A stretch of DNA of 48,694 bases, from NCBI GenBank assembly GCA_934097015.1, contig CAKONF010000004.1:1-48694 (forward strand). Direction: 5' to 3'. The translations under genes and the position numbers were made by a program. This document shows, piece by piece, positions 1 through 48,694 of this stretch. Source of the stretch: an uncultured Bacilli bacterium. GTDB lineage: Bacteria; Bacillota_I; Bacilli_A; RF39; UBA660. The notes beneath the pieces are model-generated. The model made no database searches. It saw only the letters and a program-made list of their open reading frames with translations, and was not told the DNA's origin. How positions within the stretch are numbered: the stretch's first letter is position 1; each line of letters begins with the position of its first letter.

Positions 1-1494
1 ACGTTAATAAGTGCAACAAATGTAGAACCAGGTGTTAGTTTTACAAAAATGTTTAGTGCAACAAATAATGGTAATAAGAAAATAGATGAATATGGAGTTG
101 CACTAGAGAATGTAATAAATACATTAGAAAGAACAGAGGATTTAGTATATACAATATCATGTACTCAATATTTAAAACAAGGATATAGTATTACAAAAGA
201 TGGAAATAATTACATAGTAAATGGAACAACGAGTGGAACATGTAATGGAGTAAGTGAAGAACAAATATTTCCAACAATGGGTAAAATACTAGTGACGAAT
301 TCTATAGAAGATGATAAAGTACAAGTATATACATTAGTCGTAACGTATAAAGATACAGGAACAGATCAAAGCATTGATATGAATAAACAATTTAGTGCAA
401 AAGTAAACTTAGTAAATCCAAGTACATTCGGAGTGCTAGGAAGTGGAACACTTGCAAGCATGATAATAGAAAATGGTGCTGATGTAAAAATAAGTGACAC
501 TGAAACAAAAAATACAAAAATTATCAAAACTACAGTTAATGTAAATGATGCTGCGACTGGATCATCATGGAGTGATGAAATAAATGATTTTACAAATGAT
601 GGGCTGTTTAGAACAATAGATGATTATGGGTCTGCATATTATTTTAGAGGACCTGTCACTAACAATTATATTGATTTCGCAGGAATGTGTTGGAGAATAG
701 TTCGTGTTTCTGGCGATGAAAGTATAAAACTTATACTTGAAGATCAATATGAGGTATGTTCTAATAATATGGCTGGAAATTGGGATATATCAATAGATGG
801 GCGTGGTTTATTTGGATATACAAAATATGATGAAAATACATTAACCGCTTCTGATGGAACTAAGAATGCGAAAAAAATTTATGTAGCAGATTATTTAACT
901 GGCAAAACAAATAGTGATAAATCAATGGCAACAGCATTTAAAAAATTCCAAACTGGACCTTTATTAAATTATTTATCTTATTTGAAAGTAGGAGATTGGT
1001 GTTTAAACGATAAAGCATATGCAACAGAAACTAATGATACAACACCTCTAACCAGTCAAGAAATATCAGATAAACAAATTAAAGGAATAACATATTATTA
1101 TGATTCACACGTTCGTTTAAAAGGTAAAAAAATAAAAGAACCTAAAATAAAATGTAATGGAACCATAATGACAAAATTTGATGAAAATAATTCTACAAAT
1201 ATGTATGTGGGAGCGTTAACAGCAGATGAAGTAGTATATTCTGGTAAATATTTAACCAACAATTATCAGATAAATAATTATTTATATTTTTGGACTTTAT
1301 CCCCTGACTATTACAATGGAAAAGAAAATTACGATTACATATATTTAGTAACACATAATTCAGTTATATATAGTAATGATGTGTGGGGACGCAGTCGCTC
1401 ACTTCGTCCATCCATAAATCTAAAATCAGGAATCAAAATAACAAGTGGAAATGGAACAAGTTCGAATCCTTATACAGTTAAACTTCCTAATTGA
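1..1494 (+). CDS. Secreted surface protein of the multi-copy TasA-like/variable/'WRIVR-GDGT-NPY' family; 5' end lies outside the window
   Basis: Frame 1 is open from base 1 (TLISATNVEPGVSFTKMFSATNNG...) and aligns with residues ~60-90 of the paralogs at 27441 and 29313. The C-terminal ~300 aa closely match 13601..15526 (NFAGMCWRIVRVSGD, DKSMATAFK, GDWCLNDKAYATET, RPSINLKSGIKI-SG-GT). Confidence 0.85.
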   Translation, partial: TLISATNVEPGVSFTKMFSATNNGNKKIDEYGVALENVINTLERTEDLVYTISCTQYLKQGYSITKDGNNYIVNGTTSGTCNGVSEEQIFPTMGKILVTNSIEDDKVQVYTLVVTYKDTGTDQSIDMNKQFSAKVNLVNPSTFGVLGSGTLASMIIENGADVKISDTETKNTKIIKTTVNVNDAATGSSWSDEINDFTNDGLFRTIDDYGSAYYFRGPVTNNYIDFAGMCWRIVRVSGDESIKLILEDQYEVCSNNMAGNWDISIDGRGLFGYTKYDENTLTASDGTKNAKKIYVADYLTGKTNSDKSMATAFKKFQTGPLLNYLSYLKVGDWCLNDKAYATETNDTTPLTSQEISDKQIKGITYYYDSHVRLKGKKIKEPKIKCNGTIMTKFDENNSTNMYVGALTADEVVYSGKYLTNNYQINNYLYFWTLSPDYYNGKENYDYIYLVTHNSVIYSNDVWGRSRSLRPSINLKSGIKITSGNGTSSNPYTVKLPN

Positions 1495-1514
1495 TAACGA
1501 ATTTCAAAAAGGTA

Positions 1515-1682
1515 TTGAATAAAATATCTTTTTTTGATATAGTTTTATTAAGGTAGAAATACCAGTAAATAAATTTTCTATTCATAAAAAAAGATGTTAA
1601 TTAAAGACTTTATACTTCTCTCCCGACCTCGAATTTTTGTTCGAGGGGGTATAAATAAGAAGTAAAATAAAGTCTTTTTTGT
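1515..1682 (+). promoter_or_regulatory. Leader element copy A: sigmaA-like promoter, GNRA hairpin and long terminator-like hairpin with a G5 tract
   Basis: TTGAAT(1515-1520)-17 nt-TATAGT(1538-1543) with TG at -14/-15. GGTA-GAAA-TACC at 1552-1563. Nested stems AAAGACTTTA(1603-1612)/TAAAGTCTTT(1668-1677), ACTTCT/AGAAGT and CCTCGAA-TTTTTG-TTCGAGG. G5 at 1645-1649. T-run at 1675-1680. Related copies at 13428, 27149 and 48563. Confidence 0.6.
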
Positions 1683-1773
1683 ATGAAAATATGACAAATT
1701 ATTTTATAATTCTAAGATATAATTAGTACTATAGGCCCATAGTAAATTATATTAAAAAAATTATATAATATAT

Positions 1774-2249
1774 TTGTTAGATATGAAAGGTAAAGTGAAG
1801 CATATGAATAGAACTAAAAAAATATATTTCTTATTTAGCTTTGTAATGATAATTGCATGTTATACACTAAATAAAAGTTATAGTCTATTTATAGATAGCA
1901 AAGAACAAAATGTAGTAGATTCTAAAGTACCTAATTTAGTTAGTGAATTATCTGTTAATAATATAATTTTAAATAGTAAAGAAGAATACTTAATAAAAGA
2001 AACAATAACTAATACTAGCTAAGTACCAATAAATTATGCATTAAATAGTACAGGAAGTAATTATACTATTAAAATAACAACAGAAGTTATGCAAGTTCAT
2101 TTTTCATAAATTACTCTGGATATGTCAACGCTGACAGCTTACATACAAATGTAATTTCATTCCTTCCAACAATAACTCTCTTATCAAGCACACAAACAAC
2201 AAATGGTGATGGAACAAAAACAAATCCATATATAATTAATACTAATTAA
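1774..2249 (+). pseudogene. Decayed, internally deleted paralog of the surface-protein family
   Basis: The signal-peptide-like N-terminus (MNRTKKIYFLFSFVMIIACYTLNKSYSLF) runs into an in-frame TAG at 2020-2022. The family C-terminal motif (FLPTITLLSSTQTTNGDGTKTNPYIINTN*) is readable only in another frame, ending at 2249. About 1.4 kb of the usual gene body is absent. Confidence 0.7.
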
Positions 2250-2395
2250 AAATATAACCTTTTTCAATTAACTATATCTAATAAAAGATTACTAGCTAAT
2301 TGATAAAGTTTTTATTTATATTAAAATATATAAAATATCTATACATTTATATTTATATATGCTATACTAATTTTAGAATAAAAGGAGGGTTTAAT

Positions 2396-2494
2396 ATGAA
2401 TGATAGTGATGACAACAAAATTTATTATGGATTAATAATAAGATTGATAATAATAGCAATATTATTATATTGTATTAAAAAATTAAAAGTTTAA
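2396..2494 (+). CDS. Possible 32-aa hydrophobic peptide
   Basis: ATG at 2396 is preceded by AAAGGAGGG (2381-2389). The product MNDSDDNKIYYGLIIRLIIIAILLYCIKKLKV has one predicted TM helix. No homology recognised. Confidence 0.3.
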   Translation: MNDSDDNKIYYGLIIRLIIIAILLYCIKKLKV

Positions 2495-2540
2495 AATTAA
2501 TTTGATAGACTTATTTAAATTTGATAAAATATAGTTAGAA

Positions 2541-2903
2541 ATGAGTGATAATATGAATCAAATTAAATTAAAAAGAATAGGAAGTCAAATTGTTAAAGAA
2601 GTTAGTGAAATATTAAATAATGAAGCTAGAGATAAATTAATGCATACAATAACTATTACTGGTTGTGATGTATCAAGTGATTTAAGCTATGCAAAAATAT
2701 ATTTTACATGTATCTTAGATATTGATAAAAAACAAATCGAAAAAGAAATGGAAGAAGCAAGTGGATATATAAGACATGAACTTGCTAATCGTATTGATAT
2801 AAGACATACACCAAAATTAGTATTCAAATTTGATGAATCAATAGAATACGGAAATCACATTGATAAAATTATTAATGAAATTCATGGTGAAGACAATGAA
2901 TGA
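2541..2903 (+). CDS. rbfA: Ribosome-binding factor A
   Basis: Typical RbfA length and motifs (RIGSQIVKEVSEIL, ITITGCDVSSDLSYAKIYF, RHTPKLVFKFDES). Lies upstream of truB as in many bacteria. Confidence 0.9.
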   Translation: MSDNMNQIKLKRIGSQIVKEVSEILNNEARDKLMHTITITGCDVSSDLSYAKIYFTCILDIDKKQIEKEMEEASGYIRHELANRIDIRHTPKLVFKFDESIEYGNHIDKIINEIHGEDNE

Positions 2904-3852
2904 TATATTAGATGTTATAAAAAATAAAGATGATTTTGTCATAACAGCGCATCATCATCCAGATGGAGATGCAATTGGAAGTAGTTTGGGCCTTTATTTA
3001 GCACTAAAAAAAATTGGCAAAAAAGTAGATATAGTTATCGAAGGAGCTCCAAAAACATTTAATTATCTTGAAGGATTTAATGAAATAAAAGAATATAGTG
3101 ATAAAAAGTATAATGTAGGAATAATAGTTGATAATGCAGAAATAAATAGAATAAATAAAAAAGATTTACTTGACAAAGTAAAACAAAAGGTTGTTATAGA
3201 TCATCATATAAGTAATACACTTTATGGAGATATAAATTATATTGAAACTTTATCAAGTTGTTCTATGATTATATACAAACTAATTAAAAAATTAAATATA
3301 GAAATTGATACTAATATAGCAACAGCAATATATACAGGTATTTTAACAGATACAGGATGTTATAAAAATAAAAATGTAAATAGTGATACATTTATCGTAT
3401 CAAGTGAACTATCTAAAATAATAGATATAACTAAAGTAATTAAATTAGCAACATCAACAATTACTAAATCAGAATTTTCTCTAAGAAAAATTGGTATAGA
3501 AAATCTAGAGTTTTATAAAAATGATAGAATAGCTTTAACATATATAACAATAAATGATGTTATAAAATGTAATGGAACAAAAGAAGAATGTAGTAGTTTA
3601 GTAAATATTGCGAGAGAAATAAATACAGTTGAAGTATCTGTTCTTATAAGATATTTTGATGATGAAATTAGAGTATCATTAAGAAGTAATAATATAGATG
3701 TAAATAAAGTTGCAGAAAAATTTGGTTGTGGAGGCCATAAATATGCATCAGGAATATCATTCAATCCTGAAGAAAAACAAGAAATAATAAAAGAAAAAAT
3801 AATTAAAGAATTAGAGAGTGCTATTGATGAATGGGATAATAATAGTAAATAA
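2896..3852 (+). CDS. nrnA: DHH/DHHA1 phosphoesterase (NrnA-like oligoribonuclease/pAp phosphatase)
   Basis: HHHPDGDAIGS, VIDHH and GCGGHKYASG motifs. ATG at 2896 (MNDILDVIKNK) overlaps the rbfA stop. Confidence 0.8.
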   Translation: MNDILDVIKNKDDFVITAHHHPDGDAIGSSLGLYLALKKIGKKVDIVIEGAPKTFNYLEGFNEIKEYSDKKYNVGIIVDNAEINRINKKDLLDKVKQKVVIDHHISNTLYGDINYIETLSSCSMIIYKLIKKLNIEIDTNIATAIYTGILTDTGCYKNKNVNSDTFIVSSELSKIIDITKVIKLATSTITKSEFSLRKIGIENLEFYKNDRIALTYITINDVIKCNGTKEECSSLVNIAREINTVEVSVLIRYFDDEIRVSLRSNNIDVNKVAEKFGCGGHKYASGISFNPEEKQEIIKEKIIKELESAIDEWDNNSK

Positions 3853-4666
3853 AGAAAAAGAATATACTTCAAGAGATGTTGTAAATGTAATTTCTAAACT
3901 GTTAGGTACAAAAAAAGTAGGACATACAGGTACTCTAGATCCAATAGCAACTGGAGTACTCGTTGTTTGTATTGGAAAATGTACTAAGCTATGTGATTAT
4001 TTTACAAATAATGATAAAGAATACATTGCAGAATTTAAACTAGGATATGAAACAGATACACTTGATTATACAGGCAATATTATAAAAGAAAGTACAAAAA
4101 AAGTTGATAAACAACAAATAATAGACGTAATAAATAGTTTTCAAGGCGAATATCATCAACAAGTTCCAATTTATAGTGCAGTTAAAATTAACGGAAAAAA
4201 ATTATATGAATATGCAAGAAACAATATAAAAGTAGATCTACCAACAAGATTAGTGAATATAAAAAATATAGAAATATTAGAAATTAATAATATCATAAAA
4301 ATAAAATGCTTAGTTAGCAAAGGTACTTATATAAGAAGTTTAATTAGAGATATTGGAGAAAAATTAGGTACATATGCAACTATGACAGAACTAACAAGAA
4401 CTAAACAAGGAAAATTTAAAATAGAAGATAGTTTTACTTTAGATGAAATAAAAAATAATAAATATAAATTACATTCTCTAGATGAAATATTTAATAAATA
4501 TCCAAAAATAGAATTAAATGAAGATGAATATAAAAAGATAAAAAATGGTATTATTATAAACAATGAATATAATAGCGATTATGTATTATTTTATTATAAA
4601 AATAAATTAATTAGTATATATAAAGAATATGAAAAAAGTAAGTTGAAACCATTCATTATGATTTAG
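3827..4666 (+). CDS. truB: tRNA pseudouridine(55) synthase
   Basis: NGIIIVNKEKEYTSRDVV and GHTGTLDPIATGVLVVCIG (catalytic Asp motif). rbfA-truB synteny. Confidence 0.9.
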   Translation: MNGIIIVNKEKEYTSRDVVNVISKLLGTKKVGHTGTLDPIATGVLVVCIGKCTKLCDYFTNNDKEYIAEFKLGYETDTLDYTGNIIKESTKKVDKQQIIDVINSFQGEYHQQVPIYSAVKINGKKLYEYARNNIKVDLPTRLVNIKNIEILEINNIIKIKCLVSKGTYIRSLIRDIGEKLGTYATMTELTRTKQGKFKIEDSFTLDEIKNNKYKLHSLDEIFNKYPKIELNEDEYKKIKNGIIINNEYNSDYVLFYYKNKLISIYKEYEKSKLKPFIMI

Positions 4667-5318
4667 AACTTACTTTTTTTATTGAATAAAACAAAGAAAC
4701 TAATATAGTACTAAATATAACAATAACAAAATTACTAGTTAAATGTAATATCATTTGTTCAAAATCAATATTGCCAAAAGTATCATTTATTGTAGTATAA
4801 CATATAGTATCTAAAGTTAATGGTATAAACATAGATAAACTAAATGCAATAAATTTCTTTGTATAAGGTTCCATAGCTTCATATAAAATTAATATAATAG
4901 TATGACTAAAATAAAATAATAATGAAGTAGTAATAACATTTAGCAAATTAGGATAATAAAATAATTTCTTACCTATATGTAATGTATTTGGAGTGTATAA
5001 CTTTCTTAAAGCAGAATCTATATTTTTAGTATAATAATTAGCAGGTATATTATTTAATATAGTTAAAATTAATATTAGAATTAAAAATATACAAGTAGTT
5101 TTAATAATAGTTTTATGAGTTTCTTTAAAACCTATTTTATTATATAAAAGTATAATAAATAAAAATGTAATTGGATAAACAATATTAGAAATACTAGTTT
5201 CTAATACATTATTTGGTTCAATAAATATATATTTTAATCTAACAATTTCACATATAATTACAAAAGTTATTAATAAATATGTGATAAATGTACTATTTTT
5301 CAATCCCTTTTTATTCAT
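4656..5318 (-). CDS. Polytopic integral membrane protein (possibly VUT/YhhQ-like; weak)
   Basis: 220 aa with about 6 hydrophobic segments. 'VYPITFLF' faintly recalls the DUF165/VUT family. No firm motif. Confidence 0.55.
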   Translation of the reverse strand: MNKKGLKNSTFITYLLITFVIICEIVRLKYIFIEPNNVLETSISNIVYPITFLFIILLYNKIGFKETHKTIIKTTCIFLILILILTILNNIPANYYTKNIDSALRKLYTPNTLHIGKKLFYYPNLLNVITTSLLFYFSHTIILILYEAMEPYTKKFIAFSLSMFIPLTLDTICYTTINDTFGNIDFEQMILHLTSNFVIVIFSTILVSLFYSIKKVSSKS

Positions 5319-5411
5319 ACTATCACCTATAATAAAATATTATCATAAATAAATAATTTAGTCTAGTAAATTAAGTTATTATTTGTTATTATATTTTCTG
5401 GAAGTGATAGT

Positions 5412-6596
5412 ATGAATAAAATTATTATTATTAAATATGGAGAATTATCAACAAAAAAAGATAATATTAATTATTTTTTATCTTGTTTAAAAGATAATAT
5501 AAAAAATAGTATAGGTGATGAAGCAACAATAACATTTGATAGAGGAAGAATGTTTATTAAAACAAACGAAGATAATTATGAAAAAATATTACATAAATTA
5601 AAATATGTATTTGGTATACATGAAATTAATTTGGGATATAAAATTGAAAGTAATGACATAACTGATATAGAAAAAGCATTAAAAGATTTAATTAAAAATA
5701 AAGAATTTAATACTTTTAAGGTAGAAACTAAAAGAAGTTATAAAAATTATAAAATGAATAGTATGGAAGTATCTAAATATTTAGGTGGAGTGGTTCTTAA
5801 ATTACTAAAAAACGTTAAAGTTGATGTGCACAATCCTGAATGTTTAATAAATATCGAAATAAGAAGTGATAGTGCTTACATATATTTTGATAAAATAAAT
5901 GGTATTGGTGGATATCCTGTTGGCTCACTAGGAAAAGGTATTCTTATGCTCAGTGGAGGAATAGATAGTCCTGTAGCAGGTTATTTAGCTCTAAAAAGGG
6001 GAGTAAGAATTGAGGGAGTTTATTTTGAAAGTCCCCCACATACAAGTGAAGCTGCAAAAAACAAAGTTAAAGAATTAGCAAAAACTTTAACAAATTATAG
6101 TGGATACATAAAATTACACATAGTAAACTTTACAGATATACAAGAAGAAATTTATAAAAAAATACCACACGAATATTTAATAACAATAATGAGACGAATG
6201 ATGTATAGAATAACAGAAAGATTGGCAAAAAAGAATAACGCAAAAGTAATAATAAATGGAGAATCAATAGGACAAGTTGCAAGTCAAACATTAACTAGTA
6301 TGAATGTTATAAATAATGTTGTATCTATTCCTGTAATAAGACCAGTTGCATGTTTAGATAAGTTAGAAATTATTGATATATCAAAAAAAATAAATACTTA
6401 TGAAACTAGCATACTTCCATATGAAGACTGTTGTACTATATTTGTTCCAGAACATCCAGTAATAAATCCAACACTTGAAAAATGTGAAGAATATGAGAAA
6501 TTAATTGATATAGATAAATTATTAAATGAAACTATGAAAAGTATAGAAACAATAAAAATATTTAATGAAGAAAAAGAATTTAAAGATGTATTATAA
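5412..6596 (+). CDS. thiI: tRNA 4-thiouridine(8) synthase ThiI
   Basis: THUMP-like N-terminus followed by the PP-loop LSGGIDSPVAGYL. Length 394 aa. Confidence 0.9.
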   Translation: MNKIIIIKYGELSTKKDNINYFLSCLKDNIKNSIGDEATITFDRGRMFIKTNEDNYEKILHKLKYVFGIHEINLGYKIESNDITDIEKALKDLIKNKEFNTFKVETKRSYKNYKMNSMEVSKYLGGVVLKLLKNVKVDVHNPECLINIEIRSDSAYIYFDKINGIGGYPVGSLGKGILMLSGGIDSPVAGYLALKRGVRIEGVYFESPPHTSEAAKNKVKELAKTLTNYSGYIKLHIVNFTDIQEEIYKKIPHEYLITIMRRMMYRITERLAKKNNAKVIINGESIGQVASQTLTSMNVINNVVSIPVIRPVACLDKLEIIDISKKINTYETSILPYEDCCTIFVPEHPVINPTLEKCEEYEKLIDIDKLLNETMKSIETIKIFNEEKEFKDVL

Positions 6597-6782
6597 ACAA
6601 TAAATTTACCATAATAATAATGGTGATAATTTTGAAAAACAGAAAAATAAAAACTGAATTTAATTCGTTATATCCAACAAAAAATACAAATATTTACAAC
6701 CTATATGATAATTATAATTTAAAACAAAAAAAAGTAAATAAAGATGGATTTAATGAAATTACAAAAAATAAACATTTCAAAT

Positions 6783-6807
6783 AGTATTGTAAAGCAATAC
6801 TTTTTTT
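6783..6807 (+). terminator. Rho-independent terminator-like hairpin
   Basis: AGTATTG-TAAA-GCAATACT followed by T7. Confidence 0.55.
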
Positions 6808-6842
6808 GATATTATTAAATATAGATTAGGATATGTGATAAT

Positions 6843-8891
6843 ATGGAACGTAATAAAAAAATTATTATAAGTGTAGTAGGTATAATATTAGTTTTATTAG
6901 GATTAATAGGTTTTACATATGGATATTACTTAACAAATATAAGAGGCAATACAAACGATAAATCTATAACAGTATCTTTAGAAACATTAGAACTAACATA
7001 TGATGATGGAAATGGATTTATAGAAGCAAAGGATGTACTACCAGGAGAAGAAATAACTACAAAGAAATTCACAATAACAAATACAGGTACAAAAAAAGTA
7101 GTTAATTACACAGTATATTTAGAAGATGTAGTAAATACATTTGCAGATAAAAGTGATTTAGATTTAACACTAAAATGTAGTTCTACAAACGGAACATGTA
7201 ATGGAAATGAAATGATATTTCCAAGTAGTAATAGTTTATTAGTATTAAATGATATAGAAGTAGGGGAAGTACAAAGTTATGAACTAAAAGTAGTATTTAA
7301 AGAAACAAATGATGATCAAACAGATAATATGCAAAAGAATATATCAGGAAATATAATAATAAAAGATTTTAGAAGTACAAAACAAGAAATAGTAAAAAAT
7401 GAAGGTACAAAAAATATAACACTTGATAATAGTATATTAACAAACTCATTATTATTATATGGAAATAGTACTCAAGAGACAAGAAGTGGTAAGAACTTAA
7501 TACCTTATCCTTATGCTTCAACTACTTTAACTTCTAATGGTGTTGTATGGACTGACAATAAAGATGGAAGTATTACAACTAGTGGTACAGCAACTGATTA
7601 TTCAGCGTTTATTTTATTTAATAAAATGGACATAAGTGCGTATCAAGGGAAAAATTTAACAGTATCTTTAAATTCAACTGATAATGTTAATATAGTATGT
7701 CAAATAGCACTCTATTCTTCAGATGGAACAACATCACTGTATAGTAATTCATCTAGTAATGATGTGACATTAAGTGTGCCGACTGAAGGAAAATATTTAT
7801 CATTATATTTAAAACGAAATAATAATGTTGCAACTAGTGGAACAATAAGACCACAGTTAGAATTAGCATCTACTGCAACAAGTTATGAAAAATATGGATC
7901 AAGTCCATCACCAAATTATCCAAGTGAAATTAAAAGTGTAGGAGATTTAGTATCGGATGCAAGTGATGCAAACAATGGCAAATATAAAATTCCAGTTAAA
8001 ATTACTGGTAAAAATTTGTTTGATAGCAAAGAATTAATGAATTTTGGTGCAACATTACAAAGTGATGGTAGTTATTATTGGGAAAAAGCCACATCTTCAT
8101 CAAATATTATATGGGAAAACAGTGAAGGTTATACTGGTAGATATACCATTACTTCTAAAATAAAATATAATAGTTCAACAGCTAGAGGAGAGTTTTTTAT
8201 ATTTAATTATACAGATGGTACAAAATATGAATATTGGGGAAGAGGTTTTCCTACTGAATATACTGAATTTACATTTACAACTCCTGCTGATAAAGTACTT
8301 AAAAATATTACAATTAGTTATGGTACTATCAATGTATCTACAAATATGTTAGACATACAATTAGAAAAAAGCAGTACATTAACTGAATATGAGTTATATA
8401 AAGAAACAGTATCAAATATATATTTGGATGAACCATTAAGAAAAATAGGTAATTATAGTGATTATATTGATTTAAAAAATAAAAAAGTTGTTAGAAATAT
8501 TGTAGAATATACTTTTACTGGAAATGAATCTTGGACTTTGGGACAATATCCGCCTACTGGAGCCTATCAATTTTATAAAAATAAATTTACTGATATGACA
8601 TCTGATGTTTCAGAAACTTTAAATACTCATTTTTCGAATGCTAGGAAAATTAATGGAAGTGGACTAGGTGGATCATATAATATATTTCCATCTACTGAAC
8701 TAAATTTAACTACTGTAGATGAATTTAAAACATGGTTAAAAAATAATAATGTAAAAGTAAATTATGTAATTACTACTCCAACAGAAAGTAATATTGATTT
8801 ATCAAATATAAAACTATATGATGGAATAAATAATATAACTATTGATACATCAATTAGTCCATCTAAAATAAGTACAGAATACATTAACTAG
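6843..8891 (+). CDS. Secreted protein with a SipW-type signal peptide and TasA-like N-domain, fused to a different C-terminal region (two 'GKNL...' modules)
   Basis: N-terminus MERNKKIIISVVGIILVLLGLIGFTYGYYLTNIRGNTNDKSITVSLETLELTYDD... parallels the family, as does ...QSYELKVVFKETNDDQTDNMQKNISGNIII. The C-terminal ~470 aa lack the WRIVR domain. Confidence 0.8.
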   Translation: MERNKKIIISVVGIILVLLGLIGFTYGYYLTNIRGNTNDKSITVSLETLELTYDDGNGFIEAKDVLPGEEITTKKFTITNTGTKKVVNYTVYLEDVVNTFADKSDLDLTLKCSSTNGTCNGNEMIFPSSNSLLVLNDIEVGEVQSYELKVVFKETNDDQTDNMQKNISGNIIIKDFRSTKQEIVKNEGTKNITLDNSILTNSLLLYGNSTQETRSGKNLIPYPYASTTLTSNGVVWTDNKDGSITTSGTATDYSAFILFNKMDISAYQGKNLTVSLNSTDNVNIVCQIALYSSDGTTSLYSNSSSNDVTLSVPTEGKYLSLYLKRNNNVATSGTIRPQLELASTATSYEKYGSSPSPNYPSEIKSVGDLVSDASDANNGKYKIPVKITGKNLFDSKELMNFGATLQSDGSYYWEKATSSSNIIWENSEGYTGRYTITSKIKYNSSTARGEFFIFNYTDGTKYEYWGRGFPTEYTEFTFTTPADKVLKNITISYGTINVSTNMLDIQLEKSSTLTEYELYKETVSNIYLDEPLRKIGNYSDYIDLKNKKVVRNIVEYTFTGNESWTLGQYPPTGAYQFYKNKFTDMTSDVSETLNTHFSNARKINGSGLGGSYNIFPSTELNLTTVDEFKTWLKNNNVKVNYVITTPTESNIDLSNIKLYDGINNITIDTSISPSKISTEYIN

Positions 8892-8913
8892 TGGTTTAAA
8901 AGCCACTTTTTTT
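8891..8913 (+). terminator. Rho-independent terminator
   Basis: GTGGTT-TAAA-AGCCAC followed by T7, immediately after the stop codon. Confidence 0.6.
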
Positions 8914-8946
8914 ATGTTATACTTATTTTAGATTAAGAGGTGCATT

Positions 8947-11259
8947 ATGAAAGATATAAAAGGTCTTACCAACGAAGAAGTAAAAGAAAGGATAGATAAA
9001 AACTTAGTAAATTATATAGATGAACCTAAAACAAAAACAATTAAAGAAATTATAAAATCAAATGTATTTACATACTTTAATTTCTTAAATATATTATTAG
9101 GAAGTCTAGTTATTATAAGTGGATTAATATCAGGAAGAATACTTTATTCATTAAAAAATTCTTTATTTGTAGGAGTTATATTTACAAATACAATAATTAG
9201 TATAATAGAAGAAATATTAGCAAAAAAAACAATAGATAAATTAAATGTAATTACAGATACAAAAATAAAAGTTATAAGAAATAATGAAATACAATTAATA
9301 AAAAGAGAAGAACTAGTACTTGATGATGTATGTATATATGAAATAGGGAATCAAGTTGCAACCGATTCATTTATACTAGATGGAAATGTAGAAGTTAATG
9401 AATCATTTATTACAGGAGAACAAAAAATATTAACAAAGAAAAAGAATGATAAATTAATAAGTGGATCATTTATAGTTAGTGGAAAATGTTATGTAAAAGT
9501 AGAACACATTGGAAAAGATAATTATATATCAAAAATAAGTAGTGAAGCCAAATATGTAAAAGCAACTAATTCAATAATATATAATTCTTTTGATAAAATG
9601 TTAAAAATACTAAGTATGCTTTTAATTCCAATAGGAATATTATTCTTCATAAATCAAATGTTTATAACAAATAATGATATACCTAACTCAATCATGAGTA
9701 CTGTAAGTGCACTAATTGGAATGATACCTGAAGGATTAGTATTACTTACTTCATCAGCAATGGCAGTAAGTGTTATAAGACTTAGAAGATATAATGTTTT
9801 GGTACAAGATTTATATTCTATAGAAAATCTTGCTAGAGTTGATGTTATTTGTTTAGATAAAACAGGAACAATTACAGAAGGTACAATGGAAGTAAAAAAT
9901 ATTATTCCATATAAAAATACAAAAGTAGATGAAATAAAAGAAATATTATCAAACTACATAAATGCATTAGAAGATCCATCTCCAACATTTAAATCAATAG
10001 AAAATTATTTAGAAAAAAAAGATAATTATGAAATAATAGAAACATTAAATTTTTCAAGTATAAGAAAATATAGTGGTGTTAAATTTAAAGAAGGTACATA
10101 TTTTTTAGGAAGTCCAGAAAATATATCAAAAGAAGATTTTAATATTGATGAATATCAAAATGAATATAGAGTATTATTACTAGCAAAAGGAAAAGATTTA
10201 AAAAATATAAATGAAATTAAACCATTAGGATTTATCTTAATACAAGATAAAATAAAAGAAAATGCAAATGAAACATTAAATTACTTTAAAGAACAAGGTG
10301 TAGATATTAAAATAATAAGTGGTGATAATCCAAAAACTGTATCATTAATAGCATCTAGAGCAGGTATTGAAGATATAAGAATGATTGATATGTCTAAAAT
10401 AAATGATGATGAAATTCCTAATATAATAGAAGAATATAATATATTAGGAAGAGTAAAACCAGATCAAAAAAAGAAAATTATACAATGTCTACAACAAAAA
10501 AAACACTTCGTAGCAATGACTGGAGATGGAGTAAATGATTGTCTTGCTTTAAAAACAGCAGATTGTTCTATAGCGATGGCAAACGGTAGTGAAGCTGCAA
10601 AAAATGTTAGTCAATTTGTATTACTAGATTCAAAAATAGACAACTTACCAAAAATATTAAAAGAAGGTAGAAGAAGTATAAATAATATAGAAAGAAGTGC
10701 TTCACTATTACTTAGTAAAACTATTTTTACAATTATATTAATACTTGCATGTGTATATTTAAGTACAGAATATTTCTTCATTCCAATACATTTAACATTG
10801 ATAACAATGTTTACTATTGGAATACCATCTTTTATATTAGCACTCGAATCAAATAATGAATTAGTAAAAGGTAATTTCTTACTTAAAGTATTTATGAAAA
10901 GTATACCAAGTGCATTAACAGTTGTTTTTAATGTTATAATAATTAAATTATTTGAAATATATTTCAATTTAGATCCAGACTTATGTAGTACATTAACAGT
11001 ATTCTTAACAGCAACTACAGGATTTATATTTTTAAATAATATATGTAAACCATACAATATTCTAAGAGCTTGTTTAATGATAGTATTATTATTAGCATTC
11101 GGATATTGTGCTATATTCCAATATAGTTTCTTTAACATAAGTTATATAAATAAAGATACTATCTTAGTATTTATAGTATTATTTATATGCAGCATGTATA
11201 TTTTTGATAAATTAAAAGAATTATCAAATTATATACTTAAAAAAACAAATAATATTTAG
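8947..11259 (+). CDS. P-type (E1-E2) cation-transporting ATPase
   Basis: DKTGTITEG phosphorylation motif, TGDGVNDCLALKTADCSIAM hinge, and N- and C-terminal TM bundles. Confidence 0.9.
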   Translation: MKDIKGLTNEEVKERIDKNLVNYIDEPKTKTIKEIIKSNVFTYFNFLNILLGSLVIISGLISGRILYSLKNSLFVGVIFTNTIISIIEEILAKKTIDKLNVITDTKIKVIRNNEIQLIKREELVLDDVCIYEIGNQVATDSFILDGNVEVNESFITGEQKILTKKKNDKLISGSFIVSGKCYVKVEHIGKDNYISKISSEAKYVKATNSIIYNSFDKMLKILSMLLIPIGILFFINQMFITNNDIPNSIMSTVSALIGMIPEGLVLLTSSAMAVSVIRLRRYNVLVQDLYSIENLARVDVICLDKTGTITEGTMEVKNIIPYKNTKVDEIKEILSNYINALEDPSPTFKSIENYLEKKDNYEIIETLNFSSIRKYSGVKFKEGTYFLGSPENISKEDFNIDEYQNEYRVLLLAKGKDLKNINEIKPLGFILIQDKIKENANETLNYFKEQGVDIKIISGDNPKTVSLIASRAGIEDIRMIDMSKINDDEIPNIIEEYNILGRVKPDQKKKIIQCLQQKKHFVAMTGDGVNDCLALKTADCSIAMANGSEAAKNVSQFVLLDSKIDNLPKILKEGRRSINNIERSASLLLSKTIFTIILILACVYLSTEYFFIPIHLTLITMFTIGIPSFILALESNNELVKGNFLLKVFMKSIPSALTVVFNVIIIKLFEIYFNLDPDLCSTLTVFLTATTGFIFLNNICKPYNILRACLMIVLLLAFGYCAIFQYSFFNISYINKDTILVFIVLFICSMYIFDKLKELSNYILKKTNNI

Positions 11260-11269
11260 GAGGAACAAT

Positions 11270-11950
11270 ATGATAAAAACAAAAAAAACAGGAGAACTAA
11301 TAATAATATCTGGTACAACATGTGCTGGTAAAGGAACAATAATAAACAGATTATTAAATGAATTAAGTACTATAACACTATCTACTTCATACACTTCAAG
11401 ACCAATTAGACCAAATGAAATAGATGGTAAAGATTACTATTTTATATCTAGAGAAAAATTTGAAGAAAAAATAAAAAAAGGAGATTTTCTAGAATATGCT
11501 AAAGTAAGATATGGAGAATATTTTGGTACACCCAAACAAGAGGTTATAGATCTTCTAAACAAAGGAAAAGATGTAATACTAGAAATAGATGTACAAGGAG
11601 CACAAATTATAAAACAACACTTTCCTAATACTTTATTAATATTTATATTAGCACCATCAATGGAAGAGGTTAAAAAAAGAATATTAAATAGAAAAACGGA
11701 AACAAAAGAACAAATAATAGATAGATTTAAAACAGCATATAAAGAAATAAATGAAGTTAATAAATATAATTATGTAGTAATAAATGATGATATAGATAGA
11801 GCAGTAGAAAAAGTAAAATCTATAATTATATCAAATAAATGTCGTGTTGATAGAATAGAAGAATTAAGTGTAGAAAATGAGGAAGAATTTATGCATGAAT
11901 TATTAATAGATAAAGATTTCATAAATTTAACAATAGATTATGAAAAATAG
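11270..11950 (+). CDS. gmk: Guanylate kinase
   Basis: P-loop SGTTCAGKGT, STSYTSRPIRPNEIDGKDYYF and EYAKVRYGEYFGTP. Confidence 0.9.
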   Translation: MIKTKKTGELIIISGTTCAGKGTIINRLLNELSTITLSTSYTSRPIRPNEIDGKDYYFISREKFEEKIKKGDFLEYAKVRYGEYFGTPKQEVIDLLNKGKDVILEIDVQGAQIIKQHFPNTLLIFILAPSMEEVKKRILNRKTETKEQIIDRFKTAYKEINEVNKYNYVVINDDIDRAVEKVKSIIISNKCRVDRIEELSVENEEEFMHELLIDKDFINLTIDYEK

Positions 11951-12995
11951 AGTAGGCTTAGCATTAGAAGGCGGAGGTGCAAAAGGCTCTTATGAAATAG
12001 GAGCTTATGTTGCACTTCAAGAATTAGGTTATAAATTTAATGCTGTTGCAGGTACATCAATAGGTTCACTAAATGCAGCACTAATAGCACAAAAAAATAT
12101 AAAGTTAGCAAAAGAATTATGGTTAAATGCAGATAGTGAAATTATAGGAATAAATAAAGAAATAGTAAAACTTCATAAAAATTTTAAGTTCAATAAAGAT
12201 AACATAAAACTATCTATATCTGAAATAAGTAAAGTATTAAAAAATAAAGGTTTAGATATTACTAACTATAAAAAAATATTAGATAATTATATTAATGAAG
12301 ATCAAATAAGAAAAAGCAATATAAATTATGGACTTGTAACAGTAAGATTAAAAGATTTAAAACCACTAGAATTAACCATAGATGAAATAAAAAAAGGAGA
12401 GTTATCTAATTATATTATGGCATCTAGTTATCTCCCTGTTTTTAAAATGCAAAAAATAATAGATGACTCATACTATTTAGATGGAGGAGTATCAAATAAT
12501 TTACCGATATCTCTTCTAGAAAGAATGGGTTGTAATAAAGTAATAGCAATTAGAATAAATGGAATAGGAGTATCAAAAAAGAAATTAATTAGTAAAACAG
12601 AAGTAATTGAATTAGCACCAACAAAAGATACTGGACCAGTAATATTTTTTGATAATAAAGATATAATTAATAATTATTACATGGGTTATTATGATACGTT
12701 ATTACATTTAAATAAAATAGACGGATTTAAATATTATTTTAAAAAATTTAAACTATATAATTTTATTTCTAGAAAAATAGATAAAAATTTAATAAATCTA
12801 TTAAAATTAAAATTTAGAACACCAAATAATAAAGAAACTATATTAAAATCAATAGAATTAATTTTAGAAGAAAATAATATAGATTACTATAAATTATATT
12901 CTATACCAAAAATATTAAAATATATAAAAACAAATAATTTTAAATCTAAAAATAAATTAGTTAATGATTATATATATAATTTAAAATTTTTTTAA
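11940..12995 (+). CDS. Patatin-like phospholipase
   Basis: GLALEGGGAKGSYEIG oxyanion motif, GTSIGS (GxSxG) and YLDGGVSNNLP (catalytic DGG). Confidence 0.85.
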   Translation: MKNRVGLALEGGGAKGSYEIGAYVALQELGYKFNAVAGTSIGSLNAALIAQKNIKLAKELWLNADSEIIGINKEIVKLHKNFKFNKDNIKLSISEISKVLKNKGLDITNYKKILDNYINEDQIRKSNINYGLVTVRLKDLKPLELTIDEIKKGELSNYIMASSYLPVFKMQKIIDDSYYLDGGVSNNLPISLLERMGCNKVIAIRINGIGVSKKKLISKTEVIELAPTKDTGPVIFFDNKDIINNYYMGYYDTLLHLNKIDGFKYYFKKFKLYNFISRKIDKNLINLLKLKFRTPNNKETILKSIELILEENNIDYYKLYSIPKILKYIKTNNFKSKNKLVNDYIYNLKFF

Positions 12996-13289
12996 ATGTT
13001 ATAGTAGTATATAAAACCTGAGCTTTTGTGTTTGTTAGTGCTTACCCAATCATTATAAAAATGAGAGGGAATGTATAGATGAAAAGAATACTTTATTATA
13101 TTAAAGAAATATTAAAAAGTATATTTTTAATATATGTTTTGAAAATAATCTACTTCCTCCTACAAAAAGGAGTTTAGATTAACTCCAATAGGCACTAAAT
13201 ATTATTTATGTTAGGCTACCTATAATGGTTTGATTAATATCATATTTTACCTCTTAATTTATTTATAATAAAAATAAATATGTTAATGT

Positions 13290-13362
13290 AAAATAAAAGC
13301 CGCATAATTAATATGCGTGCCAACCTTTATGGGTAGGCATTACAAATGTAATTGCTCTACTT
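13290..13362 (-). ncRNA. Candidate ~70-nt small RNA (own promoter, three hairpins, intrinsic terminator)
   Basis: Read on the minus strand: TTGACA(13397-13392)-17 nt-TAAACT(13374-13369). Hairpins GCAATTAC..GTAATGC and GCCTACC..GGTTGGC. Then GCaCGCATA-TTAAT-TATGCGGC followed by TTTTATTTT (13320-13290). Confidence 0.3.
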
Positions 13363-13427
13363 AATATAAGTTTAACATTACGATAGTGATGTGTCAATAA
13401 AAAATTTTACAAATTTCACAAAAAATA

Positions 13428-13600
13428 TTTACAATATTTACTAGTTTTGATATATTATATTTAAGGTAGAAATACCTAAAAACAAATTTTACGATTCATG
13501 AAAAAACAAGAAACATACTTCTTCCCCAACCCCAAAAATCGTTGGGGGGGGGGGTATAAAGAAATATGTTTTTTCGTGCAAATAAAGGAGTGTGAAAGAA
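13428..13600 (+). promoter_or_regulatory. Leader element copy B: promoter, GNRA hairpin and C-rich/G11 terminator-like hairpin abutting the RBS
   Basis: TTTACA(13428-13433)-17 nt-TATATT(13451-13456) with upstream TG. GGTA-GAAA-TACC at 13465-13476. ACATACTTCTT-CCCCAAC-loop-GTTGGGG... with G11 at 13544-13554, then AAGAAATATGT and TTTTTC (13570-13575). RBS AAAGGAG at 13584-13590. Near-identical to the copy at 48563. Confidence 0.65.
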
Positions 13601-15526
13601 ATGAATCGTAAGCAGAAGATAATAGTAAGTACAACAGGAATATTTTTAGTACTTTTAATTCTTGTAGGATTAACTTACGCATATTTTTTAACTAGAATAA
13701 ATGGAAATAAAAACGATAAAAGTATAAGCGTCACAACTGCTAACTTAAGATTAGTATATAGTGATGGAACAGATGGAGTAATAGGTGGAACTAATATAGA
13801 ACCAAGTGATACAGTATACACAAAAACATTTACTGTAAAAAGTGAAGGAAATAAGAATATAGAGTATGGAGTATATTTAATAAACGTGATAAATCAATTA
13901 ACAAGAAAAGAAGATGTTAAATATACATTAGAATGTACAACTGATGGGACGATTACATGTAATGGAGTAAATGAAACAACATTTCCAAGTGGAATAAGCC
14001 AATTAATAACAAATACAATAGAACCCGGAAAAACTCATACATACACATTTAAATTTACATACAAAGATACAGGAACAGACCAAAGTATAGATATGGGAAA
14101 AGAACTAAGTGCAAAGATACAAATATTTGGAAAATTACCAAGTGGAGAATATTTTCCATATGAAGAAGAAACTTTATCATACAACATAATAAATAATGCA
14201 AAAAACAATTTAAATGGTACAGAATATTTAGAAACGCCTAAAACAAAAGTAGCTGAAGAAGTAGTTGAATTTAAATATAAAGCTATAGAGAAAAATTTAC
14301 CCGGGAATAATATTCAATCAGCACCTCCAACTTATAAAGATTACTATATTACTTATGGTACTGGTTATACACTTGATGAAAATACTGGCAAATTTTCTTT
14401 AACAGGAGTATCAACTTGTAAATATAGTGAATGCTATTCTAATTTAGCGGGAAAATACATATATGCTCTAATAGTCTCTGCTTCAGAAACTGATATACAA
14501 AAAGAGTCGAGCAATTTATCTGAAATTTTTAAGATTAAAAAGGCTTCTGAACCATCTTCAACTTCAATTTCCGTGGAAGGAACTACTTTTACAACAACTG
14601 CTTATGGAACTGAAAAAGTTTTAAGTAAAACTGAAGATGACTATGGTATAAGTTATTATTATAGGGGAGTTGTTGAAGATAATTATGTAAATTTTGCAGG
14701 AATGTGTTGGAGAATAGTACGCGTTTCTGGAGATGGAAGCATTAAATTAATATTAGAAGACCAAGATAATACTTGTACTTCAAGTAATGGTAATACTACT
14801 ACAACAAGTGGCTTAATCGAGAACTTTGGTTATACTGAATATGCGGTAAATACACTAACTGCAACAGACGGAACAACCAATTCATCTAAATTGAGATTAA
14901 TGAACTACCTAAAGGGTGGAACATATAATGATAAATCAATGGCAACAGCATTTAAAAATTTCCAAATTGAAACTCTCACAAATTATTTATCTTATTTAAA
15001 ATCGGGAGATTGGTGTTTAAATGATAAAGCATATGCAACAGAAACTGATAATACAACACCATTAACTAGTCAAGAAATATTGGATAAACGAATTAAAGGA
15101 ATAGCATACTATTACGATTCATATATACGTTTATATGGAAAAACATCAAAAGAACCAACATTAAAATGTAATGGTACAAATATGATGAAATTTGGTGATG
15201 GAACAACAAATATGTATGTAGGAACATTAACAGTAGATGAAGTAGCATATGCTGGCGGCTCAACTACTAGAAATTCTAAAGGATATTATTACATATCAAA
15301 AAAAATTCCTTTATTATCACCAGCATATATAGTTATCGCTTCCAATCCTTCAACGTCCATAAATGAGCAACTGGTATTTTACGCTTCCGATAATGCAAAA
15401 ATAAGTTTGACATCATTATCCCAAATGGAAAACTTATATTTTAAACCTTCCATAAATCTAAAATCAGGAATTAAAATTTCAAGTGGAGATGGAACAAAAG
15501 AAAAACCTTATGAAATAGCAAATTAA
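13601..15526 (+). CDS. Secreted surface protein, family member (TasA-like N-domain + variable middle + WRIVR/GDGT-PY C-domain)
   Basis: MNRKQKIIVSTTGIFLVLLILVGLTYAYFLTRINGNKNDKSISVTTANLRLVY (SipW-type signal). KFTYKDTGTDQSIDMGKELSAKIQI. NFAGMCWRIVRVSGDGSIKLILED. KPSINLKSGIKISSGDGTKEKPYEIAN*. Confidence 0.9.
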   Translation: MNRKQKIIVSTTGIFLVLLILVGLTYAYFLTRINGNKNDKSISVTTANLRLVYSDGTDGVIGGTNIEPSDTVYTKTFTVKSEGNKNIEYGVYLINVINQLTRKEDVKYTLECTTDGTITCNGVNETTFPSGISQLITNTIEPGKTHTYTFKFTYKDTGTDQSIDMGKELSAKIQIFGKLPSGEYFPYEEETLSYNIINNAKNNLNGTEYLETPKTKVAEEVVEFKYKAIEKNLPGNNIQSAPPTYKDYYITYGTGYTLDENTGKFSLTGVSTCKYSECYSNLAGKYIYALIVSASETDIQKESSNLSEIFKIKKASEPSSTSISVEGTTFTTTAYGTEKVLSKTEDDYGISYYYRGVVEDNYVNFAGMCWRIVRVSGDGSIKLILEDQDNTCTSSNGNTTTTSGLIENFGYTEYAVNTLTATDGTTNSSKLRLMNYLKGGTYNDKSMATAFKNFQIETLTNYLSYLKSGDWCLNDKAYATETDNTTPLTSQEILDKRIKGIAYYYDSYIRLYGKTSKEPTLKCNGTNMMKFGDGTTNMYVGTLTVDEVAYAGGSTTRNSKGYYYISKKIPLLSPAYIVIASNPSTSINEQLVFYASDNAKISLTSLSQMENLYFKPSINLKSGIKISSGDGTKEKPYEIAN

Positions 15527-15549
15527 GTACTATCAATTAGTACTTTTTT
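15525..15549 (+). terminator. Rho-independent terminator
   Basis: AAGTACTA-TCAAT-TAGTACTT followed by a T-run. Confidence 0.7.
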
Positions 15550-15634
15550 CTATAAATTAAAATATATTTAGATTAATTATTGAAAAAATATTATATTAAA
15601 TATATAATAATTAAGTAAAAGAAAGAGGAATATT

Positions 15635-16351
15635 ATGGGAAGAGCATATGAAGTAAGAAAAGCAAGCATACAAAAAACAGGAGCAGCTAAAGCAAAATTA
15701 TATAGTACATTTGCAAAAGAAATATATTTAGCAGCAAAAGGAAATCCTGATTTAGAAAGCAATATACATTTAAAAAGAATTGTAGATAAAGCAAAAAAAA
15801 GTCAAGTTCCAAGCGATATAATTAATAGAGCAATAGATAAAGCTAAAGGAGCAGGGCAAGATGATTATGAAACAGTAGTATATGAAGGATTTGGTCCAGG
15901 AGCAAGCACGCTTATAATAAAAACATTAACTGATAACGTAAATAGAACAGTAGGTTTCGTAAGAGCTGCATTTAACAAAGTAAATAAAAGCTTAGGAGTA
16001 TCTAATAGTGTTAGTTATAACTATGATTATTTAGGATTAATAGGATTTAAGTATGATAATTATGATGAAGTATTTGAAAAATTGTTAGATGCTGGAATAG
16101 AAATAATAGATTTAATAAATGATGAAGACTTATTAATAGTATCATGTAATCCAACAGATATACATAAAATAAAAGATACATTAGAATCATTCATACCAAA
16201 TATAGATTATGAGATAGATGAAGTTGGAATGTATCCTAAAGAAAAAATAACATTAAACGAAGAAGATAAAGAAATATTTTTAAAATTATATAATATGTTA
16301 GATGATATAGAAGATGTCACTGAAATATATCATAATGTAGAACTAGATTAG
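15635..16351 (+). CDS. yebC: YebC/PmpR-family protein
   Basis: MGRAYEVRKASIQKTGAAKAKLYSTFAKEIYLAAK is the characteristic YebC N-terminus. Length 238 aa. Confidence 0.85.
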   Translation: MGRAYEVRKASIQKTGAAKAKLYSTFAKEIYLAAKGNPDLESNIHLKRIVDKAKKSQVPSDIINRAIDKAKGAGQDDYETVVYEGFGPGASTLIIKTLTDNVNRTVGFVRAAFNKVNKSLGVSNSVSYNYDYLGLIGFKYDNYDEVFEKLLDAGIEIIDLINDEDLLIVSCNPTDIHKIKDTLESFIPNIDYEIDEVGMYPKEKITLNEEDKEIFLKLYNMLDDIEDVTEIYHNVELD

Positions 16352-16413
16352 TTCTTTTTTCATATTAAATTCACAAATGTTTTATAGTATAATAATGATT
16401 GGGAAGTGAAACT

Positions 16414-17079
16414 ATGAATATACTAATTGTTGATGATGAAATACTTATAAGAAATGTAATAAAAGAATATTTAAAATTAGAAAATTATACATATGATGAA
16501 GCTGAAAATGGTATTGATGCAATTAATTTAGTTAAAAAAAATAAATATGATTGTATATTAATGGACATAATGATGCCAAAATTAGATGGATATAGTGCTA
16601 TTAAAGAAATAAAAAAAACAAGTGATGCTAAAATAATTGTATTAAGTGCTAGAACAGAAGAATTTGATAAACTATCTGGATTTGATTTAGGCATAGATGA
16701 TTATGTAACTAAACCATTTAGCCCTAAAGAATTAATTGCAAGAATAAAAGCTGTAACAAAAAGAAATAAAATGCCTAGTCAAGAAATAGTTGTAGGCAAT
16801 ATTAAATTAGATGAATTATCAAGAACTGTATTTATAGATAATAAAGAAGTTGAATTCACACATACACAATTTGATTTATTAACATTATTTCTAAAAAATG
16901 AAAATATTGTTTTCACAAGAGAAATGATTATTGATAAGATATGGGGTTATACTTACGAAGCTGAAGATAGAACTATAGACGCTCATATAAAATTATTAAG
17001 AGTAAAATTAGGAAAATATAAAAATTCTATAAAAACTGTACGTGGAGTAGGATATAAATTTACATATGAAGAAGAGTAA
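16414..17079 (+). CDS. OmpR-family response regulator
   Basis: Receiver domain (ILIVDDE, phospho-acceptor context DCILMDIMMPKLDG, VTKPF) plus a winged-helix C-terminus (RTIDAHIKLLRVKL, VRGVGYKF). Confidence 0.9.
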   Translation: MNILIVDDEILIRNVIKEYLKLENYTYDEAENGIDAINLVKKNKYDCILMDIMMPKLDGYSAIKEIKKTSDAKIIVLSARTEEFDKLSGFDLGIDDYVTKPFSPKELIARIKAVTKRNKMPSQEIVVGNIKLDELSRTVFIDNKEVEFTHTQFDLLTLFLKNENIVFTREMIIDKIWGYTYEAEDRTIDAHIKLLRVKLGKYKNSIKTVRGVGYKFTYEEE

Positions 17080-18442
17080 TATACAAAATAAAACACTTAA
17101 ATGTTTAATAATATTTTCAATTATTATATTGTTAATAATGTGGGCTAGTCAAATATTGTTTTTAACATTATATTATGAAAAATATCAAATAAATAATCTA
17201 AATAAAGTAGTGTATAAACTAACAAAGAGTTCACATACAATTGAAGAAATAGAAAATATAGCATATAAAAATGATATTTGTATAGAATATTTTGATGATA
17301 ATAATACTTATATGTTTAATGGACTAAATAGTAATTGTATATTAAATTCAAAAAGTAAAAGTGTTATTAACATAATAAATAATTTTATTAATAATAATAA
17401 AGGAAAAGAAATAATAAAAATAAATAATCCTATAAATAATTCAAAAAGTATATTGTATAATTTAAAATTAAGTGATAATGAATATATTATATTAAATACT
17501 AACTTAGAAGATGTTGATAGTACAACGAGTGTATTAAGAAACCAATTAATTTATATAACATTGATAGTAATATTTTTATCAATTATAGTATCAACTGTAA
17601 TATCTAAAATGTTAAATAAACCTATCATAAATATAACAAATGAAGCAAAAAAATTAGCAAACGGAAATAGAGAACTTAACATACCTAAAAGTAATATAAA
17701 AGAAATAGATGATTTAAGAGATTCTCTTATTTATGCAAGTCACGAAATTAATAAAACTGATGAGTTAAGACGTGATTTATTAGCAAATGTTAGTCATGAT
17801 TTAAAAACACCATTAACTATGATAAAAGCTTATGCAGAAATGATTAGAGATATAAATAAAGATAATGAAGAAAAAAGAAATGAGAATCTAAATATAATTA
17901 TTGATGAAACAGATAGACTAACTATATTAGTCAATGATATATTAAATTTAAGTAAATTAGAAGCAAATAAAGAATCATTAGAAATAAAAGAATTTGATTT
18001 AGTAGAATTAATTAATAATATAATAAAAAAATATAATATTATTAAAGAAACGGAAAATTATAAATTTATCTTAAATATGCCTAAAAAAGCAATAGTGAAA
18101 GGTGATATTAATAAAATAAGTCAAGTAATATATAATTTAGTTAACAATGCTATAAATTATACTGGAGATGACTTAACTGTAAAAATAGAAGTAATAGAAC
18201 AAAAAAAGACATACTTGGTTAATATAATAGATACTGGAAAAGGAATAAAAAAAGAAGAATTAAATATAATATGGGATAAATATTATAAAAATGAAAAAAA
18301 TCATAAAAGAAATAAAGTGGGTACTGGAGTTGGACTTTCAATAGTAAAAAATATATTAGATAAACATAATTTTAAATATGGTGTCGATAGTAAAATAGGT
18401 AAAGGAACAACATTTTATTTTGAAATTACAAAAATTTCATAA
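17066..18442 (+). CDS. Sensor histidine kinase
   Basis: Two TM segments, H-box SHDLKTPLT, and N/G boxes (NLVNNAINYT, DTGKGI, GTGVGLSIVK). Overlaps the regulator stop. Confidence 0.9.
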   Translation: MKKSNIQNKTLKCLIIFSIIILLIMWASQILFLTLYYEKYQINNLNKVVYKLTKSSHTIEEIENIAYKNDICIEYFDDNNTYMFNGLNSNCILNSKSKSVINIINNFINNNKGKEIIKINNPINNSKSILYNLKLSDNEYIILNTNLEDVDSTTSVLRNQLIYITLIVIFLSIIVSTVISKMLNKPIINITNEAKKLANGNRELNIPKSNIKEIDDLRDSLIYASHEINKTDELRRDLLANVSHDLKTPLTMIKAYAEMIRDINKDNEEKRNENLNIIIDETDRLTILVNDILNLSKLEANKESLEIKEFDLVELINNIIKKYNIIKETENYKFILNMPKKAIVKGDINKISQVIYNLVNNAINYTGDDLTVKIEVIEQKKTYLVNIIDTGKGIKKEELNIIWDKYYKNEKNHKRNKVGTGVGLSIVKNILDKHNFKYGVDSKIGKGTTFYFEITKIS

Positions 18443-18615
18443 AAAATTCACATGAATATAATATTATTAAATTGGAAAAAGGAATTTTTTTGTTATTTTT
18501 ACTATTTGAACTTTGTCGTTTGTTCGTTAGATTATATAAACTTAAACTCACACTATTTTTTATTCCTTTTTCTATTTTAGTAGTAAAGTATAATTGAAAA
18601 ATTATACTTTTTTTG

Positions 18616-18644
18616 TTGATATTTTATTTTATTTATGATACTAT
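18616..18644 (+). promoter_or_regulatory. SigmaA-like promoter for the tasA-like gene
   Basis: TTGATA(18616-18621)-17 nt-TACTAT(18639-18644) with a TG extension. Confidence 0.4.
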
Positions 18645-18667
18645 TTTTATAGTAAAGGAAGATGTTT

Positions 18668-19567
18668 ATGAAAAATAATTCTAATAATAACAGAGGTTCA
18701 ATGATAATTTTAACTGTAATAGGTATTGCAACACTATTGGTTGCCGTAATAGGTGCAACATTTGCCTACTTTACAGCACAAATCAATTATAATGATAAAC
18801 CTAAGGAAGTTTATATTCATTCTGGTGAAATGATAGTACAATTTGATTCAAAAAATAGTATCGATTATAGGGGTGCTATTCCAGGAAGACCTGATGTTTA
18901 TGATGAAAGCGGTAATTTTATAAATAAAAATAGAATGCAATTTACACTCACAAGTGGAGAAAATATGGGTGTAGGTACAAAATATGATGTATATTTAAAA
19001 ATTACAAAAAATGAATTTACACAAAGTAATAAATTAAGTACTGGTCTTACTAATTTAGTTTATTATATTGAAGAATTCGAAGATAGTTTAAGAGGACCAC
19101 AGACAACTGGAACTGATAAAATTGGAAATCAACTAGGAACTATATATTCAACTAGTCCATTAATGGAATACAAAGATGCTACAACTAATCAAGGTAAATT
19201 TAAAAGAACAACTATAAATAGTATGTTAGATTCAGGAATAACTTTAAATGTTGGCGGAATAACTGAACCAAATGAAGTTGGTACAGTAAAAATTGGAACA
19301 ATTCCTATAAAAGCACAACCATCTACAACAGAAGATGATGGTTTCTGTACTGGAACTGGAATGGAAAAAAATGGAGATGCTTGTTTCTTAAAAATAAGTG
19401 AAGGATCTGTTTTAGGAAATTATAACAGTGCAAATGAATGGTATTTTGAATTATGGTTATATGAAACTGGAGATGAACAAAATTACGATCAAGGAAAAGA
19501 GTTCAATGCAAGTATAGAAATAGTTACACATGACTTAGACAAAATTTCTAATGAAGATGTTAGATAA
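18668..19567 (+). CDS. Stand-alone TasA/camelysin-like secreted protein with a SipW-type signal peptide
   Basis: IGIATLLVAVIGATFAYFTAQINYNDKPKEVYIHSGEMIVQFD resembles the TasA/CalY 'GGGTFAYFSD...AGTLDL' pattern. The C-terminal strand motif YFELWLYETGDEQNYDQGKEFNASIEIV matches the family's '..YEL.V.YKE.NEDQN.D..K..A...IV'. RBS AAGGA precedes ATG 18668; an alternative ATG lies at 18662. Confidence 0.8.
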   Translation: MKNNSNNNRGSMIILTVIGIATLLVAVIGATFAYFTAQINYNDKPKEVYIHSGEMIVQFDSKNSIDYRGAIPGRPDVYDESGNFINKNRMQFTLTSGENMGVGTKYDVYLKITKNEFTQSNKLSTGLTNLVYYIEEFEDSLRGPQTTGTDKIGNQLGTIYSTSPLMEYKDATTNQGKFKRTTINSMLDSGITLNVGGITEPNEVGTVKIGTIPIKAQPSTTEDDGFCTGTGMEKNGDACFLKISEGSVLGNYNSANEWYFELWLYETGDEQNYDQGKEFNASIEIVTHDLDKISNEDVR

Positions 19568-19588
19568 ACTCCTGTTGGAGTTTTTTTC
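19566..19588 (+). terminator. Rho-independent terminator (possibly leaky)
   Basis: AAACTCC-TGTT-GGAGTTT followed by a T-run. Confidence 0.6.
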
Positions 19589-19643
19589 TTGATAAAATAT
19601 AGCTACTACTATATAATTAAATTGAAAAAAATAAGGAGATACT

Positions 19644-20240
19644 ATGAATAAATTAAATAAAAAACAAATATTAGTTTTAATAATAGTTATAATATGTATA
19701 ATAGGCAATACAATATGTCTCATTATTACTGCAAACTTTTATATGATAAAAAAAACAATAGAATTAACCAGTACTGCAACACAAAATAATATAACAAATA
19801 TTTATGAAGAAAGCATAGAAGATAATGATTACTATAGTGGTGTTATAATATACAATATAGATTTTAATATAAATGATTTATTTAATATAAATGATTTATT
19901 TAATATAAATATTCCAAAAACTTTTATAGAAGATAATAAAAATGAATATAAAAGTACAAATAATGAGTGTAGTTTTTCATTAAAACAAATAGATAATTAT
20001 GATAATGCATATCTTTTAGCACAAGGGTTAAATAAAACATACAATAACACTAGCAACATAATAGTATCTACAACAAATAACATAAAATGGTATGAAATAG
20101 ATTATGAAATACATGGAATAACATATCATTACTTAACAGAAATAGATAATAAAATATATAGTTTTGAATTTACAGTTAATAATAATGAAGATTGTATTAA
20201 CTGTAAAGATTTAATTATAAATAGTATTACAATTAAATAA
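19644..20240 (+). CDS. Membrane-anchored protein of unknown function between the tasA-like gene and sipW
   Basis: RBS AAGGAG. N-terminal TM helix ILVLIIVIICIIGNTICLIITANFYMI. Contains an in-frame NINDLF tandem repeat. No recognisable motif. Confidence 0.65.
   Translation: MNKLNKKQILVLIIVIICIIGNTICLIITANFYMIKKTIELTSTATQNNITNIYEESIEDNDYYSGVIIYNIDFNINDLFNINDLFNINIPKTFIEDNKNEYKSTNNECSFSLKQIDNYDNAYLLAQGLNKTYNNTSNIIVSTTNNIKWYEIDYEIHGITYHYLTEIDNKIYSFEFTVNNNEDCINCKDLIINSITIK
19864..19910 (+). repeat. 18-bp tandem repeat, about 2.6 copies (TTAATATAAATGATTTAT)
   Basis: Direct reading. Encodes NINDLF-NINDLF-NIN inside the CDS 19644..20240. Confidence 0.9.
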
Positions 20241-20301
20241 AATTTATCATTGAAATATTTAATATCATAATATATAATTAATATAGAAACTAGTCGGTGA
20301 T

Positions 20302-21021
20302 ATGATGAAAAAAATGAATAAAAGGGAACGTAGAAAAGTCTTTAGATATTATATTAATAGAGCAATGAAACTTCTTTCATACGCTGTAATAGTTGTACTT
20401 ATATTTTTAGGTATCTTTTTTGCATACTATTTTATATCTTTAAAATTATATGAGAAAAATCCAACAGTTAATATTCCTAAGTTCGGATTATACACAATAA
20501 TTAGTCCAAGTATGGAACCAAACGTAAAAGTATACGATGTCGTTGTTGATTTAAATATTTTTAATGAAGATGATGTAAAAAAAGGGGATATTATAACATT
20601 TGTCTCAAACAGTAATGTATCAAAAGGTTTAACTGTCACACATAGAGTAGTAGATATTATAACAAATAGCGATGGAAGTAAGTCATATATTACAAAAGGA
20701 GACAATAACTTAAAAGCAGACCAAGCTACTGTTAGTTATAAAGATGTATTAGGAAAAGTATTATTTAAAATACCTCAATTAGGTAGAGTACAGTTCTTAA
20801 TAGCAGATAAATTTGGATGGTTATTAGTAATATTAATACCAGCATTAGGAGTTATTATATATGATTTTATAAAATTATTTAGATTATTAGCATTTAATAA
20901 TAAATTTATGAGATTTAGTACAATAAATAAAAAAATAGATACAGAAATAGATGTCGATGATTTAAACCAAATAAGAGAAGGTTTAGATACAGTTAAAAGA
21001 TTCTATAATAGAAAGAATTAG
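20302..21021 (+). CDS. sipW: Archaeal/ER-type signal peptidase I (SipW-like)
   Basis: SPSMEP (nucleophile Ser), VTHRV (His), TKGDNN, and the extra C-terminal TM helix (WLLVILIPALGVIIYDFI) typical of SipW rather than P-type SPases. Confidence 0.8.
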   Translation: MMKKMNKRERRKVFRYYINRAMKLLSYAVIVVLIFLGIFFAYYFISLKLYEKNPTVNIPKFGLYTIISPSMEPNVKVYDVVVDLNIFNEDDVKKGDIITFVSNSNVSKGLTVTHRVVDIITNSDGSKSYITKGDNNLKADQATVSYKDVLGKVLFKIPQLGRVQFLIADKFGWLLVILIPALGVIIYDFIKLFRLLAFNNKFMRFSTINKKIDTEIDVDDLNQIREGLDTVKRFYNRKN

Positions 21022-21074
21022 AAATAATTTGTATTTCTAATTTTTATTTGTTATAATATATTTTAGTGATAGAT

Positions 21075-21806
21075 ATGAAAAAAATAAGCATACAATTATT
21101 TATAGTTCTTATAGGAATAATGTTATCAATAACAAGTTTTTTAGGAATAAAAAAATATTTTGATAAAAATTATAAAAATAAAGAGACAGAACATAAATTA
21201 GTTTATAATGATTTAATAAATAAAACTGATTCTCCAAATATTATAGAAGAAACAATAATTCCAGAAGAAACTACTACAACGACAACAAGCACTACTACAA
21301 CAAAAATATATACTACAACAAAGATAGAAACAACTACTATAAAAGAAGATAGTATTGAAATAAAAGAAAATGAATCTCCAGAAATAATAGATGATAATAG
21401 TATAGTGTTTGACGGATTAACACTAACAGAATTAACGAATAAACTAAATAAAAATCTATCTTCTACATTAACTAACACTGGAATTTATTTTGCAAATTAT
21501 ACAAAAAAAACAGGATTAGATCCATATTTAGCAGTTGCAATAGTATTACACGAAACTGGTTGTAAATGGACTTGTAGTAGTTTAGTTAGAAATAATTATA
21601 ATATTGGTGGATTAAAAAGTGGAGGAAAATTTATAAAATATAATTCTCTAGAAGAAGGAATAGATGGATATCTAAATATTTTATTTAATAACTATTATAA
21701 TAAAGGATTAAATACAGCAGAACTAATGCAAAGTAAATATGCACCTAGTAGTACAACATGGACTGATAAAATAAATTGGTATATAAATAATATAAAGGAA
21801 AGTTAG
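21075..21806 (+). CDS. Secreted glucosaminidase-domain (FlgJ/LytD-like) cell-wall hydrolase with a Thr-rich linker
   Basis: Signal/TM helix, TTTTTSTTTTKIYTTTKIETTT linker, and DPYLAVAIVLHETG...NNYNIGGLKS...YNSLEEGIDGY resembling the mannosyl-glycoprotein endo-beta-N-acetylglucosaminidase domain. Confidence 0.65.
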   Translation: MKKISIQLFIVLIGIMLSITSFLGIKKYFDKNYKNKETEHKLVYNDLINKTDSPNIIEETIIPEETTTTTTSTTTTKIYTTTKIETTTIKEDSIEIKENESPEIIDDNSIVFDGLTLTELTNKLNKNLSSTLTNTGIYFANYTKKTGLDPYLAVAIVLHETGCKWTCSSLVRNNYNIGGLKSGGKFIKYNSLEEGIDGYLNILFNNYYNKGLNTAELMQSKYAPSSTTWTDKINWYINNIKES

Positions 21807-21808
21807 TA

Positions 21809-21973
21809 TTTACAAAAATAAATAATATGATATAATAACATTGTTAACGAAGAAAGGACTTACGACCCTGGAGTTAAAACGTAATATCGCGTTAAGATAA
21901 ATAAAGTATGATACATTCATAGAATTAAGGTGGTACCGCGGAATTTCGCCCTTAAGTTTATGAATGTTTTTTT
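21809..21973 (+). promoter_or_regulatory. Promoter plus tyrosine-specific T-box leader of tyrS
   Basis: TTTACA-16 nt-TATAAT (21809-21836). Candidate specifier UAC at 21861-21863. T-box sequence AATTAAGGTGGTACCGCGG at 21923-21941. Terminator arms ACATTCATAGAATTAAGG/CCTTAAGTTTATGAATGT followed by T7 (21967-21973). Confidence 0.8.
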
Positions 21974-22011
21974 AAATAAAAAATAATGAGATTATAGAAA
22001 GAAGGAATATT

Positions 22012-23232
22012 ATGAAATTATATGATGATTTAAAATGGAGAGGATTAATTAAGGATGTTAGTAGTCCAGATTTAGAAGATAAATTAAATAATGAAAAATT
22101 AACATTTTATATAGGAACAGACCCTACAGCAGATTCTATGCACATAGGACACTTCTCATCTTTTTTAATAGCAACAAGACTTGCTAAATATGGTCACCAT
22201 CCAATATTGTTAGTAGGAGGAGCAACAGGATTAATAGGAGATCCAAAACCATCTAAAGAAAGACAAATGATTACAAAAGAAGAAGTAGAAAAAAATGTAT
22301 TAGGATTAACAAAACAAGCTAAAGAAATATTTGGATTTGAAGTAGTTAATAACTATGATTGGATTAAAAATATTAACACAATAGATTTCTTAAGAGATTA
22401 TGGTAAATATATAAATGTTAACTATATGTTAGATAAAGATATAATAAGTAGAAGATTAGAATCAGGAATTACATTCTGTGAATTTGCTTATACAATACTA
22501 CAAGGTTTAGATTTCGTACATTTATATGAAAATAAAGGATGTACATTAGAAGTTGCTGGAAGTGACCAATGGGGAAATATTACTACAGGAATAGAACTTG
22601 CAAGAAAAAAAATAGATACAGAACTTTATGGAATGACTATGCCATTAGTACTTGATGCAAATGGTGTTAAATTTGGCAAAACTGAAGGTAATGCACTATG
22701 GCTAGATAAAAATAAAACATCTAGTTATGAATTATACCAATATTTAATAAATTCTAGTGATTTATGTGTAATAGACTATCTAAAAAAATTAACATTTCTA
22801 ACAAAAGAAGAAATAGAATCTATTGAAGAAGAACATAATAAAAAACCAGAACTAAGATTAGCTCAAAAAAAACTAGCAGAAGAAGTAATCACATTCTTAC
22901 ACGGTAAAGAAGAATTTAATAAAGCACTAAAAATAAGTGAATGTCTATTCAAAGGAAAAATAAACGAATTAACAATAGATGAAATAGAAGATGCCTTTAA
23001 AGGAGTACCAACATTTAATATAGAATTAAATCAAACTATATTAGATACTCTAGTTAATAATAAAATAGCATCATCAAGAAGAGAAGCAAGAGAATTCTTA
23101 AAAAATAATAGTATTACAATAAATGGAAATATTATTAATGATGAAAATACAGTAATAAATAATGATATACTATTACACAAAAAATATTTAATTATAAGAA
23201 AGGGTAAGAAAAAATATTTTATAGGAAAATAA
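22012..23232 (+). CDS. tyrS: Tyrosyl-tRNA synthetase
   Basis: HIGH-type motif (SMHIGHF), KFGKT (KMSKS-type) and a C-terminal S4-like domain. Confidence 0.95.
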   Translation: MKLYDDLKWRGLIKDVSSPDLEDKLNNEKLTFYIGTDPTADSMHIGHFSSFLIATRLAKYGHHPILLVGGATGLIGDPKPSKERQMITKEEVEKNVLGLTKQAKEIFGFEVVNNYDWIKNINTIDFLRDYGKYINVNYMLDKDIISRRLESGITFCEFAYTILQGLDFVHLYENKGCTLEVAGSDQWGNITTGIELARKKIDTELYGMTMPLVLDANGVKFGKTEGNALWLDKNKTSSYELYQYLINSSDLCVIDYLKKLTFLTKEEIESIEEEHNKKPELRLAQKKLAEEVITFLHGKEEFNKALKISECLFKGKINELTIDEIEDAFKGVPTFNIELNQTILDTLVNNKIASSRREAREFLKNNSITINGNIINDENTVINNDILLHKKYLIIRKGKKKYFIGK

Positions 23233-23251
23233 TATATTTTAAGGGGGAAAT

Positions 23252-23905
23252 ATGAAATCCAAAGAACTATTAAAAAAACAAAAAGAATATGAAAAAATAG
23301 TATATGATATACAAGAATTATATTTTAAATATAGTAATAAAGATATTTCAAAAGAAAAATATAATCTAATATTAGAAAAAATGAGATTACTAGATTCTAA
23401 AAAAAATTATCTTTTAAATGAAATAATTTTATTAAATGAAATTAAAGAAAGAAATAATATAAAACTAAACATAATAGTATCTTATATAATAGCATTTATT
23501 CTAACTATAATATTATTACCAATAAACTTAACTATAAGTATAGCTTTTATGAGTCTAACATACTTAATAGCTAAACAAAGTATAGAATTAAAAAAAGTAA
23601 AAAATGATACAATTAATAATTTGTTAATGAATAAAAATAGACAAACTTCTTTTATACCTGAATTATTTAAAACTGAAATGAATAGAAGAATCACCAATGA
23701 ATTAGCACAAGAATACTTAACAAAATATTTAGATAATGATTTAGATATAAAATTAAATAACAATGAAGAAGATATAAGAAATATCATTAGTAATGACTAT
23801 AATATATCAAATGAAAATTTAAAAGACTTATTACAAGAATATAAGAACAACATAATAAAAGAAAAAGAACAAATAAAAAAATTAGAATTAACATTAGAGG
23901 ATTAA
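23252..23905 (+). CDS. Hypothetical coiled-coil/membrane protein
   Basis: RBS AAGGGGG. One or two central TM helices flanked by K/E-rich helices. Tightly packed with the following ORFs. Confidence 0.6.
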   Translation: MKSKELLKKQKEYEKIVYDIQELYFKYSNKDISKEKYNLILEKMRLLDSKKNYLLNEIILLNEIKERNNIKLNIIVSYIIAFILTIILLPINLTISIAFMSLTYLIAKQSIELKKVKNDTINNLLMNKNRQTSFIPELFKTEMNRRITNELAQEYLTKYLDNDLDIKLNNNEEDIRNIISNDYNISNENLKDLLQEYKNNIIKEKEQIKKLELTLED

Positions 23906-23907
23906 TT

Positions 23908-24366
23908 ATGAAAAAAGCAATAAACATATTTTTAATAATATTATTAGTAATAATTGAATTATTAACAATAACTTTTATAACATTAAAAATAACTATAAAC
24001 AAAAATAATATTAATAAAATAATAAAACAAACTACAAAAGAAATTTCTAAAAATAAAGAAATAACAGAAAATTTAACTGATAAAATTAATAAAGAAACTA
24101 ATATAGATAAAAAAGTAATAGAATCTACATTAAATAGTAAAACAGCACAAGATATACTAAGTGTTATAACTAGCAATGTAATAGATTATAAATTAGGTAA
24201 AAGTGAAAAAATGACTAAAGAGAAACTAAATGAATTAGCAGAAAATAATATAGATAAGGTTATTAGTGAATCAGGTTATGATATAACTGATAAAGAAAAA
24301 GAAAATATATTAAATAATATAAAAAATAATGGAAATTATATAATAGAAAGTATATATGGTGAATAA
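23908..24366 (+). CDS. Hypothetical N-terminally anchored protein
   Basis: Start lies 3 nt after the previous stop. N-terminal TM helix IFLIILLVIIELLTITFITL. Confidence 0.55.
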   Translation: MKKAINIFLIILLVIIELLTITFITLKITINKNNINKIIKQTTKEISKNKEITENLTDKINKETNIDKKVIESTLNSKTAQDILSVITSNVIDYKLGKSEKMTKEKLNELAENNIDKVISESGYDITDKEKENILNNIKNNGNYIIESIYGE

Positions 24367-24695
24367 TGAAAAACTTATTTAAATTACTGGATACAAAATA
24401 TTTAATATTATTAATTATAAGTTTATTATTAGTAATAACAATATTATTTATAAATAATAAAAATAATAAAAAAACAATTAAAACTATTAGTATAACAACA
24501 CTAATTATATCTATTATTGTATTAATAATTTCATTCATTTTACCATTTATCATAAAATTTTTACCTATTAATGAAACAATATATTTATTATTAAAATCTA
24601 TAATTAGTAATATAAAAAGCACATTATCTTTAATATCAATCATATTAATTGTTATAAACATAATAATAATATTACTTATAAATAAAAGTGAATAA
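24366..24695 (+). CDS. Hypothetical small membrane protein
   Basis: ATGA start/stop overlap with the previous ORF. Three hydrophobic segments. Confidence 0.5.
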   Translation: MKNLFKLLDTKYLILLIISLLLVITILFINNKNNKKTIKTISITTLIISIIVLIISFILPFIIKFLPINETIYLLLKSIISNIKSTLSLISIILIVINIIIILLINKSE

Positions 24696-24739
24696 ATTAA
24701 TATTCTTTTTACCAAAATAAGGTAGAAAGGATATTTTTT

Positions 24740-25516
24740 ATGAGTAAATATAAAGTTGATATAGCAGGAATAAATACAAATAGCTTACCAGTATTAAAAA
24801 ATGATGAAATGATTATATTATTCAAAAAATTAAGAAACGGAGATAAGTTAGCAAAAGAAACTATAGTAAATGGTAATTTAAAATTAGTTTTAAGTTTAGT
24901 ACAAAAATATAATACAGGAAAATGTGATATGAACGACTTATTTCAAATAGGATGTGTAGGATTAATAAAAGCAGTAGATAATTTTGATTTATCATTTAAC
25001 GTACAATTTTCTACTTATGCAGTACCACTTATTCTAGGTGAAATAAGAAGATATATAAGAGGACTTACTGACGTTAGAATAGCAAGGAGTATAAAAGATA
25101 CAGCATATAAAATATTAAAATACAAAGACGAATATTTATTAAAATATGGCAAAGAAGCAACAAACGATGAAATATGTGAATCTCTAGGATTAACCGAATA
25201 CAATTTAGGTAATGCTCTTAATTCATTAAAACCAACTATGTCTATATATGAGCCAATTTATAATGATGGTGGTGACACTATATATTTAGAAGACCAAATA
25301 GCAGATGTAAAAAACAATAATAATGATAGAGATGAATTACTAGGATTAAGACGTGCACTAACAAAAATAAAAGAAAGAGAAAGAAATATATTAAGAGATA
25401 GATATATAGTAGGAAAAACACAAACAGAAATAGCAAATGAATTAGGAGTAAGTCAAGCACAAGTATCTAGATTAGAAAAAAGTGCCATAAATAATGTTAA
25501 AAGATTAATAAAATAA
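24740..25516 (+). CDS. sigG: Sporulation sigma factor SigG (forespore, late)
   Basis: Aligns along its length with my recollection of B. subtilis SigG: KVDIAGINTNSLPVLKNDEM, GNLKLVLSLVQKY, DLFQIGCVGLIKAVDNFD, FSTYAVPLILGEIRRY, YEPIYNDGGDTIYLEDQIAD, GVSQAQVSRLEK. Confidence 0.85.
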   Translation: MSKYKVDIAGINTNSLPVLKNDEMIILFKKLRNGDKLAKETIVNGNLKLVLSLVQKYNTGKCDMNDLFQIGCVGLIKAVDNFDLSFNVQFSTYAVPLILGEIRRYIRGLTDVRIARSIKDTAYKILKYKDEYLLKYGKEATNDEICESLGLTEYNLGNALNSLKPTMSIYEPIYNDGGDTIYLEDQIADVKNNNNDRDELLGLRRALTKIKERERNILRDRYIVGKTQTEIANELGVSQAQVSRLEKSAINNVKRLIK

Positions 25517-25540
25517 CATATAATTTAATGGTGGTATATT

Positions 25541-25768
25541 TTGAAAATAAGTGATTTACAAGATAAAACGGTTATAAATATAAATGATGGAAAAAATTTA
25601 GGAAATATAGTAGATTTAGAAATGGATAATAATGGACAAATAATAAATTTTACATCAATACCAAGAAGACATATATTTAGATTATTTTTATCAAATAAAG
25701 AAACAATATTTAAAATGTCAGATATAAAAAAAATAGGGCAAGATGTTATACTTGTAGAAATAAATTAA
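25541..25768 (+). CDS. ylmC: YlmC/YmxH-family (PRC-barrel) sporulation protein
   Basis: ISDLQDKTVININDGKNLGNIVDLEMD..GQI pattern. 75 aa. TTG start after GGTGG. Confidence 0.7.
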   Translation: MKISDLQDKTVININDGKNLGNIVDLEMDNNGQIINFTSIPRRHIFRLFLSNKETIFKMSDIKKIGQDVILVEIN

Positions 25769-25796
25769 ATAATATATAATTATATAGGTGATATTA

Positions 25797-26273
25797 ATGT
25801 CAAAAAAAATATATATCATATCTTTAATAACATTTATATTAGATCAAATAACTAAATCAATTATAAGCACATATATGAAATTAAATGATAGTATACAAAT
25901 TATAAAAGATTTCTTTTATATAAGATATATAAACAATAAAGGTGCTTCATGGGGAATATTAGAAAACAATACTATATTACTAATAATATTAAGTATAATA
26001 GCAATAATAATTATATTTAGATATTCATATTCATTTAAAACAACTAAATTAAATACTTATGGATTTGGATTATTATTAGGCGGTATACTAGGTAATTTAT
26101 CTGATAGATTAATATTTGGATATGTAAAAGATTTTTTAGATTTTATAATATTTAAATATGATTTTCCAGTATTTAATATAGCAGATATTTGTATAGTAAT
26201 AGGAGTTATATTGTTAATAATATCAATTTTAAAAGGAGAAGATAATAGTGGAAGTAAAAGTAGTAGAAAATGA
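25797..26273 (+). CDS. lspA: Lipoprotein signal peptidase (SPase II)
   Basis: DQITK, NKGASWGIL, GGILGNLSDRL and FNIADICI motifs. Four TM helices. Confidence 0.9.
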   Translation: MSKKIYIISLITFILDQITKSIISTYMKLNDSIQIIKDFFYIRYINNKGASWGILENNTILLIILSIIAIIIIFRYSYSFKTTKLNTYGFGLLLGGILGNLSDRLIFGYVKDFLDFIIFKYDFPVFNIADICIVIGVILLIISILKGEDNSGSKSSRK

Positions 26274-27138
26274 TATTAGAATAGATAAATATTTATCTAA
26301 TAATACAGAATTATCTAGAACTTTAATATCTAAAATGATTGATAAGGGTTATATATTAGTTAATGGTAAAAAAACTAAAAATAATTATAAAGTTAAAGAA
26401 AATGATATAATCAACATAGATGATAGTTTCCAAGAAGAAATTAATATTGAACCAGAAGAAATGAAGTTAGATATAGTATATGAAGATAATGATATTATGA
26501 TTATAAATAAACCAAGCGGTATGGTAGTTCATCCAGGAAATGGTAATTATAAAGGTACGTTAGTTAATGGATTAATGTATTATACTAAAAGTTTAAGTGA
26601 TGTTAATGGAGAGATTAGACCAGGTATAGTACATAGAATAGATAAAGATACAAGCGGATTAATAATAGTTGCAAAGAATAATAAAACACATGAAATATTA
26701 GGCAATTATTTTAAAAATAAAAGTATTACAAGAACATATATAGCACTAGTAAAAGGTGAAATAGGTACTAACAGTGGTACTATTGATGCCCCTATAGGTA
26801 GAAGTGATAAAGATAGAAAAAAAATGGCTGTAACAGCAAAAAACTCAAAAAATGCTATTACACATTTCACAGTTTTAAAAAGATATAAAGGTTATACTTT
26901 AATAAAATGCAAATTAGATACAGGAAGAACACATCAAATAAGAGTACATATGGCATACATAGGACATCCAGTTTATAATGACCCAGTATATACAAATGAT
27001 AAGTGTAGTGATTTTGGACAATTCTTACATTCATATTCAATGGAGTTTATTCATCCAATTACAAAAGAAAAAATGTACTTCGAATGTCCTTTACCAGAAT
27101 ATTTTAATGAATTTTTAAAATGTTTAGAAGAAAAATAA
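26248..27138 (+). CDS. rluD: RluA/RluD-family 23S rRNA pseudouridine synthase
   Basis: S4 domain at the N-terminus, HRIDKDTSGLIIVAKN catalytic motif and GRTHQIRVHM. lspA-rluD synteny. Confidence 0.9.
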   Translation: MEVKVVENDIRIDKYLSNNTELSRTLISKMIDKGYILVNGKKTKNNYKVKENDIINIDDSFQEEINIEPEEMKLDIVYEDNDIMIINKPSGMVVHPGNGNYKGTLVNGLMYYTKSLSDVNGEIRPGIVHRIDKDTSGLIIVAKNNKTHEILGNYFKNKSITRTYIALVKGEIGTNSGTIDAPIGRSDKDRKKMAVTAKNSKNAITHFTVLKRYKGYTLIKCKLDTGRTHQIRVHMAYIGHPVYNDPVYTNDKCSDFGQFLHSYSMEFIHPITKEKMYFECPLPEYFNEFLKCLEEK

Positions 27139-27148
27139 TAATAAACTA

Positions 27149-27320
27149 TTGATTACTAATTGTTAATTTGATATATTATATTTAGAGTAGAGTTGTTAAA
27201 AAATGAATTATTATATATTGTTGAAAAGTTAATTAAAGGCTGTATAACTTCTCTCCCGACCTCGAATATTTGTTCGGGGGGGGGGGTTATAACGAAGTTA
27301 AAAATATGGTCTTTTTTTGT
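27149..27320 (+). promoter_or_regulatory. Leader element copy C: promoter and long terminator-like hairpin with G11
   Basis: TTGATT(27149-27154)-17 nt-TATATT(27172-27177). Outer arms AAAGGCTGTATAACTTC.../...GAAGTTAAAAATATGGTCTTT pair with G-U wobbles relative to copy A. Core CCCGACCTCGAA-TATTTG-TTCGG. G11 at 27276-27286. T7 at 27312-27318. Confidence 0.6.
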
Positions 27321-27366
27321 GTGCTATATCGACAAAATATTCTAGTAAAATATGCTTTAATAAAAC

Positions 27367-27383
27367 TAGTACTATAGGCCCAT
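27367..27383 (+). promoter_or_regulatory. Conserved 17-mer TAGTACTATAGGCCCAT (also at 1724-1740) between leader hairpin and gene
   Basis: Identical 17-mer in copies A and C, each followed ~25-30 nt later by AAAAATTATATAATA (a possible second -10). Confidence 0.4.
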
Positions 27384-27440
27384 GTTAATAATAAAACAAA
27401 AATTATATAATAATTATATATGATAAGGAGTAGATATCAA

Positions 27441-27983
27441 ATGACAAAGAAAGAAAAAATAATAGTTAGTACGGCAGGAATATTTTTAGTACTTTTAATT
27501 CTTGTAGGATTAACTTATGCGTACTTTTTAACAAGAATAAAAGGAAATACAAATGAAAAGAGTATAAGTGTATCGACAGCAAATTTAATATTAGAATACG
27601 CAGATATAGACGATATTGTTGTAGGTGGAGAAAATGTAGAACCAGGTACAACATGGACTAAAAAATTTAGTGCAACAAATAAAGGTAGTAAAAAAGTAGA
27701 ATATGGTGTGGCACTAGAAAATGTTTTAAATACATTAGAAAGAACAAAAGACTTAGTATATACGTTAAATTGTACCAGTAGCTTAGGGACAGATTGTAAT
27801 AAAGTAGAAACAGAACAAGAGTTTCCTGTAATAGGAACAATATTAATAACAAATAACATAGAACCAGAAGAAGTACAAAGTTATGAACTAATAGTTTCAT
27901 ATAAAGAACAAAATGAAGATCAAAATGTTGATATGAATAAAAAAATATATGCAAAGGCAAATATAGTAGATCCAAAAACATTT
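27441..27983 (+). repeat. 543-bp direct repeat shared with 29313..29855 (N-terminal domain cassette)
   Basis: The first 181 codons of the two tandem genes differ at 13 aa positions by my hand count. Similarity stops abruptly after 'IVDPKTF'. Confidence 0.85.
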
Positions 27984-29300
27984 AATGTATATGAAAAATC
28001 TCAGTTAAATAATATTATAATTGCAAGTGCACGTAATGCAAGTAATAATAGTGATAGTAAAAGAACTTCTTATGGTAGTGAAATAACTGCATTTGATTCT
28101 ATTACATGGACTAAATATTATGATGAATTTACAACTTCATATGAAGAAACTAATCCAAGTATAACGTATTGGCAAATAGCAGATACATTTAATGATATAG
28201 AAAATAATAATACAACAAAACCAACTACAATAACAGAAGCAGTTGGAAAATATATAAATATTTCGTATCCAGACTATAAAATAGTATTTTTAGAATCATA
28301 TAATGAAACAACTCAAGTTGCAACATTTAAAAATTTAAAAGTTGAATATGAAAAAGTTTTAAACAATGCTCCAGATGATTATGGAACAAGTTATTATTAT
28401 AGAGGAAATCCCCAAGATAATTATGTATCATTTGCAGGATTGGTATGGAGAATAGTAAGAATAAATGGAGATGGAACTGTAAGAATAATATTAGATGATG
28501 AAGGAATAAAAACAGCATTTAATAGCTATGAAAATGTTTATGCAGATAATGCTGGAGTAGGATATATGTATGGAACACCAGGAAGTGATACATATTTAAA
28601 AACACACGAAAATATTAATAGTAGTACTGTTAAACAAGTCCTTGATTCTTGGTATGAAGAAAATATAGAAAACAATACATTACATTATGAAAAGTATTTA
28701 GCAGATACATTATTTTGTGGTGATAAATCATTAGCAGATAAAGATTTAGTTCAAAATGATGGAACTGGTCTAGGTTATGGAAAAAATAAAACATATTATA
28801 AAAAAACAGAAAATTCTATAAAATTAGTCGAAAATGTTTTAACATTAAAGTGTGCTAATTATGAAGATAATAATTATTCAAAGTACACATCAAAGCTTGA
28901 AAATAATACAACTATAAACGACAAAATAAATATTAATAATGATCTAAAACATCCTATAGGACTAATATCGTTTGATGAAGTGGTATACGCTGGATTTAAT
29001 GGAAAAACTCCATACGGTTTTAATTATGGATATTATTTATATAGAACAGATTTTGTTAATTATGTGTTCTGGAGTATGACACCTTCAGTTATGGTGGATG
29101 ATAATACTTATGTATATACATTTAATAAAAATATTAATTTTGCAACAACTGTTTCAAAAGAAGAAATATTAAACCAACGTTTAAATACAATAATTGAATA
29201 TAGAGCTAGACCAGTAATAAATTTACGTTCAGACTTATTAATAAGTAGTGGAGATGGAACAGAAACAAATCCATATCAAGTAAAATTGCCAACAGAATAG
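27441..29300 (+). CDS. Secreted surface protein, family member (first of a tandem pair)
   Basis: RBS AAGGAG. MTKKEKIIVSTAGIFLVLLILVGLTYAYFLTRIKGNTNEKSISVSTANLILEY. SFAGLVWRIVRINGDGTVRIILDD. ARPVINLRSDLLISSGDGTETNPYQVKLPTE*. Confidence 0.9.
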   Translation: MTKKEKIIVSTAGIFLVLLILVGLTYAYFLTRIKGNTNEKSISVSTANLILEYADIDDIVVGGENVEPGTTWTKKFSATNKGSKKVEYGVALENVLNTLERTKDLVYTLNCTSSLGTDCNKVETEQEFPVIGTILITNNIEPEEVQSYELIVSYKEQNEDQNVDMNKKIYAKANIVDPKTFNVYEKSQLNNIIIASARNASNNSDSKRTSYGSEITAFDSITWTKYYDEFTTSYEETNPSITYWQIADTFNDIENNNTTKPTTITEAVGKYINISYPDYKIVFLESYNETTQVATFKNLKVEYEKVLNNAPDDYGTSYYYRGNPQDNYVSFAGLVWRIVRINGDGTVRIILDDEGIKTAFNSYENVYADNAGVGYMYGTPGSDTYLKTHENINSSTVKQVLDSWYEENIENNTLHYEKYLADTLFCGDKSLADKDLVQNDGTGLGYGKNKTYYKKTENSIKLVENVLTLKCANYEDNNYSKYTSKLENNTTINDKININNDLKHPIGLISFDEVVYAGFNGKTPYGFNYGYYLYRTDFVNYVFWSMTPSVMVDDNTYVYTFNKNINFATTVSKEEILNQRLNTIIEYRARPVINLRSDLLISSGDGTETNPYQVKLPTE

Positions 29301-29312
29301 GAAGTGAATTAA

Positions 29313-29855
29313 ATGACAAAGAAACAGAAAATAATAGTAAGTACGACAGGAATATTCCTAGTACTTTTAATTCTTGTAGGATTGACTTATGCATATTTCT
29401 TAACAAGAATAAAAGGAAATGAAAATGAAAAAAGTATAAGTGTATCAACTGCAAACTTAATATTAGAATATGCAGATATAGATGACATTGTTGTAGGTGG
29501 AGAAAATGTAGAACCAGGCACAACATGGACTAAAAAATTTAGTGCAACAAACAAAGGTAGTAAAAAAGTAGAATATGGTGTAGCATTAGAAAAAGTTGTA
29601 AATACTTTAACGAGAAGATCGGATTTAGTATATACGTTAAATTGTACTAGTAGTTTAGGGACTACTTGTAATAAAGTAGAAACAGAACAAGAATTTCCAA
29701 TAATAGGAACAATACTAATAACAAATAACATAGAACCAGAAGAAGTACAAAGTTATGAATTAATAGTTTCATATAAAGAAATGAATGAAGATCAAAGTGT
29801 TGATATGAATAAAAAAATATATGCAAAGACAAATATAGTAGATCCAAAAACATTT
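29313..29855 (+). repeat. Partner of the 543-bp direct repeat at 27441..27983
   Basis: See 27441..27983. Confidence 0.85.
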
Positions 29856-31193
29856 GGGGCATTAGGAAGTGGAACACTTGCTAGTGCCTTAGTTGAAAGT
29901 GCAAAAACTGCTGCTGCTTCAAATGATCAAATAAGAACAATTTATAAAGAAGTTCCATTAACTAGTCCTGGAAATGAAATTAGTATAACTAAATACAAAA
30001 CAGAAAATGAAAGTGGAATAGAATTTAATACAGAAGAAGAATTTTCTATAGAAGAACAATATCAAAATTATTATTGGACTTATGCTACAGGTTATAGTGT
30101 TGATGAAACTACAGGAAAAATGTCCTTAAATAGTCCAACTGTTTCAGAAAAACAATATAATTCTATGTATAATGAATTAGTTGGAAAATATATAGCTTCA
30201 TCTACAATACCTAACAACTGTAAAGAAACCCAAATTATAGCAGAAAACACCAAAAATTTAAATAATATATACAAAATCACATCAGCAACCAATTCTAAAT
30301 TAACAGTAAAAAGAATTATACCCACTGCTATTAGTCAAGAAAAAACTTTATCTTTGAGCGAAGATGATTATGGATTAAGTTATTATTTTAGAGGTGGTAT
30401 TGTAGATAATTATGTTAATTTTGCAGGAATGTGTTGGAGAATAGTCAGAATTCAAGGAGATGGAAGTGTCAAAGTAGTTTTGGAAGACAAAAATACAACG
30501 TGTGAATCAAATCAGTATACTGGTAATTGGAATTATTCAAAAGTTAATTTTGGATATGATTACACTAATGGAAAAGATAGAATTCCAGCATTTTTAAATC
30601 CTATTACTGAAAAAGAAACTGCATTAGCTACAAAAGCAGAGGAATTTCAATCTGAATTGGATAAAAAAATAAAACAAACATATGGAGAAAATGAAAGCAA
30701 TTCATCTAAATTAAAAGCAGGAGATTGGTGTTTAACAGAAAAAATATATAATTCTTACTATACAACAGCGGGTTTAAGACTATGGAAAGATGATACAAGA
30801 TATGCATCAAATATTTGTGATGGCACAAAACTAACAAATTTTTATGATAATAAAGATATGTATGTTGCTACATTGACTGCAGATGAAATAGTTTTTTCAG
30901 GGACGATAGTAATATCAAACGATAGCATTCATAATGTTTATAACACAAGTCATTATCTATTTAATGATTATATGTTAGAATTAGAAGACAAAAGTTCATT
31001 TAAATATTATACACTAACATATAGCAGTAAATTAGTTTATTATAGAGTATTTACCGTAGCAGTTCCAGGATTTATTGTCCCACAAATGGCAAACTTTGGA
31101 GAAATAGATTTTAGACCAGCAATAATTTTATCCTCAGATACACAATTATTAAGCGGAAATGGATTAAAAACAAACCCATACGAAATAAAATAA
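29313..31193 (+). CDS. Secreted surface protein, family member (second of the tandem pair)
   Basis: Start lies 12 nt after the previous stop, RBS GGAAGTGA. Same N-domain. NFAGMCWRIVRIQGDGSVKVVLED, GDWCLTEK and FRPAIILSSDTQLLSGNGLKTNPYEIK*. Confidence 0.9.
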   Translation: MTKKQKIIVSTTGIFLVLLILVGLTYAYFLTRIKGNENEKSISVSTANLILEYADIDDIVVGGENVEPGTTWTKKFSATNKGSKKVEYGVALEKVVNTLTRRSDLVYTLNCTSSLGTTCNKVETEQEFPIIGTILITNNIEPEEVQSYELIVSYKEMNEDQSVDMNKKIYAKTNIVDPKTFGALGSGTLASALVESAKTAAASNDQIRTIYKEVPLTSPGNEISITKYKTENESGIEFNTEEEFSIEEQYQNYYWTYATGYSVDETTGKMSLNSPTVSEKQYNSMYNELVGKYIASSTIPNNCKETQIIAENTKNLNNIYKITSATNSKLTVKRIIPTAISQEKTLSLSEDDYGLSYYFRGGIVDNYVNFAGMCWRIVRIQGDGSVKVVLEDKNTTCESNQYTGNWNYSKVNFGYDYTNGKDRIPAFLNPITEKETALATKAEEFQSELDKKIKQTYGENESNSSKLKAGDWCLTEKIYNSYYTTAGLRLWKDDTRYASNICDGTKLTNFYDNKDMYVATLTADEIVFSGTIVISNDSIHNVYNTSHYLFNDYMLELEDKSSFKYYTLTYSSKLVYYRVFTVAVPGFIVPQMANFGEIDFRPAIILSSDTQLLSGNGLKTNPYEIK

Positions 31194-31202
31194 ATACTCT
31201 TA

Positions 31203-31226
31203 AAGTACTTATAAAGTACTTTTTTT
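31203..31226 (+). terminator. Rho-independent terminator
   Basis: AAGTACTT-ATA-AAGTACTT followed by a T-run. Same AGTACT core as the terminator at 15525. Confidence 0.7.
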
Positions 31227-31273
31227 GTATAAAACAATATTATTTAAACATAATAATATTGAGGAGGAAAACC

Positions 31274-31813
31274 ATGAAGAAAAAAATAACTTTTTTAGCA
31301 ATATGTTTATTAGTTTTAATAACAACAGCATGTAGTTTAGGAAACACACCTACTAGTTCAGTAGAAAGATTATTATCTAAATATAATACTAATGACGAAG
31401 AAATCGTTGTTGAATTAGATGATTATATTAATACATCTGAATTAACTGACGAACAAGCAAAAAAATATAAAGACATCTATTTAAAACAATTTAAAGATAT
31501 GAAATATGAAATAAAAGATGAAAAAATAGATGGAGATAATGCAACTGTCACAGCACAAATCACAGTATATGATTATTATAATGCTGAAAAAGAAGCTAAT
31601 GATTATCTAAACGATCATCAAGATGAATTCAAAAAAAACGATGTATATGATAAATCATTATTTACAGACTATAAATTAAAAAAATTAGAAGAAGTAAATA
31701 AAACTGTAGATTATACAATAGATTTCCAACTTACTAAAATTGATGGTAAATGGGAAGTAAATGATTTATCAAACGAACAATTAGAAAAAATACATGGAGT
31801 TTATGCATATTAG
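31274..31813 (+). CDS. Lipoprotein of unknown function
   Basis: RBS GAGGAGGA. Signal peptide with lipobox LITTAC. Acidic mature domain. Confidence 0.75.
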   Translation: MKKKITFLAICLLVLITTACSLGNTPTSSVERLLSKYNTNDEEIVVELDDYINTSELTDEQAKKYKDIYLKQFKDMKYEIKDEKIDGDNATVTAQITVYDYYNAEKEANDYLNDHQDEFKKNDVYDKSLFTDYKLKKLEEVNKTVDYTIDFQLTKIDGKWEVNDLSNEQLEKIHGVYAY

Positions 31814-31868
31814 ACCATTGGTCTTTTTTCTTTTTTGTGTTAAAATATTATCATAGGGAAGTGAATAT

Positions 31869-33107
31869 ATGACTACAATAGGTATTATTGGAGCTATGCA
31901 AAATGAAATTGATAAATTAATAAGCTACTATGATTTAAAAAAAGATAAAATGAATAAAGATATTTATGTTAGTGAATTTAATGACAAAAAAATAGTAGTA
32001 GCAATGAGTGGAGTAGGAAAAGTAAATAGCGCTGCAATGACCCAGTATATTATTGATAAGTATAATGTTGATGCAATAATAAATTCAGGAGTAGCAGGTG
32101 GTATTAATAATAAATTACATGTTATGGATATAATTATATCAAATTATATTACATATCATGACTTTAATCCAAAAACAATAATGGAATCATATGTTCCAAA
32201 TAGAGGAAAAATAGAAGCAAATAAAACTTTAATTGATATCGCAAAAAAAGTAGTTAAAGATATGAATATAACTAACGCTTACTTTGCTCCTATGTGTAGC
32301 GGTGATAGTTTTGTACAAGATGAAAAATTAAAACTAGAAATTTTGTTAAATACAGGTGCTTGTTGTGTAGATATGGAAAGTGCTTCAATCGCTCATACTT
32401 GTTCTTTAAATAGCATTCCTTTTATATCAATTAGAACCATATCGGATATGGCAAATGGAGGAGAATACTATGAAGATATAGCAGCATATAAATCAAGTGA
32501 ATTTGTAGTAAAACTAGTAAGTGAAATATTTATATATTTAGCCAAATTTGCTAAAAAAGAAGATAATATATACTTATATACTCCAAAATATAATGAACTA
32601 GATTACTATAAAAACATATTATTAGATCCAAAGACAATGGAATACAATGCAGGATATAATTTAAACTTAGATGGTTATGAATATGAAACAGGATGTGTAA
32701 AAACATTTGATGAAGAAAAATGGTATAAAAAACAAATTCTTGATAGAAATAGATACTTTGCTTACATAATAGATAAAGTTGATAATTTACCTGTAGGATA
32801 TGTAAATTTTCATTTTGATGAATTAAAATTAAAACATACATGTGGAATAATAATAGAATATAAATATAGAAATAAAGGATATGGAACAAAAGCATTACAA
32901 AACTTATTAGATAAGGCTTTTAATGAATATAATTTAAATAGCTTAACATGTTCTATTCCATATAAAAATACAAAAACATTAAAATATTTTATGAATAATG
33001 GTTTCAAAGATATAAAAGAAGATTATTATATAAAACGTTTTAATAACAATGAAAGATATATTACATTAGAATATACTAAAGATTCTTATAATAAGAATAT
33101 AAAGTAA
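31869..33107 (+). CDS. mtnN: Fusion protein: MTA/SAH nucleosidase (MtnN/Pfs) N-domain + GNAT acetyltransferase C-domain
   Basis: IGIIGAMQNEI, MSGVGKVNSA, NSGVAGG and CVDMESASIAH are Pfs-like. Residues ~235-412 carry the GNAT core IIIEYKYRNKGYGTKALQNLLDKAF. Confidence 0.75.
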   Translation: MTTIGIIGAMQNEIDKLISYYDLKKDKMNKDIYVSEFNDKKIVVAMSGVGKVNSAAMTQYIIDKYNVDAIINSGVAGGINNKLHVMDIIISNYITYHDFNPKTIMESYVPNRGKIEANKTLIDIAKKVVKDMNITNAYFAPMCSGDSFVQDEKLKLEILLNTGACCVDMESASIAHTCSLNSIPFISIRTISDMANGGEYYEDIAAYKSSEFVVKLVSEIFIYLAKFAKKEDNIYLYTPKYNELDYYKNILLDPKTMEYNAGYNLNLDGYEYETGCVKTFDEEKWYKKQILDRNRYFAYIIDKVDNLPVGYVNFHFDELKLKHTCGIIIEYKYRNKGYGTKALQNLLDKAFNEYNLNSLTCSIPYKNTKTLKYFMNNGFKDIKEDYYIKRFNNNERYITLEYTKDSYNKNIK

Positions 33108-33272
33108 AATATTATTTTACATATATACTATATTGAAAAAAGTAGCATAAATGAAAAAAATACAATGAGATTATCTTTAAAAATAAATAATTTAAAAATA
33201 ATAATAATAAATTAGATTAAAAGTCTAATTTTTTTTTACATATCATATAATTTTATGAAAGGACTGTTTTAT

Positions 33273-34040
33273 ATGAAAGAAAATAAACATATAGAAAAAG
33301 AATTATTATTTAAAAACAATATAAAAGATATTACTAGCATATCTCTTGATACTAATTATAAAGTTGAAAAAAACAAAATAATTGGAAACTTTATAATAGA
33401 TGGAGAATATAAAATACATGAAGTTTCTATTAACAAAGAAAAATTTGATTTTAAAATACCATTTGAGTACGAATTAGATAGTGATATTGATACTGAAAGT
33501 ATTAAAGTTGATATAACCAATTTTATATATGATTATAAAAAAGATGAATTAATAGTTAATATAGATTATGAAATAACTGGTGATAAAAAAAGTATATTAT
33601 TATTTGATAATGAAGAAAGTTTAGATGAATTTTTAAGTAAAAGAGAAGTAGAAGTTGTTGATACTAGAATTGATGATATAAAAGAAAAAATAAATAATAC
33701 TGAAAAAGAAGAAAATATTGATGAAAGAAAATCAATAGATAAAATAGAAGAAAAAGAACTAATTGATAAAAAACAAGAACTATCTTTAGAAGATACAAGA
33801 TCTAGTGAAATAATAGAAGAAGAATCAAATAGGGACAGTATTAAATCTGATGATATAATTAATTCAATTAATAATAATACTGATAATTTTATTACATACA
33901 AAGTATATAAATTACATGAAAATGAAACACTAGAAAGTATAGTAATTAAATATCATACTACAATAGATGATTTAAAAGAATATAATGATTTAAATAATCT
34001 AAACATTGGAGACAAAATTATAGTTCCTTACTATGAATAG
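33273..34040 (+). CDS. spoVID: SpoVID-like spore coat morphogenetic protein (N-terminal SpoVID domain, acidic middle, C-terminal LysM)
   Basis: LLFKNNIKDITSISLDTNYKVE...IGNFIIDGEYK parallels the B. subtilis SpoVID N-terminus. E/D/K-rich middle. LysM: YKVYKLHENETLESIVIKYHTTIDDLKEYNDL...GDKIIVP. Confidence 0.65.
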   Translation: MKENKHIEKELLFKNNIKDITSISLDTNYKVEKNKIIGNFIIDGEYKIHEVSINKEKFDFKIPFEYELDSDIDTESIKVDITNFIYDYKKDELIVNIDYEITGDKKSILLFDNEESLDEFLSKREVEVVDTRIDDIKEKINNTEKEENIDERKSIDKIEEKELIDKKQELSLEDTRSSEIIEEESNRDSIKSDDIINSINNNTDNFITYKVYKLHENETLESIVIKYHTTIDDLKEYNDLNNLNIGDKIIVPYYE

Positions 34041-34914
34041 TATAGATATACTAACTAAAATTTATAAACCATATAAAGTTAGTGTTAAAGGTAATACAAA
34101 AATATTTAATTGTACTACTGGAAATTATGTTATTAAAAATAAAAAAGATAAAAACATAAAAGAATTATACAAATATCTAAATAGTAGAAGTTTTAAATAT
34201 TATCCAAAACTTATAGAAGATAATAGAGATGAAGTTAATGTATTTGAATATGTAGAAGATAATAGTATTGACAATGAACAAAAATTAATGGATTTAATTA
34301 ATCTAATAAGTTTATTACATAGTAAAACCAGCTATTACAAAGAAATAACTAACGATAAAATAAAAGAAATATATGAAGAATTATTAGGCAGAGTAGAATA
34401 TATGGAAGAGTATTTTAATAAAATAATATTTGAAATAGAAGACAATGTTTTTCCAAGTCCATCAGGTAATTTAATATTAATTAATTCAAATAAAATATTT
34501 TCTTCATTAATATTTTTAAAAAAAGAAATAGAAGAATGGTATAAAATAAGTATGGATAGTAATAAAATGAGAGTATCAATAGTACATAATAATTTAGAAT
34601 TAGATCATTATATAAAAAATGAAAACGAATACTTAATTAGTTGGGATAATTATATTATAGATAGCCCCATATTAGATATAGTAAAATTATATAAAAATGT
34701 ATACTTAACAATGGAATTTTCAAATCCTCTTAAATTATATATGGATAAATTTCCTCTAAATGAAGATGAAAAAAAATTATTATTTATAATGTTAGTAATG
34801 CCAGATGAAATAAATTTAACAGACAATGAAATAAAAAACATTGCTATCGTTAGAAAATATTTAGATTATATTTATAAAACAGAAAACTTAATTAGGCCAT
34901 ATTATTCTAAATAA
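34033..34914 (+). CDS. ysxE: CotS/YsxE-family spore coat protein (kinase-like fold)
   Basis: Overlaps the spoVID-like stop, as in the B. subtilis spoVID-ysxE operon. HNNLELDHYI is an HxDxxxxN-like motif of CotS/aminoglycoside-kinase-like proteins. Confidence 0.6.
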   Translation: MNSIDILTKIYKPYKVSVKGNTKIFNCTTGNYVIKNKKDKNIKELYKYLNSRSFKYYPKLIEDNRDEVNVFEYVEDNSIDNEQKLMDLINLISLLHSKTSYYKEITNDKIKEIYEELLGRVEYMEEYFNKIIFEIEDNVFPSPSGNLILINSNKIFSSLIFLKKEIEEWYKISMDSNKMRVSIVHNNLELDHYIKNENEYLISWDNYIIDSPILDIVKLYKNVYLTMEFSNPLKLYMDKFPLNEDEKKLLFIMLVMPDEINLTDNEIKNIAIVRKYLDYIYKTENLIRPYYSK

Positions 34915-35076
34915 TATAAAGAATAACAAGAAGACTTCTATAAGTAATATAAAAACATTAAATCTAAAAGGTAAAATTAAAGTAATAATAGTTTGATAAA
35001 ATATTAAACAAGATAAAATTAATACCCAAAACAAACTAAAAAAACCTCTAAAAAAATTATTATTGTTATTACACAT
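34888..35076 (-). CDS. Possible small membrane protein
   Basis: AGGTGA RBS 6 nt before the ATG. Two hydrophobic helices. Its 3' end overlaps the convergent ysxE-like gene by 27 nt. Confidence 0.3.
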   Translation of the reverse strand: MCNNNNNFFRGFFSLFWVLILSCLIFYQTIITLILPFRFNVFILLIEVFLLFFILFRIIWPN

Positions 35077-35173
35077 AGTATCACCTAATATAGTTTATGA
35101 AAATAAGCAATTTATTGTTTATTTTTTTTATTGTTTATGATATTATTTAATAGTAAAAGAATAGAGGGTAATT

Positions 35174-36493
35174 ATGAAAAAGAAGATAATATTATTAATA
35201 TTTTTATTTATTCCATTTATTAAAGTAAATGCATTAAATTGTTATAAGAACGAAATAGATATAACAAAAGTAGATAATTTTCCATGTTATAATGTAGGAA
35301 GTGATAAATTAACATTTTCTTATAATGATGAAGATTATTCAAAATATTTTAATTATTCAATTGATAGTGGAGAAAATGGTAAAGAAGCAACAATTACATT
35401 AGATAAAAATTTATCATTTGATTCTGCTTTCGAAAAAGGATTTATAATTATATCAGATGGAACAGATAAAGCAACTATAACAGTTAAAAATAAGGCATAT
35501 GTTAAAACTACGAAACAAGAAGAAACAACAACTACTACTAAAGACGTAACAAAAAAAGAAATAACTGTAATATTAGATGATGGAAATAATAAAAAAGAAG
35601 AAAAATGTACAATATCATCAGGACAAACATATTGTAATATAACGCTTCCAAAACTTGATGTTGAAGGCTTTACTGGATGGGGTACAGCTAGTACATGTAA
35701 AGAAGGAAGTATTGGCTCTACAAAAGTAGAAAAGAATATTACATATTATGCATGTAATGAAAAAAATAGTAATACTGAAACATCAAACACAATATATTTA
35801 AAAACATTAAAATTAACTAACAAAGATACAAATGAAGAAATAAAAATAGGAACATTTAGTATAAAAAAAACAGAATATGAAATAAAAGTATTAAATGATG
35901 TAGAAAACATAAATGTAGAAGCAACTAGTGATGAAAACGTAAAAATTGATATTACAGGAAATGAAAACTTAAAAGTTGGAGAAAATGCAATAATAATCAA
36001 ATTAACAAATGATTCTAATGAAACAAATGAATATAAGATTAAAGTTAATAGATTAAATGTTGGAGAAACTATATCTAATATACATTACTTAAAAAGTTTA
36101 GTAATAGGTGGAGAATATAATATAAATTTCAATAAAAATACATTTAATTATACAATAACTATCCCTAATGAAATTACTAAATTAGAAATTACACCAGTTG
36201 TAGAAAATACTTCTGATAGATATGAAATACTAAATAATACTAATTTAGTAAACGGATCTATTATTAAAATAAATGTTATAGGAGATAACAATGAAACTAC
36301 TACTTATAACATAAATATAGTAAAAGAAAAACAAATTAATTATTTAATATATATAGGTTTAGGTGCTGTTTTACTATTAATAATAATACTAATAATATTA
36401 ATAATAATAAAATCTAATAAAAAGAAAAAGAATAATATATCTCCAAAAACATTAAATAATAATAGAAATGATATAGAAGTATTAAATATCTAA
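35174..36493 (+). CDS. Cell-surface protein with cadherin-like beta-sandwich repeats and a C-terminal TM anchor
   Basis: Signal peptide (LLIFLFIPFIKVNA). Two 'YLK(T/S)L...EY.IKV...I.V.A' modules typical of the cadherin-like beta-sandwich domain. C-terminal TM helix followed by KKKKNN. Confidence 0.7.
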   Translation: MKKKIILLIFLFIPFIKVNALNCYKNEIDITKVDNFPCYNVGSDKLTFSYNDEDYSKYFNYSIDSGENGKEATITLDKNLSFDSAFEKGFIIISDGTDKATITVKNKAYVKTTKQEETTTTTKDVTKKEITVILDDGNNKKEEKCTISSGQTYCNITLPKLDVEGFTGWGTASTCKEGSIGSTKVEKNITYYACNEKNSNTETSNTIYLKTLKLTNKDTNEEIKIGTFSIKKTEYEIKVLNDVENINVEATSDENVKIDITGNENLKVGENAIIIKLTNDSNETNEYKIKVNRLNVGETISNIHYLKSLVIGGEYNINFNKNTFNYTITIPNEITKLEITPVVENTSDRYEILNNTNLVNGSIIKINVIGDNNETTTYNINIVKEKQINYLIYIGLGAVLLLIIILIILIIIKSNKKKKNNISPKTLNNNRNDIEVLNI

Positions 36494-36502
36494 TTTTGTT
36501 TA

Positions 36503-36531
36503 TTGATTACTTTAATATATTTTGATATAAT
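36503..36531 (+). promoter_or_regulatory. Near-consensus sigmaA promoter of the four-gene McrB-like operon
   Basis: TTGATT(36503-36508)-17 nt-TATAAT(36526-36531) with a TG extension. Confidence 0.5.
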
Positions 36532-36558
36532 CATTTTAGAATAGAAAAGAGGTTTAAG

Positions 36559-37686
36559 ATGAAAGATATAATTGATGAGTATATAGATATATCAAAAAAA
36601 CATCTTAATACTATACTTATAAATTTAGAATCTAATATAGAATTTTTAGATAATAATTTATGGAAAGATAGTAATGAGTTTAAAAACTTAGTAGCTGATA
36701 TAGTTAATATATATTATGACAAATATTATTTATATAATAGTAATGATTTTAAAATAATAGATAAATATATAAAATTTAATAATAAAATCAATAGAAAATT
36801 AAAAACAATTATATTATCTATAATAGAATATTTTGAAAAAAATCAAATAGAAAATAAAATAGAAAAAGATGAAGAATCAATTCTTTACTTAACAATATTA
36901 ATATATTTGAGTTTAATATTATATGAAAAAGACTATAACTTAATTGATACACCAAAAAAGATAGAAAAAGAAATAAATAATGTTATAGATAACTTTAGAG
37001 ATATAAGATTTAAAAGAGAAAAAAATCTATTTGATTTAATAAATAATATAAAAGACATAATAATATCAAATAATAATTTTAATAAGTTAATAAACAAATT
37101 AAATACTAAAGATAGTCATAACTATTTTATAAAAATAAATAATAAATTAAATCTTTATAAAGTAATATATGAATATGATATAAAAGAACTTAATGATTAT
37201 AATGAATTAGATATTAATATAGTAAATAATAAAATAAATATTACAAATATTTTAAATGGAATATCTTATGATTTAGCATATTTTACAGCATTTAAAATGT
37301 TAAAAAATGGAATCAATAATATATTATTATTTAAAATAAGCAAAGAAGAAATATTAAATGATAAAATTTTAGATTACATGACAAAAAGAAATAAAAAAAT
37401 AAATGATAATATAAAATTTTTAATAGATTATGAAGATATAAAAAATAATTACGAATTAGTAAATAAAATAAAAGATAAAGGTATTGATATTTACATAGAA
37501 ATAAATAAAGTGATAGAAACAGATAACTATAATATGTTTATGGATATAAATAATGTTATAGTACCAGAAGAATTTCTTAGTTTAAATGAAAAATATGTAG
37601 AGATATGGAAAGACATGAATATGAATTTCATAATAAAAGATTTAAAAGATAAAGTAGAAGAAAAAAATCTATTAATTAGAAAGTGA
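36559..37686 (+). CDS. Hypothetical cytoplasmic protein, first gene of the McrB-like operon
   Basis: RBS AAGAGG. 375 aa, N/K/I-rich, no TM helix and no motif I recognise. Stop overlaps the next gene. Confidence 0.65.
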   Translation: MKDIIDEYIDISKKHLNTILINLESNIEFLDNNLWKDSNEFKNLVADIVNIYYDKYYLYNSNDFKIIDKYIKFNNKINRKLKTIILSIIEYFEKNQIENKIEKDEESILYLTILIYLSLILYEKDYNLIDTPKKIEKEINNVIDNFRDIRFKREKNLFDLINNIKDIIISNNNFNKLINKLNTKDSHNYFIKINNKLNLYKVIYEYDIKELNDYNELDINIVNNKINITNILNGISYDLAYFTAFKMLKNGINNILLFKISKEEILNDKILDYMTKRNKKINDNIKFLIDYEDIKNNYELVNKIKDKGIDIYIEINKVIETDNYNMFMDINNVIVPEEFLSLNEKYVEIWKDMNMNFIIKDLKDKVEEKNLLIRK

Positions 37687-37694
37687 GTGTTAGT

Positions 37695-39191
37695 ATGAAT
37701 AATTATGGTAAATTTTTTGTTGATTTTTTAACTCCTTTTTTTGAAGGACTAGTATCTATTTTTAAATCTCTATTTAAAGGAATATTTGAAATGTTAAATA
37801 TTGTTAAATATGGAGAGATAATTGAAAAATATAAAGGAACAGTAAATACTGTATTCGTCATAATATCTATTATATGTTTAATATTATTATTAGGATTATT
37901 TGCATATTTAGTATATTATATAATAAAGAAAATAATGAAAGTTGTTAGAAAAAGTCACGAACAAGATTCATTACTTGAAGAAGTTGAAAAACTTAATTAT
38001 GATATGATTAAACTAAAACAAGAAAATGATAAATTAACTACAATGGCAGAAAATGCTGGTGGTGAATTAGATGAAAATGGAAATCCTATCACAAAAATTG
38101 GTAAGGGTGAAAGTAGATTCTATAAATTAAGTAAATTAGATGCAGAATGGGCTAATTACAAACCAGAAAAACCATTTGAAAACAATTTAACATTAGAACA
38201 AATATGTGATAGATTCAGAAATTATTCAGCAAGTGTTTTAGGATTATACTATACACCAGATTTAATTAGATTATTTATATCAGCTTTTGGAGCAAGTAGA
38301 CTATTAATATTACAAGGTATATCTGGTACAGGTAAAACTTCTCTTGCATATGCATTTGGACATTTTTTAGGAAATGACTCTGTTATTGCACCAGTACAAC
38401 CATCTTGGAGAGATAGAACAGAATTATTTGGATATTTCAATGAATTTACAAAAAGATTTAATGAAACAGAATTATTAAGTAAAATGTACGAAGCTACATA
38501 TAATGATAAAATATATGTTACAATACTAGATGAAATGAATATAGCACGTGTAGAATATTACTTTGCAGAAATGTTATCAATTATGGAAATGCCATCAAAA
38601 AAAGAATGGGTTGTTAACTTAGTTGCAACACCATGGGAAAGTGATCCTAAAAAAATAGTTAATGGTAATTTTACATTACCAGGAAATATGTGGTATATAG
38701 GAACAATTAATAACGATGACTCAACATTTATGGTTACAGATAAAGTTTACGATAGAGCAATGCCTATTGATATAAATGAAAAATGTGCTAAATTTGATGC
38801 ACCTAAAACTGATGGTATAAATATTAGTGATGAATATTTTGAAAAATTATTTGATGAAGCGCTAGAAAAATATCCAGTTAGTAGTGAAATGTTAAAGAAA
38901 TTAGATGAATTAGACCAATATATAATAGAACACTTTAGAATATCATTTGGTAATCGTATTATGAGACAAATAAATGATTTTGTTCCAGCATATGTTGCTT
39001 GTGGAGGAAAAGAAGTTGATGCAATAGATTACCTAATAGCAAGTAAAATATTAAGAAAATTTGAACAATTAAATTTAGCATTCATAAAAAATGAATTAGA
39101 TGAATTTATCAATTACTTAAATGTACATTTTGGAAAAGAAAACATGAATAAATGTAAAGATTTCATATTAAGATTAAAAAAATCTATGTAG
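37695..39191 (+). CDS. Membrane-anchored, coiled-coil McrB-family AAA+ GTPase
   Basis: TM helix VFVIISIICLILLLGLFAYLVYYII followed by KK. Coiled coil (LLEEVEKLNYDMIKLKQENDKL). Walker A LQGISGTGKTS. Walker B ILDEMNIARVEYYFAEMLS. McrB-type GTINNDDST...DKVYDRA (NxxD). An alternative GTG start lies at 37683. Confidence 0.8.
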   Translation: MNNYGKFFVDFLTPFFEGLVSIFKSLFKGIFEMLNIVKYGEIIEKYKGTVNTVFVIISIICLILLLGLFAYLVYYIIKKIMKVVRKSHEQDSLLEEVEKLNYDMIKLKQENDKLTTMAENAGGELDENGNPITKIGKGESRFYKLSKLDAEWANYKPEKPFENNLTLEQICDRFRNYSASVLGLYYTPDLIRLFISAFGASRLLILQGISGTGKTSLAYAFGHFLGNDSVIAPVQPSWRDRTELFGYFNEFTKRFNETELLSKMYEATYNDKIYVTILDEMNIARVEYYFAEMLSIMEMPSKKEWVVNLVATPWESDPKKIVNGNFTLPGNMWYIGTINNDDSTFMVTDKVYDRAMPIDINEKCAKFDAPKTDGINISDEYFEKLFDEALEKYPVSSEMLKKLDELDQYIIEHFRISFGNRIMRQINDFVPAYVACGGKEVDAIDYLIASKILRKFEQLNLAFIKNELDEFINYLNVHFGKENMNKCKDFILRLKKSM

Positions 39192-39198
39192 GTGAGTT

Positions 39199-40290
39199 AT
39201 GTTAAAGAATATAACAGATGTAATGAATAATATTAATGTTAGTGATCTAGATAATTTTATATCAAATACAAATGCAAATTTTATGTGTATATCAGATATA
39301 AAAGAAACAAAAATAGATTACAATTGGTTAAATGTATTAGAAGATACATTACCAAATCTAGACAAAATAGTTAGAAATCCAAGAAGATTTATAGTTCAAG
39401 AAGAAGATGTTGTTATAGTTGAAAAAACAAAAAGAGTTTCACAAGAAACAATAAAACATTTAGCACAACATTGTGAAAATATACAAGATATAGATGAAAA
39501 TGGAGATGTAGTTCCAAAAAAATTACTAAACGTACATAAAGAAGATACAACAGATTTATATGAAAACAGATTTATATATACACTAGTATTAAGATTAGAG
39601 TCATTTATAAATAGACAATTAGAAAACTTAGAATTAGTTAGCAACAAAGAAGTAAAAAAAACTATAAGTTATAAAGCAGAAACTAACATAAAAAACAAAA
39701 AAATTAACATAGAACTTAAAATGAATGAAGAAGATAAAATAGATTTAAATGAATATGGTAGTGATTATAAAAATAGAATACTTGCTTGTTATGATGTAAT
39801 AAGTGGATTCAGAACTACAGAAATGATAAAAGAATTAGTAGGATGTAGCTTAGTAAAAAATCCCATAAGAAAAACAAATCTTATACTAAGACAACCTGAT
39901 TTCCAAAAAGCATTTGTATTATGGCAATACTTAGATAACTTTGAATATAAAGATCCTAAAGTAGTAAGCTTTGATAGAATTACAAATAATAGCAAAGAAA
40001 CTAAAGACGAATTTACACTAGGATATTTCATAGATAGCAATGCAGTTGATGAGAAACATGAAAACCTAATGAAATATAGAAATATAGATGCTAAATTAAA
40101 TAAATTATTAAATGACTATGTATATGAAGATGAACAAAATATAGAACAATTTTTAATAACTACAAAAAAATATTACGAACAAGCATTAACTGATAAACAA
40201 AATAGACAAAATAATATAATAAATATTTATAATCAATTTATAAAAAAACATAAAGATAATATTAATGAAATAAAAGAATTATTGAATTAA
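39199..40290 (+). CDS. McrC N-terminal/DUF2357-like partner protein without a recognisable nuclease domain
   Basis: 'DLYENRFIYTLVLRLESFI' matches the (T/D)xxENRF motif I associate with DUF2357/McrC-like proteins. 'LRQPDFQKAFVLWQYL' resembles their conserved '..Y..ly.lW..L'. I could not find a D...(D/E)xK motif in the C-terminal 100 aa. Confidence 0.55.
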   Translation: MLKNITDVMNNINVSDLDNFISNTNANFMCISDIKETKIDYNWLNVLEDTLPNLDKIVRNPRRFIVQEEDVVIVEKTKRVSQETIKHLAQHCENIQDIDENGDVVPKKLLNVHKEDTTDLYENRFIYTLVLRLESFINRQLENLELVSNKEVKKTISYKAETNIKNKKINIELKMNEEDKIDLNEYGSDYKNRILACYDVISGFRTTEMIKELVGCSLVKNPIRKTNLILRQPDFQKAFVLWQYLDNFEYKDPKVVSFDRITNNSKETKDEFTLGYFIDSNAVDEKHENLMKYRNIDAKLNKLLNDYVYEDEQNIEQFLITTKKYYEQALTDKQNRQNNIINIYNQFIKKHKDNINEIKELLN

Positions 40291-40308
40291 TGATAAGGAG
40301 AGTATATT

Positions 40309-41607
40309 ATGGCAAAAAAAGATAATAAAAAAAAGAAAATAAAAAGATTATCTAAATCGGATGTAAAGACAACAATAATAAAACTTGAAGATTTAGAAAA
40401 ATTAAGCGTTGAAGATCAAGAAAAATTATTTGAAGATACATTTGACAAAATATACTCTGGTGAAGAAATAGAATCATTAAGAAAATATTCCCTTAGATGT
40501 ATCAAATTAACTTGTGATCCTAAAGATAATAAAATACATTTACCATATGGAGTGCTAGTACAAAAAAAAGGTAATGAAATAATAATAAAAGTATATCAGA
40601 ATAGACATTGGTTTTTAATAATGTTATTCTTAACACTATTAGCACTTGCTATAGTAGGAGCAAGTTATTCTGCAGTAAATTATAAAATAATACAAAATTT
40701 AAATAAAGATATAGATGGTGATGGAATACCTGATATAAATTTAGATTTAAATAATGATAGAGTTGCTGAAGTAAATGTAGATACAAATAATGATGATAAA
40801 CCAGATGTTAATATAGATTATAAAGGAAATAGAAAAGCTACATTTAATATTGATACAGATAATGATGGAATACCAGATTTTAATTTAATGAATCAAGACA
40901 CAGATAATGATGGAGTTTGCGATATAAACTGTGATATAAATGGAGATGGATGGCCTGATATCAACCTAGATCTAGATGGAGATGGAAAAGTTGATATGGA
41001 AATAGATACGGATAAAGATAAAAGAGCAGATTTAAACTTCGACATGAATGGTGATGGAATATGTGATCTACACTGTGATACAACAGGCGATTTAAAATGT
41101 GATAAATATTGTTTAAAGAGTGAAGATTTAGAAAATGTAGATCCAAGCAATAGCGGAAGCAGTAAAAATGTAGGTAATAAAGATTACTCCGTAAAAGCAG
41201 GAGAATTAGTATTAGAATATGAAGATGATAACACAGTATTTATTGAAAATATATACCCTGACGATCAACCATATTATAATGGAAAAGTACCTCCAAAGAG
41301 ATTCAAAATAACAAATAAATCATCAATATTTATAAAATATAATTTAAAATGGATAATAACTGAAAATAACTATTTAACAGATAATTTTAAATATAGCATT
41401 ACAAGTACAAATAATGGAGTTAATTTTGATTTTAAAACAGCTCCTAAAGAAGATTCAGTTATAGCAACTAGTATAATAATTCCACCAAATACAACACAAG
41501 ACTATGAAATGAATTTCAAATTACAAGGAACTGGTGGAAAACAAAATGAAGATCAAAATAAAACATTTGCAGGACATGTAGAAGTATATTTAGATAATGA
41601 ATATTAA
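40309..41607 (+). CDS. Single-pass membrane protein: cytoplasmic N-domain, TM, thrombospondin-type-3-like Ca-binding repeats, Cys-rich segment, C-terminal TasA-like beta-sandwich
   Basis: TM helix WFLIMLFLTLLALAIVGASY. About 10 D-x-D-x-DG-x-x-D units (DIDGDGIPDINLD, DTDNDGIPDFN, DINGDGWPDINLD, DLDGDGKVDMEID...). C-terminus ELVLEYEDDN...KRFKITNKSS...QDYEMNFKLQGTGGKQNEDQNKTFAGHVEV aligns with the family N-domain. Confidence 0.8.
   Translation: MAKKDNKKKKIKRLSKSDVKTTIIKLEDLEKLSVEDQEKLFEDTFDKIYSGEEIESLRKYSLRCIKLTCDPKDNKIHLPYGVLVQKKGNEIIIKVYQNRHWFLIMLFLTLLALAIVGASYSAVNYKIIQNLNKDIDGDGIPDINLDLNNDRVAEVNVDTNNDDKPDVNIDYKGNRKATFNIDTDNDGIPDFNLMNQDTDNDGVCDINCDINGDGWPDINLDLDGDGKVDMEIDTDKDKRADLNFDMNGDGICDLHCDTTGDLKCDKYCLKSEDLENVDPSNSGSSKNVGNKDYSVKAGELVLEYEDDNTVFIENIYPDDQPYYNGKVPPKRFKITNKSSIFIKYNLKWIITENNYLTDNFKYSITSTNNGVNFDFKTAPKEDSVIATSIIIPPNTTQDYEMNFKLQGTGGKQNEDQNKTFAGHVEVYLDNEY
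40708..41106 (+). repeat. Coding tandem array of Asp-rich Ca-binding-type repeats
   Basis: Residues ~134-266 of the 40309 protein. Periodic GAT/GAC-rich ~33-39-nt units are visible in the DNA. Confidence 0.7.
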
Positions 41608-41617
41608 AATATAGTAT

Positions 41618-42403
41618 TTATCCCAATACTATATCTAATATCATCATTAAACTAAAACCTAAAATAGTTATAAAGGCCATAAGGTCTTTTTTTTCTGTAT
41701 TTTGACTTTCTGGAATTATTTCTTCTATAACAACATATAACATAGCACCAGCAGCAAATGCAAGTAAATATGGAAGAACAAATTTAACTTTTAAAACTAA
41801 TATAGCTCCAATTACAGCAGAAATGGGTTCAACAATTGCAGATAAACTTCCAATAATAAATGCCTTTTTTTTAGACATACCACTACCTAGTAATGGTAAA
41901 CTTATTGCGCTACCTTCAGGAAAGTTTTGAATACCAATTCCAATAGCAAGAGTTATAGCAGCACCAACTGTAGCACCATCTAAACCATAAATTACAGAAC
42001 CAAAAGCAACACCTACTGCCATACCCTCTGGAATATTATGGAGTACTATAGAAAATATTAATAAACTAATTCTTTTTTTATCCTCTTTTAGTTCCATTTT
42101 GCTAGAAAATATCTTATCACCAATAAAAAGAAGCAAAGTTCCACCAATAATACCAACCACAAGAACATTTATAGGAACAAGATTTAAATTGCTAGCCATT
42201 TCCATTGCTGGATTTATAAGAGAGAAAAATGATGCACTAATCATTACACCTGCAGAAAAACTCAAAAAAACATCTAATAAAGCCTTATTTGATTTTTTAA
42301 ATAAAAATACACTAGCAGATCCAAAAGTTGTAATTAAAAATGTAAATAAAGATGCAACTAAAGCTTGTAATGCAGGATTTAAATTATAAAAAAAATTTAA
42401 CAT
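41618..42403 (-). CDS. zupT: ZIP-family divalent metal transporter (ZupT-like)
   Basis: HNIPEGMAVGVAF and QNFPEGSAISLPL signature helices. 8 TM helices. Confidence 0.85.
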   Translation of the reverse strand: MLNFFYNLNPALQALVASLFTFLITTFGSASVFLFKKSNKALLDVFLSFSAGVMISASFFSLINPAMEMASNLNLVPINVLVVGIIGGTLLLFIGDKIFSSKMELKEDKKRISLLIFSIVLHNIPEGMAVGVAFGSVIYGLDGATVGAAITLAIGIGIQNFPEGSAISLPLLGSGMSKKKAFIIGSLSAIVEPISAVIGAILVLKVKFVLPYLLAFAAGAMLYVVIEEIIPESQNTEKKDLMAFITILGFSLMMILDIVLG

Positions 42404-42448
42404 ATAAATTCACCTAATATATTAAATGTTAAATTTAAAAATATGTTA

Positions 42449-42802
42449 TTATTTTATTTTATTATTTATACCTATCATAGAACCAAATACTGTACTAATA
42501 ACTAAAATAACATAATATATAAGAGTATTAATATTTAAAGAATATTTAAATATTAAACTTATTAACAATAAAATAATTATAGAAAAGATAGATAACAATA
42601 AACCATTTAAATATCCATTCTTTTCAGTCTTTTTACCTAGTACAAGTCCGATAACAAACATTAATATAGAACCAATAATTATTACAATTATTTTATTAGT
42701 TTGCAATTTAAATAAATTAAAAATAGTTAAAAATATTGGTATAATAATTATAGAAGATAAAAATATTAATAAAGATTTAATAAACTTTTTAAAAAAATTC
42801 AT
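42449..42802 (-). CDS. Small membrane protein (possibly TIGR04086/YrzE-like)
   Basis: Three or four TM helices. G-rich helix IIGSILMFVIGLVLGKKTEKNGYLNG. Confidence 0.5.
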   Translation of the reverse strand: MNFFKKFIKSLLIFLSSIIIIPIFLTIFNLFKLQTNKIIVIIIGSILMFVIGLVLGKKTEKNGYLNGLLLSIFSIIILLLISLIFKYSLNINTLIYYVILVISTVFGSMIGINNKIK

Positions 42803-42810
42803 ATTATCAC

Positions 42811-43194
42811 CTAATCAATAATATGAATTATATTATATTTTATTACTTCATTAGCAACTTTACTATAACATCTAAGTAATGGACCAACACCTAATTTAAC
42901 TCCACCAAAATATCTAACTATTACAATAAGATGATTTCTTAAATTATTTCTTTCTAAAACATTTAATATGGGAGTACCACAAGTACCACTAGGTTCTTTA
43001 TCATCTGATTTTTTAATATTATTATTTAATATATAAGCATAAGGATAATGTTTTGCTTTCTTGTGTTCTTTTTTTAAATTATCTAAAATTAAATCAACAT
43101 CATCTAAATTTTCTATATTATAAAAATAACCAATAAATTTACTTTTTTTTACTTCCAAACAATAATTATTTATAAGTTTCATGTTAATCACCAT
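42811..43194 (-). CDS. yigZ: YigZ/IMPACT-family (UPF0029) N-domain protein
   Basis: KSKFIGYFY, KAKHYPYAYIL, DDKEPSGTCGTPIL and VIVVRYFGGVKLGVGPLLRCY. Confidence 0.75.
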   Translation of the reverse strand: MVINMKLINNYCLEVKKSKFIGYFYNIENLDDVDLILDNLKKEHKKAKHYPYAYILNNNIKKSDDKEPSGTCGTPILNVLERNNLRNHLIVIVRYFGGVKLGVGPLLRCYSKVANEVIKYNIIHIID

Positions 43195-43214
43195 AAATAA
43201 TATATCACAAATAC

Positions 43215-43351
43215 TTGATAAAAGTAAAAGAATATATTAAAATATTCATGTAAGTGATGACAGATGTGGAAAATCTAGAGCTATGATATAAAGAGACCAA
43301 AGTAGGGTGGAACAGCGATTTAATTCGCCCCTATATGCTTTAGTCTTTTTT
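43215..43351 (+). promoter_or_regulatory. Promoter plus compact glycine-type T-box leader preceding the LOG-glyQS operon
   Basis: TTGATA-17 nt-TAAAAT (43215-43243). Candidate specifier GGA at 43268-43270. Degenerate T-box GGGTGGAACAGCG at 43305-43317 followed by TTCGCCCC. Terminator arms AGACCAAAGTA/TGCTTTAGTCT followed by T6 (43346-43351). Confidence 0.65.
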
Positions 43352-43385
43352 ATATATAATTAGAGTATAATTAAGAGGTGATTAA

Positions 43386-43931
43386 ATGAAAGTTTTTATA
43401 GCGAGTGCTTACAGTACAAAATTAGAAGAATATTTAAATCTTGCAAAAGATGTTTCAGAAGTTTTTGCAAGTAGAAATTTTGATTTGCTATTTGGAGCAG
43501 CAAATGAATCAATGATGGGAGCATGTTATAAAGCATTTGTAAAACATCAAAGAAAGATAATAGCATGCACCGTTCCTAAATATGAACGTGATTTCAAAAA
43601 ACTTCCAAAAGCAAAATGTATAAAAGTTAAAGATACACTTTTAAGATTTAAAAAATTATATTTTGGCAGTGATTATACCGTAATTTTACCTGGCGGAATA
43701 GGCACACTTGCAGAATTTACTTGTGCTTTGGAAGAGTATAGAGCTAGTTTAGGTAATAAAAAAATTATTTTAGTAAATTATAATGGATTTTATGATAAAA
43801 TAATTAAATGGATGAAAGAGAATATTGAAACAGGTTTTATTTCAGAAGATTTATTTAATCAATTTATAATAGTAAAAAAAGTAGAAGAAATAGAAAAAAT
43901 AATTGATGATGATTTAAAGGAGAAGAAGTAA
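43386..43931 (+). CDS. LOG-family (TIGR00730) nucleotide phosphoribohydrolase-like protein
   Basis: [11 protein letters not shown] (PGGxGTxxE motif). 181 aa. RBS AAGAGGTGA. Confidence 0.75.
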
Positions 43932-43932
43932 T

Positions 43933-45303
43933 ATGAAAATGGAAGATGTAGTTAATTATGCAAAACAATATGGATTTATATTTCAAGGTAGTGAAATATA
44001 TGGAGGGTTATCAAATACTTGGGATTACGGTCCTATAGGTAAAGAATTAAAAGAAAATATAAGACGTGCTTGGTGGAAAAAATTTATACAAGAAAATCCT
44101 TATAATTATGGACTAGATGCAGCAATACTTATGAATCCAGAAGTATGGGTAGCATCAGGACATGTAGCATCTTTTGCTGATCCACTTATAGACTGTAAAA
44201 AATGTAAAAGTAGATATAGAGCAGATAAATTAGTTGAAGACTTTACTGAAGGCAAAGAAACAGGAGATGGCTGGGATAATAAAAAACTAGAAAACTTTAT
44301 AAGTAATAATAATATATGTTGTCCTAAATGTGGTTCAAATGAATTTACTGATATTAGAAAATTCAACTTATTATTTGAAACACACATTGGTGTCACAGAA
44401 GATACTAAAAATATTTGTTATTTAAGAGGAGAAACAGCTCAAGGTATATTTACTAACTTTTTAAACGTACAAAGAAGTATGAGACTTAAAGTACCATTTG
44501 GTATAGGTCAAACAGGGAAAAGTTTTAGAAATGAAATCACACCAGGAAACTTTATATTTAGAACAAGAGAATTCGAACAAATGGAATTAGAATTCTTTTG
44601 CAAACCAAATACAGATTTAGAATGGTTTGGATATTATAAAAATTATTGTATGGATTTCTTAAAAAGTTTAGGAATTGATAAAGATAATTTAAGATTTAGA
44701 GATCACAAAAAAGAAGAATTATCTTTCTACAGTAAAGCAACAACAGATATAGAATATAAGTATCCTATGGGATGGGGAGAATTATGGGGAATTGCTGATA
44801 GAACTGATTATGATTTAGGCGTACATATGGAACATTCAAAACAAGATTTAAGATATCTTGATCCTGAAACTAATGAAAAATATTTACCATACGTTATTGA
44901 ACCTAGTGTAGGTTTAGATAGATTATTTTTAAGTGTATTATGTGATGGATTAAAACATGAAGAAATTGCATCAGGTGATATAAGAGAAGTATTTAAAGTA
45001 TTACCTTCTTTAGCCCCAATAAAAGCAACTATATTACCATTAATAAAAAAGAAACATAGTGAAAAAGCTATGGAAATTTACGGAAAACTTTGTACTGAAT
45101 TCTATGTATCTTATGATGAATCAGGAAGTATAGGAAAAAGATATAGAAGATGTGATGCAATAGGTACTCCATTTGCAATAACAGTTGATGATGAAACTCT
45201 AGAAAATAATACTGTCACAATTAGAGATAGGGATACAATGAAACAAGTTAAATTGAATATAGATGAACTAGTAAATTATATTAATGAAAGAATTAAATTC
45301 TAG
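43933..45303 (+). CDS. glyQS: Glycyl-tRNA synthetase, alpha2 (GlyQS) type
   Basis: [59 protein letters not shown] and the C-terminal anticodon-binding domain. Confidence 0.95.
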
Positions 45304-45312
45304 TTCTTTAAT

Positions 45313-45388
45313 TGCCCTGTAGCCAAGTGGTAAGGCAGTGGACTCTGACTCCATGATTCCGTGTGTTCGAATCACACCAGGGCAGCCA
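45313..45388 (+). tRNA. tRNA-Gln (anticodon CUG), CCA encoded
   Basis: Acceptor TGCCCTG/CAGGGCA. D-arm GCC-AAGTGGTAA-GGC. Anticodon arm GTGGA-CTCTGAC-TCCAT. T-arm GTGTG-TTCGAAT-CACAC. Ends GCCA. Confidence 0.85.
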
Positions 45389-45389
45389 C

Positions 45390-45465
45390 GCTAAATTAGC
45401 TCAATTGGTAGAGCAACTGAATCGTAATCAGTAGGTTGCGGGTTCGATTCCTGCATTTAGCACCA
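45390..45465 (+). tRNA. tRNA-Thr (anticodon CGU), CCA encoded
   Basis: Acceptor GCTAAAT/ATTTAGC. D-arm GCTC-AATTGGTA-GAGC. Anticodon arm ACTGA-ATCGTAA-TCAGT. T-arm GCGGG-TTCGATT-CCTGC. Ends ACCA. Confidence 0.85.
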
Positions 45466-45477
45466 TTTAGAAATAAT

Positions 45478-45499
45478 GCTCGTATTTACGGGCTTTTTT
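45478..45499 (+). terminator. Rho-independent terminator after the tRNA pair
   Basis: GCTCGTA-TT-TACGGGC followed by T6. Confidence 0.65.
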
Positions 45500-45590
45500 A
45501 ATTCTTTTAATTTTCCAAACACACCTGTAAAAACACTTTTTTATAATTAAATAATGATTAATTATTTTTTTAATATTAAATTATGAATTT

Positions 45591-46321
45591 CTATTGTTTT
45601 TTCTTTTTAACTAATACCTTTTCTTTTTCTTCAAAATATTCTTTCGCTATATCAATTTCTTCCTTAATATAACTTTTTTGTAATTTTTTATCTAATTTAC
45701 CTTGTTGAAAATAACGATAATATTTATTTTCATTATATCCTAAATTATAATACAAATTTAAATAGAATTTTATTCTTTTTAATTGTTTTAAATCATCTAC
45801 TGTTTTAAAACAATATTGTTTATCTAAAATTCGTTTAGTATTTTTTTCATTTTGCAATTTAATTAAATTTTCTTTTTCTTTTTTCAACTGTGACTTAAGA
45901 TAATTAAGTTCACTATTTATTCCATTAAATTCATTTAAATTGTCTTTATGATTATAATATATCTCTGAATCAATTATTATTCCAAGTGGTAAAAAAGATG
46001 AAAGAGTTTTTATATAAAAAAATAAAATAATCTTTGAATTAGCAAAAAATAGATTTGAACCAGTTAATATAAAAAAAGAAGTGGTGAGATAATTGCAGAC
46101 GCTAAAAAAGCAACATATGTAGCATGTGGAATAAATTTCTTTTTTATATTATATTTTTTACATTCATTACTTAAATCTTTTATTTTATTTTCTATTTCCT
46201 CTATTAAATTTTCTTTAACTAAAATTTCATCTATATTATCACAATAATCAATTTCAGTATGTACACCATTTTCATCACTTATAATAACTTTTCCATTTAA
46301 ATATGTATATTCTTTATTCAT
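45591..46321 (-). pseudogene. Probably disrupted gene (N-domain + TM segments + coiled coil) split into three pieces
   Basis: ORF 46321->46064 ends just after a T7 run (A7 on the plus strand, 46071-46077). The next TM-like segment (ILTGSNLFFANSKIILFFLYKNSFIFFTTW) is in another frame. It is separated by an in-frame TGA from the 45887->45591 ORF, which has no ATG of its own. Confidence 0.4.
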
Positions 46322-46429
46322 AAATGAACCTCATTTCTTGTATGATATTATACCATGACATAAAATAAATTTAAACAATAAACAATCACTTAATAAAGTA
46401 TGATATAATTGTAAAAAACGAGGTGAAAT

Positions 46430-47167
46430 ATGAAAACTTTAGAAATAGTATTTGGAAATTCAAGCTATAATAATTTAAAAAAATGTAATTTAAAAAATAG
46501 CAATATTTTAATGATTAATACATCATTTAATATTGGAGATATATCTAACATATCAAATTATAAAATTATAATTCCAAACGAACTATATTTAGATAGTAAA
46601 AATAACAATATAAAAGAAGAAACCAATATAATACTAAATAGTATTAATAAAAAAAATAAGATAAGAGTATGGACTAGTAAAGAAAATATTTATTCTTATT
46701 TAATAATGTTATATATATCAGATATTATAAAAGATTATAATTATGAATTAAATGTTATATATAGTGATAATTATAATAAAGATTTTAAATCAATAAGTAT
46801 GATGACAAAAGAAGAAATAAAAGATTTAATAAAATCAGAACACAAATTAACTAAAAAAGAAATAGATAATAATTCAAAACTTTGGAAAAAGTTAGTAAAA
46901 GAAAACTCTGAGTTAAGAATAATAGAAAATGGAATTGTTAAATCAGTATCATTAGATTATTATGACGAATATATTTTAAACACATTAAATAAATTAGGAA
47001 AAGTTAAAGTTAATAAATTAATAGGAAATTTAATAAAAGATATATATTTACAAGATACATTATATTTATATCTAATAAAAAAACTAATGAGTACTAAAAA
47101 AATAAAAATGAATATAAATAACAATACTATATTTACTGAAAACTTAATAGAAGTAAATAATGAATAG
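46430..47167 (+). CDS. Hypothetical protein (DUF1835-like N-terminus)
   Basis: RBS GAGGTGA. 'LEIVFGNSSYNNLKK' resembles the DUF1835 '(H)IvFG.saaGsLk' start. Otherwise unrecognised. Confidence 0.6.
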   Translation: MKTLEIVFGNSSYNNLKKCNLKNSNILMINTSFNIGDISNISNYKIIIPNELYLDSKNNNIKEETNIILNSINKKNKIRVWTSKENIYSYLIMLYISDIIKDYNYELNVIYSDNYNKDFKSISMMTKEEIKDLIKSEHKLTKKEIDNNSKLWKKLVKENSELRIIENGIVKSVSLDYYDEYILNTLNKLGKVKVNKLIGNLIKDIYLQDTLYLYLIKKLMSTKKIKMNINNNTIFTENLIEVNNE

Positions 47168-47184
47168 AAAAGGTGAATTATAAA

Positions 47185-47766
47185 ATGAAATTAGTATTAG
47201 CAAGTACATCAAAATTTAAAAGTGAAATATTAAATAAAGTACATTTAACACATACATGTATTAAAAATGATTATAATGAAAATAATATAATAAAACAAAA
47301 TGTATATGATTATGTAAAAAAATTATCATATGAAAAAGCAAAAAATGTAGAAAATAAAATAAAAGATTCTATTATATTAGGATTAGATACAGTAGTTTAT
47401 GTAGATAATAAAATATTAGAAAAACCAAAATCAATAGAAGAAGCAAAAAATAATATAAAAATAAGTACAAATAAAACAACTAAAGTAATAACTGGTATAA
47501 CTTTAATAAATCAAATAAATGGCGAAATAGTAAACGATTATCAAGAAACACTTATAACTCTAAGAAATATTGATGATATAGACATAGAATATTATATAAA
47601 AAATGAACCAGATATTATGTATGCTTCAGGTTTTATAATAGAAACAATAATGTCTAATTTTATAGAAAATATAAATGGTAGTTATTATAATATTTTAGGT
47701 ATACCAGTAGAAAAAATATATAATTATTTATTAAATTGGAATATACACTTAAAGGATTTAGATTAA
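47185..47766 (+). CDS. maf: Maf-like nucleoside triphosphate pyrophosphatase
   Basis: MKLVLASTSKFKSEIL, GLDTVVYVDNKILEKPKS and YASGFIIE motifs. Confidence 0.8.
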   Translation: MKLVLASTSKFKSEILNKVHLTHTCIKNDYNENNIIKQNVYDYVKKLSYEKAKNVENKIKDSIILGLDTVVYVDNKILEKPKSIEEAKNNIKISTNKTTKVITGITLINQINGEIVNDYQETLITLRNIDDIDIEYYIKNEPDIMYASGFIIETIMSNFIENINGSYYNILGIPVEKIYNYLLNWNIHLKDLD

Positions 47767-47767
47767 T

Positions 47768-48574
47768 ATGTTAAAAAAAGTATATATAGAAATAACTAAT
47801 GACTGTAATTTATCATGTTCATTTTGTATAAAAAATAAAAGAAACAAAAAATATATGTCATTTAATGAATTTAAAATTATATTAAACAAACTTAATGGAT
47901 ATACAGAATATTTATATTTACATGTATTAGGAGAACCATTACTTCATCCAAAAATAAATGAATTTATAGATTATGCTAGTAAATATTATAAAATTAATTT
48001 AACAACAAATGGTTATTTAATTCAAAATATAATTAATAATAAAAATATAAGACAACTAAATATATCATTACAAAGTTATAATGAATTATATAATATTAGT
48101 TTAGAAGAATATATGAATAACATATTTAAAACAGTAGATAAATTAAAAAAATATACATATATATCATATAGAATATGGATAAAAAATAAATATACAAAAG
48201 ATATAATAAATTTAATAAATAAAAAATATGATAGTAAATTAGATATTAATAATTTAAAAAACAACACTACAATTACAAAAAATATATTTATTAGTACTAA
48301 TGAAGAATTTATATGGCCTGATTTAAATAATGATTACTATAATGAAATTGGTACATGTTATGCTTTAAAAGATCATATAGGTATATTAGTAGATGGAACT
48401 TTAGTACCATGTTGTTTAGATAGTAAAGGAATTATAAATTTAGGAAATATATTTGAAGACAATTTAAATGATATTATAAAAAGTGATAGATATCAAAATA
48501 TGTTAAATGGATTTAAAAATAATAAAAAAATAGAAAACTTATGTAAAAAATGCAAATATATATTGCACCATTAA
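47768..48574 (+). CDS. Radical SAM protein with a SPASM/twitch-like Cys-rich C-terminus
   Basis: EITNDCNLSCSFC (CxxxCxxC). C-terminal CY...PCC...CKKCKY cysteines. Confidence 0.8.
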   Translation: MLKKVYIEITNDCNLSCSFCIKNKRNKKYMSFNEFKIILNKLNGYTEYLYLHVLGEPLLHPKINEFIDYASKYYKINLTTNGYLIQNIINNKNIRQLNISLQSYNELYNISLEEYMNNIFKTVDKLKKYTYISYRIWIKNKYTKDIINLINKKYDSKLDINNLKNNTTITKNIFISTNEEFIWPDLNNDYYNEIGTCYALKDHIGILVDGTLVPCCLDSKGIINLGNIFEDNLNDIIKSDRYQNMLNGFKNNKKIENLCKKCKYILHH

Positions 48575-48694
48575 TTTAAAAATGATATATTATATTTAAG
48601 GTAGAGATACCTAAAAACAAATTTTACGATTCATGAAAAAACAAGAAACATACTTCTTCCCCAACCCCAAAAATCGTTGGGGGGGGGGGTATAA
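48563..48694 (+). promoter_or_regulatory. Leader element copy D (B-type), truncated by the window end
   Basis: TGATATATT extended -10 (48583-48591). GGTA-GAGA-TACC at 48600-48611. The rest is near-identical to 13477-13557, including G11 at 48679-48689. Confidence 0.6.

Follow-up and report, generated by a model that had tools for sequence, protein, structure and literature searches.

A poly-G tract in the terminator-like leader hairpin of a putative surface-protein gene family from uncultured gut Bacilli: a candidate slipped-strand switch

We describe a structured 5' leader found in front of putative surface-protein genes of uncultured gut Bacilli, in which a long poly-G tract forms part of the 3' arm of a hairpin with the anatomy of an intrinsic terminator. 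The window, i.e., the whole stretch of DNA analysed here (48,694 nt of contig CAKONF010000004.1, assembly GCA_934097015.1), carries exactly four copies of this module as detected by covariance model R1. The anatomy of the leader, the covariation of its stems, the G-U signature of a sense RNA, the polymorphism in tract length and the restriction to one gene family were observed directly. We consider it quite probable that the tract is a functional hypermutable switch. The more specific proposal has the G run serving as a slipped-strand contingency tract in the 3' arm of a leader intrinsic terminator and acting via refolding; this we regard as evenly balanced.

Four copies of the leader module

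The four copies (A to D) are listed in Table 1. The pattern of the 5' arm of the hairpin matched the same four places in the window, with 0.01 matches expected by chance. The module follows the order of sigmaA-type promoter, 5' stem-loop, linker, long hairpin and U-run, and all four promoters combine a 17-nt spacer with a TG-extended -10 box; P1 of copy B is a 10/12 match in the promoter scan. In copies A, B and D the 5' stem-loop begins ~8 nt after the -10 box and is therefore expected at the very 5' end of the RNA. Other leaders have different stem-loops in the same place (GAGUA/UACUC, GAGUAG/CUACUC, AAGUA/UACUU and GGAUAG/CUAUCC). The linker motif conserved in copy B has an A-type counterpart, AAUUUUCUAUUCAUAAAAAAGAU. 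The long hairpin of copy B is made of a 5' arm (AAACAUA-CUUCUU-CCCC-AA-CCCCAA) and a 3' arm (UUGGGG-GG-GGGGG, a UAUAA internal loop, then AGAA-AUAUGU). Relative to shuffled sequence, the fold z-scores were -4.9 (A), -5.6 (B), -2.4 (C) and -3.0 for copy D, which is truncated by the window edge. A full copy of D followed by a family paralog was found in four other assemblies (L223-L226), all with G11, and the G11 of copy B is repeated in two independent assemblies (L213 and L214).

The GC content of the window is 23.2%, and the three G11 tracts are its only G/C runs longer than 5 nt. Even a G7 pattern is expected only 0.06 times by chance, and G11 was seen three times. Within the window, ~90 nt separate the -10 box from the tract, which lies downstream of it and not between the -35 and -10 boxes.

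Table 1. Positions of the leader features in the window
Feature	Position	Strand	Remark
Copy A, module	1515..1681	+	72.9 bits with R1; faces a gene remnant
Copy A, promoter TTGAAT-17-TATAGT	1515-1543	+	promoter scan
Copy A, 5' hairpin GGTA-GAAA-TACC	1552-1563	+	
Copy A, long hairpin	~1603-1677	+	fold
Copy A, G5 (GAGGGGG)	1645-1649	+	
Copy A, T-run	1675-1680	+	
Copy B, P1 -35 box TTTACA	13428-13433	+	followed by 17-nt spacer
Copy B, P1 TG extension	13448-13449	+	
Copy B, P1 -10 box TATATT	13451-13456	+	
Copy B, 5'-proximal stem-loop A-GGUA-GAAA-UACC-U	13464..13477	+	
Copy B, A-rich linker	13478..13510	+	conserved motif AAUUUUACGAUUCAUGAAAAAA; alignments
Copy B, long hairpin	13511..13568	+	MFE -42.2 kcal/mol (13463-13600), z -5.6
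Copy B, G11	13544..13554	+	proposed slippage tract, 3' arm
Copy B, U-run (T6)	13569..13574	+	directly after basal stem; terminator-tail anatomy
Copy B, SD GGAG (13587-13590) and gene B (ATG 13601, 641 aa)	13587..15526	+	family paralog, signal-anchor N-terminus
Copy C, module	27149..27318	+	90.6 bits with R1; without 5' hairpin
Copy C, promoter TTGATT-17-TATATT	27149-27177	+	promoter scan
Copy C, long hairpin	~27235-27311	+	fold
Copy C, G11	27276-27286	+	
Copy C, T-run	27312-27318	+	
Tandem paralogs facing copy C	27441-29300 and 29313-31193	+	
Copy D, module	48563..48694	+	ends at window edge
Copy D, promoter TTGCAC-17-TATATT	48563-48591	+	overlaps stop of radical-SAM gene; read directly
Copy D, 5' hairpin GGTA-GAGA-TACC	within 48563..48694	+	GAGA loop
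Copy D, G11	48679-48689	+	

A sequence-only reading of this DNA had claimed four loci of shared build, each with a sigmaA-like promoter and TG-extended -10 box, a 4-bp GNRA hairpin in A, B and D (GAAA in two copies, GAGA in one) but not in C, and a hairpin with T-run between promoter and RBS that looks like an intrinsic terminator. All of this was seen, and the stem sequences it quoted for A, C and B/D are correct. The positions of the G runs agree with its assignment of G11 to three copies and G5 to the copy facing a decayed gene, and the chance expectation given above bears out its view that such tracts are improbable. Three details need amendment. The T-run of copy B, said to end 8 nt before the Shine-Dalgarno sequence, ends 9 nt before AAAGGAG and 12 nt before GGAG. 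The G5 hairpin, described as perfectly complementary, is so in its apical 7 bp (CCUCGAA/UUCGAGG), but a GA bulge and an asymmetric internal loop remain. The association of G5 with a decayed gene is true of copy A, whose gene is a remnant (residues 1-94 with an in-frame stop, plus residues 507-546 of a 547-aa homolog), but this is a single case, and other paralogs with interrupted purine runs face intact genes.

Gene family and promoter dependence

The genes downstream of the leaders encode proteins of ~620-640 aa with a signal-anchor N-terminus. Two paralogs (27441 and 29313) have a weak camelysin/TasA match at the N-terminus, and the PF12389 cut-off was passed in one of them; for protein B, no solved-structure relatives and no NCBIfam match were found. 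The family has more than 1,200 homologs, all unnamed and all from gut metagenomes, hosted by uncultured 'Bacilli'/'Tenericutes' MAGs of human (Hadza and other) and rabbit (Lapin-019) gut. Paralogs are numerous within a genome (at least 17 in CAKOHW). The neighbours in the window are chromosomal housekeeping genes, i.e., an RluA family protein, a radical SAM protein, TyrRS, ThiI, guanylate kinase, YebC and a two-component system.

A relative at 6843-8891 shares the N-terminal domain and has no leader. A promoter of the same type (ATTGTAA ... TTTTTTTGATATTAT) stands immediately in front of its SD, which suggests that the leader was inserted between this family promoter and the SD. The P1-type promoter is also present in front of leaders in other MAGs, and by its sequence and placement P1 is predicted to be the gene's own promoter. 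In a comparison of L214 with copy B, the encoded proteins are 87% identical and the leaders are 100% identical from the -10 box through the T-run, with a few base differences between the T-run and the ATG; here the leader is more conserved than the gene.

The U-run and the SD are separated by 9-20 nt in the B type and in the A/C-type leaders L007, L055, L058, L066, L069 and L202. This leaves no room for another promoter, and these genes should therefore be expressible by read-through only. In copies A and C and in type iii leaders, the U-run is followed by 100-130 nt with promoter-like hexamers and a conserved TAGTACTATAGGCCCAT element, so these genes may not depend on read-through.

Leader types and stem covariation

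Among 93 sources, covariance model R1 detected 42 copies. Every one is in the sense direction of a family gene and, wherever the gene start was mapped, upstream of it. A run of at least 7 G was found in 26 of the 77 homologous genome loci, with lengths of 8-13, located 50-165 nt upstream of the mapped gene start except in L028, L066 and L077. None of the 77 loci has a C run of 7 nt or more on the coding strand; the run is always G. A DNA-pattern scan of metagenomes gave, among the matches listed, mostly chance matches in unrelated, GC-richer contigs and at least about eight true leaders. The leader matches no described Rfam family: a search with three leader types, at the gathering threshold and at permissive E-values, returned no family, and the best E-values belonged to chance miRNA/snoRNA matches. 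The riboswitch-like alternative raised by the sequence-only reading finds no support.

At least four leader sequence types share one architecture. The promoter, the 5' stem-loop and the linker are followed by an AU-rich basal stem, a middle stem and an all-pyrimidine strand, and then come a small apical stem-loop, the G run, a short AT-rich internal loop and the U-run. The 5' arm is all pyrimidine in the form of CUUCUUCCCC-AA-CCCC, CUUCUCUCCC-GA-CCUC or UUCUCUCUC. The basal stem occurs in at least five sequence versions (GACUUUAU/AUAAAGUC, GGCUGUAU/AUAUGGUC, UCAUAU/AUAUGA, ACAUA/UAUGU and AUUAUAUA/UAUAUAAU), each followed directly by a U-run, and this U-run (T6-8) is present after the basal stem in every full-length copy.

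The covariation proposed earlier was confirmed by compensatory changes. Standard pairs occupy 98.2% of the cells in 38 distinct sequences, as compared with 58-70% when the partners are slid, and double-sided changes occur at seven pairs (39 cells), a score matched by none of 500 shuffles; since the 38 sequences fall into few subtypes, few independent evolutionary events lie behind these statistics. The seed alignment of the leaders gives the same covariation picture. Helix 2 shows CG to UA changes. Read on the other strand, the many G-U pairs would turn into A-C mismatches, so the structure belongs to the sense RNA and not to the DNA or an antisense RNA. The purine run itself co-varies with the pyrimidine arm: in L003 the run GGGGAAGGG stands opposite CUCUUUC, i.e., C is changed to U on the opposite strand to match the purine run. 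A-interrupted runs are found in other paralogs as well (GGGGAAGGG, GGGGGAGGAA, GGGAGGAGGG, GGGAGGGG and GGGAGGGGGG make up the set of interrupted forms), and in variants other than L003 the U's of the arm can pair with the A's. Three paralogs (L017, L021 and L064) have an AU-only hairpin and U-run without the G/C core.

A distant clade of homologs (L070, L076 and L077; ~31% GC) has a G8-9 tract between TTGACA/TAGACA and TATAAT/TATACT with a 16-nt spacer, and no hairpin; to judge from this sequence, the arrangement is a putative classical promoter-spacer switch. Since these distant homologs carry the tract in the promoter spacer, poly-G switching appears to be a recurrent solution that was recruited more than once.

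Tract-length variation

We compared the tract among assemblies at four ortholog loci (P0115, P0107, B and D). At P0115, six of nine independent assemblies have G11 and three have G12; the protein is identical in all nine, and the upstream 300 nt are identical besides the tract and two SNPs. Each of the two lengths occurs in SPAdes-style, MEGAHIT-style and scaffold-style assemblies, and homopolymers of 11-13 nt are error-prone in short-read assemblies. At P0107, five assemblies have G11, G12, G13, G11 and G12, and three of them have identical flanks. At both loci the tract length differs between assemblies that encode a 100% identical protein, with no more than one or two SNPs in the flanks. 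At the B locus (the window and two assemblies) and the D locus (the window and four assemblies) the tract is G11 throughout. The claim of a slippage tract was upheld by length variation in two of the four ortholog sets; the tract is therefore not always polymorphic at the consensus level. Paralogs of one MAG that share the same flanks have G8, 9, 9, 9, 9, 9 and 10, and those of another MAG have G13 and G11.

Many contigs break at the tract, which fits frequent length change and is also expected from the repeat alone.

Predicted folding at different tract lengths

RNAfold scans were carried out on each leader with the number of G's (n) set in silico from 2 to 17; these are equilibrium predictions for G-U-rich helices. 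P(terminator) was scored by how often the last bases before the U-run pair with the 5' arm. Below a threshold length the terminator fold is predicted to dominate (P ~0.9-0.99 in most A/C- and B-type leaders). It is predicted to be lost at n of 13 or more in the B type (observed G11), at 14 or more in C and most A/C types (observed G10-13), and at 10 or more in type iii (observed G8-10). Above the threshold, the G run in the predicted fold takes the entire pyrimidine strand, including ACUUCU of the middle stem, and the basal 3' strand is freed. These scans agree, as predictions, with the earlier suggestion that a change in tract length would alter the hairpin.

The observed tract lengths lie 0-4 steps below the predicted threshold, mostly 1-2, and the threshold of a leader roughly follows the number of pyrimidines in its arm; the proximity of observed length and threshold is not independent evidence, since both follow the length of the pyrimidine arm. 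Among the natural alleles of P0107, P(terminator) is 0.87 for G11, 0.75 for G12 and 0.46 for G13. Type iii paralogs straddle the threshold, with P ~0.57-0.82 at G8-9 and 0.04 at G10. Both P0115 alleles, G11 and G12, are predicted terminator states. Four leaders (L066, L069, L007 and L015) never fell below P = 0.5 in the scan, and L221/L222 stayed at 0.84 or above. At high n the alternative fold consists of the G run paired with the whole pyrimidine arm, and no covariation separates the two folds. Kinetics should favour the G run further, since it is transcribed before the competing purine strand.

Proposed mechanism

Transcription would begin at the family promoter P1, and the RNA would open with the small stem-loop, which is probably a stabiliser of the 5' end. 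In the long hairpin that follows, the AU-rich basal stem and the middle stem (ACUUCU/AGAAGU type) would abut the U-run, and in the upper part the all-pyrimidine strand would be paired to the G run. Because G can form pairs with C as well as with U, any register between the run and the pyrimidine strand is possible. If the run is short or intermediate, the lower pyrimidines would stay free for the purine strand by the U-run, a terminator would form, and the gene would be OFF or low. Every added G would lengthen the upper helix down into the middle stem. Past the threshold, the earlier-transcribed G run would hold the whole pyrimidine strand and leave the basal 3' strand single-stranded; with no hairpin abutting the U-run, RNA polymerase would read into the gene (ON). 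Replication slippage would in this way set the choice between terminator and antiterminator, stochastically, heritably and paralog by paralog. Termination at the U-run, the effect of tract length on read-through and the direction in which a long run means ON are what we infer in this model. Among the readings considered, this one, which follows the sequence-only reading, has the best support.

In its fullest form the proposal is a 'mutable antiterminator', in which homopolymer slippage programmes co-transcriptional folding, tracts are kept one or two slips short of the switch point, and more than 15 dispersed TasA-like paralogs of an uncultured human-gut lineage are turned on independently and stochastically. 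We advance this form tentatively, as somewhat less probable than its negation.

Alternative explanations

The G run might be a structural block only, the hairpin being a plain terminator, insulator or mRNA stabiliser and the length differences neutral slippage or assembly noise. Copies C and D follow housekeeping genes that lack a terminator and whose stop codons are abutted or overlapped by the P1 -35 boxes. The hairpin must therefore end the transcripts of these genes as well, and a plain insulator would account for this position. The predicted equivalence of G11 and G12 at several loci, and the retention of the hairpin without a G/C core in L017, L021 and L064, point the same way. However, an uninterrupted homopolymer of 8-13 nt is kept in many species despite extreme AT pressure, whereas mixed purine runs work structurally (L003, L048, L051, L073 and L185). 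A terminator placed between the only promoter and the SD, as in the B type, makes no sense unless read-through is regulated, and the same family has poly-G in promoter spacers elsewhere. We regard a purely structural role as unlikely, if still deserving of weight.

The tract could instead be hypermutable and regulatory but act via a trans partner, i.e., a small RNA with a C/U-rich loop, an antiterminator protein bound to the linker, or cross-talk between paralog leaders. Tuning of C/U-rich RNA pairing by the length of a 5' UTR G-repeat is established (PMC8295292). Different leader types share the linker motif UUCAUAAAAAAGAU, which stands immediately 5' of the hairpin and takes no part in pairing. 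Upstream of copy B a conserved candidate small RNA is placed divergently, on the minus strand at 13288-13366, and other family genes have it upstream as well. Protein-dependent antitermination may operate at the leader. Against a trans partner, the leader supplies its own C/U-rich partner in cis, which changes together with the purine run; the window yielded no trans RNA carrying a long C/U stretch, its C runs not exceeding 5 nt, and next to the loci no antiterminator protein gene was identified. On balance we find a trans partner rather unlikely.

If the G run were the spacer of a second promoter hidden in the hairpin, transcripts from it would lack the 5' arm and escape termination. L070, L076 and L077 have exactly such an arrangement, and TTGGGG-17-TATGTT fits the B type at G11 as TTGGTC-17-TATATA fits type iii at G9. 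Both fits are weak: the hexamers reach 7/12, under the scan threshold, and TAnnnT is common in AT-rich DNA. The A/C type has no such pair, its spacers coming to 25-26 nt. L014 and L033 do not conserve the -35-like positions, and a second promoter would leave the stem covariation and the G-U pairs unexplained. We rejected it as a general reading and judge it improbable.

P1 and the hairpin have the promoter-plus-terminator form and the size of an sRNA unit, and they could constitute an independent small-RNA gene of ~110 nt that travels with the paralogs; copies A and C and the type iii leaders leave enough space for the downstream gene to have a promoter of its own. This is very improbable, since in the B type and in several A/C-type leaders only 9-20 nt remain before the SD and contain no other promoter, and P1 is the ordinary promoter of leaderless family members.

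Leader-peptide attenuation, in which slippage would move the ribosome stop of a small ORF running through the repeat relative to the terminator, is established for Pil1 (PMC3894217). Copy B has an ORF that starts with an ATG at 13498, crosses the G run and would end after the SD at G11, just after the T-run at G10, and at a TAA right after the run at G12. In a table of 24 distinct leaders, however, only ~10 have an ATG-started ORF across the run and none has an SD before it; the ORF is missing from copy C, L047 (B type), L066/L069, L024 and most type iii leaders (only L001 has one), and neither frame nor peptide is conserved. This model is largely refuted, and we give it hardly any credence.

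A two-tetrad G-quadruplex, with G11 read as four GG tracts with single-G loops, was also rejected; the G8-10 types would need ad hoc flanks.

Comparison with known systems

Phase variation by simple sequence repeats is known to act through promoter spacing, reading frame and binding-site spacing, and rarely through the length of a leader peptide or of a small-RNA target. Promoter-spacer homopolymers are contingency loci in Mycoplasma hyorhinis (vlp, poly-A), Neisseria (porA/opc, poly-G/C) and Treponema pallidum (tpr, poly-G). The loci described here resemble them in having a long homopolymer before paralogous surface-protein genes and in its varying length between otherwise identical sequences, and the distant homologs of this very family (L070, L076 and L077) use the spacer form. 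They differ in that the tract of the window lies in the transcribed leader, inside a hairpin arm, ~90 nt past the -10 box.

In the pyrG leader of Bacillus subtilis, reportedly described by Meng, Turnbough and Switzer in 2004, poly-G RNA pairs with the C/U-rich 5' strand of the leader terminator and prevents termination. The extra G's are said to arise from RNA polymerase stuttering at the 5' end at low CTP, a physiological signal; in contrast, the G's here are DNA-encoded, located in the 3' arm and varied by mutation. The cwpV gene of Clostridioides difficile is controlled by an invertible segment flipped by a recombinase, and a leader terminator decides between ON and OFF. In the same organism, flgB shows phase variation via leader termination and an invertible DNA segment (PMC7446863). 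As in cwpV and flgB, where a terminator or Rho termination in the 5' leader decides whether the surface protein is ON or OFF, control is here proposed to lie in the leader; those systems, however, flip DNA segments by recombinase and involve neither a homopolymer nor slippage.

In Streptococcus gallolyticus Pil1, GCAGA repeats in a translated leader peptide control ribosome occupancy of a terminator (PMC3894217). Pil1, also from a Firmicute, is similar in that a leader repeat decides on a premature terminator before surface-structure genes, whereas in the present leaders the repeat is part of the terminator stem itself and the leader ORF is not conserved. The tlpB gene of Helicobacter pylori has a variable G-repeat (6-16 G) in its 5' UTR, and the number of G's determines the outcome of pairing with a C/U-rich RNA in a gradual, not strictly ON/OFF manner; the partner is the terminator loop of the trans-acting sRNA RepG, and control is post-transcriptional (PMC8295292). 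A 5' UTR G-repeat and a C/U-rich RNA segment are present here as well, but the partner is a cis-located pyrimidine strand that belongs to the very hairpin of the G run and lies by a U-run, which suggests control of transcription termination.

A literature search on repeats or homopolymers combined with terminators, attenuators or antitermination, incomplete in its coverage, found no described terminator stem of which a repeat makes up a part. Each of the nearest systems shares one half of the design, and the combination appears to be new.

Implications

If the refolding model of the G run is true, a repeat that serves as one strand of a terminator hairpin would be a purely RNA-structural route of phase variation, and a third route for simple sequence repeats beside promoter spacing and reading frame. 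The design would be compact and portable, with the mutation rate setting the switching rate and the helix length setting the threshold, and it would account for the assembly breaks at leader loci. It would also mean that uncultured low-GC Bacilli, which are abundant in the gut (Hadza and other human metagenomes), run a large variable surface-protein system, with a bearing on immune evasion, phage evasion and strain tracking.

Sequence elements around the leaders

In copies A and C, two of the four leaders preceding surface-protein paralogs in the window, ∼120 additional nt separate the U-run from the SD. This stretch carries a conserved promoter-like pair, (T/A)(C/T)GACA-16-TATGnT/TAAGAT, and a conserved element, TAGTACTATAGGCCCAT(A/G)T, and it recurs in the homologous loci L015, L024, L046, L079, L144, and L216-L222 from other assemblies. 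Possibly the stretch acts as a second promoter or forms an additional RNA element. A candidate small RNA is encoded divergently from copy B, with a strong promoter (TTGACA-17-TGtTAAACT), two hairpins, and a terminator with a U-run, the stem of which contains two compensatory pairs. Homologs of this candidate precede family genes in L055, L047, L042, L058, and L013; comparison with Rfam and tRNA gave no match. A further window ORF of 682 aa is related to the surface-protein family by its N-terminus: identity is 46% over the first ∼175 residues only, the C-terminal part differs, and the SD is directly preceded by a family-type promoter without the leader. The family N-terminal module thus occurs with differing C-terminal domains.

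Positions of features in the window and in homologous loci (L numbers)
Feature	Locus	Position	Strand
Extra U-run-to-SD stretch, copy A	window	1683-1790	
Extra U-run-to-SD stretch, copy C	window	27329-27420	
Candidate small RNA (∼75 nt)	window	13288-13397	-
Small RNA promoter	window	13397..13369	-
Small RNA terminator	window	13317..13301	-
Leaderless relative, ORF	window	6843-8891	
Leaderless relative, region	window	6780-8891	
Gene truncated at window start	window	49-1494	
Window 3' end matched by L223	window	48558-48694	
Tail matching window ends	L223	3791-4420	
Mosaic leader	L219	60-400	
G8-9 spacer	L070	∼2924-2960	
G8-9 spacer	L076	∼107-140	
G8-9 spacer	L077	∼2096-2130	
Breaks at or near G tract	L044; L046; L004; L031; window	1; 14; 48; 41; 48694	
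Breaks at or near G tract	L126; L139; L162; L163; L227		

Contig ends and the probable gene of copy D

Contigs from many independent assemblies end inside the G tract of the leader or no more than a few dozen bases away from it, and G counts are unreliable where the tract falls at a contig end. Such breaks are expected given the multi-copy leader; read-level length heterogeneity is possibly a further cause. Both ends of the window contig fall within the leader/paralog repeat. In L223, the tail is 100% identical to the window 3' end over 137 nt and, beyond a 215-nt gap, 97% identical to window nt 1-278. Since this tail matches both window ends, the gene cut off by the window start is probably the one behind copy D; the match would fit adjacency, circularity, or duplication alike.

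Leader variation among homologs

In other MAGs, one or two insertions of a 20-nt motif, TTGTACA(AAA/TTT)TAATTCGCAA, were observed per leader (L001, L002, L007, L024, L058, L066, L069, L079, and L219), located between the 5' stem-loop and the linker or inside these; none was found in the whole window. The motif could serve as a binding site for a protein or represent a mini-insertion.

L219 shares its protein and the 3' half of its leader with L216-L220, whereas the half with promoter and 5' stem-loop is swapped for an L066-type version. L214 and gene B, the paralog following copy B, are only 87% identical in protein, yet their leaders show no difference over the stretch that starts at the -10 box and ends with the T-run. 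These comparisons show mosaic leaders and suggest that the leaders of paralogs exchange sequence by recombination or gene conversion.

In three distant homologs (L070, L076, and L077; GC ∼31%), G8-9 lies exactly between -35 and -10-type hexamers (TTGACA/TAGACA and TATACT/TATAAT) with a spacer of 16 nt. From its sequence, this arrangement is that of a classical promoter-spacer poly-G switch, in the same protein family as the window paralogs.

Follow-up and report, generated by a model that had tools for sequence, protein, structure and literature searches.

A putative exported surface-protein family with TasA-like domains and variable lectin-like heads, apparently diversified by recombination, in an uncultured gut member of Bacilli

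The question raised by this locus is what a group of large secreted-type proteins, alike at their starts and dissimilar further on, might do in their host, and how its members came to differ. The window, that is, the whole 48,694-nt stretch of DNA analysed, comes from the very AT-rich genome of an uncultured low-GC gut member of Bacilli. Five large paralogues, here called A to E, were found in it along with F, a short gene of TasA-like type, and one copy that has decayed; like all features described below, they are on the plus strand. The ORF list and translations showed that A to F are intact reading frames, and pairwise BLASTP among the members gave E values of 1e-18 to 1e-140, which bore out the first-pass annotation in its proposal of a family of SipW-type secreted paralogues with a decayed copy. 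At least seven paralogues lie in or adjoin the 49-kb contig, while one related MAG has 14 loci or more; in the genome they form scattered singletons and one tandem array (D/E). The large members share a layout of a signal ending in TYA↓YF, a TasA/camelysin-type β-sandwich of about 130 residues, a short helix and a variable middle, which in A, C, D and E is followed by a DUF6273-type head of about 290 residues (265–290).

Member A (1–1494) is cut at its 5′ side by the contig end; its last 497 codons are present and gave BLASTP matches to C, D and E. Its full-length form of 555 aa was found in another strain (L113) between infB and rbfA, with 498 of the 498 compared residues matching. Member B (6843–8891, 682 aa) combines a TasA-like N-domain (residues 1–175) with a different C-terminal module, in which no DUF6273 was found. 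Homologues of this C-terminal part carry an N-terminal PF12389, PF07963 (type IV pilin N_methyl) or PF17974, and such a payload, placed behind TasA-like or type IV pilin N-termini, would fit the idea of a payload carried on a filament subunit. Member C (13601–15526, 641 aa) consists of an N-domain (1–180), a middle (181–340) and a DUF6273-type C-domain (341–641). Member D (27441–29300, 619 aa, or slightly longer if translation begins at the ATG at 27420) opens the tandem array, and member E (29313–31193, 626 aa), with a hypervariable loop at residues 571–600, starts only 12 nt past the stop codon of D, so that the two probably share a transcript. Member F (18662–19567, 301 aa), the first gene of a tasA/sipW-like cluster, encodes a TasA-like N-domain with insertions, which aligns with the N-domains of the large members. 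The decayed copy (1805–2250) begins like a signal, contains stop codons and has kept the C-terminal 'NGDGTKTNPY'; it was matched by E in tblastn at 2088–2237 (E 7e-4); its N-terminus belongs to a different subfamily, with an intact 547-aa relative in a related genome (L043). A further TasA-like β-sandwich (41167–41559) forms the C-terminus of an otherwise unrelated membrane protein with Asp-rich repeats (ORF 40309–41607); it showed 30% identity to D over 138 aa (tblastn, E 1.5e-4) and also aligns in the N-domain alignment.

Profile searches and predicted structures support a relationship of the N-domain to TasA/camelysin, as the first-pass annotation had suggested. D scored 24.1 bits against PF12389 (Peptidase_M73, TasA/camelysin), above the gathering score of 22.5, and E scored 20.4 bits, below it, both alignments spanning nearly the whole model. 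In the same Pfam search A, B and C gave no PF12389 match, D alone passing the threshold; several homologues carry a precomputed PF12389 annotation. When the N-domain profile was compared with the PDB, TasA (5of1) was the sole match, at an E value of only 0.48, with an alignment that begins at the mature N-terminus of TasA and places the TYA↓YF motif on its cleavage site. The AF2 model matched the TasA-like archaeal bundling pilin 7ueg in Foldseek with a probability of 0.99; TasA itself was absent from the best 50 matches, generic β-sandwiches scored similarly, and weak matches included the chaperone-usher pilins FimA and CfaB and the CupB6 tip adhesin. In a six-frame search, every occurrence of (T/F)(Y/F)(A/G)Y(F/Y) marked the beginning of B, C, D, E or F, apart from one unrelated match in the signal peptidase described below. 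Membership in the SipW-cognate signal model TIGR04088, also proposed earlier, failed by score: no member reached the cutoff of 19 bits, F coming to 15.9–18.8 bits and B, C and D giving no match at all. The second gene after F, overlooked in the first reading, encodes a SipW-type (archaeal/ER-type) signal peptidase I (20302–21021; TIGR02228, 96.4 bits against a cutoff of 51.85), which scored 82.8 bits with the B. subtilis SipW model and has the motifs SPSMEP, THRVV and KGDNN in its translation. Between F and this gene lies a small membrane-anchored protein (19644–20240) without a family match, 94–100% identical between strains and changing in length.

The C-domain of A, C, D and E is supported, only indirectly, as a divergent DUF6273 with a predicted C-type-lectin-like fold, because intermediate sequences and fold matches lead to the sole solved DUF6273 and to phage DUF6273 proteins. 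The direct Pfam search of the window proteins gave no DUF6273 match, so that the resemblance noted earlier holds by the indirect route. Proteins to which the C-domain profile aligns end to end carry DUF6273 above threshold at the same places, and the best fold matches were DUF6273 domains, namely the IgA protease of T. ramosa (Thomasclavelia ramosa), whose N-terminal domain is annotated DUF6273, and phage DUF6273 proteins, all of them weak (E 3e-3 to 7e-2, TM 0.3–0.5). The C-domain had been described as conserved, which is true of its first ~50 residues and last strands only; column entropy placed the loop that varies most in the entire protein inside it, just before the last strands. Two finer claims were not upheld: the C-domains of A and C, called near-identical, share 55–57% identity, and the motifs on which A was read as a recent mosaic of other window copies are family-wide, G.GTLA (from the 'FG-LGSGTLAS' junction) being present in 57 of 120 homologues.

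Recombination with sharp cassette borders is supported in the tandem array. The earlier count was exact: D and E differ at 13 positions over residues 1–181, beyond which identity drops abruptly to about 25% (13–37% in 30-residue windows), one conserved motif block excepted. At the DNA level, the N-domain coding blocks of D (27436–27983) and E (29308–29855) form two copies of a recombination repeat, 90.9% identical over 548 nt, at the end of which the match stops abruptly. Breakpoints between strains were located at 27975–27983 and 29203, and breakpoints fall at the N-domain end, a domain border. Within the array, identity was 88–98% in the N-domain, 25–70% in the middle and 26–67% in the C-domain, and the PHI test on the N-domain DNA of eight array paralogues gave p<0.0005. 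For this gene pair on one contig, dS was 0.34 in the N-domain vs 0.74–0.90 in the rest of the gene, whereas orthologous E genes showed 0.23 in the N-domain vs 0.03–0.06 downstream. The N-domain is under strong constraint (dN/dS 0.05–0.13), but a dS that is low within a pair and high between orthologues is not explained by selection on the protein. Two of the compared sequences, L1E and L3h2, are identical over nt 190–560 and differ downstream. These results support homogenisation of the N-domains by recombination.

Comparison of strains showed differences in both gene content and sequence: with housekeeping flanks 99–100% identical, the D/E array holds two, three or at least four genes, and two samples (L001 and L002) yielded the three-gene arrangement in separate assemblies. 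C falls into two allele classes among seven independent contigs, with identical patch borders; the classes diverge in sharp patches at residues 221–243, 285–333 and 559–613, and the differences in the loop comprise all base types, affect the three codon positions equally and give a pS of 0.24. F was 100% identical in seven strain contigs, while the large members vary; B was 99.5% conserved between strains. All comparison sequences are short-read metagenome contigs, some at ~3x coverage, and many of them break exactly in the N-domain repeat. In repeats of 90–98% identity, assemblers produce chimeras and merge copies, so that an artefact of assembly could account for some of the mosaic signal and some of the copy-number differences. 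The first-pass annotation had itself named three outcomes that would speak against it (an N-domain unrelated to TasA, no breakpoints, no variation among strains); none of them was obtained, and its reading thus survives these tests.

A new feature is a conserved leader hairpin with a run of G10–11 upstream of A, C and D, which recurs in related species with G8–13. The C leader (13428–13600) comprises a promoter-like site (13428–13456), a long hairpin with G11 (13544–13554), a U-run and a ribosome-binding site (dG −32.2, z −4.4). The D leader (27149–27440) has a promoter-like site, the hairpin with G11 (27276–27286), a U-run and a second promoter-like site (dG −33.4, z −4.6; covariance model 84.3 bits). 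The leader upstream of the decayed copy (1497–1770) forms the same hairpin with only G5 (1645–1649); it is 77% identical to 27228–27412, with a fold of −28.9 kcal/mol (z −4.9) and a covariance score of 63.9 bits. A third copy of the C type (48583–48694; G11 at 48679–48689) is cut by the contig end, is 99.1% identical to 13448–13559 and, as seen in contigs L097 and L100, precedes a further family gene. The G-run may make expression of A, C and D switchable, in the manner of phase variation; in the C and D leaders, all contigs examined had a run of exactly G11, which counts against switching.

The reading that we prefer, with a probability of about 0.7, is that of an exported, fibre-associated surface-protein family in which a TasA-type domain, a variable middle and a lectin-like head are diversified by recombination. 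TasA/CalY with SipW (Bacillus biofilm fibres, C. perfringens BsaA, archaeal AbpA bundling pili) share the aromatic-Ala-aromatic cleavage-type signal motif, the PF12389-matching β-sandwich and a SipW-type gene beside a short TasA-like gene. On the other side, the large members have ~450 extra residues (middle and lectin-like head), occur as many paralogues per genome and are scattered singletons plus one array instead of a tapA-sipW-tasA operon; the fibre is a prediction here. With DUF6273 (PF19789; the IgA protease, phage tentaclins, Mtd-like DGR targets) the heads appear to share a lectin-like core and a hypervariable stretch near the C-terminal end, but they score below the Pfam threshold and span ~265–290 residues vs 172 model positions. 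FimH-type two-domain pilus tip adhesins likewise combine a conserved domain for polymerisation or docking with a variable one that binds in the manner of a lectin, an analogy only, as families and secretion routes are unrelated and the two domains come in the opposite order. Neisseria pilE/pilS and opa, Mycoplasma vlp/vsa/MgPa and Borrelia vlsE resemble the present family in their many paralogues, conserved blocks beside variable cassettes, gene conversion, unequal crossing-over, strain-dependent content and upstream homopolymer tracts. They differ in that no silent promoter-less cassette bank was seen here, each intact copy having its own start codon and signal, and in that variation was observed between strains and not as switching within a clone.

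The proteins could instead be monomeric surface adhesins, held by an uncleaved signal-anchor or released, with the sandwich as a mere stalk and no fibre. We consider this somewhat unlikely. In its favour, the AF2 model of E (pLDDT 84.6) shows residues 3–33 as one long helix that could equally be an uncleaved membrane anchor, with a disordered linker after it, the TIGR04088 threshold was missed, ~450 aa of C-terminal load per subunit could hinder TasA-like packing, and in ORF 40309–41607 the same sandwich belongs to a protein that is clearly anchored in the membrane. Against it, the signal motif lines up with the cleavage site and mature N-terminus of TasA, the SipW gene is near F, and homologues of the B payload sit on type IV pilin N-termini, that is, on filament subunits. 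Ordinary duplication and divergence, with purifying selection alone on the N-domain and assembly artefacts behind the mosaics and strain differences, would agree with the low dN/dS, the low-coverage contigs broken in the repeat and the stability of the singletons B and F. It is improbable, since dS in the N-domain is 2–3 times lower than elsewhere in the same two genes of one contig, orthologues show the reverse, and both the three-gene arrangement and the two C allele classes with their shared borders recurred independently.

Very little probability remains for two further accounts. In gut phages, DUF6273 domains act as lectin-like receptor binders and as targets of diversity-generating retroelements (DGRs), their variable region lying at the C-terminal end (PMC10743442; bioRxiv 10.1101/2024.10.15.618418). 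The hypervariable loop here is also near that end, and the heads might be diversified by a DGR or the genes be prophage receptor-binding proteins. However, the window contains neither a reverse transcriptase nor a phage gene, the genes are chromosomal, with core genes such as infB and rbfA on either side, the loop changes are not adenine-directed, and tblastn against 50,697 phage records gave no match; the variation points to recombination among paralogues and not to a retroelement. That the proteins are secreted enzymes is hardly to be expected either. By analogy with the IgA protease, they would be metalloproteases of the camelysin type whose lectin domain binds the substrate; the family name Peptidase_M73 and the only solved DUF6273, which belongs to an IgA protease, point that way, whereas TasA is now seen as a fibre subunit and not as a protease, profile searches found no protease or other catalytic family in any member, the translations of A–E contain no HExxH-type motif, and the DUF6273 domain is dispensable for catalysis in the IgA protease (PMC12237041).

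Under the preferred reading of a recombining, fibre-associated family, the SipW-type peptidase would remove the signal, and the TasA-like domain would build the protein into, or fix it on, a fibre of TasA type, either a homopolymer or built from the invariant F, by donor-strand exchange, through which TasA and AbpA polymerise after SipW cleavage (PMC9674648, PMC9245690). The lectin-like head may bind a host or dietary glycan, mucus or another cell, or act as a phage or antibody decoy, and B would bring a different payload on the same N-domain. The N-domain block of ~545 nt acts, with the final ~100 nt of the gene before it, as a portable homology tract, kept 88–98% identical in the array by gene conversion. 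Through unequal crossing-over and segment replacement, strains come to differ in how many middle and head cassettes they have and in which ones, and single-copy members also swap short patches, hypervariable loop included. Transcription of A, C and D would pass through the leader hairpin, where switchable expression is conceivable. Judged from its sequences, the family looks like a case of cell-surface variation driven by recombination.

Translation of the window recovered all six genes that the first-pass annotation had named, that is, the large family members A (1-1494, partial), B (6843-8891), C (13601-15526), D (27441-29300) and E (29313-31193), in which an N-domain, a middle domain and a C-domain (head) are distinguished, and the short TasA-like gene F (18662-19567). 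A six-frame search found the signal motif said to open the members solely where B, C, D, E and F begin, together with one irrelevant signal-peptidase match. The tandem genes D and E, referred to here as the array, differed at exactly 13 positions within the first 181 residues, as had been counted, and then diverged abruptly: beyond residue 181 the identity was ~13-37% per 30-residue window, one motif block excepted, and at the DNA level positions 27436-27983 and 29308-29855 were 90.9% identical with a sharp end to the match. The decayed copy was confirmed at ~1805-2250, and its N-terminus belongs to another subfamily, which is intact in a related genome. Two statements made in support of mosaicism did not survive: the C-domains of A and C, described as near-identical, share 55-57% identity, and the 'FG.LGSGTLAS' junction, taken as a mosaic trait, is a family-wide motif found in 57 of 120 homologues. 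Since this motif is family-wide and the closest relative of A, the protein P0065, is colinear with it over the full length (56%), a chimeric origin of A from C, D and E was not supported.

The window is a contig of 48,694 nt with a G+C content of 16-29%, typically ~23%, and the + strand carries nearly all genes. Besides the family, it contains ordinary core genes: rbfA, truB, thiI, gmk, yebC, tyrS, lspA, rluD and maf, two tRNAs, and the genes for a DHH phosphoesterase, a P-type ATPase, a patatin-like lipase, a two-component system, a sigma factor, a PNP/GNAT protein, a class II tRNA synthetase, a radical-SAM protein and an McrBC-like pair. Between the divergent ORF 4656-5318 (- strand) and thiI (+ strand) lies a ~113-nt imperfect palindrome (5309-5421) that is 78% self-complementary. 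The nearest public sequences are from gut metagenomes of the Hadza and of other humans, and remoter relatives of the family were found in human, rabbit and goat gut MAGs that carry the label 'uncultured Bacilli' or 'uncultured Tenericutes'. One family locus (L072) is on a contig labelled Phocaeicola vulgatus, which is probably mis-binned; all other loci are in low-GC Bacilli MAGs. On the 134-kb contig NODE_150 (L113 3672-9077, corresponding to window 1-2903), A (555 aa) and the decayed copy are located between infB and rbfA within an otherwise conserved gene string, rimP-nusA-ylxR-infB-rbfA-truB. An A-like gene past the right end in contig L097, and A opening the window, had suggested a circular contig, which was rejected because NODE_150 puts A behind infB. 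The contig ends of the window lie within the leader, a hairpin element with a G-run 5' of family genes, plus a 5' repeat, a combination found at three or more loci.

The proposed relationship of the N-domain to TasA/camelysin was upheld by Pfam family PF12389 (Peptidase_M73, TasA/camelysin; gathering threshold 22.5 bits), on which D scored 24.1 bits (residues 5-190 versus model positions 4-182 of 196, signal included), and which is precomputed in the homologues P0012, P0015, P0017, P0065, P0296 and P0330. E scored 20.4 bits, under the threshold, and the scan of A, B, C and F gave no match. Judged from these profile scores, PF12389 membership can be assigned to D and to the family as such, not to every member. 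A search of the PDB with the N-domain profile at E<=10 returned B. subtilis TasA (5of1, E 0.48) as the sole match, with an alignment starting at the mature N-terminus of TasA; single-sequence PDB searches with D and B gave nothing useful. The AF2 model of full-length E (pLDDT 84.6, pTM 0.80) consists of a helix (residues 3-33), a disordered segment (34-47), a beta-sandwich (51-176), a second helix (189-203), the middle domain (210-335) and the C-domain (339-626). In a Foldseek search with this full-length model, the sandwich matched the TasA-like archaeal bundling pilin AbpA (7ueg_A, E 2e-3, probability 0.99), generic sandwiches and pilins matched similarly, and TasA itself was absent from the top 50 matches. 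The segment 34-47 ahead of the sandwich, which is disordered in this monomer model (pLDDT 45), is compatible with a donor strand and is not evidence for one.

The strongest contextual evidence, overlooked in the first-pass annotation, is the gene of a SipW-type signal peptidase I (ORF 20302-21021; TIGR02228 96.4 bits versus a cutoff of 51.85) two genes downstream of F. F, orf198 (19644-20240, a small membrane protein gene) and sipW therefore make up a tasA/sipW-like cluster, located behind a two-component system. The orf198 product contains a short tandem peptide repeat, NINDLF, varies in length from 192 to 198 aa among strains, and is 94-100% identical between strains versus 99.6-100% for its neighbours. 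The signal of the members had been likened to the TIGR04088-type signal of TasA/CalY, and this model of the SipW-cognate signal (cutoff 19 bits) was not reached by score: F gave 15.9 bits over its full length and 18.8 bits when its N-terminus was scored alone, B, C and D had no match at E<=10, and one homologue gave 13.6 bits. The likeness of the motif TYA-YF to TWA-AF of TasA was recognised visually and from aligning the N-domain profile with TasA. As TIGR04088 was not reached, we reasonably infer, rather than report as a result, that the members are processed by SipW.

As for the C-domain, its resemblance to DUF6273 had been put forward in the first-pass annotation. DUF6273 (PF19789, Pfam threshold 23.5 bits) was not matched at E<=1 by the six window proteins or by the 20 C-domains of our alignment A1, and neither an NCBIfam scan nor a PDB search with a C-domain profile returned a match. 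Run against 1.84 billion proteins, the profile built from these 20 C-domains retrieved 8,782 representative clusters; in P0122, P0125, P0126 and P0168 its matches span whole domains, at per-domain E values of 1e-30 to 1e-52. Pfam places DUF6273 in the same four proteins at 100.5, 51.6, 39.4 and 27.4 bits, all above threshold, and the DUF6273 stretches lie inside the profile-matched domains, stopping ~18 residues short of the domain ends. Through these intermediate sequences, the C-domain is homologous to DUF6273. For the E head, AF2 gave a model (pLDDT 82, pTM 0.87) whose best PDB match, a weak one, is the Thomasclavelia ramosa IgA protease 9qa6 (E 3e-3, ~322 columns, TM 0.31), residues 31-322 of which are annotated as DUF6273 (PMC12402451) and described as an expanded C-type-lectin-like domain (PMC12237041). 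Among the viral models of BFVD, three of the five best matches, likewise weak, are named DUF6273 (E 0.03-0.07, target TM 0.47-0.52). The fold scores of the predicted head are all weak yet mutually consistent, and the proposed resemblance stands as a distant homology, carried by intermediates and agreeing fold matches, not as a direct Pfam match. DUF6273 proteins of gut phages are lectin-like receptor binders and DGR targets (PMC10743442; bioRxiv 10.1101/2024.10.15.618418); a tblastn search of 50,697 phage records with the E head gave no match.

Judged by the number of representative clusters, the lectin-like domain is far more widespread than its fusion to TasA. The giant proteins P0121 (4905 aa), P0122, P0125 and P0126 contain 6-11 tandem copies of it and also carry VWA, Big_2 and Listeria-Bacteroides repeat domains. 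B combines the family N-domain with a different payload in its C-terminal part (7368-8888). In other genomes, the N-terminus ahead of this payload resembles TasA (PF12389) or a type IV pilin (PF07963), or is PF17974/LRR. As the payload stands behind such varied N-termini, one head is used on different filament scaffolds, and the payload of B would fit a module mounted on a filament subunit. Elsewhere in the window, directly 3' of the McrB-like/DUF2357 (McrC-like) pair (37683-40290), ORF 40309-41607 encodes a membrane protein. Its N-terminus is cytoplasmic, it has a single transmembrane helix and an extended series of Asp-rich D-x-D-x-D-G repeats with the look of calcium-binding sites, and it ends in a TasA-like beta-sandwich without a SipW-type signal.

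The variability claimed for the family was evident between strains. Although the housekeeping genes of contigs from other samples are 99-100% identical to those of the window, the interval from rluD to a lipoprotein gene, which holds D and E in the window, holds three genes (549, 559 and 626 aa) in two independent assemblies and at least four, the D orthologue being the last, in a third. Homology with the three-gene strain stops at 27975-27983, the end of the D N-domain, and resumes at 29203, ~100 nt before the D stop codon. Among different array genes, amino-acid identity is 88-98% in the N-domain, 25-70% in the middle domain and 26-67% in the C-domain. For D versus E, dS is 0.34 within the N-domain and 0.74-0.90 elsewhere, and the pattern is reversed between orthologous E genes (dS 0.23 in the N-domain versus 0.03-0.06 downstream), as would be expected from gene conversion among N-domains. 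Applied to the N-domain coding sequences of eight array genes, the PHI test gave p<0.0005 with 67 informative sites, and the array genes L1E and L3h2 are identical over nt 190-560, their downstream parts being 46-68% identical. The recombination suspected in the first-pass annotation is thus detectable in the PHI test, in discordant identity matrices and in explicit exchanged tracts. The N-domains of the dispersed genes A, B and C are ~38-62% identical mutually and to those of the array, and homogenisation is therefore confined to the array.

All these strain comparisons were made on short-read metagenome contigs, which break at this repeat, and assembly artefacts could account for some of the mosaic and copy-number signal. 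Many contigs stop within the shared leader and 5' N-domain repeat. The upstream neighbours of A and C differ between samples (window 12996-13600 and both ends; L005, L097, L100, L108 and L114), and the radical-SAM gene is followed by an A-like gene in one contig and by a C-like gene in another; these differences could reflect either genuine rearrangements at the family genes or joins made by the assembler across the ~300-nt repeat. A recombination signal among copies is shared with the gene-conversion variation of pilE/pilS, whereas the intact copies here each have their own start codon and signal, and A, C and D their own leader. The sole silent copy in the window is the decayed fragment, and no pilE/pilS-type single expression site fed by silent cassettes was found in the window.

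Outside the array, B (99.5%) and F (100%) are stable between strains, and C exists as two allele classes in seven contigs with flanks that are 99-100% identical. The nucleotide identity of the C alleles is 83.8% in the middle domain and 92-94% in the C-domain, with the differences clustered in sharply bounded patches (residues 221-243, 285-333 and 559-613). The last patch shows a pS of 0.24 and a pN of 0.28 versus 0.011 and 0.018 in the adjacent core, and its differences use all base changes and all codon positions, which therefore indicates an imported segment, not DGR mutagenesis. The corresponding stretch of E, residues 571-600, is by a wide margin the most variable of the family alignment (column entropy 2.86 bits versus 0.4 in the conserved motif block). 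No reverse transcriptase was found in the window, and a DGR acting on this hypervariable loop was rejected on the substitution spectrum and the gene content within the window.

The window contains only three G/C runs of at least seven nucleotides, all of them G11, located 5' of C, 5' of D and at the right contig end; the last lies within a 112-nt copy of the C leader, and a further family gene is present beyond this end in other contigs. Leader copies were identified in the window at 13428-13600, 27149-27440, 48583-48694 and 1497-1770, and elsewhere in L018, L025, L026, L034, L036, L043, L045, L046, L051, L054, L058, L064, L069, L081, L084, L087, L094-L096, L113 and L114. In 808 kb comprising the window and related loci, all such runs (25/25) are on the coding strand, either 5' of a gene of the family kind or at the end of a locus. 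The G11 run forms the 3' inner arm of a long predicted hairpin (dG -32 to -33 kcal/mol, z about -4.5) that a U-run follows, and the runs of G8-G12 pair with a CU-rich arm. The outer stem covaries among 19 leader copies from several species (AU to GC in 6, UA to CG in 5-6), and the covariance model found 29 leader copies in 903 kb, all on the coding strand. The copies examined (the 19 seed copies, L081 and L055) lie directly 5' of family genes. A search of Rfam with the leaders, at gathering thresholds and at permissive E values, assigned no family, generic hairpin models being far under threshold. On these grounds, the leader is a candidate attenuator or phase-variation element, and with its poly-G run a candidate for a new, family-specific cis-regulatory element.

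Phase-variable contingency loci have a homopolymer tract in the promoter or leader of a gene for a surface protein, and the G-runs of these leaders show this arrangement. The A leader has G10 in L113 and L115 and G11 in L114, L025 has G11 versus G10 in its orthologue L094, and near-identical paralogous leaders of one MAG have G8, G9 and G10, length differences that homopolymer sequencing errors may underlie. The C and D leaders have G11 in every contig seen, and phase variation by slippage is therefore offered as a hypothesis, not a finding. A G-run between the -35 and -10 hexamers is the classical layout of a slipped-strand promoter switch. In other species, runs of G8-G13 are located between clear TTGACA and TATAAT hexamers with spacers of 16-19 nt (L015 6797, L040 4543, L060 1665, L075 4743, L077 5023 and L089 5270), 5' of genes encoding the same lectin-like domain. 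The poly-G as a sigma-70 promoter spacer was rejected for the window, where the spacing is unfit; it fits in several related species.

The analysis shows a modular architecture, how large the family is and in which hosts it occurs, signals of recombination, and differences between strains. As a mechanism, we propose that the members are cleaved by SipW, that their TasA-like domains dock or polymerise, possibly on a fibre of the invariant F, and that the heads bind ligands. The main rival explanation is that the proteins act as a non-fibrous adhesin, either membrane-anchored or released. A further-reaching reading, to which we give a probability of about 0.3, is that these uncultured gut Bacilli, represented by 'uncultured Tenericutes/Bacilli' MAGs, may possess an undescribed surface-variation system in which SipW-processed TasA-type fibres or fibre-docked subunits would display interchangeable lectin-like heads. 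The conserved coding block of the fibre domain would be the recombination handle for head shuffling between paralogues, and poly-G slippage in the family-specific leader hairpin or terminator would switch single genes. In a bacterium with a cell wall, such a system would correspond to the variable lipoproteins of mycoplasmas, but assembled from TasA and DUF6273 parts. The literature searched, which includes work on TasA-type fibres and on DUF6273, describes no TasA-DUF6273 fusion family, and no source gives a descriptive name to the listed homologues. The components and the evolutionary processes are each known already; what appears to be undescribed is how they are combined, the scale of this in uncultured gut Bacilli, and the poly-G leader specific to the family.

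TasA-type fibres are known as plain biofilm scaffolds, and a TasA domain carrying exchangeable lectin-like heads would widen the TasA system to targeted adhesion. To our knowledge, DUF6273 has no assigned function; it recurs in gut settings, in an IgA protease, in gut-phage receptor-binding proteins and in giant surface proteins, and here a DUF6273-type head would be the variable, working part of a family that has over 1,000 relatives, all unnamed, in human, rabbit and goat gut metagenomes. With its defined breakpoints and alleles, the family may provide a test system for commensal surface variation under immunity, phage or glycan pressure.

Follow-up and report, generated by a model that had tools for sequence, protein, structure and literature searches.

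The McrBC derivatives closest to the locus considered here were named 'CoCoPALM' by Bell et al. 2024 (eLife, PMC11090510), who gave them one paragraph and deferred their analysis to a later paper. According to that paragraph, an FtsB-like transmembrane segment and coiled coil are fused in them to an McrB GTPase of the NxD type, coiled coils are present on both partners, the McrC partner often has no nuclease, and there is an association with signal peptidase; the same paper describes the CoCoNuTs as predicted defence systems. The first-pass annotation of our locus considered its arrangement a configuration not known to be described, which, given this naming, can no longer be maintained. Judged by features and not by phylogeny, the operon, which is conserved among uncultured gut Bacilli, fits the CoCoPALM class as outlined there. 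Its function was read from genomic context, and we consider it probable that it encodes a CoCoPALM-type machine, in which an McrBC-derived membrane GTPase works together with SipW-processed TasA-like surface proteins.

The operon lies in the window, i.e. the whole stretch of 48,694 nt that was analysed, and occupies positions 36559-41607. Its open reading frames, their common strand and the junctions i/ii, ii/iii and iii/iv (-4, +7 and +18 nt, respectively) agree with the four tightly packed genes described earlier:

36503..36531, + strand: promoter-like site TTGATT-17 nt (with TG)-TATAAT, top-scoring in the region, in the 65-nt gap upstream of gene i
ending at 36552, + strand: ribosome-binding site AAGAGG, 6 nt ahead of the gene i ATG
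36559..37686, + strand: gene i, 375 aa
37683..39191, + strand: gene ii, 502 aa if read from GTG; the ATG at 37695, the probable start, gives 498 aa
39199..40290, + strand: gene iii, 363 aa
40309..41607, + strand: gene iv, 432 aa
41672..41689, + strand: terminator-like hairpin followed by a T-run, 65 nt past the gene iv stop codon

The near-consensus promoter noticed at first reading is indeed the best-scoring site of the region and a plausible one by its sequence, but in this DNA of 23% GC such sites are no commoner than in shuffles (66 found versus 80 expected, that is, no enrichment), and it was not counted as evidence. The hairpin sits within the 3' end of a convergent ZIP-family gene and is the sole such site in 34800-42600, where approximately one is expected by chance.

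The sequence of gene ii identifies it as an McrB-type GTPase of the NxD clade that is anchored in the membrane. Its conserved amphipathic N-terminus (aa 1-55) is followed by a single transmembrane helix (aa 59-77, nt 37857-37913), the segment KKIMKVVRK and a coiled coil of 3-4 heptads (aa 97-118), so that, as had been proposed, a helix and a coiled coil replace the DNA-reader domain. According to the positive-inside rule, the coiled coil and the GTPase domain should be on the cytoplasmic side. The GTPase domain (approximately aa 187-380) contains Walker A GISGTGKT (212-219), Walker B LDEMN (282-286) and the signature NNDD (343-346), and E. coli McrB is its only match among solved structures (E 8e-6). 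The McrB-like assignment stands, but the supposed NxxD GTP-specificity motif is the NxD variant, N343-x-D345 followed by D346. Across 14 relatives of gene ii the signature follows the pattern N-x-D-[D/E/Q]-S-T; catalytic motifs are invariant in the aligned lineages, and GTINNDDSTFM is kept in 21 of 22, the exception (L016) having GTANNDDSTFA with the same invariant NNDD core. Many close relatives of the GTPase domain bear long N-terminal coiled coils, and together with the N-x-D-[D/E/Q] pattern this matches gene ii to the NxD/CoCoNuT-like branch of Bell et al. Since homologues have 498 aa, with MNNYG as their first residues, translation probably starts from the ATG at 37695.

Gene iii matches Pfam PF09823 (DUF2357, McrC N-terminal-type) with E 1.4e-11, above the gathering score, and its YENRFIY and LWQYLD motifs, reported at first as 'ENRF' and 'LW.YL', are conserved family-wide. 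The conserved core covers aa 1-175, a long beta-hairpin spans 149-182, and the C-terminal tail (187-362) is almost wholly helical in an AlphaFold2 model of low pTM (0.48). Past residue 130 no conserved acidic residue or lysine is present in the family alignment A1, Foldseek against PDB returned nothing at E<0.01, the profile search against PDB sequences gave no match, and similarity to E. coli McrC itself was not detectable. Based on the alignment and the model, gene iii is a DUF2357 protein with no PD-(D/E)xK core or nuclease domain, in line with the nuclease-less McrC N-terminal partner initially suggested; a nuclease fold was sought with Pfam, PADLOC and Foldseek in gene i as well, and none was found in either protein.

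For gene i, which had been described as having no recognisable domain, this is true at the sequence level (no match in Pfam, NCBIfam or PADLOC), but not at the level of the modelled structure. Its confident AlphaFold2 model (pLDDT 88.4, pTM 0.84) depicts a soluble protein whose N-terminal domain is helical and in which approximately aa 150-375 form a degenerate EAL-like (beta/alpha) barrel, and EAL domains make up nearly all of the best 50 Foldseek matches in PDB, most of them with probability 1.00. No other gene of the operon evolves as fast as gene i, which shows about 20% identity between the window and 14 distant lineages, with only Y8, N188 and S236 invariant; orthology of its near and far representatives was registered by hhalign with E 3.9e-34.

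The prediction that gene iv is a single-pass membrane protein with Ca-type repeats and a TasA-like domain was borne out. It is bitopic and N-in, with a conserved N-terminal domain of basic character in the cytoplasm (aa 1-100), one transmembrane helix (aa 101-119) belonging to a SipW-type signal-anchor that ends in GASYSAV (aa 101-123), a stretch of Asp-rich repeats (approximately aa 130-270) that contains paired Cys residues and six DxDxDG motifs, and a C-terminal TasA/camelysin-like beta-sandwich (approximately aa 291-431). In hhalign comparisons with the SipW-dependent pilin-like family, the C-terminal domain aligned with probability 98.8 (E 4.9e-17), and the transmembrane helix aligned in register with the signal peptides of these proteins (probability 88, E 2.9e-6). 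Pfam Peptidase_M73, the TasA/camelysin family, is matched by 6 of 11 SipW-dependent pilin-like proteins homologous to the gene iv ectodomain; since gene iv itself matches no Pfam or PDB profile, its link to TasA is indirect. The window contains a single SipW gene and six or more genes for TasA-like proteins, among them the following:

18662..19567, + strand: TasA-like secreted protein, 301 aa (TIGR04088 E 0.011, below cut-off)
20302..21021, + strand: archaeal-type signal peptidase I of SipW type (NCBIfam TIGR02228 E 1.5e-27, above cut-off)
27420-29300 and 29313-31193, + strand: tandem pair of 626-aa surface proteins, each with a SipW-type signal peptide and a TasA/camelysin-like N-domain

No proteins of the window are closer to the gene iv ectodomain than the 626-aa pair (31% identity to aa 287-417 in BLASTP), which scores 24.1 bits with Peptidase_M73, the gathering score being 22.5. 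The 301-aa protein has the SipW-type signal peptide ..IGATFAYFT.. and shares the C-terminal EQNYDQGKEF with gene iv. The signal peptidase likely processes this family of TasA-like proteins and is also a candidate partner for the operon.

The order i-ii-iii-iv is conserved in 12 close genomes, in the majority of the 37 lineage clusters of the metagenome survey and in 19 aligned lineages despite divergence of gene iii to about 37% identity. Compared with 14 distant lineages, the window's gene ii is 54-62% identical, its gene iv 39-46% and its gene iii 37-42%. We refer to the window's subfamily with genes i-ii-iii-iv as type A and to sister loci, in which the ii-iii pair has SipW and pilin-like genes as its immediate neighbours, as type B. 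SipW is located at most 4 genes from this pair in 11 lineages (4 of type A and 7 of type B), all 10 SipW-linked peptidases tested had SipW or archaeal signal peptidase models as their best match, and SipW-dependent TasA-like genes repeatedly flank relatives of the pair. The window's own SipW gene lies 15 kb upstream of the operon, not adjacent to it. The genomes have many TasA-like genes, which weakens the co-localisation argument for this family, but not for SipW. Because SipW and TasA-like genes recur near ii-iii and gene iv is homologous to SipW-dependent proteins in both its ectodomain and its signal-anchor, a surface-fibre role, with an AAA+ machine and a TapA-like gene iv, is favoured over defence, the two functions suggested originally.

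In the surface-fibre mechanism that we propose, an McrBC-derived module that has lost DNA recognition and nuclease would work at the cytoplasmic membrane. Gene ii is held there by its one transmembrane helix with the coiled coil and the intact NxD GTPase domain on the cytoplasmic side, and gene iii retains only DUF2357, the McrB-activating part of McrC, with a helical tail. If the McrBC structures of Nirwan 2019 and Niu 2020 are a guide, gene ii should form a hexameric ring, into which gene iii inserts to stimulate GTP hydrolysis. Genomic context suggests that the GTPase cycle may be transmitted to gene iv via its cytoplasmic domain or the transmembrane helices, and may gate or drive nucleation, anchoring or release of TasA-like fibres; gene iv would then act in the manner of TapA, as the base or nucleator of these fibres, whose subunits would be the organism's many SipW-dependent TasA-like proteins. 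FimX and LapD suggest, by analogy, that gene i may serve the machine as a regulator or adaptor and might sense a nucleotide; its role as a sensor is speculative, because no conserved ligand-binding or catalytic residues were found in it.

Anti-phage defence or abortive infection, where the GTPase would sense infection, perhaps via the extracellular domain of gene iv, and trigger a membrane or other effector, now appears unlikely. Descent from McrBC, a Type IV restriction system, the PADLOC match of gene ii and the predicted defensive role of the related CoCoNuTs speak for it, yet genes i, iii and iv encode no nuclease or other recognisable effector. In PADLOC only gene ii found a match, the candidate PDC-M26A (E 1e-39), which covers the AAA+ part alone, and since nothing was registered for genes i, iii and iv the PDC-M26 system is incomplete. 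Fast evolution of genes i and iii also speaks for defence, but gene ii is strongly conserved over deep lineages. IS or recombinase genes occur near a few loci; however, the cluster resides in housekeeping or dcw contexts rather than in defence islands (the neighbours of the window operon are housekeeping genes), and close relatives were not found in the phage, plasmid and IMG/VR collections searched: phage and plasmid records gave only distant GTPase-domain matches to gene ii, with at most 39% identity, and a relative of gene iii was not found in IMG/VR viral contigs. The setting of the operon is chromosomal and non-mobile, and its linkage to SipW and pilin-like genes is systematic.

The dcw context itself brings in an accessory machine of cell division or cell-wall synthesis, with a DivIC/FtsB-like helix and coiled coil docking gene ii on the divisome or peptidoglycan synthases. 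Bell et al. call the fused CoCoPALM domain FtsB-like (PMC11090510), and Pfam DivIC matches gene ii at aa 69-119 with E 0.014, a weak similarity by sequence. In L017, L064, L067, L076 and L077, and partly in L018, the cluster lies inside the dcw region (RsmH-FtsL-PBP ... i-ii-iii-iv-PBP-MraY-FtsW-MurG-FtsQ), and PrsA-like and YfhO envelope genes are found among its neighbours; however, the dcw adjacency is missing in the window lineage and in all type B loci and could be inherited synteny. The coiled coil of FtsB and DivIC is extracytoplasmic, whereas that of gene ii, together with the GTPase domain, is placed in the cytoplasm by the positive-inside rule. The TasA-fold ectodomain of gene iv and the SipW linkage are also left unexplained, and we consider this explanation improbable. 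Equally improbable is a device for membrane-protein processing or extraction instead of an assembly motor, in which the GTPase would pull the gene iv handle or leftover SipW-type signal-anchors, presenting them to SipW or clearing them after cleavage: AAA+ rings commonly extract or unfold substrates, gene iv joins a cytoplasmic domain of about 100 aa to a SipW-type signal-anchor and SipW adjoins many relatives, but in the solved complexes ascribed to Nirwan 2019 and Niu 2020 the pore of the McrB ring is reportedly filled by McrC, not by a threaded substrate, and none of the type B loci encodes a protein resembling gene iv with a long handle in the cytoplasm.

Compared with known systems, the operon has in common with canonical McrBC (E. 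coli EcoKMcrBC; T. gammatolerans) its AAA+ GTPase core, including both Walker motifs (A and B) and an Asn/Asp signature, as well as the adjacency of GTPase and activator genes in this order; it differs in that gene ii is membrane-anchored, has no N-terminal DNA-reader and carries NxD instead of NxxD, gene iii has no PD-(D/E)xK nuclease, and the context is not that of restriction. CoCoNuTs (CnuB/CnuC) belong to the same NxD branch, and their McrC homologues also often have no active nuclease; as described, however, they are soluble, have extensive coiled coils and always occur with other nucleases or RNA-binding domains, none of which is present in the operon. To the TapA-SipW-TasA system of Bacillus subtilis and archaeal bundling pili it is related by the SipW-type peptidase, the secreted subunits of TasA/camelysin fold and an accessory membrane-proximal protein of related fold, the place of TapA being one that gene iv would take; gene iv differs from TapA in its 100-aa cytoplasmic domain and Ca-type repeats and resembles TasA itself only at the Pfam family level. 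We know of no NTPase that takes part in TasA assembly. Degenerate EAL receptors of FimX, LapD and YkuI type resemble gene i in having an EAL fold without catalytic residues tied to a pilus or adhesin machine, while gene i lacks a sequence-level EAL signature, conserved c-di-GMP-contacting residues and a GGDEF, PAS or HAMP partner domain. The likeness to CoCoPALM comprises an NxD McrB with N-terminal helix and coiled coil, a nuclease-less helical-tailed DUF2357 partner and an association with the SipW family; sister loci L016, L078, L089 and L102-L104 match the published paragraph gene for gene, GTPase identity to gene ii being 52-55% for type B and 37-43% for L101-L104. Besides the distance to SipW in the window, the difference consists in gene i with its EAL-like fold and gene iv with its TasA domain and signal-anchor, neither of which that paragraph mentions. 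Within a class named in 2024 and, going by this paragraph, never characterised, the window operon represents the type A subfamily, distinguished by genes i and iv.

The four genes stand head to tail on the + strand (36559-41607), with junctions of -4, +7 and +18 nt at i/ii, ii/iii and iii/iv, and the tight packing registered in the first-pass annotation was thereby confirmed. The elements of this unit are as follows:

36503-36531, + strand, promoter-like TTGATT-17(TG)-TATAAT ahead of gene i, with an AAGAGG ribosome-binding site
36559-37686, + strand, gene i, ORF of 375 aa
37683-39191, + strand, gene ii, ORF of 502 aa
39199-40290, + strand, gene iii, ORF of 363 aa
40309-41607, + strand, gene iv, ORF of 432 aa

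The near-consensus promoter claimed for the operon received no statistical support. In a sigma-70 scan 66 promoter-like sites were found versus 80 expected from shuffled sequence, and since such sites are not enriched over shuffles, the promoter of gene i is considered plausible and is not used as evidence. A terminator scan was likewise not above chance in this AT-rich DNA (GC content of the window ~23%). When the window and five loci of relatives were scanned with Rfam, no riboswitch, for c-di-GMP or any other ligand, was revealed near the operon; the sole result there was a PGK RNA motif in one lineage (RF03040, 58 bits, gathering score 50.8), located in L013, a relative's locus, at 6588-6680, in the intergenic space ~170 nt ahead of gene i's orthologue, and absent from the window and the four other loci. 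By gene content the window reads as ordinary chromosome, with TruB, ThiI, TyrS-like, GlyS, RluD-like and LspA-like genes and two tRNAs. Directly upstream of the operon (35174-36493) there is a gene whose 439-aa product combines a classical signal peptide with a Cadherin-like beta-sandwich domain and a TM anchor at the C-terminus; in other lineages this gene is not kept beside the cluster.

Homologues of gene ii, 498 aa in length, begin with MNNYG, and this makes the ATG at 37695 the probable true start of the gene. A conserved amphipathic N-terminus is followed by a single hydrophobic helix (aa 59-77) and by the basic stretch KKIMKVVRK, which according to the positive-inside rule should leave the C-terminal part in the cytoplasm. 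A coiled coil of 3-4 heptads (aa 97-118) precedes the AAA+ domain, and both this coiled coil and the TM helix are conserved in the lineage alignment. The N-terminal 186 aa thus consist of the amphipathic segment, TM helix, coiled coil and a linker. No DNA-binding family of Pfam or NCBIfam was matched, which bears out the earlier suggestion that the usual modified-DNA reader is replaced here by a TM helix and a coiled coil. Walker A (GISGTGKT, aa 212-219) and Walker B (LDEMN, aa 282-286) are invariant in 22 lineages, and the only relatives with solved structures in PDB are chains of E. coli McrB (E 8e-6); matches to NCBIfam McrB (E 1.8e-6) and Pfam AAA_5 (E 1.2e-3) are both under their cut-offs. 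Of the McrB features proposed initially the Walker motifs and the kinship with McrB therefore stand, while the NxxD specificity motif has to be reworded. The signature of gene ii is N343-N-D345-D346, and 14 relatives carry N-x-D-[D/E/Q]-S-T. Since this pattern matches the NxD branch of McrB GTPases, which, according to Bell et al. (2024, PMC11090510), shows strict conservation of NxD and usually has E or another D after it, we read it as NxD(D), although an ungapped phmmer alignment to the NTAD motif of E. coli also permits NxxD.

An exhaustive HMMER search gave 735 clusters (50% identity) at E≤1e-30 to gene ii. Some of these relatives have ~500 aa and the same architecture, and many are 550-920 aa long, with extended N-terminal coiled coils or multi-TM segments. 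In L016, another relative's locus, the McrB-like gene (8001-9941) owes its length of 646 aa to an internal duplication of the C-terminal half of the GTPase domain. Among genes i-iv PADLOC recognized only gene ii, by model PDC-M26A covering the AAA+ part (aa 187-309), and genes i, iii and iv matched none of its models. The candidate defence system PDC-M26 was rejected, its sole component found being PDC-M26A over this AAA+ part.

The product of gene iii matches DUF2357 (PF09823, E 1.4e-11, 44.6 bits versus a gathering score of 23.3), and this domain was precomputed for 120 of 120 gene iii homologues among the matches listed. DUF2357 is the N-terminal, McrB-activating domain of McrC. In an alignment of 38 sequences conserved residues cluster at aa 20-136 and 219-242; past position 130 only P222, T226, N227, I229, L241 and W242 are invariant, and in the C-terminal half neither an acidic residue nor a Lys triad is conserved. 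The AlphaFold2 model (pLDDT 77, pTM 0.48) predicts a long beta-hairpin at aa 149-182, followed by an almost entirely helical region at aa 187-362, with long helices at aa 290-310 and 315-362. Foldseek gave nothing below E 0.01 for this model in PDB; matches to TolC, CapZ and kinesin were discarded as noise produced by long helices and hairpins. The profile of gene iii matched no PDB sequence, and because both searches were empty, no PD-(D/E)xK fold is seen in this protein. Pfam yielded no nuclease family either, in agreement with the nuclease-less partner described at first. A direct hhalign comparison with E. coli McrC alone also detected no similarity; since neither this comparison nor the PDB-profile search found anything, the link to McrC is drawn from the Pfam DUF2357 match only. 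Relatives of gene iii in loci L016, L101 and L103 are longer (668-848 aa) and end with coiled-coil tails; the one in L016 (10035-12581, 848 aa) has a crescentin-type coiled coil.

Gene i was first described as having no recognizable domain, and at the sequence level this holds: Pfam, NCBIfam and PADLOC gave no match, and Pfam EAL was absent even at E≤1. The structure model provides a different view. Even though it was built from a shallow alignment of 16 sequences, it has pLDDT 88.4 and pTM 0.84, and nearly all of its best 50 Foldseek matches are EAL domains (E 3e-4 to 7e-2), with probability ~1.00 for most and a target-normalised TM-score of ~0.5 over ~210 columns. They include Bd1971, RocR and MorA, as well as FimX and LapD, whose EAL domains are degenerate and bind c-di-GMP. 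The EAL catalytic and metal-binding signature (EAL/EVL, DDFGTG, EGVE etc.) was not found in gene i, and only Y8, N188 and S236 are invariant among 23 sequences. Judging from the model, we regard gene i as a helical N-domain followed by a putative EAL-like domain that is degenerate and non-catalytic. The search for a nuclease fold, negative for gene iii, was negative for gene i too, as its predicted fold is EAL-like and not PD-(D/E)xK. The only match of the gene i profile in PDB sequences, an AI-designed TIM barrel, is compatible with a beta/alpha barrel and is not evidence by itself. No GGDEF or EAL sequence motif occurs in 1,225 proteins from the loci, which is uninformative on c-di-GMP signalling.

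The first 100 residues of gene iv form a basic, conserved N-domain (24 Lys+Arg) predicted to be cytoplasmic. A single TM helix (aa 101-119) comes next, then a region rich in Asp and Asn that contains six DxDxDG motifs and conserved pairs of Cys, and finally a C-terminal domain. This last domain shares 31% identity with the N-domain of the 626-aa surface proteins of the window, which pass the gathering score of Pfam Peptidase_M73 (camelysin/TasA). In profile-profile comparison (hhalign) it aligns over 133 columns (probability 98.8, E 4.9e-17) with a pilin-like family of ~200-aa SipW-dependent proteins from related loci, 6 of 11 of which match Peptidase_M73 (best E 1.9e-6). Homology was demonstrated through this in-genome family because direct searches of gene iv and 15 orthologues against Pfam and PDB profiles gave no significant match to Peptidase_M73 or a TasA structure. 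The Asp-rich repeats and the TasA-like relationship anticipated in the first-pass annotation are thus retained, the latter by way of the pilin-like proteins and not by direct match. The TM helix of gene iv is in register with their SipW-type signal peptide (...GA(T/S)Y... versus ...GATFAYF...; hhalign probability 88, E 2.9e-6, a score that TM composition bias may inflate). Based on the homology of the C-terminal domain and the signal-peptide-like TM helix, gene iv looks like a TasA-like pre-protein with a 100-residue cytoplasmic extension.

The organism invests heavily in this surface family. At least six genes of the window encode a SipW-type signal peptide (..VG[AL]T[FY]AYF..) together with a TasA/camelysin-like N-domain, and there is a single archaeal-type (SipW-type) signal peptidase I:

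1-1494, TasA-like gene (partial)
6843-8891, TasA-like gene
13592-15526, TasA-like gene
18662-19567, TasA-like gene
20302-21021, sole SipW-type signal peptidase I of the window (TIGR02228, E 1.5e-27)
27420-29300, TasA-like gene, 626-aa tandem paralogue
29313-31193, TasA-like gene, 626-aa tandem paralogue

The tandem paralogues share 44% identity over their whole length and hardly differ in the first ~170 aa. The peptidase gene adjoins a 301-aa TasA-like gene and a gene for a 198-aa membrane protein, and its neighbourhood looks like a small tapA-sipW-tasA-like cluster, located 15 kb upstream of the operon. On the minus strand three antisense ORFs were seen (27515-27859, 29387-29731 and 32551-32895), each exactly 114 aa long; two of them face the duplicated 626-aa genes and the third an unrelated 412-aa gene (31869-33107).

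The order i-ii-iii is kept in 12 species-level genomes (MAGs of uncultured 'Bacilli' or 'Tenericutes'), a number obtained by scanning a genome collection with a single gene ii sequence and exact peptide patterns, which is not a measure of prevalence; 10 of the 12 also have gene iv. In the loci L007 and L012 gene iv was not found by tblastn. In one close lineage (L007/L020) gene iii is followed by a 540-nt gap (~8600-9135 in L007) and then by topA, which is either a real loss or a join in MAG assembly. A metagenome scan with the gene iii profile added 80 further loci, and clustering of all proteins from 100 sources (99 loci and the window) gave 37 lineages at 85% gene iii identity. Co-occurrence of the four genes was corroborated, as i-ii-iii-iv (type A) is the layout of most of the 37 lineages. 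Every named member is a 'Bacilli bacterium' MAG.

Table. Identity of the window genes to 14 distant type A lineages
gene ii, 54-62%
gene iv, 39-46%
gene iii, 37-42%
gene i, ~20%

Gene i is the fastest-evolving of the four (~20% identity between deep lineages), and at the profile level its orthology across them is nonetheless clear (hhalign probability 99.9, E 3.9e-34).

The second layout (type B) is without genes i and iv, and its ii-iii pair has as immediate neighbours SipW-type signal peptidases and several proteins with SipW-type signal peptides (...A(Y/W)F...). It was registered in lineages L016, L078, L089 and L093, as well as in L102, L103 and L104 (and in L101, without SipW), where gene ii is only 37-43% identical; window gene ii shares 52-55% identity with its type B counterpart. 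Type B loci also encode a conserved membrane protein of 230-274 aa (5876-6568 in L078, 5890-6654 in L089, 5167-5991 in L016). Its weak match to PDDEXK_2 (E 0.0018, under the gathering score), the only nuclease-like signal near these systems, is probably noise. In 11 lineages SipW is at most four genes away from the ii-iii pair, and in the family as a whole no other non-core neighbour recurs as often. All 10 SipW peptidases inspected have archaeal/SipW signal peptidase models as their best match, 8 of them above the cut-off. SipW and pilin-like genes occur within four genes also in the type A loci L013, L023, L066 and L079. Thus the association with the signal peptidase holds for the family and only loosely for the window locus, where SipW is 15 kb away. 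Directly upstream of the cluster in L014 and L015 (~2500-6350) there are genes for a HerA/FtsK-like DUF87 ATPase (582 aa) and a TasA-like protein of 679-692 aa, while in L013 the DUF87 ATPase alone was called at that position; downstream, L013-L015 have two 197-aa pilin-like genes, a SipW fusion (385 aa) and a gene for a DUF5305 protein.

Based on these data a surface-fibre or pilus-related role is favoured over defence, because the sole extracytoplasmic domain of the system shares its fold family with the SipW-dependent secreted proteins of the organism and because SipW is the most recurrent neighbour. In the most economical model gene ii would form a hexamer plugged and activated by gene iii, by homology with the solved McrBC complexes, and its GTPase cycle would be coupled to gene iv via the conserved cytoplasmic handle or the TM helices. 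Gene iv may then play a TapA-like part close to the membrane, nucleating or anchoring TasA-like subunits, and gene i may be a regulatory adaptor; a ligand-sensing role of the latter is only an analogy with FimX and LapD. TasA-type fibres, formed by donor-strand exchange, are thought to self-assemble extracellularly without an energy source. That they are built or anchored here on a GTP-driven platform, made of an exapted submembrane McrB/McrC ring coupled through gene iv and regulated by gene i, is a tentative idea which we regard with more doubt than confidence. If true, this pilus class would have its first assembly or anchoring machine powered by an NTPase, and the motor of a restriction enzyme would clearly have been recruited into cell-surface biogenesis.

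A rival to the fibre-related role is processing or extraction of signal anchors. Participation in the divisome or cell-wall synthesis is suggested by synteny, as in several type A lineages the cluster sits inside dcw (RsmH-FtsL-PBP ... i-ii-iii-iv-PBP-MraY-FtsW-MurG-FtsQ), and by a weak similarity of gene ii to FtsB/DivIC (Pfam DivIC, E 0.014). This possibility is, however, undercut by the predicted topology of gene ii, which is the reverse of that of FtsB, and by the window and type B loci, where dcw linkage is missing. In L067, which is the commonest lineage of the human gut (38 near-identical contigs), a pair of IS3-like transposases (4995-6094) separates the dcw PBP gene from the cluster. 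As for mobile elements, no relative of gene iii was found among 2.9 million viral contigs of IMG/VR, and phage and plasmid collections gave only distant matches to the GTPase domain (at most 39% identity); the cluster behaves as a stable chromosomal resident. Because of this residence, and since nothing nuclease- or toxin-like is present and PADLOC recognizes the AAA+ core of gene ii alone, defence or abortive infection is not favoured, and of the two hypotheses offered initially the fibre anchor, supported by the SipW linkage and the fold family of gene iv, is preferred to the defence module, for which no effector is seen.

If the fibre-related assignment is right, it provides a concrete, testable four-protein model for nucleation or anchoring of Gram-positive TasA-like fibres, with possible regulatory input via the EAL-like subunit and a defence-system motor exapted for envelope biogenesis. 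For annotators of defence systems the locus is a caution, as a PADLOC match to gene ii alone would mislabel it.

McrBC is the textbook GTP-dependent restriction motor. Canonical systems combine a modified-DNA reader on McrB with a PD-(D/E)xK nuclease on its partner, and both are missing from the window operon. The motor and its activator are stripped here of every nucleic-acid-handling part and linked instead to the membrane and to surface-fibre genes of the SipW/TasA type, in a chromosomal cluster which a large group of uncultured Bacilli from human and animal guts has conserved. The configuration had been thought undescribed, but this cannot be maintained in view of the McrBC survey by Bell, Sahakyan, Makarova, Wolf and Koonin (eLife 2024, PMC11090510). 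There a large clade of the NxD branch has the GTPase fused to an FtsB-like domain composed of a TM helix and a coiled coil; in the class named CoCoPALM, which is associated in genomes with genes of the signal peptidase family, both McrB and McrC homologues usually carry coiled coils, and McrC homologues of the coiled-coil branch are often without nuclease. The class is named there and its analysis deferred to a future paper. Among searchable papers we found no later one using this name or tying McrB to TasA or SipW, and a literature search for McrB with TasA, SipW or membrane gave nothing beyond the CoCoNuT paper; one apparent match was only an E. coli strain genotype. Type B loci fit this description of CoCoPALM, and the window operon has the same ii-iii core, with a predicted helical extension on gene iii, but adds genes i and iv. 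By these features, and not by position in a tree, we provisionally assign the window operon to CoCoPALM, possibly as a distinct four-gene subtype, and thereby supply a component-level description for a class that is so far only named.
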